Shown: positions 1 to 64,000 of the stretch, piece by piece
How the letters are laid out: each line of letters opens with the position of its first letter
Numbering within the stretch: position 1 is the first letter of the stretch
Assembly (NCBI GenBank): GCA_023957015.1
Contig: JAMLHR010000010.1
Coordinates: 8,693-72,692, forward strand
From: Thermomicrobiales bacterium
Lineage (GTDB): Bacteria; Chloroflexota; Chloroflexia; Thermomicrobiales; UBA6265
Direction of reading: 5' to 3'
DNA length: 64,000 nt
Program-made: the position numbers and the translations under genes
Notes under the pieces: model-generated
The model's database searches: none
Seen by the model: the letters and a program-made list of their open reading frames with translations, nothing else
What the model was told of the DNA's origin: nothing

Positions 1-1268
1 GAGATAAAGCTCACCCATGGTCGATCGACAACCACCTTGGTGATACGACCCCAAAATCCCTGATACATATTGTGAGCATCGATATCCTCTGCATGGACCG
101 GTTTCCGGCGCGGCCAGTCGATGTGATCACCGACCAGGCTCAGTAACGCGGGCACCAACGTGGCGGACAGGACCACCGAGCACGCGACAACCACGATCGC
201 ACCAACGGAGAGCGAGAAGAAGATGTTGAGCCGCACCAGCATCACACCCAGCATCGCGAGAATGAGGGTGAGTCCGCTGAAAACAACGGCTTTGCCGGAG
301 GTGGCACCCGCGATCTCGATCGCTAGCTGCTTGCTTTGCCCGCGCGAGCGTTGCTCGCGGAAACGCTCCACCATAAAGAGCGAGTAGTCGATGCCAACCG
401 CGAGACCCAGCATCGTGATCATGTTCTGCACGAACAATTGCAGATCGGTGAACTGACCGATCAGCGTCACCAGCCCCAGGGCAAGACCAACACTCATCAC
501 ACCGAGTAGGAGCGGGACAATCGGCGCAACCAACGAACCGAAAACGATAAGCAGCACAACGATCGCGATCGGGATACCGATCATCTCGGCCTTGACCAGC
601 TCCTCGGCGACAACCTCCTGATAGACCTCGTTGATGGAGAGGTTACCGATACTGGTGACGGAGAACTGATTGGAGTCAAACGCATTTACGACATCGATAT
701 AGTGCGCGATATCAACACCGGTGGTGCCGATTACCACCGGCACCAGCAACGTCGTCCGGTCGGCGGAGACGAGCGCCTCTATCTGCTCGGTCGCACCCAT
801 TTGATCGGCGGCGTTCCGTATCAGCGGATTGCTGAGAGCATCCTGTACCTCGAAGTAGTTGAGAACGTACGATCCCTCAACGGTGTCGTTCGCCAATGCC
901 ATCAGGTCCGGTGGCTGGGTAGCGTCAGTGCCCTCCCAGGTCCCCTGCTCTGCTCGCACTGCGGCGACAATGGCAGTGGTAGTCTCGCGGAATGCAGGGT
1001 CATCCACGATCGTACCATCGAGCGAGCGAATCACAATCGATTCGCCAACGCCGATACTGTCCGAAAGCGAGCTGCTCGCCAATTCCCGACTTCCGACCAC
1101 CGAGTCGAAGTCGGTCGTCAGTACAAAGTCGTTGCTCAGCACACCCGTCAGACCGTTGGCGGTGACAACCATCGAGAGCAGGAAGATAACACCCCAGGCG
1201 CCAACCACCCGCCAGGGATGACGAGCACAGGCACCAGCGAGTCGGCGAAGGGATAATCGTGATGCCAT
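1..1268 (-). CDS. MMPL/RND-superfamily membrane transporter, N-terminal portion (3' end lies beyond the left window edge)
   Basis: Absent from the ORF track because no stop lies in-window. The reverse complement from ATG 1268 reads MASRLSLRRLAGACARHPWRVVGAWGVIFLLSMVV, then a soluble loop, then a TM block containing GLAVGIDYSLFMVERFREQR, which is typical of MMPL proteins. Confidence 0.8.
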   Translation of the reverse strand, partial: MASRLSLRRLAGACARHPWRVVGAWGVIFLLSMVVTANGLTGVLSNDFVLTTDFDSVVGSRELASSSLSDSIGVGESIVIRSLDGTIVDDPAFRETTTAIVAAVRAEQGTWEGTDATQPPDLMALANDTVEGSYVLNYFEVQDALSNPLIRNAADQMGATEQIEALVSADRTTLLVPVVIGTTGVDIAHYIDVVNAFDSNQFSVTSIGNLSINEVYQEVVAEELVKAEMIGIPIAIVVLLIVFGSLVAPIVPLLLGVMSVGLALGLVTLIGQFTDLQLFVQNMITMLGLAVGIDYSLFMVERFREQRSRGQSKQLAIEIAGATSGKAVVFSGLTLILAMLGVMLVRLNIFFSLSVGAIVVVACSVVLSATLVPALLSLVGDHIDWPRRKPVHAEDIDAHNMYQGFWGRITKVVVDRPWVSFI

Positions 1269-1468
1269 GGATCGAGGACTCCTGCAGAAAGCTACACAAC
1301 CGTTGCGATGATAGCAAAGGTGGGACATGGTGATTGCTAGTCGGCCCTCTTATGGGTCCCTGCAAGGATTGTCGGTCATAGACCATCCTTCCCAAGCGAC
1401 CACGAGGGTCGCGACTACCGATTAACATGCGTGTGTGACCACTCGGAACCGTAGAGAAGGAATCATCT

Positions 1469-1849
1469 ATGTCTATAATCGCTACACTCAGCCGCGATGT
1501 CTTTTTCGGAATGCGCATCCGCACAGTCCTGCAGCAACTCGGATATGAGCTTGTGCTCTGCAACAGCGAGCATGCCCTCCTGAAACAGTATGGCAACGCG
1601 GATTTGGTGATCGTGGACTTCAATCAACCTGTCGATTGGGCGGCGTTGACGGACGTTACCGCCAGCCAATCACCGGTAATCGCCTTCGGTTCCCATACCA
1701 ACGTCGAAGGATTCCGGCTCGCCCGGGAAGCCGGAGTGGATCGCACGATCTCGAACGGCGAGTTCAGTCGGAAGCTGCCCGAATTACTGGGCAAGTTCAC
1801 GGCGACACCGTCCCAGGATTCGGATCAAGATGATGCATCCGATATGTAA
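1469..1849 (+). CDS. CheY-like receiver-fold protein, degenerate
   Basis: 126-aa ORF preceded by GAAGGAA. The alternating beta/alpha pattern (LVIVDFNQP, VIAFGSHTN) resembles a receiver domain, but the usual N-terminal acidic pair is missing. Confidence 0.5.
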   Translation: MSIIATLSRDVFFGMRIRTVLQQLGYELVLCNSEHALLKQYGNADLVIVDFNQPVDWAALTDVTASQSPVIAFGSHTNVEGFRLAREAGVDRTISNGEFSRKLPELLGKFTATPSQDSDQDDASDM

Positions 1850-1998
1850 AGATAGTACGTACACCATTGACACATCCTTGCACTACAACGTACAATCCGA
1901 CCGTACAGACCGGTGGTACACACGTATCATCTCTACCTGTCGAGAGACACTATTCTTCGCTCACATGGGGTGAGTTTGGAGACCAGAAAGGAGTCGCC

Positions 1999-2529
1999 GT
2001 GGAGTCCGAGCCTCGAGACTACCAGGCGGTCATGGACAATGCTCTGCAGCTTGTCTACAGTCACCATCATCGTCTGGTGACTCAGTTGGCACCGGAGGCG
2101 TTTCAGCCTCTGACGCTGGCACAGCTGCGCAATGGGCCTCTTGGCCAAGACCTTCATCGATTGGCGCGCCTGGCCCTTGGCCAGAGCAAGGAACCCAAGG
2201 ATCAGGTGTTGGAAGCAATCGACTCGGTGCTTCAGCTCCTCTTTTGGCCCGCCGCTGCTGATGATTACACGGTGCCCCGCGCATTTTGGGACACCGATCT
2301 CGGTCGCATGCTCGCCCTCGCGAAGTACCGCGCGTTCGAATCGAACGAGCTGGTCAGCATCGGCAATGCGGCGCAACAACTCGGCGTTACTCGCCCGACC
2401 ATCTATCGCTGGATGGATGATCGTACACTCAACTACGTGCGCGATGATATGAGCGGCCGCACCTTCGTCATCCGTAAGGATATCGATGTGCTGAAGCAGA
2501 TCGCACGGGAGCTTGAGACCCAATTCTAG
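1999..2529 (+). CDS. Excisionase/MerR-type (HTH_17-like) helix-turn-helix DNA-binding protein
   Basis: The C-terminus LVSIGNAAQQLGVTRPTIYRWMDDRTLNYV is an HTH motif. The ORF is open from 1867, but GTG 1999 follows AAAGGAG, so the start is uncertain. Confidence 0.6.
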   Translation: MESEPRDYQAVMDNALQLVYSHHHRLVTQLAPEAFQPLTLAQLRNGPLGQDLHRLARLALGQSKEPKDQVLEAIDSVLQLLFWPAAADDYTVPRAFWDTDLGRMLALAKYRAFESNELVSIGNAAQQLGVTRPTIYRWMDDRTLNYVRDDMSGRTFVIRKDIDVLKQIARELETQF

Positions 2530-2652
2530 AACCCACACTTGGGGAGGGATGGAGACACCTCGAACGGAGCAATCCGTGAGGGGTGTTTTCGTTTTCCCGG
2601 AACCTGTGGCATACTGCCAGCGTAGATTCGATACTATCCAAAAGGAAGCATT

Positions 2653-3258
2653 ATGAAGATCACAGTTTGGTTCGACTTCGTTTGTCCGTATGCCTGGACG
2701 GCGCAACGCTGGCTCTTCGATGTCCAGAATGAACTTGGCGACGACCTGGAGATCGACTGGCGCTACTTCAGCATCGAACAGGTCAACAAGGCCGAGGATG
2801 CTCCGAACGTCTGGGAGCACCCCAACGACGGCTCCAGCAGCACGATGCGCGCCTTCCAGGGTGTCCATGCCGCTGGCAAGCAGGGTCACGACAAGTACCT
2901 CGCCTACATGGCGGCACTCTACAATCAGCGCCACATTGGCAAGCGAAATCTCGGCACCCAGCAGATTCTGGAGGAAACCGCCACACAGGTCGGTCTCGAT
3001 CTGGACCAGTTCCGCGAAGACTTGAAGAGCGATGAAGTCTTCGGTATCTTCCAGAACGACCACACGGAAGCCGTGGAGAAGTACGGTATCTTCGGTGTGC
3101 CGACGATCATGTTCGAGAACGAGGAGTGCGCCTACCTGCGCATCAAGATCGGCGAACCCCCGGTTGATGCCGTGGCATGCTGGAACGAGTTCATCGAACT
3201 CGTCCGTGATCGTCCGACGATCCTCGAGGTCAAGCGCCCGAGCAAACCAACGGCGTAG
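2653..3258 (+). CDS. DsbA-family thioredoxin-fold protein (single-Cys CPYA motif)
   Basis: 201 aa. MKITVWFDFVCPYAW at the N-terminus and GIFGVPTIMF near the C-terminus are the DsbA/HCCA-isomerase-like signatures. AAAGGAAG lies upstream of the ATG. Confidence 0.75.
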   Translation: MKITVWFDFVCPYAWTAQRWLFDVQNELGDDLEIDWRYFSIEQVNKAEDAPNVWEHPNDGSSSTMRAFQGVHAAGKQGHDKYLAYMAALYNQRHIGKRNLGTQQILEETATQVGLDLDQFREDLKSDEVFGIFQNDHTEAVEKYGIFGVPTIMFENEECAYLRIKIGEPPVDAVACWNEFIELVRDRPTILEVKRPSKPTA

Positions 3259-3338
3259 TATTCTCCAGAAGGATGACATTGGTCTGGATCATGGCTGATC
3301 CCATGTCCTATCCATCCTTGCACCAAAGACTCATCCTG

Positions 3339-3459
3339 TCGTCACTCAGAGCGCGTAGCGCGTGGAGTCCCCCGGCGAAGCCGGAGTGTGTCATCACTGA
3401 CCAGGTCTAACTTGGGCAGTTGCGTTACGCGGGCGCTTCGCTCGGGGTCTGAGTGACGA
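3339..3459. repeat. MITE-like element, family R2 (terminal inverted repeats CGTCACTCAGAG / CTCTGAGTGACG)
   Basis: 121 bp, intergenic, bounded by ~12-bp inverted repeats. Its left end CGTCACTCAGAGCGCGTAGCGCGTGGAGTCC closely matches the reverse complement of the right end of the element at 55566-55755. Confidence 0.6.
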
Positions 3460-3507
3460 GGATCACCGCATGGTGCATACCTGATTCGACATTCACGGGG
3501 CCGTTGC

Positions 3508-4140
3508 ATGTACCTCCCGCCACATTTCGCCCAAACTGACACCGAGGAGATCGAGGCCTTCATCGACGCTCACCCCTTCGCCACGGTGATCACACTGGTC
3601 AATGGCGAGATGTGGCCGACGCAGATCCCCCTCTTCCGCCAGGGTGACGACACGCTCATCGGCCACGTCGCCCGCGCCAACGAGATGTGGCGACATGACG
3701 CAACAACCGACGCTCTGATCATCTTCTCCGGTCCGGATACCTACATCACACCCAACTGGTACGAGACAAAGCGGCAGACGCATAAAGCAGTTCCTACCTG
3801 GAACTACGCCTCGGTCAGTATCTGGGCCGAGATGACGTTGCATGACGATGCTCGCTGGAAGCGCATGGCCGTGGGGAAGTTAACCAACATTCACGAGCGG
3901 ACCAGCGCAGAACCTTGGAAGATGGGAGATGCACCACAGGATTACCTTGAGGAACAACTCGACCACATCGTCGGCGTTGAGTTCACGATCAAGCGACTCG
4001 AAGCCAAGTGGAAGCTCAACCAGAACCGTACGATCGAGGATCGCGAGGGCGTTATCGCCGGACTAACCGCACGCGATCGCGATGCTGATGCCACCATCGC
4101 TTCCATGATGCACACCATACTGGACGACGATGCCCGCTGA
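3508..4140 (+). CDS. paiB: FMN-binding negative transcriptional regulator, PaiB family
   Basis: 210 aa. MYLPPHFAQTD...PFATVIT...YITPNWY...VPTWNY...KLNQNR matches the PaiB family motif order. Confidence 0.85.
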   Translation: MYLPPHFAQTDTEEIEAFIDAHPFATVITLVNGEMWPTQIPLFRQGDDTLIGHVARANEMWRHDATTDALIIFSGPDTYITPNWYETKRQTHKAVPTWNYASVSIWAEMTLHDDARWKRMAVGKLTNIHERTSAEPWKMGDAPQDYLEEQLDHIVGVEFTIKRLEAKWKLNQNRTIEDREGVIAGLTARDRDADATIASMMHTILDDDAR

Positions 4141-5116
4141 TCTCCCTGGCGTGCAATCCGCTATCCTTGCCTGGTTCGAACAGCATCGTCGCGATCTCCC
4201 CTGGCGACATACTCGCGATCCCTACGCGATCGTGGTCAGCGAGATCATGTTGCAGCAAACGCAGGTCGATCGCGTTCTCCCCTATTGGCATGCCTGGATG
4301 GAACGCTGGCCGACCGTCCACGAACTCGCGTCCGCACCCGTCGCGGATGTGATTCGAGCCTGGAAAGGGCTTGGCTACAACCGTCGCGCGGTCAATCTGC
4401 AACGGGCCGCACAAGCGGTCGTTGATCGCGGCGGCGAGTTCCCGTCCACAGCCGAAGGACTACGAGAGCTACCCGGAATCGGACCCTACACCGCTGGCGC
4501 GATCGCCTGCTTCGCTTATGAGCAGGATGTAGCGTTCATCGATACCAACATGCGTCGTGTGCTCCACCGCATCTTCGTCGGTGTCGATACTCCCAAACCC
4601 ACAGTCTCCGATAGGCAGGTGCTGGAGATCGCCTCGGAAGCGATCCCTCCCGGTGCAGGTTGGACCTGGAATCAGGCGATCATGGAGTTCGGTGCCATTC
4701 ACTGCACTGCCCGCAAACCCCTCTGCCTCATCTGTCCAGTACAGCACCAGTGCGCCGCGTTTCCGGAGATCCAGTCCGCGCTCGCGATCGCCGCCAAGCA
4801 ACCAAAAGGTAAAGCCGTTCCCTTCGAGCAAACGAACCGCTACTTCCGCGGTCGGATCATGGACGAACTTCGTGCTCATGAAGGTGAAGGCGTGGTATTG
4901 GCGGATATGGGTCCTGCGGTAAAGACCGCGTTTGAGGATGCGGACTATCCCTGGTTGCTGGAGTTGATCGAGGCCTTGGCTGGCGATGGGCTGCTGGTGA
5001 TTGAATTGCCCGCTCCCCGACAAACGACTCCGTCGTCTGAAGTGAGAGGCGTTGCTGAGGAAGTGGGATCGTACGACGCGACACCGATAGAGATGATCAG
5101 GGTGCGGTTGCCATAA
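4130..5116 (+). CDS. mutY: A/G-specific adenine DNA glycosylase
   Basis: 328 aa. WFEQHRRDLPWR, VSEIMLQQTQV, an HhH motif (LPGIGPYTAGAI) and a 4Fe-4S cysteine cluster (CTARKPLCLICPVQHQC). Overlaps the paiB stop by 11 nt. Confidence 0.9.
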   Translation: MPADLPGVQSAILAWFEQHRRDLPWRHTRDPYAIVVSEIMLQQTQVDRVLPYWHAWMERWPTVHELASAPVADVIRAWKGLGYNRRAVNLQRAAQAVVDRGGEFPSTAEGLRELPGIGPYTAGAIACFAYEQDVAFIDTNMRRVLHRIFVGVDTPKPTVSDRQVLEIASEAIPPGAGWTWNQAIMEFGAIHCTARKPLCLICPVQHQCAAFPEIQSALAIAAKQPKGKAVPFEQTNRYFRGRIMDELRAHEGEGVVLADMGPAVKTAFEDADYPWLLELIEALAGDGLLVIELPAPRQTTPSSEVRGVAEEVGSYDATPIEMIRVRLP

Positions 5117-5155
5117 TACCAGTTGCACACGTACGCTCGGGATTTACTCCCGGGC

Positions 5156-5174
5156 ACGGCAGCTCCGCTGCCGT
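5156..5174. terminator. GC hairpin between convergent mutY and the membrane-protein gene
   Basis: ACGGCAG-CTCCG-CTGCCGT is a perfect 7-bp stem. There is no clear U-tract, so function is inferred from position only. Confidence 0.35.
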
Positions 5175-5239
5175 CAAGTAGCGATTCGAAGAGGAGCCAA
5201 GCTCCCCTACTACCTGGCCCTTTGGTCTTATCCCTTACC

Positions 5240-6805
5240 TCAATACCGCGCGATGCGGGTGTGATACGCCAACGTCATCAGCGCGGTGAACCACAGATAG
5301 GCCCACACCCAGGTTGGGGTCGCCTTCACGCTCCACTGGCGCTCGCCGCGAAACTCCCAGGCGATCACCTGCGCCACAGCCGGCACCGGCCACACCCAAT
5401 ACCACGGGTGGCTATTCACCGGCAGGAAACTGATCACCAGCAGGATACCCATCCAGGCGTAGAGCACGTGGCCACTCCACCAAGGGATCCGCTCGGGAAG
5501 CAAATCATCCTCACCCGGATCGACGGAGACATGTGTGTCATTCCAGATCTTGTAGCCCAGCCAAACAACGATCCCAACGAACAGGGCCGAGCTGGTGAAC
5601 TGCAGGATATCCCGACTGATCTCGCTGAATCGCCAGCTCACATGGCCACCGAAAACCGAGCGAATGATGCCATTGATCGTACGCCAGACAGGATTGGTGT
5701 ACAGCCTGCTCGGTTCCCGAATCATCTCCTCCAACGTGTGCGTGCCATCCCAGTACGGCAGGAAACTGAGGACGATCACCGAGAGGATCGCGATACCATC
5801 CAGGATCCAGTTGCCGAAGATTCGCCGAATCCAGTTTGGTTTCTTACGATCGACTAAACGGAGAATACCGAGCACCCCTAGCAACGGTAGCGTCACGAAC
5901 TTCACCATCACACTGAAGGCGACCAGGATGATACCGGATCGCAGTGCCGAGAGGCCGCCCCAGATCACCAGCATCAATCCCAGAGTCGCGATGAGAACGG
6001 TGTGAGGATCATTGTGTACCTGGCCGGTGCTCTCCAGGATCATATTCGGTTGCCAAGCGACCAGCGCCGCACACGCCAGTGCCAGCTTCTGATTGCCGCC
6101 GGAGAGCCGCCTGGCGAAGAAGAAGATCGCCACAGCCACACCCAGTGCTGCCAAACCGGAGAACGCCTTCTGCCACAGTGTCGCGATGACGGGATCGTTG
6201 CCGGATATCCACATCAAGGCCGCGTTGTAGTTAACCCATTGCGGTCCGTAGACCGTGCCGATATCAACCCAGAAGATAAACGGGAGCAGCGGACTATTCG
6301 GCAGATCACTCATGAAGTGGACGTAGGGATTCATCCCCTTAACCACGAAATCGCCAACACCCTCGTAGAAGAAGACATCCGAGTTGCTGGGAATCATGAA
6401 GACAAACTGGATCAGATGAGCGCCAACCGGACCGAGTAGCCACAGCCACGGCTTGGGAGAACTCTGACGCATGATGACCACAAACGCACCGATCTGGGCC
6501 ACGAATCCGAGCAGCATACTGGCCCGAAATCCCCAAACGATCAGACCCTTGGGCAGCTCGTAATGAGGAACAATCGGTGCGAGCCAATCCTGCCAGAGGG
6601 CAACGCGCTCAATCGCTCCCCAGTTCTCGACGATGTTCATCGTGCCGTGGATGGAATCCACCGGCATGCCAAGCAGGAAGAAACACATACCAACACTGCT
6701 CAACCAGATGAACAGCGTCAACGGCCAGAAACCGATGTTGCCGAGCTGTTCAGCGATCGCGCCGAACCAGCGAGACCACCTGCCGGTTGTCTCCTCCCCG
6801 CTCAC
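5240..6805 (-). CDS. Polytopic integral membrane protein, putative GT-C type glycosyltransferase (DUF2029/GT87-like)
   Basis: 521 aa with more than 10 predicted TM segments and loops rich in W/P/Y. The family assignment is tentative. Its start overlaps the mutS stop by 4 nt (6802-6805). Confidence 0.6.
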   Translation of the reverse strand: MSGEETTGRWSRWFGAIAEQLGNIGFWPLTLFIWLSSVGMCFFLLGMPVDSIHGTMNIVENWGAIERVALWQDWLAPIVPHYELPKGLIVWGFRASMLLGFVAQIGAFVVIMRQSSPKPWLWLLGPVGAHLIQFVFMIPSNSDVFFYEGVGDFVVKGMNPYVHFMSDLPNSPLLPFIFWVDIGTVYGPQWVNYNAALMWISGNDPVIATLWQKAFSGLAALGVAVAIFFFARRLSGGNQKLALACAALVAWQPNMILESTGQVHNDPHTVLIATLGLMLVIWGGLSALRSGIILVAFSVMVKFVTLPLLGVLGILRLVDRKKPNWIRRIFGNWILDGIAILSVIVLSFLPYWDGTHTLEEMIREPSRLYTNPVWRTINGIIRSVFGGHVSWRFSEISRDILQFTSSALFVGIVVWLGYKIWNDTHVSVDPGEDDLLPERIPWWSGHVLYAWMGILLVISFLPVNSHPWYWVWPVPAVAQVIAWEFRGERQWSVKATPTWVWAYLWFTALMTLAYHTRIARY

Positions 6806-9477
6806 GATGCCGCGCCTTTCGCCTTCTGTCGTAGTTCGAACAACACCCGAATCGCATCCAGTGGCGTCATCGCCTCGACATCCAGCTGCTTGATCTCCTC
6901 CAGAATCGGATCGGGTGCATCGAAGAAGGTCAGCTGCAACTGAGGCTGAGCGCTGGGAACTGGTGCCTGCATCGCGGTGCGTCGTGAGCCGACATCGCTG
7001 GATTCCAAATCAGAGAGGATCTCCTCGGCGCGACGCGTGACACCCTTCGGCAGTCCGGCCAGCTTGGCCACATGGATACCGTAGCTCTTGTCTGCGTTAC
7101 CGGGCACGACCTTACGCAGAAAGACCACCCGATCGCCATCCTCCAGCACATCCATGCGGCTACAGGTCACCCGCGGCAGCAGATCAGCCAACTCGGTCAA
7201 CTCGTGATAGTGGGTGGCAAACAACGTCTTGCATCCAAGTCCGGGCGCGTTGTGGACGTACTCCACGATCGCACGAGCGATCGCGAGACCGTCATAGGTG
7301 CTGGTGCCGCGTCCGATTTCGTCCAACACCACCAGGCTGCGCTTGCTGGCGTGATGGAGGATATTCGCCATCTCCAGCATTTCGACCATGAAGGTGCTCT
7401 GACCGCTACTGATGTCGTCCTGAGCACCGATGCGGGTGAAGATGCGATCAACAATACTGATCTCGGCTCGCGTAGCTGGCACATAGGAACCGATCTGTGC
7501 CATCAGCGTGATCAGCGCCACCTGTCGCAGCCAGCTGCTCTTGCCTGCCATATTCGGACCGGTGAGAACGATGATCTGCTCCGTAGAGGTATCCAGACCA
7601 GCGTCGTTGGCGATGTACTCGCCACGCGGCATCGTCGTTTCCAACACCGGGTGGCGACCATTCTCGATGTGGATACATTCGTCGTCACTCAGCAGTGGAC
7701 GAGTGTAGTTGCGATCCACCGCGACATCGGCCAACGCGGCAGCGACATCGACGATCGCGATCGTTGCCGCCGCCTCCAGCAGCTTGTTGGACTGACCAGC
7801 CAGGATGCTGAGCAACTTACGATACTCATCCGCCTCGAGGTCGTTGAGCGTATCCTCGGCCGTGAGCACGAGGGTTTCGTATTCCTTCAACTGCGGGGTG
7901 AAGTAGCGGGCGGCATTCGCCAGCGTCTGCTTGGGAATGTAGTCCGCAGGCAGGGCGGAACCTTCGAGCCCTTGCTGCGCGCGCTCCTTCTCGGCATTGG
8001 CAAGCGCTGCTGCCGTGATCTCCAGGTAGTATCCGAAGACCCTGTTGTAACCAACCTTGAGGGTTTTGAGACCCGTCTTCTCGCGCTCGACGCGCTCAAG
8101 ATTGGCAATCCACTCCCGCGCCTCTTTTGCCCGAAGCCGATGGCCATCCAGCTCGCTGGCATAGCCCGGTGCGAAGACCTGACCTCTGCCAAGCACAACC
8201 GGTGGCTCCTCCACCAATGCTCGCTGCAACAGCGCCGCGACCTCACTCAGATCCGGGAGCGGCTCTACCCCAGGCACCGTCTCTATGAACGGCATTACTT
8301 CCGGAAGCGCCGCCAGTGCACCACGGAGCTGTACCAACTCCCGTGGTCCGGCATTGCGGACAACGATGCGATTGGTGAGGCGTTCGATATCGCCGATGCG
8401 GTGGAGTGCGTCACGAACACCGGTGCGATCGGCGGTGTTCTCCACGAACCACTCAACGGCGTCAAGGCGATCGTTGAGGGCATCGACATCCAGCAATGGT
8501 TGGTTGATTCGCTGACGCAGCAGGCGTCCGCCCATCGGTGTTTTGGTAACGTCCAGCACCGCAATCAGACTGAGGCGCTTGTCGCCACGAGCGCTCTCGG
8601 AGAGTTCCAAGTTCCGCCGCGTCTGGGCATCAAGCGTCATGTAACCGCCGGTGGAGTACGTCCGCAGGCTGGTGATCTGCTGGAGTCCGCTAAACTGCGT
8701 GTCCTCGAGGTATTGCAGCAGCCCACCTGCGGCACGGATCGCGAACGGTTGGCCAGTGAGACCAAAGCCATCTAACGACTCCGCCTCGAAGTGTCGCAAC
8801 AGCGATTTCGCCGCCCGATCCTCCTGCCACTTCCAGCCATCGGCCGAGCTGACGCTGGCACCGTTCGGCAACCAGCTTTGCTGTGGCAACACGAGATCGT
8901 TGGCAAATCCGCCGGGTACCACGACCTCCGCGGCTCTCAACCGCAGGAGCTCTCGCCCCAGAGCAAGCAGGACCTCCTCCTGCGAATCCTCGCGCAGTTC
9001 GGTTGTCTGAAACTCTCCCGTGGTGATATCTGCATAGGCGAGTCCAGCCCGGGCACCATCGACAACGACGGCGGTGATGTAGTTGTTCGTGCGGGCATCA
9101 AGCATCGCGGGGTCGAGGATCGTCCCCGGTGTCACCACGCGAGTAACATCGCGCTCGACCAGGCCCTTGCCCTTGGTTGGTTCGCCAAGCTGCTCGCAGA
9201 GCGCCACCTTGTGTCCCGCCTGCACCAGCTTGGCGATATAGCCATCGGCGGCGTGATATGGGATGCCCGCCAACGGCACCCGATTCCCCTTGCCCATATC
9301 TCGTGCGGTTAAGACGATATCCAGCACCTCAGCGGCGATGATGGCATCGTTGTCGAAGGTCTCGTAGAAATCGCCGAGACGGAAGAGCAGGATATGCTCG
9401 CTGTAACGCGCCTTGATCTGATCGTATTGCTTACGCAGAGGTACGACGTCTTTGGTTGTCTTGGTCTCAGTAGGCAT
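6802..9477 (-). CDS. mutS: DNA mismatch repair protein MutS
   Basis: 891 aa. N-terminal mismatch-binding motif (FRLGDFYETF), Walker A (GPNMAGKS), and STFMVEM and DEIGRGTSTYDG motifs. Confidence 0.97.
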   Translation of the reverse strand: MPTETKTTKDVVPLRKQYDQIKARYSEHILLFRLGDFYETFDNDAIIAAEVLDIVLTARDMGKGNRVPLAGIPYHAADGYIAKLVQAGHKVALCEQLGEPTKGKGLVERDVTRVVTPGTILDPAMLDARTNNYITAVVVDGARAGLAYADITTGEFQTTELREDSQEEVLLALGRELLRLRAAEVVVPGGFANDLVLPQQSWLPNGASVSSADGWKWQEDRAAKSLLRHFEAESLDGFGLTGQPFAIRAAGGLLQYLEDTQFSGLQQITSLRTYSTGGYMTLDAQTRRNLELSESARGDKRLSLIAVLDVTKTPMGGRLLRQRINQPLLDVDALNDRLDAVEWFVENTADRTGVRDALHRIGDIERLTNRIVVRNAGPRELVQLRGALAALPEVMPFIETVPGVEPLPDLSEVAALLQRALVEEPPVVLGRGQVFAPGYASELDGHRLRAKEAREWIANLERVEREKTGLKTLKVGYNRVFGYYLEITAAALANAEKERAQQGLEGSALPADYIPKQTLANAARYFTPQLKEYETLVLTAEDTLNDLEADEYRKLLSILAGQSNKLLEAAATIAIVDVAAALADVAVDRNYTRPLLSDDECIHIENGRHPVLETTMPRGEYIANDAGLDTSTEQIIVLTGPNMAGKSSWLRQVALITLMAQIGSYVPATRAEISIVDRIFTRIGAQDDISSGQSTFMVEMLEMANILHHASKRSLVVLDEIGRGTSTYDGLAIARAIVEYVHNAPGLGCKTLFATHYHELTELADLLPRVTCSRMDVLEDGDRVVFLRKVVPGNADKSYGIHVAKLAGLPKGVTRRAEEILSDLESSDVGSRRTAMQAPVPSAQPQLQLTFFDAPDPILEEIKQLDVEAMTPLDAIRVLFELRQKAKGAAS

Positions 9478-9685
9478 GAGGTATCCGGGTCACGGGTTGA
9501 CGCCATTTCATCAGAAAGAAGGATACCGTACCGCTTGGGACAGATGGGCCAAGTACGGGACATACGAACCATGGCATGCGTGCAAACCTGGTTCGTTTGC
9601 AGCCCCGGTATTCCGATACCGCCCATGCTACTATTACGAATCGTAAGCGAGTACCCGTATTCTCTATTACCAAGGATTCCTTCTC

Positions 9686-11968
9686 ATGCCCGACTACGGT
9701 CACGATCTTCGATTCGGTATCAATCTCGTTCCGGTGGCAAATCCGGTTCATAATATCGTTGCCCTGGCACAGATCGCTGATCAGGCGGGGCTGGACTACG
9801 TCACCTTCCAGGATCATCCTTACAACAACACATTTGTGGATGCCTTCTCGCTCATGACCTGGGTGGCGGCGCAGACGGAGCAGATCAGGGTTGCTGGCAA
9901 TGTGCTCAATCTGCCGCTGCGTCCGCCCGCAATGCTGGCGCGGTCGTCCGCGGCACTGCAGATACTCAGCAACGGACGCTACGAGCTTGGACTCGGCGCC
10001 GGCGCATTCTGGGACCCGATCGCCGCGATGGGCGGTCCCAGACGAACTCCGGGCGAGGCAACACGAGCACTTGAGGAAGCGATCGATCTCATCCGCCAGA
10101 TCTGGAACACCGAGCTCCGTGGCGGTGTCCGCTTCAGTGGCGAGTTCTACCAGGTCAGCGGGATGACGCGGGGACCCGAAATCCGGGCGGAAATCCCGAT
10201 CTGGCTGGGTGCGTACAAACCCAAAATGCTCAAGCTCCTCGGGCAGAAAGGCGATGGCTGGCTGCCAAGCATGGGTTACATGGAGGTCGAGGGCTTTGCC
10301 GATGGCAATGCCCGGATCGACGATGCCGCAGTCAATGCCGGTCGCCGACCGGAAGACATTCGCCGCATGTTCAATATCATGGGGTCGTTCCTGCGGGCAG
10401 ATCGCGGTTGGCTCAAGGGCACACCACAGATGTGGGCGGAGCAGCTGGCGGAACTCTCGCTGCGAGATGGTGTCAGCACCTACCTGCTCGGCACACAGGA
10501 TCCAGCCGATATCCAGACATTCGCCGAGGAAGTCGCGCCAGCAGTGCGCGAGATCGTCGCCAAGGCCCGCGGCGAGGAGCTGCCGATCGATCACCGCCGT
10601 CCCTCGCTGACCAGCTACACCAGGGAAACCGATGCGAGTCGCAGCGAGAGGATCGATTACGACGCCATTCCCGAATCGCTCAAAGCCGCCTCGGTCGCGC
10701 CGGATCAGCCAGGCTATGATCGCGTGCGTTCGACCTATATGCAGTCCGGCACACCGGGTCTGGTCCTGATGGCATCATCGGCGGAACAGGTCGCCGAAGG
10801 ACTGGAGTACGTCCAGAAACAGGACGTGTCCTTCAGTCTGCGCGCTGGCGGGCATGGTTCCGGTGGACTCAGCACCAACGATGGCGGCATCATCCTGGAT
10901 GTCAGCCGTATCAACGATATCTCCGTTATCGACGAAGAGACTCGCAGGATTCGGGTTGGGACGGGTGCGACCTGGGGGATGGTGGCCGAAGCGCTGGCTC
11001 CGCACGGCTGGGCGATGACGAGTGGTGATTTCCCGGATGTCGGCGTCGGTGGCATCGTCACCACCGGCGGTATCGGCTTGCTCGCACGCAAGTACGGACT
11101 GACCATCGACAACATGGTCGCCGCCGAGATCGTGCTTGCCGATGGCTCGTTCCATCGCGTCAGCGAAACCGAGAATCCGGAACTGTTCTGGGGTATTCGC
11201 GGAGCTGGCGGCAATCTCGGTGTGGTCACGCACGTCGAACTGACGGCGCTACCGGTCGAGAATGTCATCGTCGGTCAGTTCGTCTTCGATGCCAGTGATC
11301 TCACCGAGTTCCTGGTCAACTGGGGTGCCTACATGAAGGCCGCTCCACGGGAGTTGCAGGCGTTCGCCTACTACTCACCGCGACGTCGTGGCTCGGATGC
11401 CACCATGCAGACACTGATGGTTTGGTCGAACGACAACGCGGATGCTGCGGTGGCGGCGCTGAATCCCATCCTCGATATCGCGCCGGTGCTGCAACAGGGC
11501 GCGACCATCGTCCCCTACTCCGCCATCATGCAACCGGTGAACCAGGCACATTCCGGTCAGCAGACGTTACGCGCACGATCTGGTTTGTTGGATGAATTGA
11601 ATCGGGAGACCGCAGAAGCGATCAAGGCGTTGATGGAGGCTGGTCGTGTGCCGTGGGCGAACTTCCGCCACGTTGGTGGCGCGGTCAACGATGTCCCTGC
11701 CGATGCGACCGCCTACGCTCATCGCACGCAGGATGTTTGCTTCACCGCCTTCGATCTCTACCCGGATCGTCGCAATATCGATCCCGCCTGGCAGAAGTTC
11801 GCGCCATTCGTTCACGGTGACTACCTGAATCTGGAGACGGACACCAGCGAACGCACCGTTCGCGAGATCTATCCGACACCCACCTACGAGCGGATTCAGC
11901 GGCTGAAATCGCAATACGATCCCAAGAACGTGTTCAATCGCAACTTCAACATCCCGCCGGTGAAGTAA
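9686..11968 (+). CDS. Fusion protein: LLM-class (luciferase-like, probably F420-dependent) oxidoreductase + FAD-binding PCMH/BBE-type oxidase
   Basis: Single uninterrupted 760-aa ORF. Residues 1-~300 look like an LLM (FGINLVP...LDYVTFQDHP...YELGLGAGAF). Residues ~355-760 look like FAD_binding_4 (RAGGHGSGG, FWGIRGAGGNLGVVT) with a BBE-like C-terminus (YLNLE...RLKSQYDPKNVFNRNFNIPP). Confidence 0.8.
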   Translation: MPDYGHDLRFGINLVPVANPVHNIVALAQIADQAGLDYVTFQDHPYNNTFVDAFSLMTWVAAQTEQIRVAGNVLNLPLRPPAMLARSSAALQILSNGRYELGLGAGAFWDPIAAMGGPRRTPGEATRALEEAIDLIRQIWNTELRGGVRFSGEFYQVSGMTRGPEIRAEIPIWLGAYKPKMLKLLGQKGDGWLPSMGYMEVEGFADGNARIDDAAVNAGRRPEDIRRMFNIMGSFLRADRGWLKGTPQMWAEQLAELSLRDGVSTYLLGTQDPADIQTFAEEVAPAVREIVAKARGEELPIDHRRPSLTSYTRETDASRSERIDYDAIPESLKAASVAPDQPGYDRVRSTYMQSGTPGLVLMASSAEQVAEGLEYVQKQDVSFSLRAGGHGSGGLSTNDGGIILDVSRINDISVIDEETRRIRVGTGATWGMVAEALAPHGWAMTSGDFPDVGVGGIVTTGGIGLLARKYGLTIDNMVAAEIVLADGSFHRVSETENPELFWGIRGAGGNLGVVTHVELTALPVENVIVGQFVFDASDLTEFLVNWGAYMKAAPRELQAFAYYSPRRRGSDATMQTLMVWSNDNADAAVAALNPILDIAPVLQQGATIVPYSAIMQPVNQAHSGQQTLRARSGLLDELNRETAEAIKALMEAGRVPWANFRHVGGAVNDVPADATAYAHRTQDVCFTAFDLYPDRRNIDPAWQKFAPFVHGDYLNLETDTSERTVREIYPTPTYERIQRLKSQYDPKNVFNRNFNIPPVK

Positions 11969-12070
11969 CGCGGTTTGTTGGCTGCAACCCTGTGCGTACC
12001 CATGGTTTTCGGGATATGTTAGCCAGATAACAATGGAGATATCCGTACGTAATCGGGGATAGGGAAAGAC

Positions 12071-12784
12071 ATGCCGATCGTTTCAGCTCCGGGCGGACCA
12101 AAAATCCTGGTGACCGCCGCACATCCGGACGATATCGAAGCCACCTGCGCCGGAACGCTCATGCTCGCGATCGCGCAAGGTGCTCGGGTGAGGCTGTTGC
12201 TGGCAACCTCGGGAGACAAAGGTTCCAGCGATCCGGCCATAGACCCCGTGGCATTGGCGGCACAGCGAGAGTCTGAAGCGCAGAATGCCGCAAGTATCCT
12301 CGGTATCGAGGCCGTGGAGTTTCTCCGATACCCAGATGGCGAACTCGAGAACACCCGCGAGCTCCGTGGTCATATCGTGCGGGCCATCCGCGAGTGGCAA
12401 CCCGATGTGGTGTTCACCTTCGATCCCGAACATGCCCTGCCGCCTTATCTATCCCATCGGGATCATCGAGTGATCGGTCGCGCCACACTGGATGCGGTCT
12501 ATCCCCTGTCGCGCGATCACCTTAGTTTTCCGGAGCTTATCAGCAAGACACTAACACCGCACAAGGTCGCCGAAGTGTGGCTGTACTACAGCGGGATCGC
12601 CGATAGCTGGGTAGATATCAGCTCCGTCATGGATCGCAAGATTGACGCGCGTCTCGCGCACGCCTGTCAGACGCCGGACCCGGCACTGTTGAGAACCGCC
12701 TGGTTCGAACGCGCGCGCATTGCTGGCGAAGCGGGAGGATTGCCGATGGCTGAGGCCTTCACCATTATCCAGGCGCTGGCGTAG
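12071..12784 (+). CDS. PIG-L/LmbE family deacetylase
   Basis: 237 aa. ILVTAAHPDDIEATCAGT and HRDHR motifs. Confidence 0.8.
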   Translation: MPIVSAPGGPKILVTAAHPDDIEATCAGTLMLAIAQGARVRLLLATSGDKGSSDPAIDPVALAAQRESEAQNAASILGIEAVEFLRYPDGELENTRELRGHIVRAIREWQPDVVFTFDPEHALPPYLSHRDHRVIGRATLDAVYPLSRDHLSFPELISKTLTPHKVAEVWLYYSGIADSWVDISSVMDRKIDARLAHACQTPDPALLRTAWFERARIAGEAGGLPMAEAFTIIQALA

Positions 12785-12888
12785 GCGCGATCTCACGAAG
12801 ATTTCCTGACAGTCAGGAACCGATTGGCACCATACGATTGAGCGAAATCTCATCCGCATCCAACACCGTGTACGAAAGGTAGATACCA

Positions 12889-14589
12889 ATGTCCCCAATC
12901 CCCTCCGATCTCGAGATCGCGCAATCCGCCACCATGCTGCCCATGAACGATGTGGCGGCGCAACTCGGTATCGCCCCGGAGTATCTCCTCCCCTACGGTC
13001 GTAACATCGCCAAGGTGGATCCTGCCGTCGTTGAGACGATGGGCGATCGCGAACCCGGCAAGTACATCGTCGTTACCGCGATCACACCGACACCGCTCGG
13101 CGAGGGCAAGACGACGACCGCCGTTGGTTTAGCCCAGGGTCTGAAGCATGTCGGCAAAACCAGTGTGCTCACGCTCAGGCAGCCGAGCATGGGACCAACC
13201 TTCGGTATTAAAGGCGGAGCCGCCGGTGCTGGCTACAGCCAGGTGCTACCTATGGAGCAGCTCAACCTGCACTTAACCGGCGACTTTCACGCTGTCACCG
13301 CTGCCCACAACCTGCTGGCGGCGATGATCGATAACCACCTCCACCACGGCAATGCGCTCGATCTGGATATCGATGCGATCCAGTGGCGACGCGTGCTTGA
13401 TGTCAATGATCGTTCGCTCCGCGATATCGTTATCGGTCTTGGTGGCAAGGCCGATGGTGTGACACGCCAGACAGGCTTCGATATCACTGCCGCCAGCGAG
13501 GTCATGACGACACTCGCACTCGCGACCAGTCTGGAGGATTTGCGCGAACGGCTGGGACGGATCGTCATCGGTCGCAATCGAAGTGGGAAGTTCGTCACCG
13601 CCGAAGATCTCCAGGCAGCTGGCGCGATGACGGTCATCCTACGCGATGCCATCTGGCCCAACCTGCTTCAGACGACCGAGAACACACCGGTGCTCATTCA
13701 TTGCGGACCGTTCGGGAATATCGCCACCGGCAATAGCAGCATCATCGCCGATCAGGTCGGACTGCGCACCGCCGAGTACGTGATCACCGAGGCGGGTTTC
13801 GGTGCCGATATGGGTGCCGAGCGCTTCTTCAACATCAAGTGCCGCGTCGGGAATGCCCGTCCGGCGGCGGCTGTGCTGGTGGTCACCGTGCGGGCGCTGA
13901 AGGCGCACAGCGGTCGCTTTAAGATCACACCGGGCAAACCGCTTCCACCGGAACTACTGGCCGAGAACGCGGACGATGTCCGCGCCGGTGCCGATAACCT
14001 GCGCAAGCATATTCAGATCGTACAGGGATTCGGTGTGCAACCGGTTGTCGCGATCAATGCCTTCCCCACCGATCACGCCAGCGAGCATGAAGCGATCCGT
14101 GAGATCGCCGAAGCGATGGGTGTGCGCGTGGCCGTCAGCACGCATGTTGTCGATGGCGGTCCCGGTGCGGCTGATCTGGCGCGAGAGGTTATCGCTGCGG
14201 CAGAGGAAGAGACGAACTTCCAGTACACCTATGAGCTGGAGATGTCGCTGAAAGACAAGATCGCCGCGGTCGCGACCAAGGTGTACGGCGCGGCGGATGT
14301 CTCCTACGCGCCGCTGGCGGCAAAGAATCTGAAGGCGTTTGAGGATGCCGGATATGGCAGTCTGCCAGTGGTGATCGCCAAGACGCACCTCAGTGTCAGC
14401 AGCGATCCGAAGCTGAAGGGTGCGCCAACTGGCTGGACGCTGCCAGTGCGCGAGGTGCGACTTGCTGCGGGTGCAGGCTACGTCTACGCCATCGCGGGCG
14501 ATATGACGACCATGCCAGGGCTGGGTAACTCTCCTGCCGCCGAGCGAATCGATATCACTGAGGATGGCAAGGTGGTGGGTCTTTTTTAG
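12889..14589 (+). CDS. fhs: Formate--tetrahydrofolate ligase
   Basis: 566 aa. PTPLGEGKTTTAVGL P-loop and family-wide conservation throughout. GAAAGG lies upstream. Confidence 0.97.
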   Translation: MSPIPSDLEIAQSATMLPMNDVAAQLGIAPEYLLPYGRNIAKVDPAVVETMGDREPGKYIVVTAITPTPLGEGKTTTAVGLAQGLKHVGKTSVLTLRQPSMGPTFGIKGGAAGAGYSQVLPMEQLNLHLTGDFHAVTAAHNLLAAMIDNHLHHGNALDLDIDAIQWRRVLDVNDRSLRDIVIGLGGKADGVTRQTGFDITAASEVMTTLALATSLEDLRERLGRIVIGRNRSGKFVTAEDLQAAGAMTVILRDAIWPNLLQTTENTPVLIHCGPFGNIATGNSSIIADQVGLRTAEYVITEAGFGADMGAERFFNIKCRVGNARPAAAVLVVTVRALKAHSGRFKITPGKPLPPELLAENADDVRAGADNLRKHIQIVQGFGVQPVVAINAFPTDHASEHEAIREIAEAMGVRVAVSTHVVDGGPGAADLAREVIAAAEEETNFQYTYELEMSLKDKIAAVATKVYGAADVSYAPLAAKNLKAFEDAGYGSLPVVIAKTHLSVSSDPKLKGAPTGWTLPVREVRLAAGAGYVYAIAGDMTTMPGLGNSPAAERIDITEDGKVVGLF

Positions 14590-14604
14590 GGGTAGTAGAT
14601 GTAG

Positions 14605-14674
14605 CCCCGGACCGATCGGTCGCGTTGTAGAGGATAACTGTGAACAACCAATCGCGACCGTGAGTGGTCCGGGG
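14605..14674 (+). repeat. H1 hairpin repeat, copy A (two stems separated by a conserved asymmetric internal loop GATC / GTGAGT)
   Basis: CCCCGGACC-GATC-GGTCGCG-[28 nt]-CGCGACC-GTGAGT-GGTCCGGGG. Related copies lie at 32305-32373 and, inverted, at 32472-32542. Confidence 0.65.
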
Positions 14675-14687
14675 TATGTCCGGTGGC

Positions 14688-14786
14688 GCCAAGATGACCG
14701 GGCTGCCGCACCTCCGGGTGATGGCGGTCAACATGCCCCAACCTGACCGACCATGGGGCGGGAGCCGGGAGGTCGGTCATCTTGGC
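14688..14786 (+). repeat. M2 structured repeat, copy 1
   Basis: Closed by a perfect 13-bp stem GCCAAGATGACCG...CGGTCATCTTGGC. Has internal hairpins and a conserved GGTCAACATG centre. A direct repeat of it lies at 15422-15510. Confidence 0.6.
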
Positions 14787-14808
14787 AGAGGAGTCGATCA
14801 GAAGACCT

Positions 14809-15411
14809 ATGGATGTGACTCCCACTATCTACGACCGCGAGGTCCTGGAGAAACTCTTCAACGGCAGCGCTAAAGGTCGGAGACACGTCCATTTCTTCGC
14901 CGCGATCCCAGATGATCTCATTCCGCACTTGCCCGGATTCTGGTGGGATCAACGTAAACTCTTCGCTCTGGACTTGGAGAAGGAAATACTTTCCACCAGT
15001 GAACTCGACTATCTTCTTGATGTCCCGATCTGGCGAGCAACAGCGCAATCATCCCTCTTTGCTGTGAGAGGGAGAGACATCCTAATGAATCCTAAAAGGT
15101 ACCCCGATCACTGGAGAAGGATTCAGGCTGCTGATATCTCGTATCCCATCATTCTCTACAAGAGAGACGGATACATTCTCCTTCTTGATGGATACCATCG
15201 ACTCCTTAAACCAATATATGAAGGTCACTCTCATATTCATGCTTCATTCATTGCGTATGAGCGTATTGATGGCATTCTCATCACCGAAAGGTTCCTCGGA
15301 GAACTCAATACTGCGTCTCGCGATGATCCGGAGTTCATCGTCCACGCCCGGGAGGTTGCTCGCGATCTCCTCGTGTCAGAAAAGGTAGATCAGTATCCGG
15401 CCTGGACGTAG
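14809..15411 (+). CDS. ParB/sulfiredoxin-fold domain protein (DGYHR motif), otherwise uncharacterised
   Basis: Visibly more AT-rich ORF. PIILYKRDGYILLLDGYHRLLKP (DGYHR at 15187-15201) matches the ParB N-terminal/Srx-fold core motif. The N-terminal ~120 aa is unrecognised. The track starts at TTG 14782; I prefer ATG 14809. Confidence 0.6.
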   Translation: MDVTPTIYDREVLEKLFNGSAKGRRHVHFFAAIPDDLIPHLPGFWWDQRKLFALDLEKEILSTSELDYLLDVPIWRATAQSSLFAVRGRDILMNPKRYPDHWRRIQAADISYPIILYKRDGYILLLDGYHRLLKPIYEGHSHIHASFIAYERIDGILITERFLGELNTASRDDPEFIVHAREVARDLLVSEKVDQYPAWT

Positions 15412-15421
15412 TTGACCCCAC

Positions 15422-15510
15422 GCCAAGATGACCGGGGTGCCAACCCCCTGGGGGTGGGTGGTCAACATGACCGGCATCGGCCGGGGGCGTGGAAGGTCGG
15501 TTACCTTGGC
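15422..15510 (+). repeat. M2 structured repeat, copy 2
   Basis: Same 5' arm GCCAAGATGACCG. The 3' arm CGGTTACCTTGGC gives one G-U and one A-C. The GGTCAACATG centre is conserved, and the internal hairpins differ in sequence but still pair. Confidence 0.6.
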
Positions 15511-15632
15511 TGAGAAGCCATATTGTAGGCTCGGGTCGACCGCCGCTTGCGGCGTAAGTCTTCCCGGGAACCGCCCGCAGGCGGCATGATGCGAATGCGG
15601 CGACGGAACCTGTGTTATGCCCAAACACCATT

Positions 15633-15651
15633 GTCACCCACGAGGGGTGAC
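15633..15651 (-). terminator. Hairpin immediately downstream of the tsaC stop
   Basis: GTCACCC-ACGAG-GGGTGAC lies 1-2 nt after the stop codon (15653-15655, minus strand). No strong U-tract. Confidence 0.4.
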
Positions 15652-15652
15652 G

Positions 15653-16282
15653 CTACCTGCTGGCCGTTCCCCACGCTGACCGGAGCTCATCCGCGCTGAT
15701 CGCACCCTCGCGCAGCACCACAATCTCCCCATCAACCACACGAATGACCGTGCTGGGGTTCTCTTGCGGTGAGAAGCCGCCATCCAATACCAGATCAAGC
15801 TTGCTGCCAAATGAATCCTTGATCTCGGCAGCGGAGAGAGCTGCCGCCTGACCGGAGAGATTGGCACTGGTGGTGGCGACTGCACCACCGAGGCGTTCGG
15901 CGATGGTGAGCGGGATGGAATGGTTCGGAAGACGCACACCGATGGTGTTGTCCGGGGCCTTCACCTCGGCGGGAAGATGATCCGCGGCTGGAAGCACAAC
16001 GGTCAATGCCCCCGGCCAGAATCGCTGCGCGAGATCGATCAAGCGCTCATCGACATCCGGACTGAGATCATCGATCACTTCCGCTCGCGCGATCAGGATC
16101 GGCAGCGGCTTATCTGGCTGCCGACCCTTGAGATCGTAGATACGCTGTAGCGCCGCCGGATGCTCCAGGCTGGCACCGATGCCGTAGACGGTATCGGTGG
16201 GGAACGCGACTATGCCACCGCGACTCATGGTGATGATCGCCTCTTCGAGCGCGCGTCCTTCCTCAAGACTCAGATACGACAT
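15653..16282 (-). CDS. tsaC: L-threonylcarbamoyladenylate synthase (YrdC/Sua5 domain)
   Basis: GGIVAFPTDTVYGIGA, KGRQPDKPLPILI and TSANLSG motifs. The preferred start is MSYLSLEE at 16282 (track ORF reaches 16312). Overlaps the uvrC 3' end by 20 nt. Confidence 0.85.
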   Translation of the reverse strand: MSYLSLEEGRALEEAIITMSRGGIVAFPTDTVYGIGASLEHPAALQRIYDLKGRQPDKPLPILIARAEVIDDLSPDVDERLIDLAQRFWPGALTVVLPAADHLPAEVKAPDNTIGVRLPNHSIPLTIAERLGGAVATTSANLSGQAAALSAAEIKDSFGSKLDLVLDGGFSPQENPSTVIRVVDGEIVVLREGAISADELRSAWGTASR

Positions 16283-18152
16283 CTGCCTGCTCCTTTGTCT
16301 GAGACGTATCACCGATCGCGGATTTCAACGCCAACGCCACACTCTGGTTAATACCATCGACGGCCGTAATCTCATCGATCGTCGCCGCTCGCATCGCCTT
16401 GATCGAACCGAAGTGCTTCATCAGCGCCTTCTTGCGAGTCGGCCCGACGCCCGGGATGTCATCCAGCTGGCTCTTAAACGCGTTCTTCCGCCGTGTATTG
16501 CGATGATAGGTGATCGCGAAGCGATGCGCCTCGTCCCGGATACGTTGCACCAGGAAGAGCGCCTGCGAATCGCGCGGCAGCAGAATGGAATCCGGTCGAC
16601 CGGGCAGGAAGATCTCCTCCTGCTCCTTGGCGAGACCGCAAATCGGCACCTCCATGCCGATTTCCTCCAGCGCTTCCAGGGCTGCGCTCAGCTGCCCCTT
16701 GCCACCGTCGATGATTACCAGATCGGGGAGCGTCGTCCACTTACCCTCGGTCTCCTCATCCGCCTCTTTGGCGCGACGGAAACGGCGACCGATGACCTCC
16801 TTCATGCTGGCGAAGTCATCCGCCCCAACCACCGTCTTGATACTGAAACGGCGGTATTCCTTCTTCGCCGGACGACCATCCTCGAAGACGACCATACTCG
16901 CGACCGGCGAGGTGCCCTGGATATTGGAGTTATCGAAACACTCGATCCGTCGCGGCATTCGCGGCAGGTCCAGCGCCTCCGCCAACTCGGTCATGGCGGC
17001 GGTCATCTTCATCTCGTCGCTCAGGTGCTTGATCCGCGCCTGTTCCAGATTCTCGGCGGCACTCTTGGCGACCATCCGCACCAGGCCCAGCTGATTGCCT
17101 CGCTGGGGTACGTGGATGCTCACCTTACCGCCCCGCTTGGCGGTGAGCCACTCCTCGATCATCATCGCCTCTTCGGGGAGCATGGCGTATTGCATCACCA
17201 ACCGTGGCGGCACCAGGGCAGCATCCTCGTAGAACTGGGTGACAAACGCCTGCAGAATATCGCTCTCGCTATCTTCCACCCGCGCCTGCATTGGGAAGAA
17301 CTCGGAACCAATCATCTTGCCGTGGCGGAGGAAACTGATCTGGACACCAGCATCGCCGCCCTCGCCCTTACTGACACCGATGATATCGGCGCTGGAGCCG
17401 GTATCGATGACGATCTTCTGTCGCTCCAGCACGTGGTTCACGGCCTGGAGGCGATCCCGCAGCTCCGCTGCTCGCTCGAAGTTCAGATCTTCGGCGGCCG
17501 CGATCATCTCGTGTTCGATATCCTTGACGATCTCGTCGCCCTTGCCACTGAGGAACTTGGCGGTGGCGTCGATCGCCTTCATGTACTCCTCGTGGCTGAC
17601 GGCGCCGATACAGGGTGCGGTGCACTGGTGCATATGGAAGTAGAGACAGACCTCATCATGTCCGGTAATCTTCTTGTCGCATTTGCGGTATGGGAAGAGC
17701 CGATTGAGCAGATTGATCGTCTTGTAGGCGGCACCGGCGCTGGTGTACGGTCCGAAATACTGACTGCCATCCTGCACCACCAGGCGCGTGCTGATCACGC
17801 GCGGCCATTCCTCATTAGTGATACGGATATATGGATAGGTCTTACTATCCTTCAGCATGATGTTGTACTTGGGTAAGTACTTCTTGATGAGGTTGTTCTC
17901 GAGAATGAGTGCCTCGGTGGCGGTATCGGTGCGAATCACCTCGAAGTCGGTGATGTGGCTCACTAGCTCCCGGGTTTTAGGATCCTTGTGTCGTTGGTTC
18001 TGAAAGTAGGATCGCACCCGATTGCGCAGGCTGATCGCCTTACCCACATAGAGGACGTTCCCATCGGCGTCTTTCATCAGATAGACGCCCGGTCGCGTGG
18101 CAAGTGAGGCGAGGCGGGAACTGAAATCGGGGCGGGAATTCTTCGTCGTCAT
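16263..18152 (-). CDS. uvrC: Excinuclease ABC subunit C
   Basis: 629 aa. GIY-YIG N-terminus (PGVYLMKD...VLYVGKA), UVR domain, and a C-terminal HhH pair. Confidence 0.97.
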   Translation of the reverse strand: MTTKNSRPDFSSRLASLATRPGVYLMKDADGNVLYVGKAISLRNRVRSYFQNQRHKDPKTRELVSHITDFEVIRTDTATEALILENNLIKKYLPKYNIMLKDSKTYPYIRITNEEWPRVISTRLVVQDGSQYFGPYTSAGAAYKTINLLNRLFPYRKCDKKITGHDEVCLYFHMHQCTAPCIGAVSHEEYMKAIDATAKFLSGKGDEIVKDIEHEMIAAAEDLNFERAAELRDRLQAVNHVLERQKIVIDTGSSADIIGVSKGEGGDAGVQISFLRHGKMIGSEFFPMQARVEDSESDILQAFVTQFYEDAALVPPRLVMQYAMLPEEAMMIEEWLTAKRGGKVSIHVPQRGNQLGLVRMVAKSAAENLEQARIKHLSDEMKMTAAMTELAEALDLPRMPRRIECFDNSNIQGTSPVASMVVFEDGRPAKKEYRRFSIKTVVGADDFASMKEVIGRRFRRAKEADEETEGKWTTLPDLVIIDGGKGQLSAALEALEEIGMEVPICGLAKEQEEIFLPGRPDSILLPRDSQALFLVQRIRDEAHRFAITYHRNTRRKNAFKSQLDDIPGVGPTRKKALMKHFGSIKAMRAATIDEITAVDGINQSVALALKSAIGDTSQTKEQADVVSES

Positions 18153-18383
18153 GCCGGAATTATATCAGAACGGATGTTCCCGTTGATTTTGCTTCGTCCA
18201 GATCTTTGGCGACTCAAGCCGCTGAATCGAGCCTAATGGGACAAACTGGGACTATTTAGAGGCAGCATCCTGTGATATACATCAAAGAGCCTGGGGGACA
18301 AATAGTAGCCATTGGCGATCCATAACTCTGGTTTGGACCAAGGGGATGATCGTCGGATCTCTAAAGCAATGCGGAGGTGAGCA

Positions 18384-19985
18384 ATGTCGAATAAGGGAGA
18401 ATCAGCATCGACACTTAGTTGGAGCAATCCAAGACATCTCGTCAAAATAGCCCCCAGCGGGAGAGTATGCTATGTCATATGCAATCCTGATGGATCTCTA
18501 ATAGAGAGAGACGCTTATGATTGGCAGTCTACATGGCGAGGGAGGTGGCACTACAGCGAAGGCTGTCTGTCTATCAGAATCGGCCCATATGAACTCTGGA
18601 CCAATCCTAACTCTGTTGAGGCCGTTGAGATCGACCATCGCGATCCTGACCGCTCATCAACACCATTCCTAGTCTTACCCGTTATGACCTCAGAGGCATG
18701 GTCCGTTGGTGGTATGAGACCAGCATTCCTCAAGCTTACGAAACCAGGAGATCGATACGAACCCAAGATATCGGAGCTGGGGAATCGAGGCACTGTACTG
18801 GATTACTCCGCTGTCCGTGGCATGGAGGATTGGGTATGGAACGGCAAGTGGGAACATCGACTAGATTCCTACACAGTAAATATTGAGGACAAGTGGATTT
18901 GGTCTGGAAGTCGTGTCCAAGGATATGGGCTGCTGCGTGGGAGAGAGAAAGGCGAAGAAGGCGAATGGGAACTCAATGCCATCTCTGTGCTACTACCACA
19001 TTGTGGTATTCGGGAACCAATGCACGATCGTTCTCCAAACGAAGAAAATCCAATAGAGAATCCTTCGATTATGGCTGGCCGGAAGAAACGTAAGGGATCC
19101 GCTCTGGAGAATTGGGAGATCGAGACGCTGAAGCATGGAGTGGTAGAGAGCAACTGGTATTGCTCATCCTGCCCAGACCTGTTCGAACCAGATGACCAGG
19201 GTCTAGCAATCTCTTCATTCAAAGCAGACGTTTTGATAGTAGTAGCAACCGAACTCGAACGACGGTACGCCCTCAATCTCCTTACACCATTGCCTGGACA
19301 CCAACAACCGGCCGAACGAGCGTTTTCCTCTCATACATATGTGTTTGGTATGATCGGCTCACATTACGTTGTTATCCTGATGGTGGCACCCGGGACGGTC
19401 GATATGCGGAGTGTAGATTTGGCAACTACTTCCGCAATTGCCCACTGGGATCCTCAGGCAATCATAATGGTTGGTATCGCCGCTGGGAACACCTGGAAGG
19501 AGAATCAACATATCGGCGATGTACTGGTGGCGCATTCGGTTCAGTCTTACGAGCACAAGAAGGTCCGTGATGGGAACCTAGAATACCGAACCTATGACAC
19601 TCCTCCGGCTCACAGAGCATTGGTGGACCGTTTTCATCACCCGACTGGTTGGAGATTCATCAAACCTGATGACACAAGTTCTGAAATACACTATGGTCGC
19701 TTGTTGAGTGGGAATACCCTTGTCGCAGATGCGCAGTACCGCGATGACCTATTTAAAGATTTCCCGGGTTCCATCGGAATTGAGATGGAGGGAGTCGGTC
19801 TTGCTCGAGCAGCGACTTACTCAGACAAACCTTGGATATTGGTCAAAGGTGTCGCTGACTGGGCGGATGGGAACAAGGGAGAACGGACCGATCTTTATCA
19901 GGAGATAGGTGCGGCAGCGGCAACGAGTTTGATAGGCACGGTCCTTTCAAGACACTCTGCTTTGGAGGGTCTCAAGAGAAAATAA
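18384..19985 (+). CDS. Two-part protein: unrecognised tandem Trp-rich N-terminal domain (aa 1-280) + PNP_UDP_1 / MTA-SAH-nucleosidase-like phosphorylase-fold domain (aa ~281-533)
   Basis: Strong SD GGAGGTG before the ATG; more AT-rich composition. C-terminal motifs occur in fold order: ADVLIVVATELE, IIMVGIAAGN, GDVLVAHSV, GIEMEGVGLARAA, ILVKGVADWADGNK. The N-terminus contains two related ~85-aa units (WRGRWHYSEGCLSIRIGPYELW / WNGKWEHRLDSYTVNIEDKWIW). Confidence 0.75.
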   Translation: MSNKGESASTLSWSNPRHLVKIAPSGRVCYVICNPDGSLIERDAYDWQSTWRGRWHYSEGCLSIRIGPYELWTNPNSVEAVEIDHRDPDRSSTPFLVLPVMTSEAWSVGGMRPAFLKLTKPGDRYEPKISELGNRGTVLDYSAVRGMEDWVWNGKWEHRLDSYTVNIEDKWIWSGSRVQGYGLLRGREKGEEGEWELNAISVLLPHCGIREPMHDRSPNEENPIENPSIMAGRKKRKGSALENWEIETLKHGVVESNWYCSSCPDLFEPDDQGLAISSFKADVLIVVATELERRYALNLLTPLPGHQQPAERAFSSHTYVFGMIGSHYVVILMVAPGTVDMRSVDLATTSAIAHWDPQAIIMVGIAAGNTWKENQHIGDVLVAHSVQSYEHKKVRDGNLEYRTYDTPPAHRALVDRFHHPTGWRFIKPDDTSSEIHYGRLLSGNTLVADAQYRDDLFKDFPGSIGIEMEGVGLARAATYSDKPWILVKGVADWADGNKGERTDLYQEIGAAAATSLIGTVLSRHSALEGLKRK

Positions 19986-20139
19986 GCACCCCTATTGCTT
20001 CGTTTTCATAGTCGCAGCCAAGACTCCGGGGACCAGGGTCCGCGCTGAAGACGGCAGCTTGCCTCCCTCCGCTATTCGTTCTGCACACTCGGCCACCTTC
20101 GGTGCCCCGGATCCGCAGGTGAGTCACGGCAGTTGTGGC

Positions 20140-20418
20140 CTACCCTTCGCGCATGAAGACGAGCTTCCATTCCCGCACGGTGGCACCGGTGATCAATCCA
20201 GCCTTGCTGAACGGATCGTTGGCGAGCAGCGTCTGCGCCTCGGCCAGGTCCTCGGCATCGTAAATGATCAGCGCACCGCTCCCATCCACGAACGGACCGG
20301 AGCTCTCCAGCTTGCCGACATCCAGGAGTTCCTGTAGGTAGGCGCGATGCGTCGGTCGTACCTCGTTGAGGCGATCAGCATCGGTGGTGTACTCGAGTAC
20401 TGCTGCAAAATACGCCAT
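20140..20418 (-). CDS. YciI family protein
   Basis: 92 aa. MAYFAAVLEY...RPTHRAYL...GPF...DPF matches the YciI-like pattern. Confidence 0.85.
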   Translation of the reverse strand: MAYFAAVLEYTTDADRLNEVRPTHRAYLQELLDVGKLESSGPFVDGSGALIIYDAEDLAEAQTLLANDPFSKAGLITGATVREWKLVFMREG

Positions 20419-20441
20419 TTTTCTCCCCTCTCTCCTGTGGA

Positions 20442-20548
20442 CCCGGGGTTAAGGGCGGCAAGCTGCCGCCTTCGGCACCCGGAGGCCATATCGGTTCTCT
20501 CCACCCCCGGACTAAGGGCAGCAAGCTGCCGCCTTCGGCATCCGGGGG
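20442..20548 (+). repeat. Tandem GC-hairpin repeat, family R3 (2 units, ~63-bp period)
   Basis: CCCGGGGTTAAGGGCGGCAAGCTGCCGCCTTCGGCACCCGGAGG and CCCCGGACTAAGGGCAGCAAGCTGCCGCCTTCGGCATCCGGGGG. Each unit folds around GCGGCA-AGC-TGCCGC. An inverted partial copy lies at 20047-20068. Confidence 0.6.
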
Positions 20549-20603
20549 CTACGTCTGGACGCTTGCAAACCCGCATATGAAATGCGGGCCTACACCTTGG
20601 TCG

Positions 20604-21044
20604 TTATCCCTCGAAGGTGATCTTCACGTCCATCGGCACATTGCCGCGAATGGCGTTGCTGATCGGGCAGGTCTGCTCGGCGGTGGTGGCGAGCGCTTCA
20701 AACTGCTCGGCAGTCAGACCCGGCACCTTGCCGCTGATCTCGACATTGGCGTGCTTGATCTCGAATCCGCCGCCGTCCTTGGGACCGAAGCCAACATCGC
20801 TGCTCACGGTCAGCGATTCCGGCGGGGTGCCATTGTTGGTCAGTGTCGCGCTAAGGTTCGTCGCCAGGCAGCCACTGTGGCTTGCCGCCAGGAGTTCCTC
20901 CGGGCTGGTCCCGCCGTTAGCATCGCCAACGCGGGTCGGCAGAGTCACCTTCTGCGTGCCAAGCGCACCGGTCTCGCCAGTGACGCTACCGCCACCGTTG
21001 TGGAGATCGCCAGTCCAAACAGTTGTTGCCTTACGAGTTGCCAT
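20604..21044 (-). CDS. osmC: OsmC family peroxiredoxin
   Basis: 146 aa. SPEELLAASHSGC and EQTCPISNA carry the two conserved Cys motifs of OsmC. Confidence 0.85.
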   Translation of the reverse strand: MATRKATTVWTGDLHNGGGSVTGETGALGTQKVTLPTRVGDANGGTSPEELLAASHSGCLATNLSATLTNNGTPPESLTVSSDVGFGPKDGGGFEIKHANVEISGKVPGLTAEQFEALATTAEQTCPISNAIRGNVPMDVKITFEG

Positions 21045-21096
21045 GATTACGCCCTTTCTGTGAAACGTCCTGTTCCAGTGTTACCTATCGCACGCG

Positions 21097-22569
21097 TTAT
21101 GCCAACGGCTCGTCCATGAAGACCGTCTTGGTCTGGGTGTAGAACTCGACCGCGGCCTTGCCCTGCTCGCGACTATAGGAGCTGCTGCCCTTGTAGCCAC
21201 CGAATGGCAGCTGGTACTCGGCACCGGCGGTCTCGCTGTTGATGTGCACCATACCGGCCTGAATCTCACGGGCAAAGCGCATGGCCTTACCGAGATCGCG
21301 GGTGAAGATACTGGCACTGAGTCCGTACTTCACGCTGTTCGCCACGTCCATGGCTTCGTCCATGTCATCAACCGGGATCACGCCCAGTAGCGGACCGAAG
21401 TACTCCTCCTGACCCATACGGGAATCCGATGAGACGTTCGTAAACAACGTCGGTGTCACAAACGCGCCCTGGGCTAACTCATCGGGTCGATCACCGCCCA
21501 TCACATGCTGGGCATCGGTCTCCTTGGCAGCAGCGATCTCCTTCATCAACCGATCGGCGGAAGCATCGTCGATAAGCGGACCCATCTGCGTGGCTTCGTC
21601 CAACGGATCACCAACAACCAGTGTGCTCAGGCGCTGCTGGAGCAAATCAGTGAACTCAGCGGCAATGCGACGATCGACGATCGCACGACTCGTCGCCGTG
21701 CACTTCTGACCGGTCGAATTCATGGCTCCGGCCACAACCTGCTGGACAGCCTGTGTCATATCGGCATCCGCCAGAACGATTGCCGGGTTCTTACCACCAA
21801 GCTCCAACTGGACCTTGGCACCGCGATTCGCAGCCTTGATGCGAATCCGGTTACCAACAACTCCACTACCGGTGAAGCTGATGGCGGCAACACGGGGATC
21901 ATCGACAAGGGCGTTACCGACGCCACCAGCAGGACCGGTGACGACGTTGACAACGCCCTTCGGTAGACCAGCATCCTCCAGAATCTCCGCCATCAGCATG
22001 GCACAGACTGGCGCGGCGGAGGCCGGCTTAAAGACCACCGTATTACCGAACGCAATCGCCGGTGCTGTCTTCCAGACCGGGATCGCGATGGGGAAGTTCC
22101 AGGGCGTAATCAATCCAACGACACCCAGCGGCTCGCGCACGGAATAGAGCATCGTCTTGGGATTGGCACTGGGATAGTGATCGCCGTTTGGTTGCAGTGT
22201 CTCACCGGCGTAGTAGCGCATGATATTAGCAGCGCGCAACGCCTCACCGACACCTTCCTTGATCGTTTTACCTTCCTCGCGGGTCAGCACGCGACCAATC
22301 TCGGCGGAGCGTTGCACGAGGAGATCGGCAGCCTTGTATAGGATGTTGGCGCGCTCAAGGGCACCGGTTCGGCTCCAGGTCTTGAAGGCTTCAGCAGCGG
22401 CATCCACCGCGGTGGTCACATCGGCTGGTCCACCAACCGCCATGTGGGCGACGATCTCCTCCCGGTTCGCGGGATTACGGACTTCAAACGTCGCATCGGT
22501 GTGGACCCATTCACCATTGATGTAGTTGCCATAGACGGGAGCGCCATCTCGCAGTTCGTGCTGTGCCAT
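21097..22569 (-). CDS. NAD(P)-dependent aldehyde dehydrogenase
   Basis: ALDH motifs: FTGS, the LELGGKNP glutamate site and the catalytic Cys region GQKCTA. The ORF is open to GTG 22599, but ATG 22569 follows GGAGAA. Confidence 0.9.
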   Translation of the reverse strand: MAQHELRDGAPVYGNYINGEWVHTDATFEVRNPANREEIVAHMAVGGPADVTTAVDAAAEAFKTWSRTGALERANILYKAADLLVQRSAEIGRVLTREEGKTIKEGVGEALRAANIMRYYAGETLQPNGDHYPSANPKTMLYSVREPLGVVGLITPWNFPIAIPVWKTAPAIAFGNTVVFKPASAAPVCAMLMAEILEDAGLPKGVVNVVTGPAGGVGNALVDDPRVAAISFTGSGVVGNRIRIKAANRGAKVQLELGGKNPAIVLADADMTQAVQQVVAGAMNSTGQKCTATSRAIVDRRIAAEFTDLLQQRLSTLVVGDPLDEATQMGPLIDDASADRLMKEIAAAKETDAQHVMGGDRPDELAQGAFVTPTLFTNVSSDSRMGQEEYFGPLLGVIPVDDMDEAMDVANSVKYGLSASIFTRDLGKAMRFAREIQAGMVHINSETAGAEYQLPFGGYKGSSSYSREQGKAAVEFYTQTKTVFMDEPLA

Positions 22570-22617
22570 TGTCTTCTCCATAAGGGGTAGACGAGCCACC
22601 CCGCTACCAAATCATGA

Positions 22618-23688
22618 TCACCAATCAATCCGGGCGGAACGATTTTGCAGTACCAAATCGGCCAGGACCAGCGCCAACATCGCCTCCAACACCGGCACGG
22701 CGCGAGGCACAACCGAGGGATCGTGGCGACCGTACACGATGATCTTCTCTGGATCGAGATTCTTCGTCACCGTATCCTGCTCGCGCTCGATCGATGAGGT
22801 TGGCTTCACCGCCACCCGCACGATCACGTCCTCACCGGTGCTAATACCACCCAGCGTACCACCGGCGTTGTTTTCGCCAATCCGTACCTGTTCACCATCG
22901 AGCAGAAACGGATCGTTGCTCTGCGAGCCGCGCATCCGCGACTGCTGGAACCCACGACCGATCTCGACGCCCTTGGTCGCCGGCACACTCAGCATCGCCT
23001 GTCCGATCAAGGCATCCAGTTTGTCGAATGTGGGCTCACCGAGCCCTGGTGGCATATTGACGGCCCGAATCTCAACGATACCGCCGAGGCTATCCTTCTC
23101 CTCCTTGGCCTGGAGAATGGCGGCGATCATCTTCTCGGCGGCAACGGGATCGGCGGCGCGAACGATGTTACGCTCGATGGCATCGCGATCGAATGTCTCG
23201 CAAGCGATACCACCGATCTCCTGGGCAAAGGCATAGACATCGATACCGACGCTGGCGATGATCTTCTTGGCGATCACACCGGCCGCAACGCGTCCCCATG
23301 TCTCCCGGGCAGAGGAACGGCCACCACCACGATGATCGCGGTGACCGTACTTGCGCCAGTAGGTATAGTCGGCATGTCCCGGACGGAAGACCTCACGCAA
23401 GTTATCGTATTTGCTGCTGTCCGCATCCTTGTTGTAGGTGATGAGACAGATCGGTGCACCGGTGGTGACATCCTCGTAGACACCGGAGAGGATCTCAACG
23501 GCATCGCGCTCACCCCGGGGTGTGGTGACCTTGCTCTGCCCTACTCGTCTTCGATCCAGGTCCTTCTGGATCTCCTCGGTGGTTAAGGGGATACCCGCCG
23601 GTACACCGTCGATCACTACACCGAGTGCGGGGCCATGACTCTCACCCCAGGTTGTGATACGGAAGATCTTGCCGAAACTGCTACTCAT
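22618..23688 (-). CDS. aroC: Chorismate synthase
   Basis: 356 aa. FRITTWGESHG, GRSSARET and GGISTGE motifs. Confidence 0.97.
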   Translation of the reverse strand: MSSSFGKIFRITTWGESHGPALGVVIDGVPAGIPLTTEEIQKDLDRRRVGQSKVTTPRGERDAVEILSGVYEDVTTGAPICLITYNKDADSSKYDNLREVFRPGHADYTYWRKYGHRDHRGGGRSSARETWGRVAAGVIAKKIIASVGIDVYAFAQEIGGIACETFDRDAIERNIVRAADPVAAEKMIAAILQAKEEKDSLGGIVEIRAVNMPPGLGEPTFDKLDALIGQAMLSVPATKGVEIGRGFQQSRMRGSQSNDPFLLDGEQVRIGENNAGGTLGGISTGEDVIVRVAVKPTSSIEREQDTVTKNLDPEKIIVYGRHDPSVVPRAVPVLEAMLALVLADLVLQNRSARIDW

Positions 23689-24587
23689 GCGTTATTCGCC
23701 TCATCAAACAGGATTCCATACATATCGTAATCATCGTTCGGATAGCGCTCAAAACCAGCGCGACGATAGAGTGCCTGGCTGGCCACATTATCCGCTTGCG
23801 TGCACAGGGCCGCGTTCTTACGTTTCAGATCTGCCATACGCTGCATGGCCGCCATCAAGGTGTCAGCACCCAGTCCCTTCCCCTGATAGTCGGGGTGAAC
23901 GGCGATACGGTCAAGATGACCGAACTTCTGATAAAAGGTGGTGCCGTAATAGGAGGTTACTTCGTCATCGATCATACCCACCCAGACTTCAACGGAGGGG
24001 ATACTCATCCACCAGGCGAACTCAGCATGGCTGTTGCCCCAAATCGGTCCGAAGGCGGCGTGATCCAGGGCGATGATCTGCTCGATCAGCGGCAGATCAT
24101 CCATCGTGACCTGGACAAACTGCTGGACTGATTCCCGGTTCACATCCAGATAGTCCTGGACGCGATGATGAACGAAGGCGATCACCGTCTCTAGCCGCCG
24201 CATACCGTTGCGGAGGTAGAACTCTGGACGACGCTTCTCGTAACTCTCGGAGGCGATGATCCCGCGCATCCCACGCGCTCGCGCAACCTGAACCATTGCC
24301 TGGACCAACTCATCCTCGTGTGTAAACGCTGTCAGGTCCCGGATCATCGGGATATCGGCGCGATGCCGCCACGGCGACGCCAGCAGGAACTCGCCACTGG
24401 CAGGATGCCACTGACTGATTCCGGGCATCTCATAGAGTGCCCGCGCAATCGCATCGGCGGCAATCCGGGGATGGTTCGCCAGGTACAACTGGCGGATATC
24501 GCCCTGCGTAAGTGGAACCACCTGATTCGGATCGGAGCGACACTCTGGCTTGTTTGTCAGTGAAAGAATGGTCACTTCAGCTTCCAT
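23685..24587 (-). CDS. GNAT family N-acetyltransferase with an N-terminal extension
   Basis: 300 aa. The C-terminal half carries the acetyl-CoA motif HPDYQGKGLG...ALYRRAGF. A 4-nt overlap with the aroC start suggests an operon. Confidence 0.7.
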   Translation of the reverse strand: MEAEVTILSLTNKPECRSDPNQVVPLTQGDIRQLYLANHPRIAADAIARALYEMPGISQWHPASGEFLLASPWRHRADIPMIRDLTAFTHEDELVQAMVQVARARGMRGIIASESYEKRRPEFYLRNGMRRLETVIAFVHHRVQDYLDVNRESVQQFVQVTMDDLPLIEQIIALDHAAFGPIWGNSHAEFAWWMSIPSVEVWVGMIDDEVTSYYGTTFYQKFGHLDRIAVHPDYQGKGLGADTLMAAMQRMADLKRKNAALCTQADNVASQALYRRAGFERYPNDDYDMYGILFDEANNA

Positions 24588-24629
24588 GCGGCAGAGGGCT
24601 GCAGATGCGCCCGCAGCTTCATTCTACCG

Positions 24630-24995
24630 CTACCGCAGCATCTCCGCGATATACGCCACCGCGATCGCTTCCACCTGATCGGCATCATGAGCGGCGGTAT
24701 CGATGACCAGATCAGCGGCGGCGTAGGCGGTGGCGAGTCGGTCATGTTGGCGGACGTAGACGGCCTCCAACCATTCCGGACTGCGACGCTGGCGTACAAC
24801 CTCCAGGCTGACATCCAGCGCGATCACCACATCCGGATCCTTTCTCCGCCAGAGATCGCGCACGGCACTGTGTTCCTGCGCGACAGCGTAGGCATCGTGA
24901 CCATGTGACCGCAAACGTTCCACCAGCGTTGACTTTCCGCTCGCACACGGCCCGACAACAACGATGCGTGGAAGGCTACGATCACTCTCCATCAT
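24630..24995 (-). CDS. Small P-loop NTPase/kinase-like protein
   Basis: 121 aa with Walker A VVVGPCASGKST. Its start overlaps the stop of the upstream PP2C gene (ATGA). Confidence 0.6.
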   Translation of the reverse strand: MMESDRSLPRIVVVGPCASGKSTLVERLRSHGHDAYAVAQEHSAVRDLWRRKDPDVVIALDVSLEVVRQRRSPEWLEAVYVRQHDRLATAYAAADLVIDTAAHDADQVEAIAVAYIAEMLR

Positions 24996-25723
24996 GTCAC
25001 CGGGAAGCTCGCCTGAAGCCGTCGGATCGCCATCGGTTGCGTCACCTTACCGACCGAGACAACCACCACAGCCGTATCGTCACCCGGACGTTCGTTGTCG
25101 CGCATTCGGGCGTGATCCAGCACCATATCCGCCACCTCCTGCGCGGGACGGGATTGCCCCAATACGTGCTTTGCCAGTTGTTGGTAGTCAATCGGCGGCA
25201 GTTGCTGCCGCAATCCGGAATGCGTCACCCCATCGGTAAAGAGCACCAAGGTAACACCATCCTCCGCCGGAAAGTGCTGCACCGCCGGTCGCGTGAACTT
25301 GGTACGACCAATCGGTCCGCTATCCATCGGCACCACGCCGATCTCACCGTCTTTGCGCAATAGCATCGGCGAATCGGCATTACGCGTGACCACGACCTCG
25401 CGCGTCTGCATATCAACCGAGACGAGATCGAGCGTCGCCGAGACCTGACCGTGGCGAAACGCGAAGAGGAAATCGTGCGTCGCGCGCGCGACAGCACCAT
25501 CGCGGACGCCATCCTTGACCAATCCCACCGCCTTGGCCGAGAGAAGCAGGCTGAGCGTTTTGGCGGCCTTACCGCTCCCCTGCCCGTCGATCATGATCAC
25601 ACTGAAGCCACCACCCGGGCGCTCGACCAGTTCAACGGTATCTCCACTCTCACGACTGGCGTATTTGTGCGTCTTCGCCAACGCGACATCAATAGTGAGA
25701 AATTCCTGATCAAGCAATTTCAC
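24992..25723 (-). CDS. PP2C/SpoIIE-family serine phosphatase
   Basis: GDTVELVERPGGGFSVIMIDGQGSG...LVLFTDGV...DDTAVVVV is the PP2C/SpoIIE motif order. The track ORF extends to 26026, but that extension is Arg/Ser-rich and overlaps the divergent HAD-trmD start. I place the start at GTG 25723; this is uncertain. Confidence 0.7.
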   Translation of the reverse strand: MKLLDQEFLTIDVALAKTHKYASRESGDTVELVERPGGGFSVIMIDGQGSGKAAKTLSLLLSAKAVGLVKDGVRDGAVARATHDFLFAFRHGQVSATLDLVSVDMQTREVVVTRNADSPMLLRKDGEIGVVPMDSGPIGRTKFTRPAVQHFPAEDGVTLVLFTDGVTHSGLRQQLPPIDYQQLAKHVLGQSRPAQEVADMVLDHARMRDNERPGDDTAVVVVSVGKVTQPMAIRRLQASFPVT

Positions 25724-25821
25724 GTCCGGCGCATCCTGTATCAACTGATAGTCGTTCCCGGCATCATACCACCCGGCATATTCGGTACACTGCCTGTGAT
25801 TTACACCTGACCGGGGACGCC

Positions 25822-27231
25822 ATGATTGAACTCGTAACCTTCGATTTCCACAACACAATCGCACACTGCGACGACTGGTTCCAGCTCGAGATCCGGATGC
25901 TGCCTGTCGCGGTATTGGAGCAGCTTGATCCGGAGACGCTGACGCGTATCGGTAGCGAGGAGATCGTAGCTGCCTATCGAACCCTGCGCATGAGCGTGAT
26001 CGAGTCTGGGGTGGAAATAGAGGCAATCGACGGTGTTGATCGCGTCTTCCGATCCTTTGATCTCATCTATGATCGCGAAGCAATTGAAGATGCCGTGGCC
26101 GGGGTAATGGGGAGGTCGGTCACCTTGGCGTCGCCCGTACCAACCGCGATCGAAGCGATCCGATTCCTGCGTGAGCGAGACATACGGATCGGTGTCGTCA
26201 GCAGCGCCGTTTATCACCCGTTCCTGGAATGGACGCTGGAACGCTTCGGGGTAGCCGATGCGGTTGAGTTCATCGTCACCTCGGCTAGCGCCGGTATCTA
26301 CAAGAGCAATCCGGAACTGTATCGCGGTGTCCTGGCGGAGGCCGGAGTACAACCAGATCATGCGGTCCACATCGGCGATTCCGCCAGGTGGGATATCTGG
26401 AGTCCACAACAGGCCGGTATGCGAGCAGTGCTGGTGCCGAACGGCGAGCCGATCAGTCCGCTGCAGCACGACACCGACGCTACCCCTGATCATGTAGCCG
26501 AGACGGTACTGGACGCCGCCGAATGGGTGTTGGGCCAACAGGCACCACGGTTGACCATCGATATCTTCACGCTCTTCCCCCCAATGTTCACGGGAGTGCT
26601 GGGAGAAAGCATCCTCAAACGCGCTCACGCCAAGGGTCTGATCGATATCCGCGTTCACGATATCCGCGATTGGACACATGACAAGCATCGCACCGCCGAC
26701 GACACACCCTACGGCGGTGGCGCCGGGATGGTGATGAAGGCACCACCGATCGTAGAAGCTGTCGAAGAGGTACTTGGCGATGATCTGCCGAACGCTCACA
26801 TCGCGATCATGAGCGCGGGCGGACGGCGTTTCACCCAGGAGATCGCGCAGGAACTGAGCGAACACGGCCGAATCGCGCTGATCTGCGGTCACTACGAGGG
26901 TATCGACGAGCGCGTCTCCGAGATCCTCCAGGCCGATGAACTCTCGATTGGCGATTACGTGCTCACCGGCGGCGAACTCCCGGCGATGGTCATCGCCGAC
27001 ACGATCAGTCGGTTGGTGCCTGGGGTGATCACCGAGGAAAGCATCCTGGACGAGTCGCATCTGGGTGAGTATGTGGAGTATCCCCATTACACCCGTCCAC
27101 AGGAGTATCGCGGATTGGAAGTGCCGGAGGTGCTCCTCAGCGGCCACCATGCCAAGATCGCTGAATGGCGCGCTGATCAGGCAAAGCTCCGCACCGCCAA
27201 ATGGCGGCCGGATTTGCTGAAAGACAACTAA
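25822..27231 (+). CDS. trmD: Fusion ORF: HAD-superfamily hydrolase + tRNA (guanine37-N1)-methyltransferase TrmD
   Basis: 469 aa with no stop between the domains. N-terminus has HAD motifs (VTFDFHNTI, VVSSA, HIGDS). From ~aa 236 it reads TrmD (IDIFTLFPPMF, DDTPYGGGAGMV, ICGHYEGIDERV, SIGDYVLTGGELPAMV). Confidence 0.85.
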   Translation: MIELVTFDFHNTIAHCDDWFQLEIRMLPVAVLEQLDPETLTRIGSEEIVAAYRTLRMSVIESGVEIEAIDGVDRVFRSFDLIYDREAIEDAVAGVMGRSVTLASPVPTAIEAIRFLRERDIRIGVVSSAVYHPFLEWTLERFGVADAVEFIVTSASAGIYKSNPELYRGVLAEAGVQPDHAVHIGDSARWDIWSPQQAGMRAVLVPNGEPISPLQHDTDATPDHVAETVLDAAEWVLGQQAPRLTIDIFTLFPPMFTGVLGESILKRAHAKGLIDIRVHDIRDWTHDKHRTADDTPYGGGAGMVMKAPPIVEAVEEVLGDDLPNAHIAIMSAGGRRFTQEIAQELSEHGRIALICGHYEGIDERVSEILQADELSIGDYVLTGGELPAMVIADTISRLVPGVITEESILDESHLGEYVEYPHYTRPQEYRGLEVPEVLLSGHHAKIAEWRADQAKLRTAKWRPDLLKDN

Positions 27232-27257
27232 CGCGTTCTCTTTCGTAGATGCTTTGC

Positions 27258-27298
27258 CGCCCCCCGTAGGGGCGAATCCGATCGCAATCGGTATTCGC
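27258..27298. terminator. Paired GC hairpins between convergent trmD and recO (REP-like)
   Basis: CGCCCC-CCGTA-GGGGCG is followed by GCGAATCCGAT-CGCA-ATCGGTATTCGC (11 bp with a 1-nt bulge). Confidence 0.5.
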
Positions 27299-27354
27299 CA
27301 GGATTGATCGCCGCACCAACTCGGGCCGATACTGGCTGCGGCCAGATCGGCACC

Positions 27355-28125
27355 CTACGTGGAGACATCCAGATTCAACTCATGCAACGCCCGCAAACTC
27401 CGCAAATCCCGATCGGCAACGAAGCGGGCGTAGGTCTCCAGCGCCTGCTGGATCTCAGCGCGTTCCGTCAGCGTTGGTTTCAAACGCGCCACTGCCGTCA
27501 ATCCCTCTCGCTGGAGCAAGCGCAGATACTTCTGCGCGTTCACCGAAAGCGGAATCGCCTGCGGATCCAGATCTCGACACGCCGGGCAAAGCAGTCCGCC
27601 CAACATGGCGGAGTACGCATTTACCTGCGCGGTGATCTCATCATCGCAACCGACACAGCGGAACAGTTGGGGTCGGTAACCAAGCTCATTGAGCAACGCC
27701 ATCTCGAAGTGGCGCGTGACCATCCAGGCGTCAACACCCTCATCTAGCAACACTAATGACCGACTGAGCAGCTCGAAGACAGCCTTGTGCGGCTCCTCGG
27801 CATGCGTGATCACCTTCACCAGTTCGACCAGGTAGCTGGCATGGCAGAATCGCTGCAGATCATCATGAAACGACGGAAACGCTCGTACCGGTGTCGCCGA
27901 ACGCACCACCTCCAGATCACGCCCCGTCGCCAGTTCCAGGTTCACCCAGCTACAGAGATCGAGATATGGCCCCGATCGGCTCTTCGCCTTGCTGGCTCCC
28001 TTGGCGATCACATCCAGACGGCCATAGTTGGGCGTAAACACGATCAGTATGCGGTCGGCCTCGCCGTAGGCGCGTCGATCAATGACAATGGCCTCTGTAG
28101 AATAGTTGCGATCGCGGCTGATCAT
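27355..28125 (-). CDS. recO: DNA repair protein RecO
   Basis: The OB-fold N-terminus (EAIVIDRRAYGEADRILIVFT) and zinc motif (CVGC...CPAC) match RecO. ATG 28125 follows GAAGAGGA; the track ORF extends to 28173. Confidence 0.85.
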   Translation of the reverse strand: MISRDRNYSTEAIVIDRRAYGEADRILIVFTPNYGRLDVIAKGASKAKSRSGPYLDLCSWVNLELATGRDLEVVRSATPVRAFPSFHDDLQRFCHASYLVELVKVITHAEEPHKAVFELLSRSLVLLDEGVDAWMVTRHFEMALLNELGYRPQLFRCVGCDDEITAQVNAYSAMLGGLLCPACRDLDPQAIPLSVNAQKYLRLLQREGLTAVARLKPTLTERAEIQQALETYARFVADRDLRSLRALHELNLDVST

Positions 28126-28223
28126 GGAATCCTCTTCAAAATCGCTGCTTGTCAATTCTACTCCAGCAGCCATGCGAGACCCGAGTGGGAAGCGTCAATC
28201 AGGAATGGTAGGGTTTCAGTATT

Positions 28224-28970
28224 ATGGGTGACGTTTCCTTCCTGGCTGCATTTGTCGCGGGCGTGCTCAGTATCACCTCGCCATGCGTGCTCCCTCTGAT
28301 TCCCATCTATATCGCCCACATCGCCGGTGTCTCCGCCGGTGAAAGTGAGGCCACCGCAAAAGCGGTCATCATGCGCAACGCCCTGGCGTATGTCGCGGGA
28401 TTCAGCCTCGTTTTCATCGCACTGGGTGCCGCGTTCGGTGCGGCTGGCGCAATCGCTGGATCGCTCGATTTCGTGCGCACCAATGTCGATTGGCTGGTCC
28501 GCATCGGCGGTGTACTGCTGATGGTGCTCGGTCTGCACATGCTGGGGGTTTTCCGCATTCCGTTCCTGTATCGCGATGCTCACATGCAGCTTGATGGTGG
28601 TAAGCCGGGAACTATCGGATCGTCGTTTGTGATCGGTGTCAGCTTTGGTGCTGGCTGGACGCCGTGTATGGGTCCGATCCTGGGTGTGATCCTGACACTT
28701 GCCGCCAGTCAGGGAGATACGGTCCGCGCGACCTGGCTACTGGTGGTCTACTCGTTGGGTCTTGCCATCCCGTTCCTGGGTGCCGCTCTCGCCTTCGGAT
28801 CGCTACCGGGTCTGCTGAGGAAGGTCAACAAACACCTCGTCCTCGTCGAGACTATCAGCGGTGCCATCATGATCGCAGTTGGTATCATCATGATCATGGG
28901 CTGGTACCAATTGATCTTCAATGCGATCATTGATCATGCCCCCTGGACACCGTGGGAGCCAGATATCTAG
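28224..28970 (+). CDS. ccdA: Cytochrome c biogenesis thiol-disulfide transporter CcdA (DsbD core)
   Basis: 248 aa with 6+ TM segments. Conserved SPCVLPLIP and GWTPCMGP motifs. Confidence 0.9.
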   Translation: MGDVSFLAAFVAGVLSITSPCVLPLIPIYIAHIAGVSAGESEATAKAVIMRNALAYVAGFSLVFIALGAAFGAAGAIAGSLDFVRTNVDWLVRIGGVLLMVLGLHMLGVFRIPFLYRDAHMQLDGGKPGTIGSSFVIGVSFGAGWTPCMGPILGVILTLAASQGDTVRATWLLVVYSLGLAIPFLGAALAFGSLPGLLRKVNKHLVLVETISGAIMIAVGIIMIMGWYQLIFNAIIDHAPWTPWEPDI

Positions 28971-29119
28971 CGGACATTCACCGGTAGCAGGGCAGACGAG
29001 GTGCCCTCAGCAACCATCTCAAGGAGAGACAAGCTCCTCTTCTGCCGAACTCGATCACGTAAACAGCGCGCGAGACTTCCAGAATCCGTTGCCAATCCGC
29101 GCTTCAGTCAGGACACTTC

Positions 29120-30586
29120 ATGGCGGAATCCGCAATTAGCCCGCAGTCTTCACAGCGTTCAGCTTTGGAACGAGGCGCCGACAAGGTCTGGCGCTTCTTC
29201 ACGAGCGTCCGCAACGCCGTCTACGAGATCGCGTTTCTCACCTTGCTGGTGCTCATCGGTACACTGCGCGGCAGCTCCGCGCCGCAGTGGATGGCCGATC
29301 ACCTCCCCTTCACCCAGGGTCTCGTTGATCGCTGGTATGCCTGGGATGTCTTCCGATCCTGGATCTTCGCAGGAACCCTGGCGATCATCGCCATTGCCAT
29401 CATCATCTGCACACTGAATCGCATTCCTCAAATCTGGGCCACCTTCGCGCATCCCAAGGTGATCACCAGCATGGGGTTCATCAACGCCGCCGATACCGCA
29501 GCCACCTACACTCTGGCCGTACCACCAGAGACCGCCACGGAACAGGTAACCGACGCCCTGCGCAGCAAACGGTACCGAGTGCTGACCGAGCGCAATGGTG
29601 ACGCCACGCATATCTACGCCGACAAGAACCGCTTCGGCAGTTTCGGCACCTTCCCCTTCCACATCGGCCTGATCCTGATCCTCGTCGGTGGTATCGTCGC
29701 ATCCACCTATGGTTTCCGTGATCAGGAATTTGTGGTGGCACAGGGAGCGACCCGCAATGTTGGGCACAGTACCGGTCTGAGCGTCGAACTTATCAGCGTT
29801 ACCGATACCTGGAGCGCGGTTGGTATACCGGTCGACTACGAAGCGGTCGTCCAGATTTACGAAAACGGCAAGCCGGTGAAGGATGGTAGCGTCCGTGTGA
29901 ACCATCCGATGACCTATGGTGCCGCGACGTTCTATATGACCTCGTTTGGCTTCACCGCGGACTTCACCATCCGGGATGCCGCAGGAAATATCGTCTTCTC
30001 CGGACCTACCGAGCTCGGACTTTACACCTCCGTCAGTAATCCGAACGCTCCGGCAGGTTTCATCGACATCCCCCTCGACGGCGTGCGGATGTCTGTTATC
30101 ACACCAGACACCGTCGATCTCGATGTGCCAGAGGTCGGTGATCTCAATCTCGAGCCCGGCCAGGTGTGGGTCGGATTCTCCGGCGATACCGAAGGTGTCG
30201 TGGTTGAACATGGTCAACCAATGAAACTGGGCGACTATACCATCACGTTCGACCGCGAGGGTAAGTACGCGCTACTCCAGGTCGGGTACAACCCGGGTAT
30301 CCCAATCTTCATCATCGCCGCGCTCTTCATGGTCGGCGGTTTGATGGTGACGTTCTACTTCCCGCTGCGCCGCATCCGCGCCATTCTCACGCCGACCGAA
30401 GAAGGCAGCACATTGGCGATAGCTCCCCTGGCAAAACGCGATTACAGCGGCAAGCGGGACTTCTTTGGCGTGCTGGCCAAACTCAATGAGATCTGGGACG
30501 AGAAGCCAGAGGTGAGGGCACCCAAGAACGCTGGCGACTACGAATACCTTTACATGAATCGCACCTCTGGTCAGGAATCGCAGTAA
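29120..30586 (+). CDS. resB: Cytochrome c biogenesis protein ResB/Ccs1
   Basis: 488 aa. N-terminal TM pair, a large soluble domain and a C-terminal TM, sited between ccdA and ccsA. Confidence 0.9.
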   Translation: MAESAISPQSSQRSALERGADKVWRFFTSVRNAVYEIAFLTLLVLIGTLRGSSAPQWMADHLPFTQGLVDRWYAWDVFRSWIFAGTLAIIAIAIIICTLNRIPQIWATFAHPKVITSMGFINAADTAATYTLAVPPETATEQVTDALRSKRYRVLTERNGDATHIYADKNRFGSFGTFPFHIGLILILVGGIVASTYGFRDQEFVVAQGATRNVGHSTGLSVELISVTDTWSAVGIPVDYEAVVQIYENGKPVKDGSVRVNHPMTYGAATFYMTSFGFTADFTIRDAAGNIVFSGPTELGLYTSVSNPNAPAGFIDIPLDGVRMSVITPDTVDLDVPEVGDLNLEPGQVWVGFSGDTEGVVVEHGQPMKLGDYTITFDREGKYALLQVGYNPGIPIFIIAALFMVGGLMVTFYFPLRRIRAILTPTEEGSTLAIAPLAKRDYSGKRDFFGVLAKLNEIWDEKPEVRAPKNAGDYEYLYMNRTSGQESQ

Positions 30587-30627
30587 ACTAGAGGCAATGA
30601 TGCTTGAATCTCGGGAGAATTTCGCCC

Positions 30628-31530
30628 ATGGATGGTTTGGTTCGCTTTTCTTTCTACCTCTTCGCCGGTGGTTCAATGGCCATCATTGGCGCGGCCATCA
30701 TGTACATCGTCTATGCGGTTGGACGCATTCGGGTACGACGAGCACAGCTCGCCACGCCGGACGGTCGCACCGTTAGCAGCAATAGCCTGCATGCCGAGGA
30801 AGGTCCTATCGGATTCGCTCGCTGGGGCACGATGCTCACCATTCTCGGTGGAGTCTCGATGGGCGGGGCTATTCTGGCGCGCTGGAGCGCTGCCGAGCAC
30901 TTCCCACTCAGCAACATGTACGAGTACAGCATGATGTTCGTGTTTTGGGCCTGTGTACTGAGTGTAGCGTTCGAACTCATGTACAAGGTGAGGCAACTCG
31001 GCGCGATCGTTATGAGTATCGCGGCGTTGATGTGTCTGTATATCTGGAGCCTGCCTTCTGACATGCGCGAGGTTTCGCCAGTGGTACCAGCGCTGCAGGC
31101 CAACAACATCATGGCCTTCCATGTGGGCTCGTTTGTGCTCGCGTATGCGACCTTTGCTGTCGCCTTTGGTGCGGCGATCCTCTACCTGATTGCGGAGCGG
31201 CACTCCGTTTCCTGGCTGCCAAGTGCCGAGATGCTCGACGATGTCGGATTCCGCGCGGTGACGATCGGATTTCCGTTCTTCACACTCGGGCTCATCCTCG
31301 GTTCGGTCTGGGCGCACGATGCCTGGGGTGTCTACTGGAGTTGGGATCCGAAGGAAACGGCAGCGCTCTTCACCTGGCTGGTCTACGCGGTGTATCTGCA
31401 CACGCGCACACTGCGCGGCTGGACCGGTCGACGTAGCGCCTACATCCTGCTCTTTGGCTTTGCCGCCACGCTCTTCACCTACTACGGCAACTATTTCTTC
31501 GGTGGATTGCACGCCTACGGCGGTGTCTAG
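30628..31530 (+). CDS. ccsA: Cytochrome c-type biogenesis protein CcsA/ResC
   Basis: The Trp-rich heme-handling motif WGVYWSWDPKETAAL and multiple TM segments. ATG 30628 follows GGGAGA (track start is TTG 30604). Confidence 0.9.
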   Translation: MDGLVRFSFYLFAGGSMAIIGAAIMYIVYAVGRIRVRRAQLATPDGRTVSSNSLHAEEGPIGFARWGTMLTILGGVSMGGAILARWSAAEHFPLSNMYEYSMMFVFWACVLSVAFELMYKVRQLGAIVMSIAALMCLYIWSLPSDMREVSPVVPALQANNIMAFHVGSFVLAYATFAVAFGAAILYLIAERHSVSWLPSAEMLDDVGFRAVTIGFPFFTLGLILGSVWAHDAWGVYWSWDPKETAALFTWLVYAVYLHTRTLRGWTGRRSAYILLFGFAATLFTYYGNYFFGGLHAYGGV

Positions 31531-31536
31531 CACAGA

Positions 31537-32232
31537 ATGACAGACTCATCTTCACAGCAACCTCCGGCCACCAAGCGGTTCTCGCCGGTCAATATCATCG
31601 TGGCACTCATGATCATTGCCGCACTCGTTGGCACCACCTGGTGGATGGGCGAGCGCAATGGTTGGGCAACGATCGGAACCGGAGGTTCGAACGCACAACT
31701 GTTACCCAAGCCGGGTGACGAAGCACCGGAGTTCTTCACATTGATGACAACCGACGGCGAGAATTATCTGCCCGTCGAGTTGTCAAAACTCCGTGGCAAA
31801 CCCGTCTGGATGAACTTCTGGGGGAGCTGGTGCCCACCGTGTCGGGCCGAGATGCCCGAGTTCATGAGCGCCTACGATAAGGTGACCGCCGCCGGAGTCG
31901 TGGTACTCCCCATCTCAGTCGGTGAAGCACCCGAGAAATCGCTCGCCTATCGCGACAAGATCGGCGGGAGCTTTCCAATCCTGATCGATCCCACCTTCAT
32001 CGAGTCGTTCATCGATGCCGAGGCGAATCCCGAAACAGCCGCTCGCTACCAAAGCATGCGCAATGACTGGCAGATCAAGAACTATCCGACACATGTCTTC
32101 ATCGATGCCGACGGCATCGTGCAATACGTCTTCCTGCGGCAGATGTCGGAAGAAGAGATGGTCTCGACTGCAATCGGAATGCTGGAAGTTACACATCTAC
32201 TTCCCGAAGCGATAGTGACGCGGTACGAGTAG
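31537..32232 (+). CDS. resA: TlpA/ResA-like membrane-anchored thiol-disulfide oxidoreductase
   Basis: 231 aa. N-terminal TM and a thioredoxin motif WGSWCPPCRAEMP. Confidence 0.85.
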   Translation: MTDSSSQQPPATKRFSPVNIIVALMIIAALVGTTWWMGERNGWATIGTGGSNAQLLPKPGDEAPEFFTLMTTDGENYLPVELSKLRGKPVWMNFWGSWCPPCRAEMPEFMSAYDKVTAAGVVVLPISVGEAPEKSLAYRDKIGGSFPILIDPTFIESFIDAEANPETAARYQSMRNDWQIKNYPTHVFIDADGIVQYVFLRQMSEEEMVSTAIGMLEVTHLLPEAIVTRYE

Positions 32233-32304
32233 TCGGTGTAGCGCCGAGCTGCGAGTGCCATTCGTACCGAGCTAATCACCGAAGTGATCGAAGCCGACTC
32301 ATAG

Positions 32305-32373
32305 ACCCGGACCGATCAAGCGCGAACCATCGATATTCCTGCGGAAGACGTCGCGCTTGTGAGTGGTCCGGGT
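32305..32373 (+). repeat. H1 hairpin repeat, copy B
   Basis: ACCCGGACC-GATC-AAGCGCG-[27 nt]-CGCGCTT-GTGAGT-GGTCCGGGT. The inner stem carries three compensatory changes relative to copy A. Confidence 0.65.
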
Positions 32374-32471
32374 TCAGCTTCTCACCTCCACCCTTCCAAT
32401 CCTCTGGATACATGTATGCAACCACCATTGCTGGATGCCAGAGGTGAATTGGGACTCCGTTGGCATCGTGA

Positions 32472-32542
32472 ACCCGGACAACTCACGGTCGCGGTTGGTT
32501 GGAGGGCGACCACTCTCGGAACCGCGACCGATCGGTCCGGGT
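32472..32542 (-). repeat. H1 hairpin repeat, copy C (inverted orientation)
   Basis: The reverse complement reads ACCCGGACC-GATC-GGTCGCGG-...-CCGCGACC-GTGAGT-TGTCCGGGT. Confidence 0.65.
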
Positions 32543-32609
32543 CTACTCCTCCGGGACAACCTCACGGAATCTCTCGGTACAGATGCCATGTCAGCCCGGC
32601 GACACAGCC

Positions 32610-33593
32610 CTACCACTTCAGGTTCGGGATCACCTTCTCGCCGTACGCCTTGATGAACGATTCCTGATCCCGATTCACGTTGTGTACGTGAATGTCCTTG
32701 AAACCAAGATCGATGTAGTGCTGCAGGTTGGCGACGTGCGCATCAAGATCGGCCGAGGTGAAGACCCGGTTTTTGAAGTTCTCCGGACGCACCAGCTTGG
32801 CCATCGCCTCGAAGTCTTCCGGATTGCGAATGTCCGCCTTGGGGAAGTTCATACCGCCATTCGGCCAATCAACGACGGCCTTATCGATCGCTTCCTGGTC
32901 GGTAGCAGCATAGCTGACCTTGATCTGAAGCATCTTCGGCATCGTCTCCGGATCCTTACCGGCTTCGCGCGCACCCTTGTCGAACCGCTCCATCAGCATC
33001 TTCACCTTCTCGTCGGCGGCACCAACGGTGATGATGCCATCGACGGTCTTCCCGGTGCGACCAGCCTGAATCGGACCAGCGGTAGCAACGAAGATCGGCG
33101 GCGGTGCATCCGGCAGCGTGTAGAGCTTCGCGCTCTCGACGGTGAAGTGCTTGCCACTATGCTTGATCACCTTGCCGGTGAAGAGCTTCTGAATGATCTC
33201 GATCGCTTCCGCGAGTCGTTCAAGTCGCGTCGGCGCTTCCGGCCAGTAATCGCCAACGATATGCTCGTTCAGCGCCTCACCAGCGCCAAGTCCGAGCGCG
33301 AATCGCCCCGGATACATCGCCTCCAGCGTCGCCGCGGCCTGCGCCAGTATCGCCGGATGATAGCGCCAGCCTGGCGGTGTGACACCGGTCATGAAACGAA
33401 GGTTCGTCGCCTGTCCCAATGCGCCCAGCCAGCTCCAGACGAAAGCGGAATGCCCCTGACTCGGAACCCAGGGGTGGAAGTGATCGCTGGCGGTGACGAC
33501 CTCGAAACCGTTCTTCTCGGCCAGTTTGCAGTAATCCAGCAAGTCATTGGGATGAAACTGCTCAAAACTGGCTGCGTATCCGATCTGTCCCAT
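32610..33593 (-). CDS. F420-dependent oxidoreductase, glucose-6-phosphate dehydrogenase (Fgd) family LLM
   Basis: 327 aa. IGYAASFEQFHP...SDHFHPW...GLGAGEALNEH matches Fgd-type LLM enzymes. Sits downstream of the cof genes. Confidence 0.85.
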   Translation of the reverse strand: MGQIGYAASFEQFHPNDLLDYCKLAEKNGFEVVTASDHFHPWVPSQGHSAFVWSWLGALGQATNLRFMTGVTPPGWRYHPAILAQAAATLEAMYPGRFALGLGAGEALNEHIVGDYWPEAPTRLERLAEAIEIIQKLFTGKVIKHSGKHFTVESAKLYTLPDAPPPIFVATAGPIQAGRTGKTVDGIITVGAADEKVKMLMERFDKGAREAGKDPETMPKMLQIKVSYAATDQEAIDKAVVDWPNGGMNFPKADIRNPEDFEAMAKLVRPENFKNRVFTSADLDAHVANLQHYIDLGFKDIHVHNVNRDQESFIKAYGEKVIPNLKW

Positions 33594-33605
33594 GTGAAAC
33601 TCCTT

Positions 33606-34388
33606 CTACTTGAACAGGTTTCGTTCTTCCGCCATCACCAGGTCAGCAGCGCTGCCCTCGGTGGCGGACCACTCGTAATTGCGGATAATCGCCACCGGTA
33701 CACGGTGGGTCTTGTGCATCACCAACTCCGCCGCACTGGCCAACTCGTCGGCCACGGCCATAACGGAGGCGCGTAACTCGTAACCGGTCGGATCGTGCTG
33801 ACCACGATAGTCGGCGAACGGCGAGATCCCGGCCGACCCAATGGCGATATTGACGATACCATTCCGCCACGGACGACCAAACGAATCCGTGATGATCACG
33901 CCAATGCGCCGGCCCTCATCACCGCCGAAGTAGCGCTCCACCAGCGCCGCTCGAATCCGGTGCGCCGAACCGTCCGGATCAACCGGCAACAATACGACAT
34001 GATCCGGATGCGAGTTGCTGGCATCGACACCAGCATTCGCGCAGATGAATCCGTGCTGTGTCTCCGCAACAATCAGGCCGCGATGCATACGTACGATCCG
34101 CTTCGCTTGTTGCAACACCACCTCAACCTGGCGCGGATCCTTCTCCCATGTCTCGGCCCAGGCACGTGCCATCGCGCTCGGGGAAACCGTGGTCAGATCA
34201 ACCATCTGGCCTTCGGCCTTGCTAACGATCTTGTGGGTGACCACAACGATATCGCCATCCTGCAATCCACCAACTGATCGATCGATGGCATCGCATAGTT
34301 GGTTGGCGAGATCATCTTGCTCGTTGATCTCCGGCATACCGGAAACCGGGATAATCGCGACGGCATTGTCGTGTATCGATGGGGACAT
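33606..34388 (-). CDS. cofE: Coenzyme F420-0:L-glutamate ligase
   Basis: 260 aa. GDIVVVTHKIVSKAEG, ICANAGVDASN and ITDSFGRPWR motifs. Confidence 0.9.
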   Translation of the reverse strand: MSPSIHDNAVAIIPVSGMPEINEQDDLANQLCDAIDRSVGGLQDGDIVVVTHKIVSKAEGQMVDLTTVSPSAMARAWAETWEKDPRQVEVVLQQAKRIVRMHRGLIVAETQHGFICANAGVDASNSHPDHVVLLPVDPDGSAHRIRAALVERYFGGDEGRRIGVIITDSFGRPWRNGIVNIAIGSAGISPFADYRGQHDPTGYELRASVMAVADELASAAELVMHKTHRVPVAIIRNYEWSATEGSAADLVMAEERNLFK

Positions 34389-35009
34389 TCAGGCTTCCTG
34401 ATAGATCGCGCACGTGAGGCGCTGGCGAACGGTCTCCGGCAGCGCATACCAATCATCCGGCGTATCCAGGTCATGCGCAAGACCCGGACTATAGATCGTC
34501 ACCGGGACTACGGCGTGGCGCACCGCCTCCAGAAGATGTCTCTGATAACTGCCCTCACCCATACTGAAGGAGAACGAATCGGCCCAATCGGTGGGAATGC
34601 GCAGTCCGTTTGTTCCCTGGTGATCGCGATCACCAACCACTACGATCTGTCCGTCCTCCAGCAGCACAGACTCGATATCATCGTGTTGGATCAGCGGTAG
34701 ATCGCCCGGCAACATCAAGAGATCCCTGTAGCCACCGTCACGAGCGTAGCGAAGCGCCTGTTGCAGCGCTCCATTCAGACCGATCGCAGCTTCGTCCTGC
34801 GGCAGGACTGTGGCCAATGGTGCGAGTTCCGCCAGACCGTCCGGATTCCGAGTGACCACAACGACATCGACGTCTCTCGGCATCTCTGTCAGGAGGTGAT
34901 GCACCATCGCCTGCATCAGCCGAGCGCGTTGGCGTTGGTTAAAAAGCGGCGCCAGCCGCATTTTGGACTCTCGCAGCCCTCTCACCGGTACGACGACAAC
35001 CGTGTTCAC
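34389..35009 (-). CDS. cofC: 2-phospho-L-lactate (or PEP) guanylyltransferase
   Basis: 206 aa. VVVPVRGLRESKMRL N-terminus and LMLPGDLP motif. Abuts cofE and overlaps cofD by 4 nt. Confidence 0.85.
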   Translation of the reverse strand: MNTVVVVPVRGLRESKMRLAPLFNQRQRARLMQAMVHHLLTEMPRDVDVVVVTRNPDGLAELAPLATVLPQDEAAIGLNGALQQALRYARDGGYRDLLMLPGDLPLIQHDDIESVLLEDGQIVVVGDRDHQGTNGLRIPTDWADSFSFSMGEGSYQRHLLEAVRHAVVPVTIYSPGLAHDLDTPDDWYALPETVRQRLTCAIYQEA

Positions 35010-35956
35010 AGCGCCGCCAGAATCTCGGTAGCGAGGCGAGCGCGATCATCGCGGTCGCCCATCAGCGTCTGCAAAACAATCACCTCATGCCCCAGTGCAC
35101 GGATATCGTCCGCAAGCGCCGCGTCCTTCTCGTCGATCACCATGACATCAACAAGCTCACCATACCAGCGAGCGACACCGAGGGCGGAAACCTCATATCC
35201 AGCCTGGTGGAGCATATCGGCCGCCGGTCCCTTGACGGCTTGTCCGCCAATAATCGGACTGACACAGACCTTGCGGGCGGTACTCGCCGATATGGTCTTG
35301 CGCACACCCGCCACACTCAGGATCGGGTCGACGCTTACGATGGGATTACTAGGACAAAAGAGAATCAGATCCGCACCGATGAGGGCTTCAGACACACCCG
35401 GAGCCGATTCAGCGTCCTCGATACCATCGAACCGCACTTCCAGCGCGTGATCGGCGTGCCGACGTCCGACAAAGTAACTCTGAAAATCCATCCAGCCATC
35501 CTCGGTGCGGATATGCGTGTGAACGAGATCGTTCGTCATCGGCAGGATGCGGGTCTGAACTCCCAGCGATATCACCAGCTGGGCGGTTACCTCCGACAGC
35601 GACAACCCCTGCGCCAACCGGTGGCCACGAAGGATGTGCGTGGCGAAATCCTGATCACCGAGCAAGAACCAGGGGTCCTCGCCATAGCGAGCGATGGCGT
35701 CCAGCGTCACGCGCGTATCACCGGCAATCCCCCATCCCTGGTGGACATTTGCCAAACCAGCCAGCGTGTACATGACCGTATCGATATCCGGACTGATCGG
35801 TAAACCCCACAAACTGAAATCGTCGGCCGTGTTGACGATTGCGGTGAGGCGATCGCCCATTCCGAGCGCCGCAAAGCCATCAAGCATGCGCGCACCACCA
35901 ACACCACCGGCAAGTGCCGCGATCTGAATCTTGTCAATGTTCACGTAAGCGACCAT
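35006..35956 (-). CDS. cofD: 2-phospho-L-lactate transferase
   Basis: 316 aa. ALAGGVGGARMLDG, NTADDF and CPSNP motifs. Confidence 0.9.
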   Translation of the reverse strand: MVAYVNIDKIQIAALAGGVGGARMLDGFAALGMGDRLTAIVNTADDFSLWGLPISPDIDTVMYTLAGLANVHQGWGIAGDTRVTLDAIARYGEDPWFLLGDQDFATHILRGHRLAQGLSLSEVTAQLVISLGVQTRILPMTNDLVHTHIRTEDGWMDFQSYFVGRRHADHALEVRFDGIEDAESAPGVSEALIGADLILFCPSNPIVSVDPILSVAGVRKTISASTARKVCVSPIIGGQAVKGPAADMLHQAGYEVSALGVARWYGELVDVMVIDEKDAALADDIRALGHEVIVLQTLMGDRDDRARLATEILAAL

Positions 35957-35999
35957 CCTTCACACATGCGGCCAGCTTGCCATTCGCCTGGAGTTAATC

Positions 36000-37508
36000 G
36001 TGCCACATTCATCACAGCCATTGGCGATTGCCATCGATATCGGCTCATCGTCGGTGCGCGCGTTGGCATTCGATGGGCGCGGTCGACAACTCTACCGCAC
36101 CGATCATCGTGAGCGGTATCGACCGGAGATCACCGCCGATGGCGGCAGCATGTGCGACCCACTGCGGATTCGCCAGCTGACGGCCAAATGTGTACGCAAG
36201 TGCTGCGAGAAACTGGGCGATCGCGTCTCACAGGTGCAAGTGGTTGGCATCAGCTGTCACTGGCATTCGTTGATGGGAGTCTGTCCAGAGGGCGAACCGA
36301 TCACACCCGTCTACATGTGGAGCGACAAGCGCGCGTCTGCTGACGCCACCACATTGGCCACCGAACTCGATGAGGACGAGGTTCACCAACGCACGGGCTG
36401 CCGCATTCACTCCAGCTATTGGCCAGCCAAACTCCGTTGGCTGGAGCGTGAACGTGGACCGGTGGTGGATAACGTCAGTACCTGGTGCGGATTGAGCGAT
36501 TGGCTGTTCTACGCCAAAGGTGTACGTCCGCAAGCGAGCCTCTCCATGGCCAGTGCTACGGGGTTGATGGAAACCTCAAACATGGCGTGGGACGAACCGC
36601 TTCTGGATCATCTTGGCATCGATATCGATCTCCTGCCGGAAATCATCAACCGCTCGCAACCGATATCACCGGAATGGCTGCACCCCGACCTTGTTCCGGA
36701 GGAGTTGAATGCCACCTGGTATCCCCCGCTGGGTGACGGCGCCGCCGCCAATATCGGAGCCGGAGCCGCGGAAAGCAGCCGCATTGCGCTTACGGTTGGC
36801 ACCAGCGGTGCTATCCGCCTGATTCGTCCCCGATACGTAAGTACACCGCTACCACCTGGTCTCTTTCGTTACCTGGTCGATGCTGACTACGAGGTCATCG
36901 GCGGTGCGCTCAGCAACGGCGGCAATATGCTGCAGTGGTTCTCCAGCATTACCGGACTCAAGGACCACAAGGCTGCCATGATCGCGGCCGCGAACATACC
37001 GCCAGACAGCCATGGATTGACCGTGCTACCTTTCTTTGCGGGCGAGCGAGCACCGAGCTGGCGCGACAATCTGGGGGGAACAATCACGGGTATGAGCCTG
37101 GATACATCAGCGTTCTCCATCTACCGTGCCCTCCTGGAAGCAACCGGACATCGCTTCACGCAGGTGTATGATGATCTGCGACAGTTCGCCGACGAGCAGC
37201 ACACGATCATGACCAGCGGCGGCGCGTTGCTGCAATCGCCTCAGTGGTGCCAAATCGTCGCCGATGCGCTTGGTCACGAACTAACGGCGTTACCCACACG
37301 GCTGGAAGCGTCCGCTCGTGGCGCGGCAATCTCGTCGCTGCAGGCGCACGGGCTCCTGGATACTCTCCAACTGCTACCGGAGACACATGGGGCGTTCACC
37401 CCAGCGGCAGCAAATACCGCGATTTACCGACAGGCACAGAAGCGACTGGTTGCGCTGGAATCGGCGCTCAACACTTGGGATCAGGAGATACACCATGAAC
37501 TCGATTGA
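36000..37508 (+). CDS. FGGY-family carbohydrate kinase (gluconokinase/xylulokinase-like)
   Basis: 502 aa with a GTG start. LAIAIDIGSSSVRA N-terminal ATPase motif and C-terminal GGALLQSPQWCQIVADA. Confidence 0.85.
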   Translation: MPHSSQPLAIAIDIGSSSVRALAFDGRGRQLYRTDHRERYRPEITADGGSMCDPLRIRQLTAKCVRKCCEKLGDRVSQVQVVGISCHWHSLMGVCPEGEPITPVYMWSDKRASADATTLATELDEDEVHQRTGCRIHSSYWPAKLRWLERERGPVVDNVSTWCGLSDWLFYAKGVRPQASLSMASATGLMETSNMAWDEPLLDHLGIDIDLLPEIINRSQPISPEWLHPDLVPEELNATWYPPLGDGAAANIGAGAAESSRIALTVGTSGAIRLIRPRYVSTPLPPGLFRYLVDADYEVIGGALSNGGNMLQWFSSITGLKDHKAAMIAAANIPPDSHGLTVLPFFAGERAPSWRDNLGGTITGMSLDTSAFSIYRALLEATGHRFTQVYDDLRQFADEQHTIMTSGGALLQSPQWCQIVADALGHELTALPTRLEASARGAAISSLQAHGLLDTLQLLPETHGAFTPAAANTAIYRQAQKRLVALESALNTWDQEIHHELD

Positions 37509-38358
37509 CATCCTCTACATCCTTGCCCACCCGGACGATGAGTCGTTCGGACACGCTGGCACGATGCTCCTGGCGGCGGGAATGGGTCTCACCACCGCCT
37601 ATGTCTGCGCAACACGCGGCGAAGCTGGTGAGATACGCGATGTCGCCTTGTCGACCAAGCCGCAGTTGGCGGCTCGCCGCGATCTGGAGCTACGCCGCGC
37701 GATGCGACGTGCCGGACTCGTGGATCTGAGGTTGTTGGGCTACCGCGATTCCGGGATGGATGGCACACCGGAGAACAACGATCCGCGCTGTCTGATGCAA
37801 GCAGACGAGGATGAGGTAACCGCTCACCTGGTGGTCGCGATTCGCGATATGAGACCCCGAGTCGTGGTCGGATTCGGACCGGAGGGTGTCTACGGTCATC
37901 CCGACCATATTCGCATCGGCAAGCTCACCGATCGCGCCGTCATCGAAGCAGCGTCCGACGCCGATCCCGGACTCGGAGAACTGTGGCGCGTTGAGGCGTT
38001 CTACCATGTGGCCGCACCACGGGAGCGCTTAATCGCCAGCCGTAACAATCCGGAAAGCCCGTACTATCAGGCACCGATGGAGGTGCTGAATCGATTGGGT
38101 TCGCCAGCCGCCGAGATCACCCACTGGATTGACACCGGCAGCGTCGCGGCAGAGAAGTTCGCGATACTGATGGAACACGCCACCCAGATCAGCAGCGATA
38201 ATCCGATCGCCGACCAGAACAGTGATCTCCACAAGCACTTTATGGGCATCGAGACCGTGATCAAACACGATCTCCCCTGGGAGAGCGCCGCCAACGATCC
38301 CATCTCACATATCCGCGATACGTATCCTGCAAATACCGTAGGGTATAATGCTTTGTAA
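37495..38358 (+). CDS. PIG-L/LmbE family deacetylase
   Basis: MNSIDILYILAHPDDESFGHAG follows GGAGATA. The upstream part of the track ORF (from 37318) overlaps the kinase gene and is Arg-rich noise. Confidence 0.8.
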   Translation: MNSIDILYILAHPDDESFGHAGTMLLAAGMGLTTAYVCATRGEAGEIRDVALSTKPQLAARRDLELRRAMRRAGLVDLRLLGYRDSGMDGTPENNDPRCLMQADEDEVTAHLVVAIRDMRPRVVVGFGPEGVYGHPDHIRIGKLTDRAVIEAASDADPGLGELWRVEAFYHVAAPRERLIASRNNPESPYYQAPMEVLNRLGSPAAEITHWIDTGSVAAEKFAILMEHATQISSDNPIADQNSDLHKHFMGIETVIKHDLPWESAANDPISHIRDTYPANTVGYNAL

Positions 38359-38386
38359 GGCAGAATACGGGAGGCCAACGAACGAG

Positions 38387-38740
38387 ATGGCAATGGTTTC
38401 AGAGACCGAAGTTAAGAGCGTGTGTCCAAAGTTCCACTGTGCTGTGGAGCTTGTGGGACGTCGATGGACGGGGGCGATCCTGAGCGCAATGCTCATGGGC
38501 GCGACCCGGTTTACCGATATCATTCACGCCGTACCCGGACTCAGTGATCGCCTTCTCTCCGAACGCCTGAAGGAGCTTGAGGCCACCGGTATCGTCGATC
38601 GCATCGTCCATCCGGAGACACCCGTACGTATCGAGTATCGGCTGACCGAGAAGGGTCGCGAACTCAACGATGTCATCACCGCGCTCTCATCGTGGGCAGA
38701 TGAATGGATCGAGACACCCTGCGGCGAAGAGGCTCACTAA
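38387..38740 (+). CDS. HxlR-family winged-helix transcriptional regulator
   Basis: CPKFHCAVELVGRRWTGAIL...RFTDI...GLSDRLLSERLKELEATGIV...YRLTEKG is the HxlR signature. Confidence 0.85.
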   Translation: MAMVSETEVKSVCPKFHCAVELVGRRWTGAILSAMLMGATRFTDIIHAVPGLSDRLLSERLKELEATGIVDRIVHPETPVRIEYRLTEKGRELNDVITALSSWADEWIETPCGEEAH

Positions 38741-38754
38741 CCCGGTTCTAACTC

Positions 38755-40059
38755 CTACCAGATAGAGGCAATGGTCCAGACATCAACGGCGATTGGTGCT
38801 GTTGACTCAAGTCTCATCGTGTCCCAACTGTTCGCATCCGTATAGATACGGGTACTCAAGCAAACGCGATCGTTGACGTAGACCTCAACCAGCGAGTGAT
38901 CAACAAAGATGCGAATCTCGGCGATATCCTCTCGCAAAGCCACGCTGAATTGTCCCTCGCGTGCATACAGCGTTAGCGATTGACCGTCCCACTGCAGTAC
39001 GCAGCCGCTGTCCCAGCTGATAGAGAACGGATTGGGTGTCGAGAACACCACCTCACATGCCGCTGATGTGGAAATGTCACCGGACTCGGTTTCATCCTGA
39101 TGACGCGCGCCACGAAGACCATCGACCTCGGCAGCAGGTCTGAACGCCACCGTGCCATCCTCAAGCACGCTCATTTCGCGGGGCAAACTCATCACCCCAC
39201 TCCAGCCCGCAGTAACCTGATCGGCGTCGCTGCGCATCTCACGCATCCAGCCGAAGAAAAGACGGCGACCGTCCTCGCTCCGGAACGTCTGCGGCGCGTA
39301 AAGACAATCGCCGTAATCGACGCGTCCCTTGCGAGCGGCGTGGAAGCGATGATCCGCGACCGATCCGCGCCACCAGGAGACATCGAGGGGATCGCCATTC
39401 CAATCACAGGCGATCAGAATCGGTTCATCGTCCACGAAGCAGAAATCAGGGCATTCCCACCCCGTGCTATCAAGCTGGCCAGACGCATTGAGTTCCGGTT
39501 GCTCGATTGCGAGCGGGTGTAGGTACTCCCATGCCAACAGATCGGTCGAACGGTAGAGCAACACGGCTCCACCCTGCCCCTCGATACCTGAGCCAACACC
39601 CATGTACCAGGTGTCGCCTTCCCGCCAGAGCGTGTGATCACGAAAAATGGTGGTGGGAACTCCCACAGGTGTCTCCGGAACCACCGGATTGCCAGGATGT
39701 TTGCGCCAGCCGATCAGTTCATCGTCCGTTGGCCAGGCGATGCAGCAGCGCTCTTCGGGACCACGAACACCCGTGTAGACCATCGTCGGTACACCCTCGT
39801 GCACCACCATCGCACCACTGAAGCAACCATCGGCATCGGCACCATCAGGATCCTGCACGATGGCGAGTGGAAGATGCTCCCAGTGAATGAGATCGGTACT
39901 GCGCGCGTGTCCCCAACTCATATTGCCCCAGAGTGCGCCGTATGGATTGTGCTGATAGTAGGCGTGATAGACACCATTCCACTGGATCAATCCGTTCGGA
40001 TCATTCATCCAGTTGCGCTCTGGCATGAGGTGATAGATGGGGCGATGGGGATCGGTCAT
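38755..40059 (-). CDS. Glycoside hydrolase family 32 (beta-fructofuranosidase / sucrose-6-phosphate hydrolase-like)
   Basis: NWMNDPNGL, FRDH and WECPDF are the GH32 catalytic motifs. The preferred start is MTDPHRPIYH (track ORF extends to 40086). Confidence 0.9.
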   Translation of the reverse strand: MTDPHRPIYHLMPERNWMNDPNGLIQWNGVYHAYYQHNPYGALWGNMSWGHARSTDLIHWEHLPLAIVQDPDGADADGCFSGAMVVHEGVPTMVYTGVRGPEERCCIAWPTDDELIGWRKHPGNPVVPETPVGVPTTIFRDHTLWREGDTWYMGVGSGIEGQGGAVLLYRSTDLLAWEYLHPLAIEQPELNASGQLDSTGWECPDFCFVDDEPILIACDWNGDPLDVSWWRGSVADHRFHAARKGRVDYGDCLYAPQTFRSEDGRRLFFGWMREMRSDADQVTAGWSGVMSLPREMSVLEDGTVAFRPAAEVDGLRGARHQDETESGDISTSAACEVVFSTPNPFSISWDSGCVLQWDGQSLTLYAREGQFSVALREDIAEIRIFVDHSLVEVYVNDRVCLSTRIYTDANSWDTMRLESTAPIAVDVWTIASIW

Positions 40060-40140
40060 TGTGTCTCCAGTGAATCCGCGTGTCACCAGGATAAGGGCTC
40101 TACCGCCTTCGGCACGCGGAGGCGACGCTGCTACCTCAGG

Positions 40141-42249
40141 CTAGAGTTCCGTCACAATCGGCAACACCAATGGACGCGTCTTCGAGTAGCGATAAAGCAC
40201 CCGACCAACGGTCTCCTTCGTGCGCTGGACGATGAAACCGTACTGCGGCGACTGGTCACCCTGCCGCGTCATTAGACGACGAACCTCGTTCTCAGCTTCC
40301 TTGAGTGCACCGCTGTTAAGCTCGGGCGCCAGTCCCTTGCCAATCAGATACGGTCCCGCCACCAACTCGCTTGTGGCGCGATCAAGGATCAGGGTGACGA
40401 CCACAAATCCATTCTCGGTGAGATTCTCGCGCGTGCGCAGCACCGTCTGCGGATTGCCGCGATCACCGAGGCGATCAACGAGGATGTTGCCACTAGGCAC
40501 ACGACCGCGCTGACCCGCGCCCTTGGCCGTGAACTCGATGATGCCGCCGATCTCGGGCAGCATCACGTTGTCGCGGCGGATGTTGTTGGCAACGCAGATC
40601 TCGCGGTAAAGCGCCATATGGCGATACTCACCGTGAATCGGCACGGTGTACGTCGGTTTGAGCAAGTTGATCATCTTGGCCAGTTCATCGCGACCGGCGT
40701 GGCCGGAGACGTGGACAGCACGATTACGACCGCTGTAGACAACATCCGTTCCCAACTTGAACAGGTTGTTGATCGTGTGACTGACCGTATCCTCGTTACC
40801 CGGAATCGGTGTGGCGGAAACAATGATCTTGTCGCCACGGGAAACCCGAATCTTCGGATGCTCTCCCGCCGCAATGCGGCTGAGCGCGGCACTGGCTTCG
40901 CCCTGTGAGCCGGTCACTACAATGACGCGCTTCTCCTTCGGCATGCGCAACAGCGCATCCAGTGGGATCAGCAAATCGTCCTCATCATCCAGATAACCAA
41001 GTTCCTGGGCAACACGGGAGTTCTGCTCCATGCTGCGACCAGCAACCGCGACCTTTCGGCCATACTTCCGTGCCGCCAACATCGCCATGTGAATGCGGCT
41101 GATATTGGAAGCGAAGGTTGCGATGATCACCTGACCGCGAGCGGTCTTAATCTCCTCATCCATGTTCTGCAAGACGACAGCTTCCGAGGGCGTGCTGCCA
41201 TCAACTTCGACGCGGACGGTATCGCTGAACAGTGCCAGCACACCGCGATCGCCGAGTCGCTTCAACCGCTTCTCATCGGTCGGCTTGCCCATCACCGGTG
41301 TGGGATCGAACTTGAAGTCACCAGTGTCGACGATGGTGCCCACAGACGTGTGCAGTGCGATCGCGCAAGCATCCGGAATCGAGTGGGTCACGTGGATATA
41401 TTCGGCTTTGATATTGCCGAGTTGAACCGTATCGCCGCCCTGCACGGTGTGGAGCTCCACCTTGTCATCCAGCCGCGCTTCCTCCAGCTTCCGCTGAATG
41501 AATCCAATCGCCAGGGGGGTGGCGTAAATCGGCACCTTACGATCACCACGTACCAACTGCGGCACGATGTACGGCAAGCCACCGATGTGATCCTCGTGGC
41601 CGTGTGTGATCAGAATGCCGCGGAAGTTGCGCATGCGATCGAGGACGTAGGTGATATCCGGGATGATGAGATCGATACCGCGCTGCGATTCTTCCGGGAA
41701 CTTGCCACCAGCATCGAGCATAACGATATCCGGGCCGCATTCGACCACGGTCATATTCTTCCCGACCTCGCCCACACCACCGAGCGGGATCACCCGGAGC
41801 GTATCCGGGCCGATCGGGCCAGCAGCTGCGAAACCACCGGGAGGAGCGACATGGCGGGTGCGGGTTGGACGCGTGCTCGCCTCTTCCTCGCGCTGCGGGC
41901 GTCGCACTCGAGGCTGATTCTGCTGCTTGCGCGGTTGCTGTGATCGCGGCTGCGACTCCGCCTTGGGTTGCTGAGCCGCCTCACCGCGAGGTCGCCGATT
42001 ATTCGATGGTTTTGGCGTCTGCTGCTTCGGCTGCTGGGACTCGGCGGGAGGTTGAGCAGCGGCAGCAGGCTTCTCGGTAGCAGCCTTCTTGTTCTTCTTG
42101 CGCTGCTGCCAATAGCGCTTGTTTCGTTTCTGCGTGTTGGAAAGCTCGGGGGTTGATGAAGACTGTTTCGTATTGTCGTTATCCAAAAGAGGGTGTACTC
42201 CGGGCGTCGTTGCGCACGCCATAAACGTGCCACCCGCGTTCAAACGCAA
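40141..42249 (-). CDS. rnj: Ribonuclease J with a ~150-aa basic, Q/P/K/R-rich low-complexity N-terminal extension
   Basis: The core starts at aa ~151 (LRVIPLGGVGEVGKNM) with HGHEDHIGG and a beta-CASP layout. The upstream 150 aa is low complexity, so the true start is uncertain. Confidence 0.9.
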   Translation of the reverse strand: MRLNAGGTFMACATTPGVHPLLDNDNTKQSSSTPELSNTQKRNKRYWQQRKKNKKAATEKPAAAAQPPAESQQPKQQTPKPSNNRRPRGEAAQQPKAESQPRSQQPRKQQNQPRVRRPQREEEASTRPTRTRHVAPPGGFAAAGPIGPDTLRVIPLGGVGEVGKNMTVVECGPDIVMLDAGGKFPEESQRGIDLIIPDITYVLDRMRNFRGILITHGHEDHIGGLPYIVPQLVRGDRKVPIYATPLAIGFIQRKLEEARLDDKVELHTVQGGDTVQLGNIKAEYIHVTHSIPDACAIALHTSVGTIVDTGDFKFDPTPVMGKPTDEKRLKRLGDRGVLALFSDTVRVEVDGSTPSEAVVLQNMDEEIKTARGQVIIATFASNISRIHMAMLAARKYGRKVAVAGRSMEQNSRVAQELGYLDDEDDLLIPLDALLRMPKEKRVIVVTGSQGEASAALSRIAAGEHPKIRVSRGDKIIVSATPIPGNEDTVSHTINNLFKLGTDVVYSGRNRAVHVSGHAGRDELAKMINLLKPTYTVPIHGEYRHMALYREICVANNIRRDNVMLPEIGGIIEFTAKGAGQRGRVPSGNILVDRLGDRGNPQTVLRTRENLTENGFVVVTLILDRATSELVAGPYLIGKGLAPELNSGALKEAENEVRRLMTRQGDQSPQYGFIVQRTKETVGRVLYRYSKTRPLVLPIVTEL

Positions 42250-42444
42250 GCAGATAGCACAAGTTGGTCCATGTCAGTAATGTCGGCCAGTGCCGATCAT
42301 CGTTCGCTGTGTAGCGAGTTTCGCTCTAAGCATCCAGTTGGTGCAGAAATCGCGGCGGGTGCAACTCAGGCCGCAATCGAGAGCGAATAGTGTCGAATCA
42401 CCAGGATCGCCAATGCGTCATGAGTAGTCTACCATGTGGACCGA

Positions 42445-42696
42445 CTACCTCATGGTGGCAAAGAAGAGGAAGATAAGACCGAATCCGATCAAAACGATCG
42501 TGCCTGCAATGCACCCAAGTGCCATCGCGGTACCGGTACCAACGGTCGACTCCGGAACGCCTTCTCCTTGATCGGAGGTGGAGGTAGCAATACTGGGCTG
42601 GTCGGTCTCGTCTGGGGATTCGATCTGGGGTGTATCTGACACGGGAACGTTCTCACTCGATAACACAATGATGGTGGCGAGGAGTATCCCCGCCAC
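42445..42696 (-). CDS. Small hypothetical protein with an N-terminal and a C-terminal TM segment and an acidic S/T/P-rich middle
   Basis: 83 aa with a GTG start after GGGAAGG, 16 nt downstream of the preceding gene. The C-terminus GVPESTVGTGTAMALGCIAGTIVLIGFGLIFLFFATMR resembles a sorting-signal tail. Confidence 0.4.
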   Translation of the reverse strand: MAGILLATIIVLSSENVPVSDTPQIESPDETDQPSIATSTSDQGEGVPESTVGTGTAMALGCIAGTIVLIGFGLIFLFFATMR

Positions 42697-42711
42697 CGTA
42701 GTGTACCTTCC

Positions 42712-43257
42712 CTAACGGCCAGTAACTGAGAGCATGATCGAATCGGCCTCAACTGTCACATCTGTCAGCACCAGGTCATTCTGGTCAAGCCAGGTGTTGA
42801 TGGACTTCTCGAAGCCACCGCCCAATACGGTCATTGTCTGCTGCTGCCACCAACCGCCTTCATCAACATTGATCAGATCGAGATGACCATCACTGGTGAT
42901 ACTCGGGGTGAAAGCGATCTCATAGGTCTGGCCCGAAACCGATGCACTCATCACAATATTATTACCGCGGCTCACGATCCTGAGACTATCCAGATTGTCT
43001 TCGCTGTCGCTGGTATCCTGGAGCTCGGCATTCAGCGCAGAGAAACTGATACGGACATCCTGCCCCTGCTGCAACCGGGCGCGGGAATAGTTGGAGAACA
43101 CGTTCTCTGCCACGATGGTTGAGACACCATCGGCCACCTCATCCCGCAATGCATCGACGGCACGCGGCACGCCGAAGAACCAGCCGATACCACTGGCGAT
43201 GACACACAGAATCAAAAACCCACCGCATCCCAACAGGCAACCTCGTCTCCGAAACAT
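42712..43257 (-). CDS. Membrane-anchored hypothetical protein
   Basis: 181 aa with an N-terminal TM (CLLGCGGFLILCVIASGIGWFF) and a beta-rich soluble domain. No family recognised with confidence. Confidence 0.55.
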   Translation of the reverse strand: MFRRRGCLLGCGGFLILCVIASGIGWFFGVPRAVDALRDEVADGVSTIVAENVFSNYSRARLQQGQDVRISFSALNAELQDTSDSEDNLDSLRIVSRGNNIVMSASVSGQTYEIAFTPSITSDGHLDLINVDEGGWWQQQTMTVLGGGFEKSINTWLDQNDLVLTDVTVEADSIMLSVTGR

Positions 43258-43487
43258 CGTAGCCTCCTCCGGAATTCCCTACACGCTTACCGCTTTATCC
43301 ATTGTCGTTGATTGGAGAAGCGATGGTTGTTACGGAATTGACACACTGATCTCGACAATATCCACGCTTCCTTGGCGGACGGTAGGCGACGATACAACAC
43401 GTAACGAGGGCGGGCAACGTCGGTCGCCCAACTGGTTGAAAAGGACATCAAGCCATGGGGCTTGGTGGGGATTAAAGGGAGGACCTC

Positions 43488-44351
43488 ATGGTCATCAATA
43501 AAGGCCGAATCTACACCTTCACGGTTGTAGCGATCGCGCTCTACCTGTTCCTTCAGTTCATGGTGAATGACGCACCATTCGGTGGTTCGTTCTTCGGCGA
43601 TAACTTCGCCAAGACACTCGACGGCTCCTGGCTGGCATGGGTGCTCCTGGTAGCGATTCCGGTGCTCGGTTTCTGGCAGGCCTCGCAGATCGGTGATCGC
43701 GAGATCGATATCACCCCACATCAGGCCAAGGGCACTCCTGGCGAAGTTGATGACCCGGCCTTCCTAAAGATGCTGACCAGCAATATTTGGCTGAGCGTCC
43801 TCTGGCTGCCATTGCGCTTCGTGCTCGGTATCGCCTGGCTGCATGGTGGTTATCACAAGATCTTCGACGCCGGTTGGGCGAGATCAGGCGAAGTCACACG
43901 CATGGTTGACGGCGCCGCCACACAGGTTCAGATGAACCGCGGTGACTCCCTCAAGGGCTTCCTCATGGGTGCCTACACCCCGAATCCGGATACCGGTGCC
44001 ACGAAGGCTGTGTTCGGTTGGTACGCTGACTTCCTGCAGTTCATTGTTGATCAGGGTTGGACGACCTGGTTCGGTCCACTCATCGCCTGGGGCGAGACCC
44101 TGGTTGGTCTCGGACTCATCTTCGGTGGTCTGCTTGGTGTGGCGGCCTTCTTCGGCACCGTTATGAACATGAACTTCATGCTCGCCGGTACCGTGAGCTC
44201 CAATCCATGGATGTTTGGTATGACCATCTTCATCATCCTCGGCTGGAAGGTCGCTGGTTACCTCGGACTCGACCGCTGGTTGCTGCCGATGCTCGGCACA
44301 CCGTGGACGAGCGACGAAGGTGCAAAGACTACAGCACCGCCAAAAGCGTAG
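43488..44351 (+). CDS. DoxX-like integral membrane protein
   Basis: 287 aa with multiple TM segments. LRFVLGIAWLHGGYHKIFD resembles the DoxX/DoxD motif. GGGAGGA lies upstream. Confidence 0.6.
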   Translation: MVINKGRIYTFTVVAIALYLFLQFMVNDAPFGGSFFGDNFAKTLDGSWLAWVLLVAIPVLGFWQASQIGDREIDITPHQAKGTPGEVDDPAFLKMLTSNIWLSVLWLPLRFVLGIAWLHGGYHKIFDAGWARSGEVTRMVDGAATQVQMNRGDSLKGFLMGAYTPNPDTGATKAVFGWYADFLQFIVDQGWTTWFGPLIAWGETLVGLGLIFGGLLGVAAFFGTVMNMNFMLAGTVSSNPWMFGMTIFIILGWKVAGYLGLDRWLLPMLGTPWTSDEGAKTTAPPKA

Positions 44352-44376
44352 CTTCTTCACAATGATGTGAATGCGA

Positions 44377-44408
44377 AAGGAACCCGGTCCTGATGGGCCG
44401 GGTTCCTT
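44377..44408. terminator. Bidirectional hairpin between the convergent doxX-like and HTH genes
   Basis: AAGGAACCCGG-[10 nt]-CCGGGTTCCTT is an 11-bp perfect stem. Confidence 0.6.
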
Positions 44409-44446
44409 CGTGCGTCATGCAAAGAGATGACTCTCATTGCATCGGA

Positions 44447-44665
44447 TCAGTTCTGCTCCCGCCATTTCAGCCAGGCGACGAGATCGGTCCGCGCGATGCT
44501 AATGACATCGCCGTTGACAATCGTCGCCTTCAGATCGCCACCGAATGCCGCCTTGAGCAACATCGACTCCCGGAGGTTGAGCACCTCCGCCGCCTCTTCC
44601 GGAGAGTACACCTCCTGATGAAGCAACTCCCACAAGTGACTGGTGTTCTGTGTGTTGTCAGTCAT
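44447..44665 (-). CDS. Small excisionase-type HTH DNA-binding protein
   Basis: 72 aa starting at ATG 44665, preceded by AAGGAGG. YSPEEAAEVLNLRESMLLKAAFGGDL...ISIARTDLVAWL is an HTH_17-like pattern. Confidence 0.65.
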   Translation of the reverse strand: MTDNTQNTSHLWELLHQEVYSPEEAAEVLNLRESMLLKAAFGGDLKATIVNGDVISIARTDLVAWLKWREQN

Positions 44666-44812
44666 GACAACCTCCTTTGTATCTGTATACATTATTGCAT
44701 AGAAATGATCGAAACAGGCACTCTTCACCGGAATTCCTGGCGTCAGATGCCCTTGTCAACACACCGCTTTTGCTGTCAGATAAGCCAAGTATGAGTTTGG
44801 AGGTTGTTGCCC

Positions 44813-46351
44813 ATGAGTTTGCGTATCGGAATCGATGTTGGTGGGACCAACACCGACGGGGTGTTGATGCAAGGTGGCGAGGTGATCTCGTGGGCCAAGC
44901 ATGGCACCACGCACGATGTTACCGATGGTATCCAGGCGGTACTCCGCGATCTTCTCGGGGAATCCATTGCTCCAGGTGAGATCGACTCGGTTATGATCGG
45001 TACCACTCACTTTACGAACGCCGTGGTACAACGTCGCGATCTGGTGCCAACCGCTGCGCTGCGCATCTGCTTGCCAGCCGGCGAAGCGATCCCGCCTCTC
45101 TATGACTGGCCGGAAGATATGCAGGCCTGCGTGGGGAACCATCGATTCATGGTGCACGGCGGTCACGAGTTCGATGGTCGCGAGATCTCGGCGCTCGACG
45201 AGCCAGAGCTAACCCAGGTGGCGGACTACCTTATCGCCAACCAGATCGAGAGCCTGGCAATCACCGGCGTCTTCGCACCTGTCAGCCCGGATCACGAGGA
45301 ACGCGCGACCTCATATTTCCTTGAACGGTTACCGGAACTCAACATCACCGAATCGCACCAGATCGGTAGACTGAGCCTGCTGGAGCGCGAGAATGCCACC
45401 GCACTCAACGCCAGCCTGGCACCATTGGCGAAACGCACGGTGGCTGGCTTCAAACGTGCGCTCGATGTCCTCGGAATCTCGGCCAGTCTCTACATCACCC
45501 AGAACGACGGTACGCTGATGAGCGCCGAGTTCGCCGAACGTTATCCGGTGCTTACATTCAGCAGCGGTCCCACCAACTCCATGCGCGGTGCAGCAGCCCT
45601 GACGGGGTTACAGGACGGTATCGTCATCGATATCGGTGGCACGACAACCGATGTCGGTATGCTCGTGGCTGGCTTCCCGCGAGAAGCCTCGTTTGCTATT
45701 GATATCGGTGGCGTGCGCACGAACTTCCGCATGCCCGATCTGGTGAGCATCGGACTTGGTGGCGGCAGCATCGTCCGCGATGGTGGCCTTCGGCTTGGTC
45801 CGGATAGCGTTGGGTACGAGATTCGGGAGAAGGCTCTGGTTTTTGGTGGCGATACGCTTGTGGCCACGGATATCGCCGTTGCTGGTGGCTGGGCAGATGT
45901 CGGTGATCCATCGCTCGTAGCCAGCGTTGACGAAGCAATCGTGAAACGAGGTCGCCGGACCATCCACGAGATGATCTCTCGTTGTATCGACACAATCCGG
46001 ACAAGCTCCGCAGCGGTGCCGATTGTGCTGGTTGGCGGTGGCAGCATCCTCGTCCACGACGAGTTGGCTGGGGCATCCGATATACATCGTCCGGATCATT
46101 ACCTGGTCGCCAATGCCATAGGGGCCGCCATCGCGCAGGTCAGCGGCGAGGTGGACCAAGTGTTCTCCCTTGAGGGAACCACGCGCCAACAGGTGTTGCT
46201 GGCGGCGGAGAACGAGGCGCGTGCCAAGGCGGTGCTGGCCGGAGCGCGCGAGGACACGATCGAGGTGGTTGAGATCGAGGAGATTCCCCTCCCCTATCTA
46301 CCCTCGAGCGCGATTCGGATTCGCGTGAAGACGGTTGGCAGTCTGGACTAG
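44813..46351 (+). CDS. Hydantoinase/oxoprolinase family protein (HyuA-like)
   Basis: LRIGIDVGGTNTDGVLM N-terminus and a second ASKHA motif DIGGTTTDVG. ATG 44813 follows GGAGG. Confidence 0.85.
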   Translation: MSLRIGIDVGGTNTDGVLMQGGEVISWAKHGTTHDVTDGIQAVLRDLLGESIAPGEIDSVMIGTTHFTNAVVQRRDLVPTAALRICLPAGEAIPPLYDWPEDMQACVGNHRFMVHGGHEFDGREISALDEPELTQVADYLIANQIESLAITGVFAPVSPDHEERATSYFLERLPELNITESHQIGRLSLLERENATALNASLAPLAKRTVAGFKRALDVLGISASLYITQNDGTLMSAEFAERYPVLTFSSGPTNSMRGAAALTGLQDGIVIDIGGTTTDVGMLVAGFPREASFAIDIGGVRTNFRMPDLVSIGLGGGSIVRDGGLRLGPDSVGYEIREKALVFGGDTLVATDIAVAGGWADVGDPSLVASVDEAIVKRGRRTIHEMISRCIDTIRTSSAAVPIVLVGGGSILVHDELAGASDIHRPDHYLVANAIGAAIAQVSGEVDQVFSLEGTTRQQVLLAAENEARAKAVLAGAREDTIEVVEIEEIPLPYLPSSAIRIRVKTVGSLD

Positions 46352-46360
46352 ATACAGAGG

Positions 46361-47508
46361 ATGCGCATCATGTGGACGATTGGGTACGACGATCTGGAAA
46401 GCATTGCTGTGGGCGCTGGCATCCTCGGCACCGGCGGTGGCGGCAATCCGTATATCGGCAAGCTGATGACGCGGCGTTGCCTCGACGATGGCGCGCGCAT
46501 TCAGGTCGTTCAACCCGATGATGTGCCCGACGAGGCGACGTGTGCCTCTGTCGGCGGTATGGGCGCACCAACGGTGAGTATCGAGAAGATTCAGCGCGGA
46601 GATGAGCCACTGGTCGCGTTGCGGGCGCTGGAGCAGTTCACCGGCAAGAAGGTGGGCTACCTGGTGCCGTGGGAGATCGGCGGCACCAACAGCATGCGAC
46701 CGCTGGTCCAGGCCGCGAAGAGCGGTTTGCCGGTGGTGGATGCCGATGCGATGGGTCGCGCCTTCCCGGAACTGCAGATGTGCACCTACTCGATCTACGG
46801 GGTGCCGGGTGCACCGGCGGCGATTAGTGATGTCAGGGGTGATGTCGCGCTCTTCCCGAACATATCCACCGACCAGTTGCTCGAACGCTATGCTCGTGCG
46901 GTGACAATCGAGATGGGCGGGAGCGCCGGCATCGCCAGTCCGCTGATGAGCGGTGCGGATATGAAGCGCACCGTGATTCCCGGCACCCTCACCTTCGCTC
47001 GCGATCTCGGCGCGGCCGTGCGCCAGGCACGAGAGACATTGGCGGATCCGGTGCAGGCTGTGTTGGACGTTTGCAATGGCCAATCACTGTTCCGGGGGCA
47101 AGATCGTCTCCGTCGAACGCCGTGTCGCCAAGGGATTCTCCCGCGGTAGAGGTGATTATCGATGGGCTGGACGATAACCGTGGCGATACCCTGCACATCG
47201 ACTTCCAAAACGAGAATCTGATCGCTCGTCGCGGCGAGGAAGTACTGGCCTCCGTACCTGATCTCATCTGCATCGTGGACTCTGTTACCGCGGAGCCGAT
47301 CGCAACCGAGGTACTGCGGTACGGACTCACCCGGGTAACAGTACTCGGCATTCCGGCACCCAGACTGCTGAAGACGCCGGAAGCATTGGCGGTGGTAGGT
47401 CCGGGTGCGTTTGGCTATGACGTGCCGTTTGTGCCTCTGGCCGGCGTGTATGGGGTGAGAACTAACCCATCCGGTACCGACCTTGTTCGTGGACTAGCCC
47501 CTATCTGA
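46361..47508 (+). pseudogene. DUF917 (PF06032-like) protein gene interrupted by two +1 frame changes
   Basis: Frame A reads ...GILGTGGGGNPYIG...NGQSLFRG up to ~47098. The family-typical KIVSVERRVAKGFSRG is in frame A+1 (47097-47148). VIIDGLDDNRGDTLHIDFQNENLIAR...PDLICIVD continues in frame A+2 (track ORF 47071-47508). Confidence 0.7.
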
Positions 47509-47518
47509 TAGGTCACGG

Positions 47519-47540
47519 TAGAGGCCTGCTACAGCCTCTA
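47519..47540 (+). terminator. Hairpin after the DUF917 gene
   Basis: TAGAGGC-CTGCTACA-GCCTCTA is a 7-bp stem located 11 nt after the stop. Confidence 0.4.
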
Positions 47541-47632
47541 TCGCAACGACACCCCTTTAAATGATCCGTACGCATGTCGAGGGGGTATCTCATTGTGTCG
47601 AGTCTGCGGAGATGCCTACTTGGGAATATCAA

Positions 47633-47905
47633 CTAACGTGATCTCAGTGTCTTCCCAAATGCATGCGCTGCTTTCACCACCGTACTCAGTTTCACATCAT
47701 CGACATCTCGATTGATCAGGCGATCTACCTGGGACCTGCTGGTACCCATCTGACTCGCCAACTGAGTTTTACTCATCTCCTGACGCTCCATCTCTTCCAT
47801 CATCCAGTTCAAGACGTCAGTAAGTGCCTGAGTTTTGACTTCCTCATACGCACCCTCTGCAATCAGGAAATCATCAAAGGATTCTCCAAGGTGCTTGTTA
47901 CTCAT
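47633..47905 (-). CDS. XRE-family HTH antitoxin-like protein (HigA-like)
   Basis: 90 aa, intact. MSKTQLASQMGTSRSQVDRLIN is an XRE HTH. Its start overlaps the end of the decayed toxin reading frames. Confidence 0.75.
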   Translation of the reverse strand: MSNKHLGESFDDFLIAEGAYEEVKTQALTDVLNWMMEEMERQEMSKTQLASQMGTSRSQVDRLINRDVDDVKLSTVVKAAHAFGKTLRSR

Positions 47906-48300
47906 TCTCGCGTGCCTCCAAAAGCTGTTTTCTCCTTCGAGCAGCTACTGCCAGTTCGGATTTGGGGGTTTCTGCGTCTTCTTCGACGCATGAAGCAAAA
48001 TGGCCTCGCCGTTATTGTAGGGGTGAACAGAATTCCGACAATCCTGTGTGTCGTCAGATTTACGAATCTCCCAGATCTGGTTCTCCGAAACCGACATACC
48101 GGCATACCTATCAGCCAACCATACTCAACTCTTGCGATCGCGATGCCTACAACTTTCCGATCGTCCTCGAAAGTTCCAGCAGAAAAATCCGAACGGGACT
48201 GCCGTTATCAACCCGAAAAGATCGCGCCGGCAAGGTCTTTAGCTCCGACAACTGAACCTCCAGGTACAAGGCAAGTGTACCATGCATGGTACGCGTCAAT
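47902..48300 (-). pseudogene. Decayed Gp49/HigB-like (RelE/ParE superfamily) toxin gene, multiple frameshifts and stops
   Basis: Family-like pieces are scattered over three minus-strand frames: LSELKTLPARS...VRIFLLELSRTIGKL*, QIWEIRKSD, HRIVGILF, NNGEAILLHASKKTQK, TPKSELAVAARRRKQLLEARENE*. The last junction is consistent with a 1-nt loss in CAGAAA(A)CCCCC. Confidence 0.5.
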
Positions 48301-48457
48301 ATCTTCCTCAAACTATGTTGTATGCGGGTGTACCTATATGTGTTGATGATCACGGTATCTGGCATCAGAAAGCGTCGGAGTCGTATCAGGACGAAACAGC
48401 AAATCGTACCCAGAGCCATCACTCTGAGAACTACTGATTCTATAGGGACGCCGTGGG

Positions 48458-48533
48458 TGACCCCCCCGGGACTCGAACCCGGAACCCAATGGATTAAAAG
48501 AGATCCACTGCTCTGCCATTGAGCTAGAGGGTC
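48458..48533 (-). tRNA. tRNA-Lys(UUU)-like gene with a 3-nt insertion in the anticodon loop (possible pseudo-tRNA)
   Basis: Hand fold: acceptor GACCCTC/GGGGGTC, D arm GCTC-AATGGCA-GAGC, anticodon stem GTGGA/TCCAT, T arm CCGGG-TTCGAGT-CCCGG. The loop reads TCT+CTTTTAA (10 nt) where E. coli tRNA-Lys has CTTTTAA. The variable region is 6 nt. The 3' flank is CCC, not CCA. Confidence 0.6.
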
Positions 48534-48607
48534 TCGCGCTGGGGTGGCGCGAGGAACTATCCACCTCTTTACGGGCGTGTTTGCGCCACTTTGGAGCAGG
48601 AGAATCC

Positions 48608-49402
48608 GTGTCTGTCCAACCCATCACCACCTGGATCCTCGCTGCCATCTGTGCCGCACTCATCACCGGTATCGCCTGGCGATTTCGGGCGCTGGCGCCT
48701 TCCGGAGTGATCGCCGCAACGATGATGGGCACCGTGGTCGTCGGCACCGGTGGTTGGTGGCCGGGTATCATTCTGGTCGTATTCTTCGTCAGCTCCAGCG
48801 CGATCTCGCGTATCGGACCACAAAGCGATCACCAGGCTCGCGGTGCCCAACGCGACTGGGTGCAGGTGCTAGCGAACGGCTGGCCGATGCTAATCGGTTG
48901 TCTCCTCTTCGGCTTCTCGGAGAACACAAACTGGCTACTGTTCGGCATCGGTGGGATCGCCGCGGCGACCGCCGATACCTGGAGCTCCGAGCTCGGACGA
49001 CGCAGCCACGCTCCACCCCGGCTAATCACGACTGGGAAGGTTGTGCAAACCGGCACCTCTGGTGCCGTAAGCTCCATGGGACTCATCGCCAGCTTCGGCG
49101 GTGCCTCTCTGATCGCCATCCTCCTTGGCATAAGCAGTATCGGGGCGATATGGCCGGTTGTGCTCGCGATCGTCATCGCCGGGTTCGCAGGTGGACTCAT
49201 CGATTCCCTCCTCGGGGCAACGGTCCAGGAACGCCGCTACTGCGATCACTGCCAGCGTCTGACGGAATCAAATCCACATCGCTGTGGCACTTCGACGAGA
49301 ATCGTGGGTGGTATCCGTGGGATTAACAATGATGGTGTCAATGTGGCGTGCGCCTTCACTGGCGCGATCATCGGGGGGATATCGGGTATCCTATTTCTGT
49401 GA
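48608..49402 (+). CDS. DUF92 (TMEM19-like) integral membrane protein
   Basis: GTG 48608 follows GGAGCAGGAG. ILVVFFVSSSAISRIG and TADTWSSELG motifs are typical of DUF92. Confidence 0.8.
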   Translation: MSVQPITTWILAAICAALITGIAWRFRALAPSGVIAATMMGTVVVGTGGWWPGIILVVFFVSSSAISRIGPQSDHQARGAQRDWVQVLANGWPMLIGCLLFGFSENTNWLLFGIGGIAAATADTWSSELGRRSHAPPRLITTGKVVQTGTSGAVSSMGLIASFGGASLIAILLGISSIGAIWPVVLAIVIAGFAGGLIDSLLGATVQERRYCDHCQRLTESNPHRCGTSTRIVGGIRGINNDGVNVACAFTGAIIGGISGILFL

Positions 49403-49506
49403 ACCATGTGTGCGTGCACACACGACCATCTTGTTTCCGGCCCGACACTACGTCCCCGGGTACCGCAAACTATCGGTCGCATCTCAACTCAACGCGGGAG
49501 CCATGC

Positions 49507-50988
49507 ATGAACTCAAACAATGACACCCATCGATTCAGCCGCCGTTCAGCGATCATGGCCTTCACAGCAAGTTCTGGTCTGCTCCTCACGCGGAACGTCT
49601 TTGGCCAAGAGGCATCCACACCTGAGGCCGGTACGCCAGTGGCCACCGCTGAGGCATCACCGGTTGCCGCCACCGATCCAGAAATTCGCAATCTCATGGA
49701 CTTTCAGATCGACGAGCTGCCGGAGTCACCATTCACGGTGCGCCTGCTGCGCATTATGTTAGAACCGGGTGCGATCACCCCAATGCACCGCCACCATGGT
49801 CCGGAGATCGATATGGTGGAGATCGGTGAGGTCCTAATCCGCTCACTTGGTGACGCTCCCGTAACCCGGGCCGATGGCACGCAGGAAACTTCCACCGGCG
49901 ACGATGTCGTGTTGGGAGTAGACGACGCCGTGTTCTTCCCGGCCGGTATCGGTATGTACTTCGAGAACACCACCGATTCCACCGTCGTCATCCTGAGTTC
50001 GGTCATCATTCCGGTTGGTCCGGATTTCATCAACGAACGCATCATGTGGGTGGACGAGCAGCCCGATCTCACCGGTGTCAGCTATCAGAAACTGGCCGAT
50101 GGTTTAATTCAAACGCTCCCCGTCCAGGCAGCAGGTTGGACCGTCGATGAGGTGACGCTGCCCGCTGCGCTTGATCTTCCCGGTATCGACGGTATCGGCA
50201 CGATCACGCCACTGATGGGCAATCTCTCGTTCACGATCGATAGCGGTCAGGTGCAGGTAACGCGCGCCCAGAACACCGGGCTGCAGCCGAATGCGGTGCC
50301 GGGTACATCCTTCTCGCTCGGTGATGCCGATGGCGCCTTCTTCCCGAACGGATTCGTATCGACCTCGCGCGCTGAGGAGTCCGATGCACTTACCTATCTG
50401 GCGATGAATATCAACCCGGTGAATGGCACAGGCGCAACCGCAGCCGCCATCACCTTCACGGCCGGTGATGGCACCGTCGCTGGCGCAACCGCTGATATCA
50501 CGATCGGTTCCACTGTCACCACCACCGAGAACAACGTGAATATGCGTGCCGAGGCCAGTGTCGATGCCGAGATCGTGGAACAGATCGCATCCGGTGTGAA
50601 CCTGGAAGTGCTCGATGGTCCCGTCGATGGCGACGATTACACCTGGTTCAAGGTGAGAGTCCTGTCAGCCGGTTCCGCCGAGGGATGGGTCGTGACAGAC
50701 TTTATCGAACCATCATCTGCGCCTACCGAGAACGAGGGAGATGGCACCTCCAGCGAGAGCAGCGACGCTTTCCCGGTCGGCAGCAAGGTGGTCACCACCG
50801 ATAACAACGTTCGCATTCGCTCCGAGGCCAGCACAGAGGGTGAGGCGCTCACGGCATTACCAGAAGGGACCGAGCTCATCGTCACCGGAGCGGTGGTTGC
50901 TGGCGGGGAATACTCCTGGTTGCCAGTCGAGGCTGAAGATGGAACCGAAGGCTATGTGGTAACGGACTTCGTAGAAGCGGTCCCGTAA
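49507..50988 (+). CDS. Secreted (Tat-signal-like) cupin-domain protein with two C-terminal SH3b domains
   Basis: Start MNSNNDTHRFSRRSAIMAFTASSGLLL has a twin-arginine signal. A cupin-like core follows (MHRHHGPEIDMVEIGEVLI). Two ~65-aa repeats (NNVNMRAEASVDAEIV...GWVVTDFI and NNVRIRSEASTEGEAL...GYVVTDFV) look like SH3_3. Confidence 0.7.
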   Translation: MNSNNDTHRFSRRSAIMAFTASSGLLLTRNVFGQEASTPEAGTPVATAEASPVAATDPEIRNLMDFQIDELPESPFTVRLLRIMLEPGAITPMHRHHGPEIDMVEIGEVLIRSLGDAPVTRADGTQETSTGDDVVLGVDDAVFFPAGIGMYFENTTDSTVVILSSVIIPVGPDFINERIMWVDEQPDLTGVSYQKLADGLIQTLPVQAAGWTVDEVTLPAALDLPGIDGIGTITPLMGNLSFTIDSGQVQVTRAQNTGLQPNAVPGTSFSLGDADGAFFPNGFVSTSRAEESDALTYLAMNINPVNGTGATAAAITFTAGDGTVAGATADITIGSTVTTTENNVNMRAEASVDAEIVEQIASGVNLEVLDGPVDGDDYTWFKVRVLSAGSAEGWVVTDFIEPSSAPTENEGDGTSSESSDAFPVGSKVVTTDNNVRIRSEASTEGEALTALPEGTELIVTGAVVAGGEYSWLPVEAEDGTEGYVVTDFVEAVP

Positions 50989-51016
50989 CTCCATCGCCCG
51001 AGACCTGATAGATAGC

Positions 51017-51051
51017 AAAGAGCCGATCCGCGAGAGACGGATCGGCTCTTT
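51017..51051. terminator. Strong bidirectional intrinsic terminator
   Basis: AAAGAGCCGATCCG-CGAGAGA-CGGATCGGCTCTTT is a 14-bp perfect stem flanked by A/T runs. It lies between the convergent cupin gene and aroE. Confidence 0.75.
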
Positions 51052-51056
51052 CGTTT

Positions 51057-51864
51057 CTACTCCCCAATCGCTGCGGCGCGCATGACGTCAACCGGTGGGG
51101 TGACATCAAACCAGAGTTCAAATGCCCGCACCCCCTGGTGAATCAGCATCCCCAGTCCGTCAAGCGTGCGGAGATCGCGAGCAGCGGCATCTTGCATGAT
51201 GAGGGTATTGGCGTAGGTAAGATCCGTCACCAGAGCATCCTCGGGCAACAGAGCAACCAGATCAGCATCGATCACGCGCTCATCGTGCCAACCCAGCGCA
51301 GTGGCATTGGTAACCAGGTTAGCCGTCGGCAGTAGCTCTGGCAGCATCGACCACTCGGCCGCACTCGCACTCAACTCGGTAGCTAATGCTTTCGCCCGCG
51401 CGTATGTGCGGTTGACGATAACGACTTCGCTGGCGCCCATATCCTGGAGTGCCACGACGACGGATCGCGAAGCTCCACCGGCGCCCAGCACGATCGCGCG
51501 CTGCGGCGCAAACTCGGGATAGCTCTCGAATCGAGGCACCGTAGCCATAAGCATCGGTATTGTCACCGATCAAGATATCGCCCCGAGGAATAAGCGTATT
51601 GACCGAACCGATGCGGCGGGCGGTTTCAGAAACCTGGTCGACGAGTTGCAACACCGCCTCCTTGTGAGGCACTGTCACATTCGAACCCACCACCTCCTCC
51701 TGACGGAGGAGGTTAACCTTCTCCACCAATCCTTCTGGTTCGGTGGGCCAGAGCTCGTAAACGTTATCCATACCCAGCGCCGCAAACGCGGCGTTATGCA
51801 TGCGCGGTGAACGCGAGTGGGCGATGACCGCTCCACCGATCAGACCAACTCTCATCCCTAACAC
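51057..51864 (-). pseudogene. aroE: Shikimate dehydrogenase AroE, split by a single frameshift (real pseudogene or sequencing error)
   Basis: The N-terminal half (GLIGGAVIAHSRSPRMHNAAF...NVTVPHK...GDNTDAYGYGASIRE) is in track ORF 51319-51864. The C-terminal half (SYPEFAPQRAIVLGAGGASRSVVVAL...) is in ORF 51057-51566. The total length is 3n+1, with the junction at ~51516-51525 next to a CCC/GGG run. Confidence 0.8.
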
Positions 51865-52958
51865 CCGCTCGAATCCTCCTCCGCCACCGCAACCTGATGT
51901 TCCTCATAGGTAAAGGTGAATCGATGCTCGCCGCTACAATCGCCCTTGGCAACGAAGTAGTAGTAACCGTCGTTGGCTGGCTGGGATACAGCCTGAAGTG
52001 AGGCTGACCCGGGATTGGAGATAGGTCCGGGTGGAAGCCCGATATTGGCTGCCATATAGGTGTCCCAGGCCGTCTCTTTTGATCGGGCCAGATTGTCATT
52101 CTCGGTCAGTTTGGGCCACCAGTTTTCCTCTGTACCGATACCGTACTGCTGCGAGGGGTCCGCGTTCAGGTTCATGTCATCGTGAACTCGATTGAGATAA
52201 ACCTCAGCGATCGATGGCCGCTCAAGCGATACCGCTGCCTCTCGCTCAACGATCGAGGCCACGATCACCGCTTCAAAGACATTCAGTCCCTGAGCAGTGA
52301 ACCCGGTCAGAATATCGTCGGTCAAATGATCCTGGAAGTTCTGGAGCTGATAGTCAATCAGAGCCGCTACCGTGCCATTGCCAGGCACTGTATAGGTGTC
52401 CGGGAAGAGGAATCCTTCCAGACTGCCATCGGCAGGGACATCCTTGAGGAACTCGTAGGCATCGCGCCAATACTCGATATCGCGCGCCAGGGTAAGATAC
52501 TCGGCCCCCGCACCCGGCCACTGCGCTTCCAGCACCGCCGCATTCTGCTCCATGCGCTGACCCTCGATAAAGGTCACGGCAAACGAAGGGCGCTCGGGAC
52601 CAGCCGTCGTCGTATCATCATCGGATGAACTGGCTTCCATGGTAATCGTCTGGATGATCTGATTGGTGGTCATACCGATCTGCAGGTTATAGGTTCCTGG
52701 TCGCAGCTCGACACTGGAGAAGCGCATCTTGTTCTCGAAATACCACGGCTGACTGATCAGGTCAGCATCCTGCAGGCGATCGGCGACCGTGGATGTATCG
52801 TCATCTTCGGTGACGCTAAACACCACCGATCGCCCCACTTCGCGTGGCTGCTCCTTATCGATCCAGTAGTTGAAGAACCAGACGCTGCCACCAGCTACCA
52901 TCAAGGCCAACAGTGCGATGCTGATGATCTTCAGCGCATTTGCGAGTGTTCGAATCAC
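51858..52958 (-). CDS. mltG: Endolytic murein transglycosylase MltG (YceG-like)
   Basis: 366 aa. N-terminal TM, LEGFLFPDTY and ASIVEREA motifs. Confidence 0.9.
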   Translation of the reverse strand: MIRTLANALKIISIALLALMVAGGSVWFFNYWIDKEQPREVGRSVVFSVTEDDDTSTVADRLQDADLISQPWYFENKMRFSSVELRPGTYNLQIGMTTNQIIQTITMEASSSDDDTTTAGPERPSFAVTFIEGQRMEQNAAVLEAQWPGAGAEYLTLARDIEYWRDAYEFLKDVPADGSLEGFLFPDTYTVPGNGTVAALIDYQLQNFQDHLTDDILTGFTAQGLNVFEAVIVASIVEREAAVSLERPSIAEVYLNRVHDDMNLNADPSQQYGIGTEENWWPKLTENDNLARSKETAWDTYMAANIGLPPGPISNPGSASLQAVSQPANDGYYYFVAKGDCSGEHRFTFTYEEHQVAVAEEDSSGC

Positions 52959-53059
52959 AGTGTATTAACTCCGTTTGGGTGTGCGGCTGGCCGGGTACAA
53001 TGAACGCTTGAGGTCCGCCTCCACCCTCGTCTACCCGCCTATTCTACGCTGAAGCGCCG

Positions 53060-54013
53060 ATGTCTGACCGCACCACAGTTCCATCGCTACCCAAGATCGT
53101 TGTGCTGGTTGGTCCGACCTCCGTCGGCAAGACCGATCTCAGCATCGAACGCGCCGAACGCTATGATGCCGAGATCATCAATGCCGACTCCAGGCTCTTC
53201 TACCGCGGTATGAATATCGGTACCGCCAAGCCAAGCCCTGAGCAACAGGAACGCGCCCGACATCACCTCATCGATTTCCTCGATCCCGGCGATCCAGTGT
53301 CGCTCGCGACGGTCCAGGACATGGCATTCGCCGCTATCGATGATGTCCTTGATCGAGGTAAGCTCCCATTGCTTGTCGGTGGTACGCCTCAGTACGTGAA
53401 CGCGATCGTCGAGAACTGGCGCATACCGCGCGTCGAACCCAATCCGGAACTCCGGGCCCAACTCGAGTCAGAGGAACTCGAGCGGCCAGGCGTGTTGCTG
53501 AAGCGCTTACGCGCGGTCGATCCGCGTGGCGCGGAGATACATGCTGGCAACACCCGCCGCATAATCCGCGCACTGGAGGTGTACGAAGCCACGGGTCAAC
53601 CGATCACGACGCTTCAGGGCAAGGGAGAGCCTCGGTACAACGCGCTCGAGATCGAGTTGTGGAGGCCACGTGAGGAGCTTCATCGCCGAATCGATAATCG
53701 CGCCATCGAGCAAATCGAAGCCGGTCTCATCGAGGAAGTCACCGCCCTCCTCAATGCGGGTACCGATCCCAACTCCGGCGCATTCTCCAGCATTGGCTAT
53801 CGCCAATTGGTTCCCTACGTACGAGGTGAGATCACATTGGATCAGGCGATCGAACGCATACAGTTCGATTGCCACCGCCTGGTGCGACATCAGGAGACGT
53901 GGTGGCGAAAGAATCCCCGGCTCCAACGGATAGAGATGCAGCAACCAGATGCGTTCGCGCAGATCACGGCATTGATCGACGCATTCCTGCAGCAATCAGT
54001 GCATTCCCGGTAA
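53060..54013 (+). CDS. miaA: tRNA dimethylallyltransferase
   Basis: 317 aa. VVLVGPTSVGKTDLS P-loop, INADSRLFYRGMNIGTAKP and LVGGTPQY. Confidence 0.95.
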   Translation: MSDRTTVPSLPKIVVLVGPTSVGKTDLSIERAERYDAEIINADSRLFYRGMNIGTAKPSPEQQERARHHLIDFLDPGDPVSLATVQDMAFAAIDDVLDRGKLPLLVGGTPQYVNAIVENWRIPRVEPNPELRAQLESEELERPGVLLKRLRAVDPRGAEIHAGNTRRIIRALEVYEATGQPITTLQGKGEPRYNALEIELWRPREELHRRIDNRAIEQIEAGLIEEVTALLNAGTDPNSGAFSSIGYRQLVPYVRGEITLDQAIERIQFDCHRLVRHQETWWRKNPRLQRIEMQQPDAFAQITALIDAFLQQSVHSR

Positions 54014-54064
54014 TCAACAGCGTCGCTCGTCTGCTACAATCGCCCTACGGAATGTAGAACATTT

Positions 54065-55441
54065 GTGCGAGAAGCGGCGATGGCCCAGAACGCATATACG
54101 GAGAACGATACCCGGAAAGTGATCTCCTCACCGCGTGAGCTGGCAATGAGCGCCGCCTGGAACGCGGGCTTGCAGCGCGACGTCCTCACCACCGATGGTC
54201 GCACCGCCCGGATCGTCTACCACGGCAGTTGGAGTCACGGATATGGTCCTGATTTCTCCGGGGCCATGCTCGATTTCGGTGATGGCAAACTCGTTTCCGG
54301 CGATGTCGAGATTCACAATCGCGCCAGCGAGTGGGTTACCCACGGTCATCACCTCGATCCCGGCTACAACAATGTCGTGCTCCATATCGTGCGCGTGAAT
54401 GACGACGACTCCGTGCGGCGAGCAGACGGTACCCGTGTGCCGACGGCTGTGCTGACCGTACCGGATGAAGCGCTCTTTGCCATTGATACACGTCTTCCAG
54501 GTATCTGGGCTGAGCTGGGTGGAAGCATTTGCGCCGCCGATCTGTCCGCACATGAGCCAGCAACCGTTACGAAGGCGATACATGCGCTGGGCGATCAGCG
54601 ATTTCACGCGAAATCTGCGCATTATCAGGCCGATATCATTGAACACGGCGTTGAGGCCATCATGTTGCGCGCGCTCATCGGTGGATTCGGGTACAGCGCC
54701 AATCGCGCGCCAATGGAGCATCTGGCTGAGCTGGTGCTGCGCTATGGCATCATCCGGCATCCAGGTCTGAAGCAGCAGGATCAACTCGATACCTGGCTGG
54801 TGGGTGTACTGCTGGGTCTGGCGGGATTCCTGCCACTCGCACCCGCAGATGCCCACGCTGCCGGTATCCTGCCGGAGGATCAATACCGTATCGAGCGCTC
54901 GTGGCGGGGATCCGCTCCGGCGTTCGCGGGCGACACCGTTCCTGCCATCAGTTGGCAGGTCACCAGAGTGCGTCCGGCCAACCACCCTGCCTACCGCATC
55001 ATGCAGCTGGCGACGCTACTCTCCCGCACAGGTGGCGATCCTCTGGTACCAATGCTGGAATGCGTGTTTGCTGGTGAGCATACACCCCAGCTACTGCGCG
55101 ATCTCACGACACGACCATGGCATCCCGGATTGGGAGCCGGTCGGGCGACGGCGATCACGGCAAGCGTCGTGCTGCCGATTATCCATGCGCAGGCGGTGAT
55201 TGAAGACAATGCCGCACTGGAAGACGCGGTGATGCGGGAATGGATCGGTCTCCCCCACACCGAATGGACGCAACCCGCGCGTCGAGCCATGAATCAGGTC
55301 ACTGGAGGGGTACGCCTACGCGGCTTGGGTGAACGCGGACATCAGGGTCTGCTCCACCTGGATCGACAGCTGTGCGCACCGCGAAAGTGCAGTGCCTGCC
55401 CTATCGCGCATGCGGTTGTACGAAGCCAGGTTGGTCAGTAA
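54065..55441 (+). CDS. DUF2851 family protein
   Basis: 458 aa. LTTDGRTARIVYHGSWSHGYGPDFSGAML...GDVEIHNRASEWVTHGHHLDPGYNNVVLHIV matches my recollection of the DUF2851 N-terminal signature. Confidence 0.7.
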   Translation: MREAAMAQNAYTENDTRKVISSPRELAMSAAWNAGLQRDVLTTDGRTARIVYHGSWSHGYGPDFSGAMLDFGDGKLVSGDVEIHNRASEWVTHGHHLDPGYNNVVLHIVRVNDDDSVRRADGTRVPTAVLTVPDEALFAIDTRLPGIWAELGGSICAADLSAHEPATVTKAIHALGDQRFHAKSAHYQADIIEHGVEAIMLRALIGGFGYSANRAPMEHLAELVLRYGIIRHPGLKQQDQLDTWLVGVLLGLAGFLPLAPADAHAAGILPEDQYRIERSWRGSAPAFAGDTVPAISWQVTRVRPANHPAYRIMQLATLLSRTGGDPLVPMLECVFAGEHTPQLLRDLTTRPWHPGLGAGRATAITASVVLPIIHAQAVIEDNAALEDAVMREWIGLPHTEWTQPARRAMNQVTGGVRLRGLGERGHQGLLHLDRQLCAPRKCSACPIAHAVVRSQVGQ

Positions 55442-55565
55442 TGAGGAAGAGGTAGTGGCGACCCTCGTGGTCACCCCGAGAGAAATCTCGCCATTCAGGG
55501 CTTCACACGAGCGACCTTGCTGAGGGTGTGTTGCTGGATGTTTCTTGTCACCACCAATGTGCCAT

Positions 55566-55755
55566 GTCATTCAGAGCGCCATCGGCGCGAAGAATCTCCC
55601 GGCGTAGCCGACTGCCGTAGGCGGCTTCGACCATTGGTCATGGCGAGAGTCAAACAGTGGAACATACTCCGCTGCCGAAGGCGGCCGGAACGAAGTGGAG
55701 TAGCGGAGCGAGCCCTCGCGTAGGACTCCACGGCGCTGCGCGCCTCTGAGTGACG
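55566..55755. repeat. MITE-like element, family R2, longer copy (TIR GTCATTCAGAG / CTCTGAGTGAC)
   Basis: 190 bp, intergenic, with inverted termini. The right end matches the left end of the 3339-3459 element in reverse complement. Internally it carries R3-like cores (CTGCCGAAGGCGGC) and the GAGCGCCATCGGCGCGAAGAATCTC-type hairpin. Confidence 0.6.
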
Positions 55756-55920
55756 ATGCCGCTTTGGCCCTTCTCGAAGAAATCACTTCAACCCTTCGGG
55801 ATCACCAAACTACACGATGCAACCACGTTCTCGGTGCTAATCCGTATAGCAGCACGCTTTGCTGCTAGTGCAATGCACAACCACCGCGCCCGATCGGCCC
55901 GGGACTACAAGAATCACACC

Positions 55921-56700
55921 CTACCACTCAGTGCTGCCGACGTAGACAACGGCGCCATGCTCCAGATCATTGCGACCGGCGGCCAGGACGATGCTGGCAG
56001 CGAAGTCTTCGGTGGTCGGCAACCAGCCCGCTTCCTCACGGCGCTGGTCGATGACACCAGGTGTCATCCGATCGAGGAGCTTCGGCGTGATCGTACCGTC
56101 GATGAGATCGCCGGAAACGATCGCGAAGCGGATTCCGCGCGCGGCCAAATCCGGCATCATCGCCCGCAGGGACTCCTCGCCAGCCTTCTTTCCGGCGGCA
56201 ACGGTCTCGTAGCTCTCCATCACCGGCTTCTCACCGTAATAGTGGGCCAGGTGGCTGGTCACGAAAACGAGCACCGACCCAGCGTGCATCAGCGGCAACG
56301 CCGCCTTCACCAGTCCGACCTGGGCATCGCGATTCAGTATCATCGAGTAATCCTCGGGGACATCCTTCTCCAGACCTCCCGATGCGTTGAGGATCAGTAC
56401 ATCGAGCCTGCCATGCGCCGTCTCGATATCGGCAACCATCGCAGCCACTTCCTCGGCGTTGGTGAGATCAGCCTTAACCAGTGTCGCGGTTCGCCCGTGG
56501 GCTCGGACGGAATCGGCGACGGCCTGGGCGCGCCTCTCCTTGCTGCGGTAGTTGATCACCACGTCGGCACCAGCGACGGCGGCGAAATCGGCAGCGGCGG
56601 CACCGACACCACGCGAGGCACCAGTAATCAGGACAACCTGATCGGTCAGATCGACATCGGGATTTGCCAACGTCTGATCGATGTGCAGTTCGTTGATCAC
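55921..56700 (-). CDS. SDR family oxidoreductase
   Basis: GTG 56700 follows AGGGAG. VVLITGASRGVG cofactor motif and LNASGG. The track ORF extension to 56835 overlaps the divergent GNAT start region. Confidence 0.85.
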   Translation of the reverse strand: MINELHIDQTLANPDVDLTDQVVLITGASRGVGAAAADFAAVAGADVVINYRSKERRAQAVADSVRAHGRTATLVKADLTNAEEVAAMVADIETAHGRLDVLILNASGGLEKDVPEDYSMILNRDAQVGLVKAALPLMHAGSVLVFVTSHLAHYYGEKPVMESYETVAAGKKAGEESLRAMMPDLAARGIRFAIVSGDLIDGTITPKLLDRMTPGVIDQRREEAGWLPTTEDFAASIVLAAGRNDLEHGAVVYVGSTEW

Positions 56701-56749
56701 ATACCGCTCCCTTGCGCTAAAATCTACCGAAACCCGGATGGAGGACCGA

Positions 56750-57343
56750 ATGGATTCCAGTTTACAACCAATCATCACGCTTGAAGGCGAGCGGATCGCG
56801 CTCGGACCCATCCATCGCGATCTCATACCCATCAATGAGCGTTGGATGAATCAACTCTCAACCACCCGTTTCCTCCATATGGGAATCTATAGCTACGAGA
56901 ACGAGGTGGACTGGTACGAGAATGTAGCCCGATCGACTACCAATAGCTACTTCGCGATCTACGAGTTACCCACCTATCGACCGATCGGCGGTGTGAATCT
57001 GCACAGCATAGATCGCCTCCACCGCAAAGCGGAACTCGGCATCATGATTGGTGAGCCAGACGCCCGCGGCAAGGGACTTGGCACCGAAGCCGTCATGCTG
57101 ATGTGCGATTTCGGCTTCAACGCGTTGGGGCTCCATAGCATCATGCTTCTCACCTCGGGTTGGAACATCGCGGGTCCGAAGGCGTATGTGAGAGCCGGAT
57201 TCAAGGAGATCGGTCGGCGACGAGAGGCTCGCTGGTTCATGGGACGGTACTGGGATGATATCTACTATGACATCCTGGCCAGCGAGTTCGAAAGCCCGAT
57301 AGTGGCAAAGATGATCACGGCGGATCTCCCGGGATTCGAGTAA
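56750..57343 (+). CDS. GNAT family N-acetyltransferase (RimJ/RimL-like)
   Basis: ITLEGERIALGPI..., RGKGLGTEAV and AYVRAGFKEIG. ATG 56750 follows GGAGGA. Confidence 0.8.
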   Translation: MDSSLQPIITLEGERIALGPIHRDLIPINERWMNQLSTTRFLHMGIYSYENEVDWYENVARSTTNSYFAIYELPTYRPIGGVNLHSIDRLHRKAELGIMIGEPDARGKGLGTEAVMLMCDFGFNALGLHSIMLLTSGWNIAGPKAYVRAGFKEIGRRREARWFMGRYWDDIYYDILASEFESPIVAKMITADLPGFE

Positions 57344-57347
57344 CCGG

Positions 57348-57382
57348 AATGCCTCCGGGCTCACTACGAACCCGGAGGCATT
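57348..57382. terminator. Bidirectional hairpin between the convergent GNAT and PH-domain genes
   Basis: AATGCCTCCGGG-[11 nt]-CCCGGAGGCATT is a 12-bp perfect stem. Confidence 0.6.
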
Positions 57383-57391
57383 AGCGGATAC

Positions 57392-57790
57392 CTACTGCGG
57401 GTCAATCAAACCGTCGATACTCGTCTCCTCGAAGACACCGACGCGGTTTCGCTGTCGCTCAACCCGGCTGGCATCGCGGATGATGTCCTTCACCGCCTCC
57501 GCCTCCCGGATATCGTGAAGGATGGTGACGGCGCTGGTGGTATCACCAGACGACAGCACAATGTTGCCGACACCGAACATACGATCCCACAGGCTGCGTT
57601 GCACGCTCAGATCCTTCACCCGAAAGAGCTCGATTTCCTCGGTGTGCTTGCTCAACAGACCATAGTTGATCTTGAGGCGCTCGCTGGTGAGCGTGTAGTC
57701 CTCGGTGAGAGACTTGCGTAGCGCTGTCCACCAGGTGGGTCGGCCACGCCATAGCTCTTTCTCCACTCGTGGTGCTGCTGGTTGCTTCAT
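57392..57790 (-). CDS. Bacterial PH domain (bPH_2/YdbS-like) protein
   Basis: 132 aa. ELWRGRPTWW...YTLTSERLKINYGLLSKHTEEIELFRVKDLSVQRSLWDRMFGVGNIVL is the bPH_2 pattern. Confidence 0.7.
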   Translation of the reverse strand: MKQPAAPRVEKELWRGRPTWWTALRKSLTEDYTLTSERLKINYGLLSKHTEEIELFRVKDLSVQRSLWDRMFGVGNIVLSSGDTTSAVTILHDIREAEAVKDIIRDASRVERQRNRVGVFEETSIDGLIDPQ

Positions 57791-57808
57791 GAATCCTGGC
57801 CTCTCTAG

Positions 57809-58396
57809 TCAATCTCGTGTCTGTGATTCGGTGATCGTTACATTCGCTGATCGCATGGCAGCATCCGCAACACCATCCTGATGAATCGCTGCAGTAAGGT
57901 CCCGCAACACGCGCGTGCGGTATCCCGTCCGGGCGGCATCAATCGCGGTCGCTTTCACACAATAGTCGAACGCGAGACCAACAACATCAACCTCCGTCAC
58001 GTTCGCGTCGTCCAACAGACTTCGCAAGCTCTCTCCCGCGGCGTTGATGCCCTCAAACCCGGAGTAGGCCGGTGCGCCCTGACCCTTCCGTACTTCATCG
58101 TGAGGGTAACGTTCGCCGCTTGGCCACAGTTCCGGGTGAAAGTCGGCACCCGGCGTTCCCCCGATACAGTGCGATGGCCAGGTCCCAACGAAATCAGGCT
58201 CGCTGGAGATATGTCCGGTGTTGTCGCTATCGGGATCGTGCCAGTCACGGGTGGCAATCACCACATCGTACTCGGCGCCATGGTTTGCCAGATAGGTAGC
58301 GATATCCCTGGCGACCTGATTGCCACCTGCTACCGCGAGGCTTCCGCCCTCGCAGAAGTCATTTTGAACATCAACGATGATGAGTGCTTTGGACAC
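57809..58396 (-). CDS. pncA: Nicotinamidase/pyrazinamidase (isochorismatase family)
   Basis: KALIIVDVQNDFCEGGSLAV, TRDWH and the FDYCV catalytic Cys. GTG 58396 follows AAGGAG (track ORF extends to 58447). Confidence 0.85.
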   Translation of the reverse strand: MSKALIIVDVQNDFCEGGSLAVAGGNQVARDIATYLANHGAEYDVVIATRDWHDPDSDNTGHISSEPDFVGTWPSHCIGGTPGADFHPELWPSGERYPHDEVRKGQGAPAYSGFEGINAAGESLRSLLDDANVTEVDVVGLAFDYCVKATAIDAARTGYRTRVLRDLTAAIHQDGVADAAMRSANVTITESQTRD

Positions 58397-58472
58397 GTCA
58401 ATCTCCTTGCCTTTCAGCAAGTTCGTTCGCGAATCTGATGCCATCATAGACGATAGTCAGATCGCAAACGGA

Positions 58473-58513
58473 AAGGGCGCTCGCTACCATCGGCAGATGG
58501 CAGGAGCGCCCTT
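58473..58513 (-). terminator. Hairpin downstream of sucD
   Basis: AAGGGCGCTC-[21 nt]-GAGCGCCCTT is a 10-bp stem located 12 nt after the sucD stop. Confidence 0.45.
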
Positions 58514-58524
58514 CGGTCCAATTC

Positions 58525-59397
58525 CTAGGCGGTGAACTTGGCCTTGAGGAGATCAGGAATCTCGCTCATCCGATCGGCCACAGCCACTCCGGCAGCCTCA
58601 AGTGCCGCGATCTTGCCTGCCGCGGTACCCGATCCCCCGGAAATGATCGCGCCAGCGTGGCCCATACGCTTGCCTGGAGGTGCCGTGCGACCGGCAATGA
58701 AGCCCGCCATAGGCTTGGTTACGTGCTCCTTGATGAAGCGCGCAGCCACCTCCTCATCGTCGCCACCGATCTCACCGATCATGACGATGGCTTCCGTCTC
58801 CGGGTCGTTCTGGAAGAGCTCCAGCACGTCCAGGAACGAGGTGCCGATGATGGGATCGCCACCGATACCGACGACGGTGCTCTGACCGAGCCCGGCCTTG
58901 GTAAGGGCATCGACGACCTCATAGGTCAATGTACCGGAACGGCTGACGACGCCAACCTTACCCGGCGCGTGGATGAAGCCCGGCATGATACCGATCTTGC
59001 CCTTACCCGGTGTGGTGACACCCGGGCAGTTGGGTCCAATCAATCGCGCACCCTTGGTCTTGACATGATGATAGGCGGCGACCATATCGTTGACCGGCAC
59101 ACCTTCGGTGATGCAGACAACAAGCTCAATTCCGTTGTCGACTGCCTCGTAGATGGCATCGATGCTGAATTTGGCAGGAACGTAGATAACACTCGCATTG
59201 GCACCGGTGGCAGCCACAGCTTCCTGCACGGTGTTGAACACCGGCACTCCGTGCACTTCCTGCCCGGCCTTGCCCGGCGTCACGCCGGCAACGACATTGG
59301 TGCCATACTCCAGCATCTGCTGCGTATGGAAGCTACCTTCGCGACCGGTAATACCCTGGACCAGCAACCGGGTGTTCTCATTAACCAGAATGCTCAC
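58525..59397 (-). CDS. sucD: Succinate--CoA ligase subunit alpha
   Basis: 290 aa. [12 protein letters not shown] and the GHAGAII phosphohistidine loop. Confidence 0.97.
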
Positions 59398-59427
59398 AGT
59401 TCTCTCCCTGGAAGACCTCTCGGCCAG

Positions 59428-60561
59428 CTATGCCTGCGCGGCGGCAACAACCTGAGCGGCGGCTTCATCCATACTGTCGCCAGCAGTGATGCCGTGCTCG
59501 GAAAGGAGCGCCTTGCCCTCCTCCGCGTTCGTGCCACTGAGTCGGACAACGAGCGGTACTTTCACATCGACGTTGTTCAGCGCAGCCACGATACCGCGAG
59601 CAACCACATCGCCGCGGGTGATCCCTCCGAAGATATTGATCAGAATCGCCTTTACGTTGGGATCAGCCAACACCAGGTTGAACGCCGTGGTCACCTGCTC
59701 CTCGTTAGCACCGCCACCGACATCAAGGAAGTTGGCAGGTTCTCCACCCGCTAGCTGCACAGCATCAAGCGTCGCCATACTGAGTCCGGCACCGTTAACG
59801 ATGCAGCCGATGGTGCCATCCAGCTTCACGAAGCTGATACCACTGGCCTTGGCTTCCAGCTCGGTCTCGTTCTCTTCCGCCAGATCGCGAAGCTTCTCGG
59901 TTTCAGGGTGGCGGTACAAAGCGTTGTCATCGAAGCTCATCTTGGAGTCAAGCGCCTGCCACGTCCCCTCACCGTTGATGATGAATGGATTGATCTCTAC
60001 CAGGGTGGCGTCCTCTTCCATAAAGACGTTGTAGAGCTTCTCGGCAATCGCGGCGAAGCCGTTGACCATGGAGGGTTCAAGCTTCAGATCGAAGGCGACT
60101 TCCTTCGCCTGGTAAGGATGGAGACCGGCAAAAGGATCGGCATCCCGTGTGACGATGGCATCCGGATTCTCCTCGGCCACCTTCTCGATCTCCACACCAC
60201 CTTCGGCGCTGGCCATGATCATGATCTTGCGAGCTGGTCGATTCATGACCGCACTGACGTAGACTTCCTTCTGGATCTCTGCGCCCTTGGCGATCAGAAC
60301 CTTGTTGACGGTGTGCCCCTTGATATCCATGCCCAGTATGTTACTGGCGGCCTCATAGGCTTCATCGGCATTCTTGACGACCTTGACGCCACCCGCCTTG
60401 CCGCGACCACCGGTATGAACCTGCGCCTTAACGACAACGACACCGCCGAACTCTGCAGCGATGTCGCGCGCTTCCTCTGGTGTGCTGGCGACCCTACCCG
60501 GATTAACCGGGATGCCATGTTTGGCCAGAATTTCTGCGGCCTGATACTCGTGGATATTCAT
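59428..60561 (-). CDS. sucC: Succinate--CoA ligase subunit beta
   Basis: 377 aa. [30 protein letters not shown] and INIFGGITR. Confidence 0.97.
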
Positions 60562-60674
60562 CCCCTACGCGCCTCCTGCTCAGAGAATTCGCCGTCGTTA
60601 TCGGCGGCAATCGTTAGTGAATCTGGCAGGAATTTTAGCACGAATATCGGCCAATCGGAGGACGTTCCCGAAGA

Positions 60675-61310
60675 TTATTCGGTTACTTCGCCCATGAAAT
60701 CCACTTCTCCGGACTTCATGTCATACATTCCACCGATCACCTTCGTAGCTCCCGCCTCGATTGCGGCAGCGATCATTGGCGAGAGGCTACCGATACGATC
60801 GACCTGGCGCATGACATTAATCCGGGAGGTGGTATCAATCATGTCCTCCGGCTGGCGTTCACGGGCTCGCAGAACACTCGGCTCGAGCGCGTCGATCAGG
60901 ACGTGAAGTCGGCCAGGGAGGTGCACTTCCTGCTCAACCACCTGAACAGCGGCGGTGACAGCGCCGCAGTTGGTGTGCCCCAGCACCATGATCAGGGGCA
61001 CACCCAATGCATCAACCGCATACTCCAGGCTCGCCAGGCCATACTCACTGAAAACGTTTCCGGCCACGCGGACCATGAACAGATCGCCAGGGAGCTGATC
61101 GAAAAGACGCTCGGCACCGACACGCGCATCGGCGCAGGCGAGGATCGCCGCTACCGGAACGTGCTCCTCCACCAACGAGACGTGGGCAGCACCGTGATCC
61201 ACCCTCTCCGTGTTGGTAACGTAACGACGATTACCATCCTTCAGCATCTGGATTGCCAGATCCGGTGTGACTTCGCCCTGATTTCGCTGTGGATGTCGAT
61301 GTGGAGACAT
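60675..61310 (-). CDS. Beta-class carbonic anhydrase
   Basis: LACADARV, FMVRVAGN and LGHTNCGAV carry the zinc ligand motifs. Confidence 0.9.
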   Translation of the reverse strand: MSPHRHPQRNQGEVTPDLAIQMLKDGNRRYVTNTERVDHGAAHVSLVEEHVPVAAILACADARVGAERLFDQLPGDLFMVRVAGNVFSEYGLASLEYAVDALGVPLIMVLGHTNCGAVTAAVQVVEQEVHLPGRLHVLIDALEPSVLRARERQPEDMIDTTSRINVMRQVDRIGSLSPMIAAAIEAGATKVIGGMYDMKSGEVDFMGEVTE

Positions 61311-61612
61311 GTGGTGTTCCTCACCATGGGTTGACCAATGACCATATCACCGATTTTACGTCACCACTCGTTCGGCCTGCGACTTGTGAACATGAGGCGA
61401 AATCGGAAAGTCACCGCAAAAGGTGTTTGAATTTGAGATATTCCTGCTATACTAGGCCAACCGAGACGTTTCCCATAGGTGGCTCTCGAATGTGTGCGAA
61501 CGCATCTGTTCGTGCGCGTTTGCGTGCAGTCTGGATCAGGACGCGGACCGGGAGGAGTTTTTCCAGAGTGGAGTCCGCCGATAGTCGGCGGGCAAGAGAG
61601 GTTCAGGCGAAA

Positions 61613-62002
61613 ATGAGCGATCGTACGCTTACCTGTCGCGATTGCGGCAATGAGTTCGTGTTCACGGCTGGTGAGCAGGATTTTTACACGTCCCGTGGTT
61701 TCTCGGAACCACAGCGCTGCCCAACCTGCCGTCAGGCACGTAAGGCTCAGCGCAACAACAGTGGCGACAGCTACGGCGGAGGTTACTCCAGCGGTGGCGA
61801 TAGCTACGGTGGTGGTTACTCCAGCCGCGGTGGTGGTTACGGCGGCAACAGTGGTGGTGGCCAGCGCACACTCTATCCGGCAACCTGCAGCGAATGTGGC
61901 AAGGAGACGGAAGTTCCCTTCAACCCGAGCCCAGGCAAGCCGGTCTACTGTCGCGAGTGCTTCCAGAATCAGCGAAACTCGTCGCCACGTTACAACTACT
62001 AG
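61613..62002 (+). CDS. Double zinc-ribbon protein (zf-trcl-like) with an internal Gly/Tyr/Ser-rich repeat linker
   Basis: MSDRTLTCRDCGNEFVFTAGEQDFYTSRGFSEPQRCPTCR, then GDSYGGGYSSGGDSYGGGYSSRGGGYGG, then CSECGKETEVPFNPSPGKPVYCRECF. ATG 61613 follows GAGAGG. The track ORF from 61289 is an artefactual N-terminal extension. Confidence 0.75.
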   Translation: MSDRTLTCRDCGNEFVFTAGEQDFYTSRGFSEPQRCPTCRQARKAQRNNSGDSYGGGYSSGGDSYGGGYSSRGGGYGGNSGGGQRTLYPATCSECGKETEVPFNPSPGKPVYCRECFQNQRNSSPRYNY

Positions 62003-62038
62003 TCTGTAACGTTCGACAGCCAAACAGAAACTGGTACT

Positions 62039-62079
62039 ATCGGGGAGGAATTCAGTATTCCTCCCCGATTTGGGTTTTC
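62039..62079 (+). terminator. Rho-independent terminator after the zinc-ribbon gene
   Basis: ATCGGGGAGGAAT-TCAGT-ATTCCTCCCCGAT is a 13-bp stem followed by TTGGGTTTT. Confidence 0.75.
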
Positions 62080-62092
62080 GTGAGACGACGCC

Positions 62093-62674
62093 ATGTCCGT
62101 CAACAATCCAACAGCCGGAGCACTCGTACGAGCTGGTCAGCTGGTCTCGCTGCGCAGACACATAGCCCAGGATGAAGCAGCCTTCGTTCGCTGGTATACG
62201 GATGCCGATATCGCCTACGTGTTGCGACACGATCTCCGACCGTTGACTCCATATCAGGCACAGGGTTATTTCAGCACGATTGTGCTACCGAACTCGGCCC
62301 ACGGCACCGCCTGGGCGATCCATCACAACGAGACGAACGCTCTCATTGGCACCACCGCGATCACCGAGATCGATGAACGCGGCGGAGAATGCCTCTTCCG
62401 TATTGTCATCGGCGAGAAGGAGCTCTGGGGCGGCGGACTCGGCACCGATGCCACTCGATTGGTGGTGGCGGAGGCGTTCGAGCGCTTTGAGCTCAGGGCG
62501 GTGAACCTGGAAGTGTTCGCCCACAATCCCCGCGCCTATCGCAGCTACGAGAAGGTCGGATTTCAGGAGCGCGGTCGCTCCGAGGAATGGGCCCGGAACG
62601 TGCGTCTGGATGTGATCGCGATGCGTCTCCCACGCGAGGCGTGGGACGGGACCTATCGTACAATCGCACACTGA
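62093..62674 (+). CDS. GNAT family N-acetyltransferase (RimJ/RimL-like)
   Basis: 193 aa. LVSLRRHIAQDEAAFVRWY, WGGGLGTDATRLVV and AYRSYEKVGFQE. Confidence 0.8.
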   Translation: MSVNNPTAGALVRAGQLVSLRRHIAQDEAAFVRWYTDADIAYVLRHDLRPLTPYQAQGYFSTIVLPNSAHGTAWAIHHNETNALIGTTAITEIDERGGECLFRIVIGEKELWGGGLGTDATRLVVAEAFERFELRAVNLEVFAHNPRAYRSYEKVGFQERGRSEEWARNVRLDVIAMRLPREAWDGTYRTIAH

Positions 62675-62767
62675 CCTACGCGCCCGCGTATACTGATTGG
62701 TATTAATGCTGCGTTGACTACGAGCCAGCAATCCGACCCACGCAGCGTATCCGAACAATCAGCGAGT

Positions 62768-64000
62768 ATGCCCATGACCAACACAGCCGACAATTCTACG
62801 CCTCTATTTCCCACCGCTCGTCACCTTGAAGTCGGTCCAATTCTTTCCTCGATCAATGGTCCTGCCGATGTCAAACACCTGACACGCAAGCAAATGAATC
62901 AGTTGGCCGAGGAGATTCGGGCGGCGCTGATTGAGTATGTACCCATGACGGGTGGACACCTCGGTGCCAGCCTCGGACCCGTTGAACTCGCCATCGCCCT
63001 GCATTATGTCTTCGATTCGCCGAAGGATAAGCTCGTTTGGGATGTCGGTCACCAGGCCTACGCTCACAAACTGCTGACCGGTCGAGTCGACGGCTTTAGC
63101 GTCCTTCGCCAGGAAGGCGGCATGAGCGGTTTTCTTAGCCGCGACGAGAGCGAGCACGACGCCTTCGGTGCCGGTCACGCCAGCACCAGCATCTCAGCGG
63201 CACTCGGTATGTGTGTCGGCGAACAGATGAAACCGGTCAGCGAGCGTGGTCACGCCATCGCGATCATCGGTGATGGTGCCCTCACGGGCGGTATGGCCTA
63301 CGAGGCGCTCAACAACGCCGGTATGCTGGACTTGCCGCTGATTGTTGTGCTGAACGACAACGAGATGAGCATCGCCCCAAATGTCGGTGCGGTGAGCAAG
63401 CATCTCAATCGATTGCGAACCGATCCAAACTACAATCGCGCCAAGGATGACCTCGCCGATTTCGTGGAGAAGCTGCCGCAGGGCAAGAACCTGGTTGAGT
63501 TCGGCAAACGCATCAAGGATTCGATGAAGGAGTTGATTTATCACGCCTCCTTCTTTGAAGAGATGGGACTTACCTATACCGGACCAATCGATGGTCACAA
63601 TATCGGTGCCCTGATTGAGGCACTGGAGGATGCAAAGGATCTCGGCAATCCGATCGTGGTCCACATTCACACCCAAAAGGGTAAGGGATACGATCCCGCC
63701 GCGAATGATCATGAGAAGAGCCACGCGGTCAGCGCGCCGTCCAAGCCCGGCTCGCCCACGCCACCGAAGTACCAGGATGTCTTCGCCGAAGCCGTCATCG
63801 AGCTGGCCAAGGACGATCCTCGCATCTGCACGATCACAGCAGCCATGCCAGGCGGGACATCACTCGGAAAGTTTCAGGAACAGTATCCGGATCGTTTCTT
63901 CGATGTCGGTATCGCGGAGGCGCACGCCGTCACCTTCGCCGCCGGACTCGCGACCGAAGGATTGCGACCGGTGGTGGGTATCTACAGCACCTTCCTCCAG
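62768..64000 (+). CDS. dxs: 1-deoxy-D-xylulose-5-phosphate synthase, N-terminal two thirds (runs off the right edge)
   Basis: Absent from the ORF track (no in-window stop). Translation reads INGPADVKHLTRKQMNQLAEEIR...GGHLGASLGPVELAIALHYVF...WDVGHQAYAHKLLTGR...GHASTSISAALGM...GDGALTGGMAYEALNNAG. The start is ATG 62768 or 62774. Confidence 0.95.
   Translation, partial: MPMTNTADNSTPLFPTARHLEVGPILSSINGPADVKHLTRKQMNQLAEEIRAALIEYVPMTGGHLGASLGPVELAIALHYVFDSPKDKLVWDVGHQAYAHKLLTGRVDGFSVLRQEGGMSGFLSRDESEHDAFGAGHASTSISAALGMCVGEQMKPVSERGHAIAIIGDGALTGGMAYEALNNAGMLDLPLIVVLNDNEMSIAPNVGAVSKHLNRLRTDPNYNRAKDDLADFVEKLPQGKNLVEFGKRIKDSMKELIYHASFFEEMGLTYTGPIDGHNIGALIEALEDAKDLGNPIVVHIHTQKGKGYDPAANDHEKSHAVSAPSKPGSPTPPKYQDVFAEAVIELAKDDPRICTITAAMPGGTSLGKFQEQYPDRFFDVGIAEAHAVTFAAGLATEGLRPVVGIYSTFLQ

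Follow-up and report, generated by a model that had tools for sequence, protein, structure and literature searches.

A ParB/Srx-fold gene between two copies of a palindromic repeat in a Thermomicrobiales bacterium appears to be a small mobile gene cassette of a rare and undescribed kind

Gene cassettes are usually promoterless, and members of the IS200/IS605 family have two similar hairpin-forming ends in direct orientation on one strand, make no target-site duplications and can be mobilised in trans. Among proteins of the ParB fold, some are nucleases. Others, such as ParB, KorB, Noc and VirB, bind DNA site-specifically, and in SbnI, SerK and sulfiredoxin (Srx) the ParB/Srx fold is used as an ATP-binding enzyme module (PMC12704722). 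Chloroflexi are known to carry integrons, whose attC sites are defined by an AAC triplet (R'') that pairs with GTT (R') within RYYYAAC / GTTRRRY (PMC4889954).

In a 64-kb stretch of DNA from a Thermomicrobiales bacterium, hereafter the window, an open reading frame (ORF) for a ParB/Srx-fold protein is bracketed by two direct copies of a repeat, M2. A sequence-only reading of this DNA had located these features, and all of its coordinates match the sequence. Its suggestion that they form a small cassette has been strengthened, as the segment is absent from the closest relative found and M2-ORF-M2 recurs as a unit in another context. Its statement that no described system has this layout agrees with our finding that neither Rfam nor the recognised repeat classes match M2. 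The repeat is an imperfect palindrome of 89-99 nt in which an 11-13-nt motif, CAA[G/C]ATGACCG, occurs three times: as sites A and B, which are in direct orientation with a fixed spacing of 39 nt, and as the inverted site C at the 3' end.

With integron cassettes and with CALIN, clusters of attC sites that lack an integrase, this module shares a short promoterless ORF, a palindromic site a few nucleotides 3' of it and a second, direct site upstream. M2 also resembles attC sites in being an imperfect palindrome (about 57-141 nt for attC) with conserved ends and a centre of variable length. However, no M2 copy has the AAC:GTT pair, as the arms carry AAG or AAC at the 5' end (GCCAAG in three cases, GCCAAC in one) and CTT at the 3' end (CTTGGC in 3 of 3). 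Unlike attC, M2 has an uninterrupted outer stem of 13-14 bp, without an unpaired central spacer or extrahelical bases, and a third, internal copy of the arm motif. The locus further differs from integrons in holding one cassette only and in that none of the called genes within 10 kb on either side encodes an integron integrase domain. An attC assignment through GGTCAAC / GTTGACC was rejected, as this pair is confined to the surroundings of copy 2 and its order is wrong.

The module shares with IS200/IS605 elements and their PATE-like derivatives two similar hairpin-forming direct ends and the lack of target-site duplications; no direct repeat flanks any of the three full M2 copies. It differs from IS200/IS605 elements in having neither tnpA nor tnpB, in having ends of 90-100 nt that are similar over their full length where theirs are short subterminal hairpins, and in that no conserved target tetranucleotide is established from the two junctions available. 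Correia, ERIC and REPIN (MITE-like) repeats have in common with M2 a structured form of ~100 nt, terminal inverted repeats and a place in transcribed intergenic DNA, but those families have many dispersed copies and, as a rule, target-site duplications or a GTAG head; M2 has none of these in the available data.

The insert between fhs and tsaC

The fhs and tsaC genes are convergent, with stop codons at 14589 and 15653. In the closest relative found (locus L014, whose TsaC is 85% identical), 16 nt separate the convergent fhs and tsaC stop codons, compared with 1063 nt in the window, so the whole spacer is extra DNA (Table 1). M2 is not found next to tsaC at loci L015-L017 either. The sequence-only reading had proposed to compare strains for presence or absence of the 14787-15421 segment; within the source species, the segment from 14590 to 15652 was present and 100% identical in three MAGs, and MAGs with the gene include GCA_023957065.1 and GCA_023957095.1. 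Divergence among these MAGs is patchy, with many 400-nt bins that have zero differences, and the identity of the insert is therefore uninformative on recent spread.

The segment is also foreign in composition. In 400-nt windows, GC content reaches its minimum of 46.8% at the ORF (mean of the window 58.4%, sd 3.1). The ORF has a GC content of 50% compared to 61% in the flanking genes, and a GC3 of 54% compared to 68-71%; the GC content of M2 is 66-68%. To judge from its composition and its absence from relatives, the best reading of the fhs-tsaC spacer is that it holds horizontally acquired DNA. The called genes within 10 kb on either side are all housekeeping genes and contain no recombinase or transposase domain. 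We found neither a sigma-70-like promoter nor a U-tract terminator in the segment, including the interior of M2 and the DNA upstream of copy 1.

The spacer holds other elements as well. H1 is, on the evidence of its related copies at 32297-32377 (+) and 32470-32550 (-) (nhmmer E 3e-20 and 7.5e-21), one of a family of hairpin repeats dispersed in the source genome and separate from the M2 module. The spacer tail has no relatives elsewhere in the window or in the compared loci.

Table 1. Features of the fhs-tsaC spacer and of the M2-like block elsewhere in the window
Feature	Position	Strand	Details
fhs-tsaC intergenic segment	14590..15652	.	1063 nt; extra DNA relative to the closest relative found (L014)
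H1 hairpin	14598..14679 (hairpin ~14604-14675)	+	RNA fold z = -5.3
M2 copy 1	14687..14790 (core 14688-14786)	+	CM R1 94.8 bits
M2 copy 1 motif sites	A 14688-14700; B 14726-14738; C 14774-14786		B degenerate; C inverted
ORF, 200 aa	14809..15411	+	orphan ParB/Srx-fold protein (fold predicted); NCBI: hypothetical protein of a Thermomicrobiales bacterium, 209 aa from TTG 14782
M2 copy 2	15421..15514 (core 15422-15510)	+	CM R1 92.6 bits
M2 copy 2 motif sites	A 15422-15434; B 15460-15473; C 15498-15510		C inverted
Spacer tail	15515..15652	.	short GC hairpins 15541-15554 and 15571-15584; tsaC terminator-like hairpin
tsaC terminator-like hairpin	15633-15651	minus	
Copy of the M2 3' conserved block (GGGAGGTCGGTCACCTTGGCGTCG)	26107..26133	+	within the coding sequence of a HAD-hydrolase/TrmD-like ORF

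Sequence, fold and recurrence of M2

The two M2 copies of the window are in direct orientation and 78% identical, with a 10-nt indel, and an HMM built from both detected them far beyond chance over the 64-kb window (nhmmer E 3e-29 and 2e-24). Their end blocks are conserved and their interiors are variable (9-10-nt indel), with hairpins still possible. The arms of copy 1 form a perfect 13 bp (GCCAAGATGACCG / CGGTCATCTTGGC), and the outer stem of this copy has 13-14 uninterrupted pairs in RNA and DNA folds alike. In copy 2, the 3' arm (CGGTTACCTTGGC) gives 11 Watson-Crick pairs and one G-U among 13 pairs, with one A-C, and at L006 12 of 13 positions pair in the arms of the upstream M2. Compared to shuffled sequence, the RNA folds of copies 1 and 2 have z scores of -4.4 and -3.4. 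We rejected M2 as coding sequence, as the frame of its mini-ORF (MTG[V/L]P...) is broken in copy 2 by the 10-nt indel.

We observed that M2-ORF-M2 recurs around the only close homologue of the ORF (58% identity), at locus L006, beside a different neighbour gene; the window and L006 are the two independent instances from which the module is known. The second M2 of L006 begins 10 nt past the stop codon, the same offset as copy 2 of the window, and the contig ends 20 nt into this repeat. The left flank of L006 is unrelated to that of the window, with homology starting exactly at CGCCAA of M2, and its ORF has a GC content of 48% compared to 58% in the flank. At their borders (marked by a slash), the three full M2 copies read GGTGG/C...C/AGAGG, CCCCA/C...C/TGAGA and GATGT/C...C/GTCGG. 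The upstream M2 of L006 is similar to copy 2 in its 5' part and to copy 1 in its 3' part, a pattern with too few informative sites. Between the two loci, the M2 blocks are near-identical (5' block 19/21, 3' block 20/20) whereas the ORFs are 66.5% identical in DNA, which argues for selection on the primary sequence of M2 and for its being a recognition site.

This distribution of changes bears on two functional claims that had been made for M2. From internal hairpins that differ in sequence yet still pair, the sequence-only reading had concluded that selection acts on structure. The pairings are real, but covariation is weak, with double changes in 3 of 35 predicted pairs among three full copies only, and three outer-arm substitutions are uncompensated (C-C, A-C and G-U). 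Three copies are insufficient for that conclusion; conservation lies in the primary sequence of three blocks, pointing to sequence-specific recognition. It had also been proposed that folding of M2 gates translation of the ORF, and this we now consider unsupported. M2 and the start codon are 22 nt apart in the window and 55 nt apart in L006, with no conservation of the spacer sequence, and the Shine-Dalgarno sequence lies outside the M2 stem in both loci, abutting copy 1 in the window and far from M2 in L006. In addition to the uncompensated arm changes, the TTG at 14782 that the stem covers is not conserved, and copy 2 has no downstream ORF in the window.

M2 was found only beside the two closest members of the clade to which the ORF protein belongs. 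More distant homologues in other genomes (47% identity or less), including long-form ones at 43-47%, have no M2; relatives without repeats, which had been named as a sign against the cassette, therefore exist in part, at these lower identities. When 185,579 species genomes, JGI metagenomes and IMG/VR viral contigs were scanned with exact terminal-arm and 5'-plus-centre patterns, no true match came up, any matches being chance ones inside coding sequences; the species genomes scanned are evidently without a cassette-carrying genome of the source species. Across the 64-kb window and about 120 kb of related loci, CM and HMM searches recovered no further full M2. A copy of the 3' conserved block elsewhere in the window (Table 1) scored 41.1 bits in a blastn search that had the L006 M2 as its query, where the highest score among 200 shuffles was 27.6, but is not a full M2 (CM 15.5 bits, E 0.89). 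The Rfam search that had been suggested as a check gave no M2 match: at gathering thresholds we found only a tRNA in the window, and when E values up to 10 were allowed, the only matches between 14500 and 15750 were to unrelated (eukaryotic) families and fell below threshold. Searches of PLSDB by tblastn and blastn gave no plasmid link, and a literature search with the M2 motif string returned only unrelated primer sequences. In the collections scanned, M2 is not a common dispersed repeat.

The protein encoded between the repeats

The start of the ORF is most likely ATG 14809 and not the TTG 14782 of the NCBI record, which we rejected as unconserved, because the N-termini of homologues align at the ATG and the equivalent TTG of L006 is out of frame. 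The protein contains PIILYKRDGYILLLDGYHRLLKP, and its family profile matches SbnI (E 1.7e-5), with PI..GR..iLDG.HRL aligned to P(I/V)lV..GRymVIDGVHR. This places a conserved DGxHR-type motif (nucleotide-pocket type, after the second core strand) on the DGVHR of SbnI. All 105 family members examined share D127 and R131, and the conservation of G128 and H130 is 90% or higher.

With an AF2 model of the protein (pLDDT 95.1) as query, Foldseek returned ParB/Sulfiredoxin-domain proteins from BFVD at E 5.6e-6 to 8.8e-5 (best viral match E 5.6e-6), with rmsd of 2.7-2.9 over about 125 columns and a target-normalised TM of up to 0.69. Matches in the PDB were weak (E 0.04-1) and were exclusively to ParB, Noc, KorB, Srx, SbnI, SerK and Osa. 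Good superpositions are confined to the core, about 60-125 residues. Profile and model searches, the latter returning ParB/Srx proteins only, agree in supporting a predicted ParB/Srx-fold core, as had been recognised from the motif, and in supporting the family as a divergent ParB/Srx-fold enzyme. The protein has no Pfam match at E up to 10 and no NCBIfam or PADLOC defence-model match, and none of 49 relatives matches Pfam ParBc (PF02195) at E up to 0.01; it does match phrog_17560 (E 9e-12).

Like SbnI, SerK and sulfiredoxin, which have no HTH, the protein has a strand-strand-helix core and a DGxHR-type motif, and it differs from them in an extra ~55-aa N-terminal helical region, two C-terminal helices and the lack of a PF02195 match. 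The canonical clamps ParB, Noc and KorB have an HTH and a C-terminal dimerisation domain after the NTPase fold, whereas the ORF protein has neither; it matches no HTH family, and its modelled core is followed by only two helices. The wider family comprises 1040 cluster representatives (about 1000 clusters at 50% identity) without Pfam coverage. Most members either consist of one domain of 130-150 aa that stands alone or are fused to GNAT, NUDIX, kinase-like or ATP-grasp enzymes; these forms suggest an enzyme that acts on small molecules or modifies proteins, of the kind of SbnI, SerK or Srx. The family also occurs in jumbo phages. The ORF protein is probably an NTP-using enzyme.

Competing readings of the module

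We tentatively favour the reading that M2-ORF-M2 is a non-autonomous mobile single-gene cassette with M2 as the recognition sites at its ends. M2 would be the cis-acting end site, which a recombinase or transposase encoded elsewhere would recognise sequence-specifically, either in duplex form or as a single strand that has folded. The gene would then be excised or inserted by recombination between the direct copies, much as with an integron cassette that has an attC site on either side or with an IS200/IS605-type element that carries a passenger. The recombination-site role of M2 and the trans-acting enzyme are parts of this account that we infer, and the lack of a recombinase or transposase domain within 10 kb means that the cassette would be non-autonomous. 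On the side of observation stand the insertion relative to relatives, the foreign composition, the recurrence of the module in a second context and the strong conservation of the M2 blocks. We saw no traces of mobility (excision product, solo M2 or circular junction) and identified no candidate recombinase for M2. Moreover, site-specific recombination at a naive 16-nt site would be expected to leave one M2 and not two, unless movement is transposon-like and involves both ends.

Also against the cassette are features of the fold that fit an RNA role equally well. M2 may be a cis-acting RNA of the gene's transcript, a 5' leader and a 3' end structure that would set mRNA stability, processing (e.g. 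by RNase III) or translation, as transcribed Correia and ERIC repeats do, with the cassette inherited or transferred along with its UTRs. We consider this somewhat unlikely. It would account for M2 lying on the coding strand in both copies at both loci, for sense-strand folds (-59.2 and -50.3 kcal/mol) stronger than antisense ones (-54.2 and -41.3 kcal/mol), for the excess of G-U pairs over A-C mismatches in the sense-strand consensus structure (about 9 cells to 1), and for the outer stem of copy 2, which its minimum-energy fold keeps as RNA and loses as single-stranded DNA. The 10-nt offset of the second copy from the stop codon at both loci and the contact of copy 1 with the Shine-Dalgarno sequence in the window also agree with it. 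However, even E values up to 10 give no Rfam match, the spacing to the start codon and the place of the Shine-Dalgarno sequence differ at L006, arm substitutions go uncompensated, and no promoter was found upstream of copy 1; blocks of 20 nt that stay near-identical across 66%-identical genes exceed what a stem needs. If the M2 triplets were instead binding sites of the cassette's own ParB/Srx-fold protein, the module would be self-contained, serving autoregulation, parS-like loading or nicking that drives its own mobility. The confinement of M2 to the two closest clade members, the fact that this gene alone travels with the sites, the fixed geometry of an 11-13-nt motif and the existence of site-specific DNA binders with this fold (ParB, KorB, Noc, VirB; PMC12704722) agree with such a role, which we nonetheless judge unlikely: the model contains no HTH or other recognisable DNA-binding domain, Foldseek aligns the NTP-binding core only, the forms of the wider family suggest a modifying enzyme (SbnI, SerK, Srx), and long-form homologues at 43-47% identity are without M2.

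Less likely again is a reading of M2 as a host repeat, of MITE, REP or REPIN type and low in copy number, which like H1 would settle in convergent-gene spacers and would bracket the ORF as the by-product of an insertion hotspot. The same spacer does hold H1, M2 ends in inverted repeats of 13 bp, the L006 contig stops within its second M2, as is typical of an assembly that meets a repeat, and the host's M2 copies were counted in the 64-kb window, so that M2 could be multi-copy beyond it. Yet the same arrangement, with its order, orientation and 10-nt offset, is found again elsewhere around a gene of 58% identity, which chance does not explain, and we found no target-site duplication at any copy, no other full M2 in the window and no match in any public collection scanned. 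We regard as very improbable that M2-ORF-M2 is an autonomous minimal element whose protein would itself be an NTP-dependent nicking or strand-transfer enzyme recognising the three-motif M2 hairpins at both ends; if this were true, the protein would represent a new class of transposase or recombinase, with the ParB fold as its basis.

With two instances of the module and a mechanism that we infer, the practical value of the finding is modest for now. The work defines a sizeable protein family of about 1000 clusters that has no Pfam coverage. If M2 is a recombination or transposition site, it would belong to a cassette system missed by current detectors, as the IntegronFinder attC model, IS and MITE finders and Rfam are not expected to report it. 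In Chloroflexota, single genes would then be moving into the narrow gaps that separate convergent housekeeping genes.

Organization and origin of the fhs-tsaC spacer

The fhs-tsaC spacer is 1063 nt long and contains an orphan ORF bracketed by two copies of M2, a hairpin-forming repeat; when we re-read the coordinates, the layout that the sequence-only reading had described for positions 14590-15652 matched the sequence (see table). The lowest-GC stretch of the window falls in the ORF (minimum 46.8%; window mean 58.4%, sd 3.1), whose GC3 is 54% in comparison to 68-71% in the adjacent genes.

Features of the fhs-tsaC spacer, sites within M2, and copies of the H1 repeat family
Feature	Position	Strand	Remark
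fhs	12889-14589	+	converges with tsaC
H1 hairpin	about 14604-14675 (element 14598-14679)		first in spacer
M2 copy 1	14687-14790		after H1, 5' of ORF
ORF	14809-15411		between M2 copies
M2 copy 2	15421-15514		3' of ORF
Two short GC hairpins			in spacer, after M2 copy 2
Terminator-like hairpin for tsaC	15633-15651		spacer end
tsaC	15653-16282	-	converges with fhs
M2 site A			5' end of M2
M2 site B			constant 39 nt downstream of A; often a GGTCA-NNN-TGACC palindrome
M2 site C			3' end of M2, inverted; B-C distance variable
H1-family copy	14598-14679
H1-family copy	32297-32377	+
H1-family copy	32470-32550	-
H1-family copy, possible	55883-55910

Three NCBI MAG records of Thermomicrobiales bacterium contain the identical 209-aa protein, annotated as hypothetical. 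Two of these MAGs (L001 and L002) are about 98.5% identical to the window, and the spacer sequence is identical across all three. Housekeeping genes (mutS, a PIG-L family gene, fhs, tsaC, uvrC, aroC and others) fill 10 kb on each side, and no recombinase or transposase domain was found among genes within that distance. The closest relative found (L014; TsaC 85% identical) shares the mutS...fhs and tsaC-uvrC synteny and has 16 nt between the fhs and tsaC stop codons. In three further relatives (L015-L017; TsaC 79% identical), a TetR gene lies 15 nt after tsaC and no M2 was found. Because the tsaC flanks of these relatives are short or devoid of M2, and given the composition of the ORF, the parsimonious reading is that the spacer was acquired in the window's lineage.

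Several other features of these loci were observed. The fhs stop codon of L014 lies within a GGGCTTT/AAAGCCC hairpin (6610-6655), probably a bidirectional terminator shared by fhs and tsaC, which the window does not have. Divergence among the three MAGs (window 9800-18100 against L001 and L002) is strongly patchy, with 400-nt bins of 0 differences beside bins of 10-26, a pattern that suggests frequent homologous recombination within this population. A low-GC island (about 50%; ~18180-20139) with a 533-aa PNP_UDP_1-family gene directly follows uvrC and is a strain-level indel, present in the window and L002 and replaced by about 240 nt in L001. Another low-GC stretch (47500-48500, about 49-51%) adjoins the only tRNA gene of the window (48458-48533, -) and may be an integration hotspot. 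The H1 hairpin belongs to a dispersed family of hairpin repeats of about 80 nt, which begin with GTAG or ATAG followed by CCCGGACCGATC, and whose inner stem shows compensatory change (CGGTCGCG/CGCGACCG vs CAAGCGCG/CGCGCTTG). At 32.3-32.55 kb, a pair of the copies lies as an inverted doublet in the gap between convergent genes, an arrangement reminiscent of REP or REPIN elements; the family is absent from the compared relatives' loci.

A ParB/Srx-fold protein with few full-length relatives

NCBI places the gene start at TTG 14782, within the M2 stem, giving 209 aa. The N-termini of homologues, and the out-of-frame position of the equivalent TTG in L006 (a Logan contig with a second M2-ORF-M2), indicate that ATG 14809 is the probable start.

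The protein has no match in Pfam, NCBIfam, PADLOC or PDB sequences, and matches phrog_17560 (function unknown; E 9e-12). Only about 20 full-length relatives were found among 5.8 billion clusters, the sole close one being P0001 (58% identity), encoded by L006. When a profile was searched against 1.84 billion representatives, a wider family of 1040 clusters emerged, mostly 130-150-aa proteins matching the core, some fused to GNAT, NUDIX, AAA_33, ATP-grasp, DUF3850 or other enzyme domains; the core is not covered by a Pfam model in any of them. A 105-member profile matched the ParB/Srx-fold serine kinase SbnI over the PI..GR..LDGxHRL segment (E 1.7e-5; sulfiredoxin, E 0.51). AlphaFold pLDDT rose from 84.6 for a model built on 7 sequences to 95.1 for one built on 105. 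Foldseek returned only ParB/Srx-superfamily structures from the PDB, weakly (E 0.04-1), and, from BFVD, significant matches to jumbo-phage and giant-virus proteins labelled 'ParB/Sulfiredoxin domain-containing' (best E 5.6e-6; rmsd 2.7-2.9 across about 125 columns). From these profile and structure matches, the ParB/Srx fold first proposed from sequence stands. By tblastn, the core also occurs in PA5oct-like Pseudomonas jumbo phages. Unlike DNA-clamp ParBs, the protein has no HTH or dimerisation domain, and it is similar to the members of enzyme type (SbnI, SerK and Srx), in which the fold serves as an ATP-binding module (PMC12704722).

Conservation and recurrence of M2

The two M2 copies, which are direct repeats, share 78% identity and differ by a 10-nt indel (nhmmer E 3e-29 and 2e-24). 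Each has 13-nt terminal inverted arms and three versions of the motif CAA[G/C]ATGACCG, and both fold more stably as RNA than shuffled sequence does (z -4.4 and -3.4). L006 (996 nt) carries a full M2 at 224-318, upstream of the P0001 gene (97.4 bits with an M2 covariance model), and a second M2 starting 10 nt past the P0001 stop, where the contig ends. The neighbour on the left in L006 bears no relation to fhs, and the contig starts to match the window exactly at the M2 CGCCAA. Between window and L006 the ORF DNA is 66.5% identical, the 21-nt M2 5' block is identical at 19/21 positions and the 3' block (GGGAGGTCGGTCATCTTGGC) at 20/20; the M2 interiors differ, with indels, the G/C variant of the motif is exchanged between sites A and B, and the stretches separating M2 from the start codon (22 nt in the window, 55 nt in L006) are mutually dissimilar. 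Three substitutions were seen in the outer arms, none compensated (C-C, A-C and G-U). Together with the conserved blocks, these changes suggest that it is chiefly the primary sequence of three blocks that is conserved, which argues for recognition by a protein over selection on the stem as such.

M2 had no Rfam match. Exact-pattern searches of 185,579 species genomes (a collection in which the source species has no genome carrying the cassette), JGI metagenomes and IMG/VR gave nothing, or chance matches inside coding sequences. Neither nhmmer nor the covariance model found M2 in loci of homologues of ≤47% identity (L003-L005, L007, L008, L018-L020), whose contexts are unrelated, for example beside Rieske/cytochrome b genes or MatE and GNAT genes. 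A 24-nt near-copy of the 3' block (GGGAGGTCGGTCACCTTGGCGTCG), not a full M2, lies at 26107-26133 within a HAD-hydrolase/TrmD-like coding sequence (23/24 identical to the L006 M2; 41.1 bits, maximum 27.6 in 200 shuffles).

Four loci with 40%-identical homologues (L003 5162-8204, L004, L005 and L008), on high-GC contigs (68-70%), share the gene order Rieske, cytochrome b, 232-aa gene, 93-aa gene, homologue and, in opposite orientation, a gene of about 93 aa overlapping the 3' end of the homologue. This conserved block suggests that members of that branch of the family play a resident role, outside cassettes.

M2 as a candidate cassette boundary

The best-supported reading is that M2-ORF-M2 would be a transferable cassette with M2 as its cis-acting boundary element. 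For M2 itself we favour, short of thinking it probable, a DNA-level role as a recombination or transposition site for an enzyme encoded elsewhere, given that the insertion is polymorphic, that the M2 copies are in direct orientation, that their ends are conserved and their centre variable, that the ORF 3' end is tightly linked to M2 and that no promoter was found. Such an enzyme would use M2 in the manner of attC-bounded integron cassettes or IS200/IS605-type ends. In contrast to attC sites, which are described by AAC/GTT triplets, a central spacer and extrahelical bases (PMC4889954), M2 has no such triplet pair, unpaired central spacer or extrahelical bases, and as an attC it fails on all three; in contrast to MITEs, it shows no target-site duplications, and no dispersal of that kind was seen in the window, the related loci and the collections searched.

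An RNA-level role as a UTR element is unlikely, and the uncompensated arm changes speak against it. The earlier proposal that M2 folding gates translation was not supported. That M2 carries sites bound by the ParB-fold protein which the cassette itself encodes is less likely still; the recurrence of the motif within each copy is in its favour, the resemblance of the protein to enzyme-type members against it. We consider least likely that M2 is a host repeat accumulating in a hotspot, since the same arrangement recurs next to an unrelated neighbour in L006. The case for mobility of the cassette is comparative and comes from the two instances known.

The M2-bounded feature is real, and rarer and more specific than a first look at the sequence could tell. 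We class the window unit with small cassettes that have hairpin-forming sites at their ends, as a variant whose cargo is an uncharacterised, probable enzyme of the ParB/Srx fold.

Follow-up and report, generated by a model that had tools for sequence, protein, structure and literature searches.

A GTAG-tagged, two-tier hairpin repeat located downstream of genes in uncultured Thermomicrobiales is probably a REP-type family

In this work we describe H1, a family of 70-80 nt hairpins found in a stretch of 64,000 nucleotides from a Thermomicrobiales genome (hereafter called the window). With moderate confidence we regard H1 as a lineage-specific family of GTAG-tagged REP-type repeats of an uncultured Thermomicrobiales species. 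Among the readings considered, the REP-like one fits best because of the tag, the extragenic site 3' of genes, the presence of two head-to-head dimers and the empty sites in distant relatives. H1 looks like a new and unusually long, two-tier family of an already known kind of element, not like a new kind of element.

The window has a G+C content of about 58.5%, and its GC skew is monotonic over the whole 64 kb. It carries housekeeping genes, among them those for FTHFS, MutS, UvrC, chorismate synthase, RNase J, MiaA and succinyl-CoA ligase; it also encodes the ResB/CcsA/TlpA cytochrome c maturation proteins and genes of F420 biosynthesis. The FTHFS of the window matches proteins from NCBI MAGs that bear the label Thermomicrobiales bacterium, with about 100% identity. 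Three conspecific MAGs (GCA_023957095.1, GCA_023957065.1 and GCA_023957185.1) show 98.8-99.0% DNA identity to the window, which represents a separate strain about 99% identical to them, and a sister genome (GCA_039809955.1) is 94-96% identical. In line with a separate strain, an exact look-up found no record of the window's FTHFS and luciferase-like proteins. The sequence read amounts to about 79 kb for the window's species (less than 3% of its genome) and about 37 kb for the sister genome. A megablast of 8 kb of the window gave no match to phage genomes.

Read from 5' to 3', the H1 unit consists of the tag GTAG, one nucleotide N, the first arm of a 9-bp outer stem, the sequence GATC, the first arm of a 7-bp inner stem, an apex of about 28 nt, the second arm of the inner stem, the sequence GTGAGT, the second arm of the outer stem and a nucleotide N'. 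Including the tag, it measures 75-80 nt. The tag has the consensus (G/A)TAG, is unpaired and lies one base 5' of the stem in all six paralogues. It reads GTAG in copies A, C, D, E and F as well as in copy B of the sister genome; only copy B of the window carries ATAG. An earlier first-pass annotation of this DNA had reported three copies, A, B and an inverted C, the coordinates and anatomy of which are confirmed here, except that the repeat unit begins at the tag, 5 nt before the hairpin annotated at that time. Three is the correct number for full copies in the window; a truncated fourth copy, D, had been missed. At present H1 is known from six full copies (A, B, C, E, F and the D copy of the sister genome) and one remnant (D of the window) at four loci, with about 79 kb of the species read. 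The features are as follows:

14601-14604, plus strand: GTAG tag of copy A, unpaired, 11 nt past the FTHFS stop codon (14587-14589)
14605-14674, plus strand: hairpin of copy A, -41 kcal/mol, z -5.3, 94.2 bits with the covariance model; sequence C CCCGGACC GATC GGTCGCG (28 nt) CGCGACC GTGAGT GGTCCGGG G
14605-14613 with 14666-14674, plus strand: outer stem of copy A
14618-14624 with 14653-14659, plus strand: inner stem of copy A
14614-14617 and 14660-14665, plus strand: the two sides of the internal loop of copy A, GATC and GTGAGT
14625-14652, plus strand: apex of copy A
32258-32300, plus strand: leader of copy B, about 40 nt 5' of the tag, homologous to the sequence upstream of copy E, with CGTACCGA...GAC(T/C)C before GTAG
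32301-32304, plus strand: tag of copy B
32305-32373, plus strand: hairpin of copy B, inner stem AAGCGCG/CGCGCTT, -38.8 kcal/mol, z -5.3, 91.2 bits
32374-32471, no strand: spacer of the B-C dimer, 98 nt, ends homologous to the E-F spacer
32472-32542, minus strand: hairpin of copy C, -42.1 kcal/mol, z -4.7, 92.9 bits
32543-32546, minus strand: GTAG tag of copy C (CTAC on the plus strand), 63 nt past the stop of a luciferase-like monooxygenase gene (32610, minus strand)
55875-55908, minus strand: remnant of copy D, GTAG T CCCGGGCC GATC GGGCGCG GTGGTTGTGC, 16 bits
5180-5264 of locus L043, plus strand: copy E, B-type, inner stem AAGCGC
5355-5441 of locus L043, minus strand: copy F, C-type
11436-11521 of locus L036 (sister genome), minus strand: intact copy D, 46.9 bits with model R1 and 75 bits with model R2

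Copies A and D are singletons, and B-C (in the window) and E-F (about 1.1 kb upstream of it) are head-to-head dimers with their GTAG tags pointing outward. Copy A is identical in a conspecific MAG (locus L001). Copy B lies 68-73 nt past the stop (32232) of a TlpA/ResA-like gene. In copy C the 3' outer arm reads TGTCCGGG, resulting in a C.T mismatch at the innermost pair of the outer stem, and the inner stem comprises 10-11 bp. The D remnant, the GTAG of which begins 12 nt past the stop codon of an SDR gene (55921-55923), retains the tag, the left arm and the first 10 nt of the apex. Its right half is replaced in the window's species by about 430 nt of unrelated sequence, of which no second copy was detected in the available sequence of the species and the sister genome. 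Each of the three conspecific MAGs contains copies E and F, located about 1.1-1.3 kb upstream of the point where the window starts; there they are flanked by convergent genes for a phosphoglycerate-dehydrogenase-like protein and an MMPL transporter and are separated by a spacer of about 95 nt. The sister genome (about 95% identity) contains orthologues of A, B and C in addition to the intact D.

Within the window, the 12-mer CCCGGACCGATC and the 14-mer GTGAGTGGTCCGGG occur only at A, B and C, either exactly or with one mismatch. The predicted folds of the sense strands range from -39 to -42 kcal/mol (z -4.7 to -5.3) and those of the antisense strands from -36 to -45 kcal/mol (z -4.4 to -5.4); on either strand, none of 200 shuffled sequences folded as well. 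A covariance model applied to the window returned A, B and C with 91-94 bits, the next unrelated match having at most 13.6 bits. Near-matches at 47392 and 52018 were rejected as copies.

To describe covariation, nine sequences, i.e. the six paralogues and three orthologues, were aligned. The columns of the internal loop, GATC opposite GTGAGT, which had been called invariant on the basis of three copies, are constant in 9/9 sequences. Six of the 16 stem pairs have changed on both sides, and 95% of the cells are paired. None of 500 shuffles reached this covariation score or paired fraction. The score was likewise higher than in every control with the partner slid by 1-3 columns, where only 17-47% of the cells were paired. 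The outermost stem pair occurs as A-T, C-G or T-A; in the outer stem of D an A-T pair is replaced by G-C, and E carries a compensated change from G-C to A-T. In the inner stem GGT/ACC is changed to AAG/CTT in B and E and to GGG/CCC in D. The compensation of GGT to AAG by ACC to CTT, already noticed in B, is real and is likewise found in the B orthologue of the sister genome. This triple change counts as one lineage event, common to B and E.

The rate of change was compared between the window and the sister genome. The tag, arms and loops differ at 2 of 138 positions, whereas the apex differs at 11 of 85 (p = 6e-4 against arms and loops, Fisher) and third codon positions at 59 of 560 (p = 2e-4, Fisher). 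Arms and loops have therefore accumulated about 9-fold fewer changes than either the apex or third codon positions. In the orthologue of copy A (locus L033) stems and loops are unchanged, the apex showing 6 changes in 29 columns, and for the B-C spacer the identity of the sister genomes is only 70%, as compared to 94-97% for the flanking hairpins. The low degree of change together with the covariation indicates that the hairpin, the tag and the loop sequence are kept by selection or directed homogenisation. As these alignments demonstrate, arms, tag and asymmetric loop stayed constant while apex, spacer and flanks drifted, and changes in the stem were compensated. The proposal made from the first three copies, a structure-selected hairpin that is either protein-binding or REP-like, agrees with these results, and its REP-like option fits. 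In the available copies the loop does not vary freely, and stem changes are compensated. The combination of a frozen tag and asymmetric loop with covarying stems and a drifting apex points at the parts which a recognising protein must read.

These data also bear on the view that the H1 copies are functionless leftovers of a few segmental duplications, being similar through recent common ancestry only. The small number of known copies and the fact that B-C and E-F are clearly duplicates of each other would be in accord with it. However, the apices, spacers and flanks of the paralogues have diverged strongly while arms and loops are identical, the orthologous arms show the 9-fold deficit of changes relative to neutral sites, and at least six stem positions have changed on both sides with the pair kept. 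Without constraint or directed homogenisation one would expect neither of these patterns, and we consider this view very improbable.

The apices of the copies had been described as unrelated and the apical region as free, neither of which can be upheld. B resembles E and C resembles F over the whole apex, and A and C share CAACCAA(T/C) beside the inner stem. Rather than being a free region, the apex is evidently inherited within subfamilies. Furthermore, B-C and E-F share the leader of about 40 nt 5' of the left tag, both hairpins, the ends of the spacer and the subfamily-specific apices. They are therefore duplicates of a single composite unit, about 290 bp in length, to which the leader also belongs, since the leader of B is homologous to the sequence upstream of E. 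The earlier judgement that structural selection explains H1 better than simple duplication is thus only partly right, as B-C and E-F are DNA duplicates of a whole unit including its spacer and leader. A dimer can also fold with its two units pairing with each other.

Comparison with relatives shows H1 sites with and without the element. The intergenic region between the DUF2851 and SDR genes, i.e. the D site, measures 18 nt in an 84%-identical relative, 161 nt in the sister genome (including D) and 479 nt in the window. No element was found after FTHFS in a relative with 86% FTHFS identity or after TlpA in a relative with 65% TlpA identity. At copy A, homology to the sister genome starts right before the GTAG tag and stops about 8 nt beyond the stem; there, the flanks are unrelated on both sides, a different gene follows, and about 75 extra nt separate the stop codon from the element. 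From these comparisons it is clear that H1 copies arose by DNA-level duplication into new intergenic sites just 3' of genes. Among the three conspecific MAGs no copy was seen to be present in one and absent from another, so that they give no sign of recent movement, and no target-site signature could be defined from the known copies.

Another reading is that H1 is a MITE derived from and moved by a DDE-type insertion sequence, or the end of such an element. With a length of about 250-290 bp and inverted ends of about 80 bp, the B-C and E-F units do resemble a MITE, and a DDE_3 (IS630-like) insertion sequence is polymorphic among the conspecific MAGs just outside the window (loci L039 and L041 versus L040). 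The ends of this element, the only insertion sequence seen nearby, read AGAGCACTCTTCA... and are unrelated to H1, with no match of more than 9 nt. Moreover, no copy is flanked by a target-site duplication, A and D stand alone, and each supposed end is a complete tagged hairpin. Neither the Pfam scan of the window's genes nor the gene tables for loci L001, L010, L034, L036 and L043 show a transposase. We therefore give a MITE origin very little credence.

The six full copies and the D remnant are all extragenic, lie 11-87 nt past a stop codon in sense orientation to the upstream gene and are situated between convergent or co-directional genes. The first-pass statement that all copies are found just downstream of gene 3' ends accordingly extends to the whole set, each copy following a stop codon. 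In A, D and F the tag starts 11-14 nt past the stop. With respect to orientation, the head-to-head dimers are symmetric by construction, and the informative copies are the singletons A (plus strand) and D (minus strand), which have opposite orientations on one replichore and are both sense to transcription.

A G+C-rich hairpin right after stop codons and between convergent genes could in principle be an unusual factor-independent transcription terminator common to several genes. Yet none of the copies is followed by a T-run, the tails being GTATGTCC, TTCAGCTT, TTCACGAT, AACTACCA, TTCAGCGT and TACACGAT, and a terminator scan returned no H1 copy. Ordinary terminators with a stem and a T-tract are present in the window, for example at 51013-51055, 44374-44411, 20561-20597 and 62032-62076. 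In addition, a terminator function leaves the conserved GTAG and the invariant internal loop unexplained, and we regard it as highly unlikely.

It is conceivable, although we assign it a rather low probability, that H1 is mainly a cis-acting RNA of the 3' UTR, the loop GAUC/GUGAGU of which would bind a protein or RNase and set the formation, stability or processing of the mRNA 3' end, with the DNA spreading by ordinary recombination. The sense orientation of 6/6 copies, including the two singletons that are opposite to each other on one replichore, is in favor of such a role, as are the invariant loops, the covarying stems and the strong RNA folds. Two one-sided changes, at pair 11-77 of E and at pair 28-58 of F, give a G.U pair on the sense strand; however, a one-sided change in copy C of the sister genome gives C.A, and a count of 2 to 1 is not significant. 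The other stem variants are all Watson-Crick, so that both strands fold about equally well. No Rfam family was matched: at the gathering threshold the 64-kb window yielded only a tRNA, and a search of 32250-32600 at E <= 10 yielded nothing over B or C. When K-turn, bulged-G and loop-E readings of the internal loop were tried by hand on the sequence, no register fitted. Further arguments against a mainly RNA-based role are that the loss of the 3' half of D is tolerated in three MAGs, that the element is missing from relatives having the same genes, and that the unpaired GTAG, the dimers and the duplication of spacer and leader characterise REP DNA and not an RNA motif.

In the preferred REP-type reading, too, H1 is probably co-transcribed with the upstream gene, since every copy is in sense orientation 11-87 nt past a stop codon. 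For E. coli REPs roles at both levels are reported: the DNA is a transposase substrate, and the RNA stabilises the upstream mRNA or stalls ribosomes if located within 15 nt of the stop codon (cited in PMC12306157). By analogy, an H1 RNA hairpin of about -40 kcal/mol would act as a barrier or stabiliser at the 3' end, and in A, D and F, where it follows the stop within about 15 nt or less, it might act as a brake on translation termination. That 6/6 copies are in sense orientation is no less compatible with a function as RNA than with one as DNA. The two roles are not mutually exclusive, and the data are compatible with either.

At the DNA level, which the preferred REP-type reading emphasises, a putative HUH/Y1 transposase of the RAYT (TnpA-REP) type would copy H1 from a folded single DNA strand. 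Recognition by such an enzyme may involve the GTAG tag together with the irregular zone in the stem, as is the case for TnpA-REP of E. coli (PMC8266576). No Y1_Tnp/RAYT gene was found among the genes of the window and the examined loci (about 79 kb from the species itself plus about 37 kb from the sister genome).

REP families are usually dispersed in more than 100 copies per genome, the classical families in hundreds. H1 has in common with REPs the tag, a stable fold with complementary stem variants, the location and the occurrence of inverted pairs, while its length of 75-80 nt with the tag is outside the REP size range of 20-50 nt. The closest counterparts are the GTAG REPs, which carry an unpaired GTAG at one end of the stem-loop and fall into sub-families whose stems differ by complementary residues (Di Nocera, De Gregorio & Rocco 2013, PMC3733652). 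In some of these families, e.g. those of E. coli and Bradyrhizobium, 'complex loops' consist of non-complementary bases and an inner paired region. Dimers are arranged head-to-head or tail-to-tail, 20-100 bp apart and in some cases with conserved spacers, and the units are located downstream of ORFs between convergent or co-directional genes, the TAG sometimes being the stop codon (PMC3733652). The superfamily includes the E. coli REP (GTAG-3) and the Stenotrophomonas SMAGs (GTAG-6 to 9), several families can be present in one genome, and members are listed in Chloroflexi including Thermomicrobium roseum, with family GTAG-23 in T. roseum and Roseiflexus (PMC3733652).

H1 thus resembles the GTAG superfamily in its tag, stem sub-families, complex loop, spaced dimers, position, coexistence with other families and presence in Thermomicrobiales. 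It differs in the length of the hairpin, 70-80 nt as compared to 20-40 nt, and in its very low known copy number in two sister lineages. Only the long 'complex loop' families approach the size of H1, such as GTAG-14 of Bradyrhizobium with an inner region of up to 27 bp (PMC3733652). GTAG-23, in contrast, has units of about 24 nt, the inferred sequence of which is unrelated to H1, and its T. roseum units stand in large blocks, whereas H1 is dispersed.

A second comparison concerns the TnpA-REP system of E. coli (Ton-Hoang 2012; Messing 2012, PMC3479197; PMC8266576), which shares with H1 the tag and a long imperfect stem with a conserved interruption. The group-2 REPs are long, have an irregular zone in the stem and carry GTAG in front of it; cleavage of single-stranded REP by E. 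coli TnpA-REP depends on the bulge as well as on GTAG (Corneloup 2021, PMC8266576). In E. coli group-2 REPs the interruption consists of two mismatches, but in H1 it is an internal loop of 4 x 6 nt which is followed by a 7-bp stem and a 28-nt apex. Neither a TnpA-REP gene nor a REPtron was seen in about 79 kb. The REPINs of Pseudomonas fluorescens (Bertels & Rainey 2011, PMC3116915), in which two inverted units and a spacer form one replicating unit, correspond to H1 in that B-C and E-F were duplicated as a whole; vertical inheritance with conservation between sister genomes is a further similarity, as is the ability of the dimer to fold with its two units paired to each other. Unlike the units of REPINs, each H1 unit is already a full long hairpin that also occurs singly (A and D), and the spacer of about 100 nt is poorly conserved. 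A REPIN population consists of a master sequence and a cloud of mutants, whereas H1 is known from six copies.

The attC sites of integrons were considered as well. They too are imperfect two-stem hairpins with an unpaired central region and a variable terminal structure, and are folded from single-stranded DNA. This candidate was rejected: H1 lacks the RYYYAAC and GTTRRRY core sites, no integrase was present among the scanned genes and no cassette array was found, and the copies are dispersed after housekeeping genes. Another reading, a small palindrome with an insertion, started from the observation that copy A without GCG...GTGAGTGGTC is the perfect 22-nt palindrome CCCCGGACCGATCGGTCCGGGG, which recalls the 'target palindromes' of T. 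roseum; copies B, D and E do not fit, and it was likewise discarded.

The distribution of H1 was investigated by pattern scans. A strict exact pattern of both arms had no match in the representative genomes (n=185,579), a collection that evidently does not include this species. The left-arm pattern gave 17 matches there, close to a back-of-the-envelope estimate of chance; none had GTGAGT, and none exceeded 26 bits with the covariance models. Seven matches of a 21-base pattern to JGI metagenome contigs were attributed to chance, as none had the inner stem, and two matches to viral contigs (IMG/VR) were both rejected by the covariance model. The lack of a carrier in the exact-pattern scans argues for a very narrow family, although diverged relatives would escape scans of this type. 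As far as these collections show, H1 appears to be confined to two sister lineages.

To our knowledge, work on REPs and RAYT transposases has dealt almost exclusively with Proteobacteria, examples from Chloroflexota being contained in one survey only, and we know of no biochemical data on any Chloroflexota REP system. A cognate enzyme, if found in these MAGs, would represent a third, two-tier design of REP recognition beside the bulge-dependent one and the perfect palindrome. In a more speculative variant, which we consider unlikely, H1 would be a lineage-restricted regulatory hairpin instead of a passive REP. The invariant 4 x 6 loop would then dock a dedicated protein, which might be a domesticated Chloroflexota-specific HUH enzyme, an RNA-binding factor or an RNase, and would couple translation termination to the fate of the mRNA 3' end at A, D and F. 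If this were true, H1 would be a two-tier REP architecture with a recognition unlike that of the E. coli and Pseudomonas systems. For genome annotation, the REP-type reading implies that H1 and the other GTAG-headed hairpins of these intergenic regions are to be annotated as repeat DNA, rather than as new RNA genes or as terminators.

The intergenic regions carrying H1 are crowded with other repeated hairpins, several of which are GTAG-headed. The ORF at 14782-15411 is flanked on either side by a copy of a hairpin of about 100 nt, and a small two-tier GTAG hairpin is located at 15525-15575. The GGCAGCAAGCTGCCGCCTTCGGCA family is represented by GTAG-C-CCCCGGA...TCCGGGGG on the minus strand at 20496-20552, and in GTAG-C-GTCACCCCTCGTGGGTGAC the TAG of the tag is the stop codon of Sua5. 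GTAG is also among the top three tetramers at the foot of stems of at least 7 bp, with a frequency of 4.1% as compared to 2.2% overall.

The GTAG tag that stands one base before the stem in H1, the REP-like family of two-tier hairpins with the internal loop GATC opposite GTGAGT, also heads other hairpins. Two more of these are located within a single intergenic region of the window, and a related small hairpin is found at two further positions:

15521-15577, plus strand, GTAG-headed hairpin
15630-15656, minus strand, GTAG-headed hairpin
1398-1419, related small hairpin
55451-55472, related small hairpin

In the intergenic region, the small two-tier hairpin GTAG G CTCGGG ... CCCGGG scored 19.3 bits with the covariance model built from the H1 copies, and in the hairpin GTAG-C-GTCACCCCTCGTGGGTGAC the TAG of the tag serves as the stop codon of Sua5. 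Another hairpin with this tag, GTAG A CCCCGG TTTCACA CCGGG, is short and is present about 1.4 kb upstream of the window start in a conspecific MAG (L043 5102-5127), where it begins 8 nt past the stop codon of a PGDH-like gene. It shares its head with H1 but differs in its loop, which comprises 7 nt, and it may represent a short form of the H1 family. A chance match to the H1 left-arm pattern was encountered in an Actinomycetota MAG (CAWCNK010000005.1, L017 2171-2237). This stretch also resembles a two-tier hairpin headed by the tag (GTAG C CCCGGGCC GATCAG CCGCGCGG...CGCGG T GCCCGGG), but lacks the GTGAGT loop of H1.

Over the whole window, GATC was observed 693 times, where base composition predicts 236 occurrences; for CGATCG, the counts are 87 observed and 20 expected. 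Thus, the GATC of the H1 loop is, in itself, not unusual for this genome.

A third repeat family shares the common core GGCAGCAAGCTGCCGCCTTCGGCA:

20442-20486, unit with this core
20505-20549, unit with this core
40100-40127, unit with this core
20044-20068, inverted unit with this core

Two tandem units, 63 nt apart, are located downstream of the OsmC gene. One minus-strand unit reads GTAG-C-CCCCGGA...TCCGGGGG and forms a compound hairpin that carries the GTAG tag and has a head resembling that of H1.

The second hairpin repeat family consists of units of about 100 nt with 70-79% identity between copies:

14684-14797, hairpin repeat unit
15420-15517, hairpin repeat unit
family termini, GCCAAGATGACCG / CGGTCATCTTGGC

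The two copies bracket ORF 14782-15411 as direct repeats; its 209-aa product gave no Pfam match. As the sister genome (GCA_039809955.1) carries an APH-family gene after FTHFS in place of this ORF, the latter may be an inserted cassette.

A variable island (47484-48454) adjoins the minus-strand tRNA gene at 48458-48533. It measures about 1 kb in the window and contains one ORF (47663-48346) without a Pfam match, as compared to 3.4 kb and four ORFs, one encoding an NYN-domain protein, in the sister genome (L036 940-4378). The intergenic region at 9529-9663, from which mutS and a FAD/luciferase-like gene diverge, is replaced between strains, with 135 nt in the window and an unrelated 65 nt in L001, from a conspecific MAG, and in the sister genome. 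Two tandem 33-nt units (61756-61821, 85% identical) lie inside an ORF region that spans 61289-62002 on the plus and 61361-62230 on the minus strand, and a zf_Tbcl protein is annotated near them in a conspecific MAG. About 4 kb beyond the window end, an IS630-like insertion of 1,010 bp with DDE_3 and HTH ORFs occupies a CTAG site in two conspecific MAGs (L041 14039-14919, L039 14039-14392) and is missing from a third (L040); its inverted ends, AGAGCACTCTTCA, are unrelated to H1.

Follow-up and report, generated by a model that had tools for sequence, protein, structure and literature searches.

What is a solitary gene of deviant base composition doing between two housekeeping genes, and what does its unusual product suggest about its function? 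The question is raised by a 64,000-nucleotide stretch of Thermomicrobiales DNA (the window), for which an initial annotation, made by reading the sequence alone, proposed that one gene beside uvrC is a horizontally acquired defence module whose N-terminal part senses a trigger and whose C-terminal, nucleosidase-like part acts as the effector.

A foreign-looking gene in a conserved locus

The single plus-strand open reading frame described between uvrC (16263-18152, minus strand) and yciI (20140-20418, minus strand; Pfam YCII E 7e-15) is real: it runs from an ATG at 18384 to 19985 and encodes 533 aa, arranged as an N-terminal tandem beta module, a linker and a PNP_UDP_1 nucleosidase domain, and the product is identical to the NCBI MAG protein M9934_05990 (GCA_023957095.1). 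A strong Shine-Dalgarno sequence (GGAGGTG, 18373..18379, plus strand) had also been noted and is evident in the sequence itself, 4 nt ahead of the ATG, while a promoter/terminator consensus scan of the gene returned nothing above chance. The AT-richness of the gene, previously judged by eye, is now measured: its GC of 0.501 and GC3 of 0.481 compare with means of 0.584 +/- 0.026 and 0.669 +/- 0.056 for the 42 other long ORFs of the window (z-scores of -3.3 and -3.4, respectively), and the GC3 value is the lowest among all 43. Both halves of the gene are of equal composition, outlying in GC as well as in GC3. The gene stands single, with uvrC and yciI as its only neighbours, in agreement with the reported absence of partner genes; since the genes around it are housekeeping genes, the locus is not a defence island. 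Elsewhere in the window, a 209-aa ORF at 14782 was considered as ParB-like, an assignment for which no support emerged.

Comparison with the closest relative genome (L008; UvrC 93% identical) demonstrates that the gene occupies an insertion in an otherwise conserved locus. The gene order aroC-aldh-osmC-yciI-uvrC-sua5 is common to both genomes, yet the relative is without the 533-aa gene, and the spacer between yciI and uvrC measures about 102-130 bp there versus 1,988 bp in the window. By blastn, homology stops at window position 18179 and restarts at yciI (20154), delimiting an insertion of ~1.85 kb (18180..20026, right end approximate; GC 0.501) that contains one gene together with its own flanking sequence, upstream and downstream. 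No homologue of the gene was present at any of 11 Thermomicrobiales/Chloroflexia uvrC loci, and only one genome was found to carry it; the gene is therefore no syntenic core gene beside uvrC. An empty syntenic site combined with deviant GC and GC3 identifies the segment as a genomic island, and the horizontal acquisition proposed in the initial annotation is thereby supported. Searches of the insertion for terminal direct or inverted repeats and for mobility genes found none, and a mobile-element origin was rejected because there is no transposase, integrase, target-site duplication or terminal inverted repeat. The GC-hairpin repeats said to flank yciI were located as a tandem pair on its far side (20442-20486 and 20505-20549; span 20442..20549) and, at the insertion's right border, in the interval separating the gene from the end of yciI, as a diverged, REP-like element (20027..20075) whose hairpin at 20044-20068 is an inverted copy of the repeats beyond yciI. 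The yciI-uvrC spacer of the relative holds a homologous GC-hairpin in the same place beside yciI. The occupied and empty sites in two closely related Thermomicrobiales genomes constitute a useful natural control.

A nucleosidase domain with immune-type relatives

The assignment of the sequence from about nt 19224 to the PNP_UDP_1 fold is upheld by Pfam (PF01048, residues 283-514, E 1.8e-17, 63.9 bits against a cut-off of 25.1), and Pfam and PADLOC matches identify a domain of the multidomain immune-type group, which spans residues ~281-526 (19224..19961, plus strand). All of the motifs quoted in favor of that assignment are present (ADVLIVVATELE at residues 281-292, IIMVGIAAGN at 360-369, GDVLVAHSV at 378-386, GIEMEGVG at 465-472 and ILVKGVADWADGNK at 485-498). 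Four putative catalytic residues fall in invariant alignment columns: E292 (19257..19259), aligned with Glu12 of E. coli MtnN; E467 and E469 of the triplet E467-M468-E469 in the motif IEMEG (19782..19790), aligned with Glu172-Met173-Glu174; and D492 in GVADWADG (19857..19859), aligned with the catalytic acid Asp197, all on the plus strand. Loss of the catalytic pocket had been named beforehand as a possible objection to an effector role; judged on sequence alone, the MtnN-type catalytic residues are intact. D492 probably belongs to the same position class as the aspartates replaced in the described mutants Cap17 D472A and DtcC D353A (bioRxiv 10.1101/2023.01.24.525353).

In profile searches this domain does not qualify as a housekeeping equivalog. 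The PADLOC matches are limited to the effector part of Detocs- and CBASS-type PNP models, namely PDC-M60C, the Detocs effector (E 2.7e-18, model positions 144-401 of 407, corresponding to the PNP part only), and the CBASS PN-superfamily effector (E 8.4e-13). Scores remain far below every NCBIfam housekeeping nucleosidase equivalog cut-off, including those for MtnN (PRK05584, 56.8 bits versus 169), TIGR01704 (33.2 versus 73.8) and futalosine hydrolase (24.5 versus 124.7), and the gene lies in no salvage operon, a setting that would have pointed to ordinary nucleoside metabolism. MtnN of E. coli and S. aureus, the nearest housekeeping family, shares the fold and the equivalents of Glu12, Glu174 and Asp197 with the window protein but differs in sequence (18-22% identity), in having no 280-aa N-terminal extension, and in that the window gene is not conserved in relatives. 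The protein was thus rejected as a housekeeping MtnN or futalosine hydrolase, given its scores, its departure from the ~230-aa stand-alone format and its absence from the closest relative genome.

A search of ~5.8 billion proteins gave 16 nearest PNP relatives, which are 324-912 aa long and include no ~230-aa stand-alone housekeeping nucleosidase; those with a further recognisable domain are of conflict type and carry NB-ARC/TPR, AAA_35, AAA, VMAP-M0/VMAP-C, EAD2 or EAD7. The signature 'WILVKGxxDWADGxK' is common to the window protein and this multidomain group, to which identity in the trimmed PNP alignment is 24-43%, compared with 18% for MtnN of E. coli; a genuine DtcC of the Detocs type (Klebsiella plasmid NZ_CP089404.1) is 24% identical. 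Pairwise scores are alike for S. aureus MtnN (44 bits) and the DtcC-like protein (57 bits), and a neighbor-joining (NJ) tree of PNP domains, built with one housekeeping outgroup and no authentic Cap17 sequence, has bootstraps of 3-16%. Placement in the clade of Cap17 is suggested by nearest neighbours, profile matches and this weakly supported NJ tree rather than by a full phylogeny.

A tandem beta module with varied partners

The initial annotation treated the N-terminal ~280 aa as one unit that matches no family and contains two related repeats. The conserved part is shorter, ~205 aa (residues ~9-212; 18408..19019, plus strand), as bounded by phmmer, a family HMM and an AF2 model (pLDDT 92.2, pTM 0.89) that depicts 17 strands in two all-beta units; the remaining ~70 aa are a non-conserved linker (residues 213-280; 19020..19223, plus strand), which has no counterpart in relatives and contains the basic patch GRKKRKG (232-238) as reported. 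Alignment of the family and hhalign delimit repeat 1 at residues ~15-105 (18426..18698, plus strand), with YDWQSTWRGRW at 45-55, and repeat 2 at residues ~106-212 (18699..19019, plus strand), with EDWVWNGKW at 148-156. The relationship between the two is marginal from the single sequence (Smith-Waterman score of 45 versus 28.6 +/- 5.5 for shuffles, with 6/500 shuffles reaching 45) and clear between the family profiles of the repeats (hhalign 97.9%, E 5.9e-13, 74 columns), which identifies the module as a true tandem duplication. Both repeats have conserved Trp, Lys and Glu residues that correspond in position, and every family-invariant residue of the module is kept in the window protein.

Structural comparisons of the module are loose overall (global TM 0.28-0.43). 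The closest solved structure, 4q51 (annotated as 'MoaF', of unknown function, with two beta-barrel domains), is likewise all-beta and two-domain and is found by Foldseek with probability 0.99 and E 4.5e-4, yet with a global TM-score of 0.28, an rmsd of 18.6 A, 13% identity and no sequence-profile match, a resemblance that neither establishes homology nor offers functional insight. Small beta-barrel proteins of ~100 aa in BFVD reach TM 0.5-0.66, and one family member has a weak match to Lipocalin_4.

With respect to Pfam, NCBIfam, PADLOC, PHROGs and PDB sequences, the statement that the N-terminus matches no family stands; the module is nevertheless no orphan. An exhaustive phmmer search of 1.84 billion cluster representatives, with the hits scanned against Pfam, recovered it in 16 other representatives, 11 of which are Ser/Thr kinase fusions and one a TIR fusion, with a few stand-alone forms; the window protein is the sole PNP fusion. 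The boundary between module and partner is constant across the fusions, near residue 200. The N-terminal regions that precede the PNP domain in other fusions, among them a protein of similar size (516 aa) from a Rhizobium plasmid, were compared as candidate distant relatives of the module and found not to be. The family is very rare and its distribution patchy: its clusters at 90% contain 1-2 members each, nearly all of them metagenomic. Scans of species-representative genomes, viral contigs and JGI metagenome contigs, each with one narrow peptide pattern, detected no further relatives, negatives that are weak because a single such pattern was used in each. No description of the module combined with a PNP domain was found in the literature.

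The recurrence of the module with kinase and TIR domains is the pattern expected if it has a regulatory or sensor role and its effectors can be exchanged. The catalytic domains of the relatives match PADLOC models of single-protein kinase defences (PD-T4-6 type), the mad6 kinase of MADS and Thoeris ThsB-type TIR proteins; all matches begin after residue ~197 and none reaches into the module. These resemblances belong to the relatives rather than to the window protein and cover generic catalytic domains only. Around members of the family are found transposases, a GmrSD/SspH-like gene and a MADS-like kinase/PP2C/FHA operon, cases that are not scaled to genome background, and several of the defence models matched in these neighbourhoods are generic (kinase, DEDDh). 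The relatives appear monocistronic, and no cyclase or other signal-generating gene lies beside the window gene or beside the 7 relatives examined.

A candidate sensor-effector protein and its alternatives

Four PNP domains of an immune clade have been demonstrated to cleave ATP and dATP, and membership in this clade predicts immune function (Rousset et al. 2023, bioRxiv 10.1101/2023.01.24.525353); the members for which cleavage itself is known are limited to Cap17, DtcC and two of eukaryotic origin (bioRxiv 10.1101/2023.01.24.525353). Set beside the results above, the sensor-effector interpretation of the initial annotation is supported: each of the computational tests that it named, and each refuting condition open to checking, turned out in its favor. 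The window gene probably encodes, with a probability of about 60%, a horizontally acquired single-polypeptide conflict protein, most likely of the anti-phage abortive-infection type, in which the N-terminal module controls a nucleosidase of the ATP/dATP type. The tandem beta module would be the regulatory or sensor part and would keep the enzyme inactive in the absence of an infection cue; on binding such a cue it would bring the effector domains together. The activated PNP domain would then split an abundant adenine nucleotide at its N-glycosidic bond, with ATP or dATP as the likeliest substrate, releasing adenine together with (deoxy)ribose-5'-triphosphate, and the resulting drain on energy and dNTP supply would arrest the infected cell. 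Activation by oligomerisation is proposed because self-association is known to activate all three types of partner domain: enzymes of the MtnN/PNP type function as obligate oligomers whose active sites are shared, the active sites of TIR NADases have to be composite, and Ser/Thr kinases undergo trans-autophosphorylation. A broader proposal, tentative and held at somewhat less than even odds, is that the ~205-aa module is an undescribed infection-sensing domain defining a new single-protein defence family, in which one sensor would serve three effectors (an ATP-type nucleosidase, a TIR NADase and Ser/Thr kinases) through trigger-induced self-association, with no NTPase switch or second messenger.

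The protein resembles several known systems in part, and membership in Detocs, CBASS or the NLR-like group is rejected because the defining parts are missing. Like Cap17, the type III CBASS effector, it carries a C-terminal PF01048 domain after a regulatory N-terminal domain and keeps the catalytic Asp/Glu set. Unlike Cap17, it has no CD-NTase operon and no messenger-binding domain of the SLOG/TPALS type (PF18178), and the all-beta tandem repeat at its N-terminus is unrelated; Pfam detects no domain other than PF01048 in the 533 aa, and there is no cyclase among the window neighbours. DtcC of Detocs (PDC-M60C) has a homologous PNP effector domain, but a genuine Detocs operon gives full-length matches to the A, B and C models, whereas the window protein has no receiver domain and neither the histidine kinase DtcA nor the buffer protein DtcB nearby, so that activation by phosphotransfer is impossible. 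The STAND/NLR-like and VMAP/EAD proteins (P0004, P0013, P0014-P0016) are the closest PNP relatives, with 30-39% identity, and likewise unite a sensor and a nucleosidase effector on one polypeptide. The window protein differs from them in having no NTPase, TPR, VMAP or EAD domain; its ~205-aa sensor candidate, all-beta in the model, has no ATPase switch, which excludes it from the Avs-type STAND/NLR proteins.

The same architecture could also belong to an orphan effector whose module responds not to a phage protein but to some small molecule, either a nucleotide second messenger or a metabolite, produced by an unlinked system or by the phage; it would then resemble those CBASS effectors in which a ligand-binding domain gates a PNP or membrane effector. 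Beta-barrels of this kind commonly bind small ligands; each half of the module resembles a beta unit of the small up-and-down kind, small beta-barrels give the best fold matches, and the Lipocalin_4 match and the Trp, Lys and Glu conserved in both repeats are consistent with such a role. In Cap17 itself, gating is by an N-domain that binds a messenger (bioRxiv 10.1101/2023.01.24.525353). This reading is nonetheless considered unlikely, given the lack of a signal-generating gene beside the window gene and the 7 relatives examined, the predominance in the family of kinase domains, which are not typical second-messenger-gated effectors, and the weakness of a fold assignment with global TM values of 0.28-0.43.

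Two further readings dispense with defence, and both are judged improbable. Ser/Thr kinases also serve ordinary signalling and make up 11 of the 16 relatives, so the module may be an ordinary kinase input domain of GC-rich bacteria, occasionally recombined with other catalytic domains and here regulating an enzyme that hydrolyses nucleosides or nucleotides in salvage, SAM-cycle detoxification or signalling; the housekeeping surroundings and PNP scores about equal for MtnN and defence models accord with this. Such a role is difficult to reconcile with a gene of foreign composition missing from the closest relative and from 11/11 related uvrC loci, with the failure of every housekeeping equivalog cut-off, with nearest PNP relatives of immune architecture, with a TIR fusion inside the module family, and with a rarity (1-2 members per cluster) unlike that of a conserved signalling input. 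The other reading, to which a similarly small probability is given, takes the gene for a toxin module of selfish or inter-bacterial kind (an addiction element in which toxin and autoinhibitor are fused) or for an inert, decaying passenger, as might be suggested by a partnerless gene beside a REP-like hairpin, with no mobility genes, a single carrier genome and no promoter recognisable by consensus scan. Decay is hardly to be expected of an intact 1.6-kb ORF that has a strong Shine-Dalgarno sequence and keeps all catalytic and family-invariant residues, and neither a secretion signal nor a polymorphic-toxin delivery domain in Pfam speaks for an exported toxin, being absent from the protein.

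The effector of the abortive-infection protein favored here is not new, since CBASS, Detocs, pAgo and NLR-like systems already have known effectors of the PNP/ATP-nucleosidase type. What is plausibly new is the candidate sensor side, a compact domain confidently modelled as an all-beta tandem and attached to PNP, TIR and kinase domains alike. If the module is a sensor, the 533-aa protein would offer a minimal system for studying how one input switches oligomerisation-dependent effectors. If the interpretation is true, it would bring in a family that escapes current defence-finder tools, since these see only the generic catalytic halves, and would link kinase-based and nucleotide-depletion defences through a common sensor.

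An inserted gene between uvrC and yciI

The 533-aa protein is encoded on the plus strand (18384-19985) between uvrC (16263-18152, minus strand) and the YCII-family gene yciI (20140-20418, minus strand), and is identical to hypothetical protein M9934_05990 of the Thermomicrobiales MAG GCA_023957095.1 (contig JAMLHP010000008.1). The strong Shine-Dalgarno sequence reported in the initial annotation is present (GGAGGTG, ending 4 nt 5' of the ATG), and the AT-richness judged there by eye was borne out by measurement, with a GC of 0.501 and a GC3 of 0.481, the lowest in the window, versus 0.584 +/- 0.026 and 0.669 +/- 0.056 for the 42 other long ORFs (z -3.3 and -3.4). Both halves of the gene are alike in composition (GC 0.496 and 0.507), indicating that the fusion arrived in one piece.

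Scanning 185,579 species-representative genomes with the window UvrC identified the Thermomicrobiales MAG HKST-UBA75 (locus L008; UvrC 93% identical) as the closest relative. The gene order aroC-aldh-osmC-yciI-uvrC-sua5 is common to both genomes, whereas the yciI-uvrC distance is ~130 bp in L008 and 1,988 bp in the window. Homology at the nucleotide level (82%) reaches from sua5 across uvrC to 27 bp past its start codon, stops at 18179, and restarts within yciI at 20154; a GC-rich hairpin element also occupies the same place just past the end of yciI in both. Given these homology limits and the shared hairpin, the foreign segment runs from 18180 to about 20026 (roughly 1.85 kb) and consists of the gene with 204 bp upstream and about 40 bp downstream, with no transposase, integrase, target-site duplication or terminal inverted repeats. 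The gene is not a syntenic core neighbor of uvrC with native composition, since it is missing from L008, no homologue is encoded at any of 11 Thermomicrobiales/Chloroflexia uvrC loci, and its GC is deviant. Distant relatives do not share this synteny, so an outgroup cannot polarise insertion versus deletion; the deviant composition argues for a gain in the window lineage.

The GC-hairpin repeats noted earlier around yciI are REP-like (core GGCAGCAAGCTGCCGCC; 20027-20075, 20442-20486 and 20505-20549), and only 2 occurrences in the 64-kb window fit the strict pattern. The homologous hairpin in L008 (~9899-9942) lies in the yciI-uvrC spacer and coincides exactly with the right-hand end of the insertion, suggesting that this element marks an insertion hot spot. 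In L008, uvrC follows yciI immediately, with both genes on one strand; cut off from yciI in the window, it would have to be transcribed from inside the inserted DNA. The insertion starts 27 bp upstream of uvrC's start codon, so the uvrC promoter must lie in foreign DNA, divergently shared with the inserted gene; a consensus scan of 18153-18383 gave no sigma-70-like site.

Two other ORFs in the window are low in GC. One, a single ORF (14782-15411, plus strand, 209 aa; GC 0.498, GC3 0.538), between the formate-tetrahydrofolate ligase gene and sua5, matches phage family phrog_17560 of unknown function (E 9.8e-12) and nothing in Pfam, PADLOC or PDB; nucleotide synteny with L008 ends at sua5 next to this ORF, making the site a possible further variable spot. 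The other (47663-48346, plus strand, 227 aa; GC 0.493, GC3 0.496) is nearly as deviant as the inserted gene and has no match in Pfam or PADLOC.

The nucleosidase domain

The proposed PNP/nucleosidase domain was confirmed by a match of residues 283-514 to Pfam PNP_UDP_1 (E 1.8e-17), and all of the motifs quoted for the protein were found in place. Judged by alignment, the domain retains the catalytic set of the housekeeping MTA/SAH nucleosidase MtnN: E292, E467-M468-E469 and D492 align with Glu12, Glu172-Met173-Glu174 and Asp197 (E. coli and S. aureus enzymes compared) and are invariant in the aligned relatives. By NCBI criteria, it is not a housekeeping enzyme, missing every housekeeping cut-off (MtnN, 56.8 versus 169 bits; TIGR01704, 33.2 versus 73.8; futalosine hydrolase, 24.5 versus 124.7). 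Among ~5.8 billion proteins, the 16 nearest to it range from 324 to 912 aa in length, none being a ~230-aa stand-alone housekeeping nucleosidase, and several carry AAA_35, NB-ARC+TPR, AAA, VMAP-M0/VMAP-C, EAD2 or EAD7 modules, which are architectures of NTP-dependent conflict systems. The two closest (P0002 and P0003) have N-terminal 'Q..(D/G)GxWP..SD'-like repeats without a Pfam match, reminiscent of terpene-cyclase/prenyltransferase alpha-toroid repeats, and this region may be another uncharacterised sensor on the same PNP subgroup.

In PADLOC, the domain is matched by PDC-M60C (E 2.7e-18) and by the CBASS 'PN-superfamily' effector (E 8.4e-13). In a trimmed alignment it is 24-43% identical to multidomain/Detocs-type relatives versus 18% to MtnN, and it contains the WILVKGxxDWADGxK signature of the multidomain relatives; a weakly supported neighbor-joining tree with a single housekeeping outgroup is consistent with its placement in the immune clade. 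Within that clade, the type III CBASS effector Cap17, the Detocs component DtcC and two eukaryotic members cleave ATP/dATP, yielding adenine together with (deoxy)ribose-5'-triphosphate, mutation of the catalytic Asp abolishes defence, and membership predicts immune function of uncharacterised proteins (Rousset et al., bioRxiv 10.1101/2023.01.24.525353). By analogy, ATP/dATP would be the substrate of the window nucleosidase too.

The N-terminal module and its relatives

The N-terminal part of the protein (N-module) had been described as matching no family, which holds for Pfam, NCBIfam, PADLOC, PHROGs and PDB sequences, but 16 other proteins match residues ~9-210 by phmmer (E 3e-31 to 8e-4). 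These relatives come from an exhaustive search of 1.84 billion cluster representatives, a word-index search being blind to the module; P0027, whose match was confined to low-complexity sequence, was dropped as a spurious hit. A Ser/Thr protein kinase domain, retaining the catalytic-loop H-x-D-x-K-x-x-N and DFN motifs, is present in 11 of the 16 (module N-terminal in 10), a TIR_2 domain accompanies the module in P0022, and four, P0021 and P0033 among them, have no recognised second domain. The domain boundary lies near residue 190-217 in all members, and residues 213-280 of the window protein (including GRKKRKG) are a non-conserved linker.

The two related units proposed for this region are marginal in the single sequence but clear between family profiles (hhalign 97.9%, E 5.9e-13, 74 columns), with the common pattern K..SG...(D)G...E...W.G.W......L.I.VG.Y.(L/W)...G..E. 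P0025 (447 aa) begins with the kinase followed by three copies of a single ~90-aa repeat, P0021 (206 aa) is approximately the module alone, and P0033 (194 aa) is two repeats only; repeats on either side of the kinase and a repeat-only protein indicate that the single repeat is the evolutionary unit. A confident AlphaFold2 model (12-sequence alignment; pLDDT 92.2, pTM 0.89) is all-beta, with short turns linking its 8 + 9 strands. Foldseek gave loose analogues only, the best being 4q51 (probability 0.99, TM 0.28; a two-barrel protein annotated 'MoaF' whose function is unknown), 4ghb (TM 0.43) and ~100-aa single-barrel viral proteins matching one half (TM 0.5-0.66); the predicted module is therefore assigned to no family and described as small up-and-down beta units arranged in tandem, perhaps calycin-like.

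The family is sparse, with 1-2 members per 90% cluster, nearly all from metagenome assemblies. Host contigs are GC-rich (0.60-0.70), several of the genes are lower in GC than their surroundings, and the genes appear monocistronic. P0018 sits in a transposase/FtsK-rich region, the TIR member adjoins a GmrSD_C/SspH-like gene, and the P0019 kinase adjoins a convergent operon (L003, 9979-16866; also L004 and L005) encoding an unknown 514-aa protein, PP2C phosphatase, Ser/Thr kinase, FHA, radical-SAM and AAA_2/AAA_5 ATPase proteins. Many of the pooled neighbors lack a Pfam match; some match two PADLOC models of MADS, mad6 (E 1e-38) and mad8 (E 5e-18), and this operon is the most plausible source of these matches. 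The loci examined are suggestive of variable or defence regions.

A candidate sensor-effector protein

The effector end probably works like Cap17, DtcC and NLR-PNP proteins. Membership in CBASS, Detocs or STAND was rejected, as their defining sensor and partner components were checked and are absent; of the Detocs model PDC-M60C, the window protein covers the PNP part only (positions 144-401 of 407). PDC-M60A/B/C represent a Detocs-type three-gene system, as identified by an operon matching all three models full length (model C, E 2e-103). This complete operon, which the PNP query retrieved, lies on a Klebsiella pasteurii plasmid (L093; NZ_CP089404.1, 115014-120125) with IS3 transposases on its flanks; its annotation reads only 'hypothetical protein / response regulator / response regulator'.

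The N-module recurs joined to two further kinds of effector-type domain, with the junction at a constant position. As the input, it would silence the effector and switch it on at an infection cue, and the output would be adenine-nucleotide depletion, aborting infection. PNP/MtnN enzymes are obligate oligomers with active sites between subunits, TIR NADases depend on composite sites formed by assembly, and Ser/Thr kinases become active through dimerisation and trans-phosphorylation. Since all three need self-association, one input module for them would most simply be a clustering device, and activation would proceed through induced self-association. The preferred cue is a phage protein; the main rival is a small molecule held in the barrels of the module, and no signal-generating gene is linked at any locus examined. 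A foreign single gene with a predicted immune-type nucleosidase and intact catalytic residues is less likely to encode a non-defence signalling protein, an addiction module or an inert passenger than the single-protein sensor-effector for which we regard it as a candidate in defence.

Judged by sequence, the effector probably adds a member to a clade already described. The libraries and literature searched do not cover the sensor module or the kinase/TIR/PNP family. The new side of this system would thus be the putative sensor module and the family that it defines.
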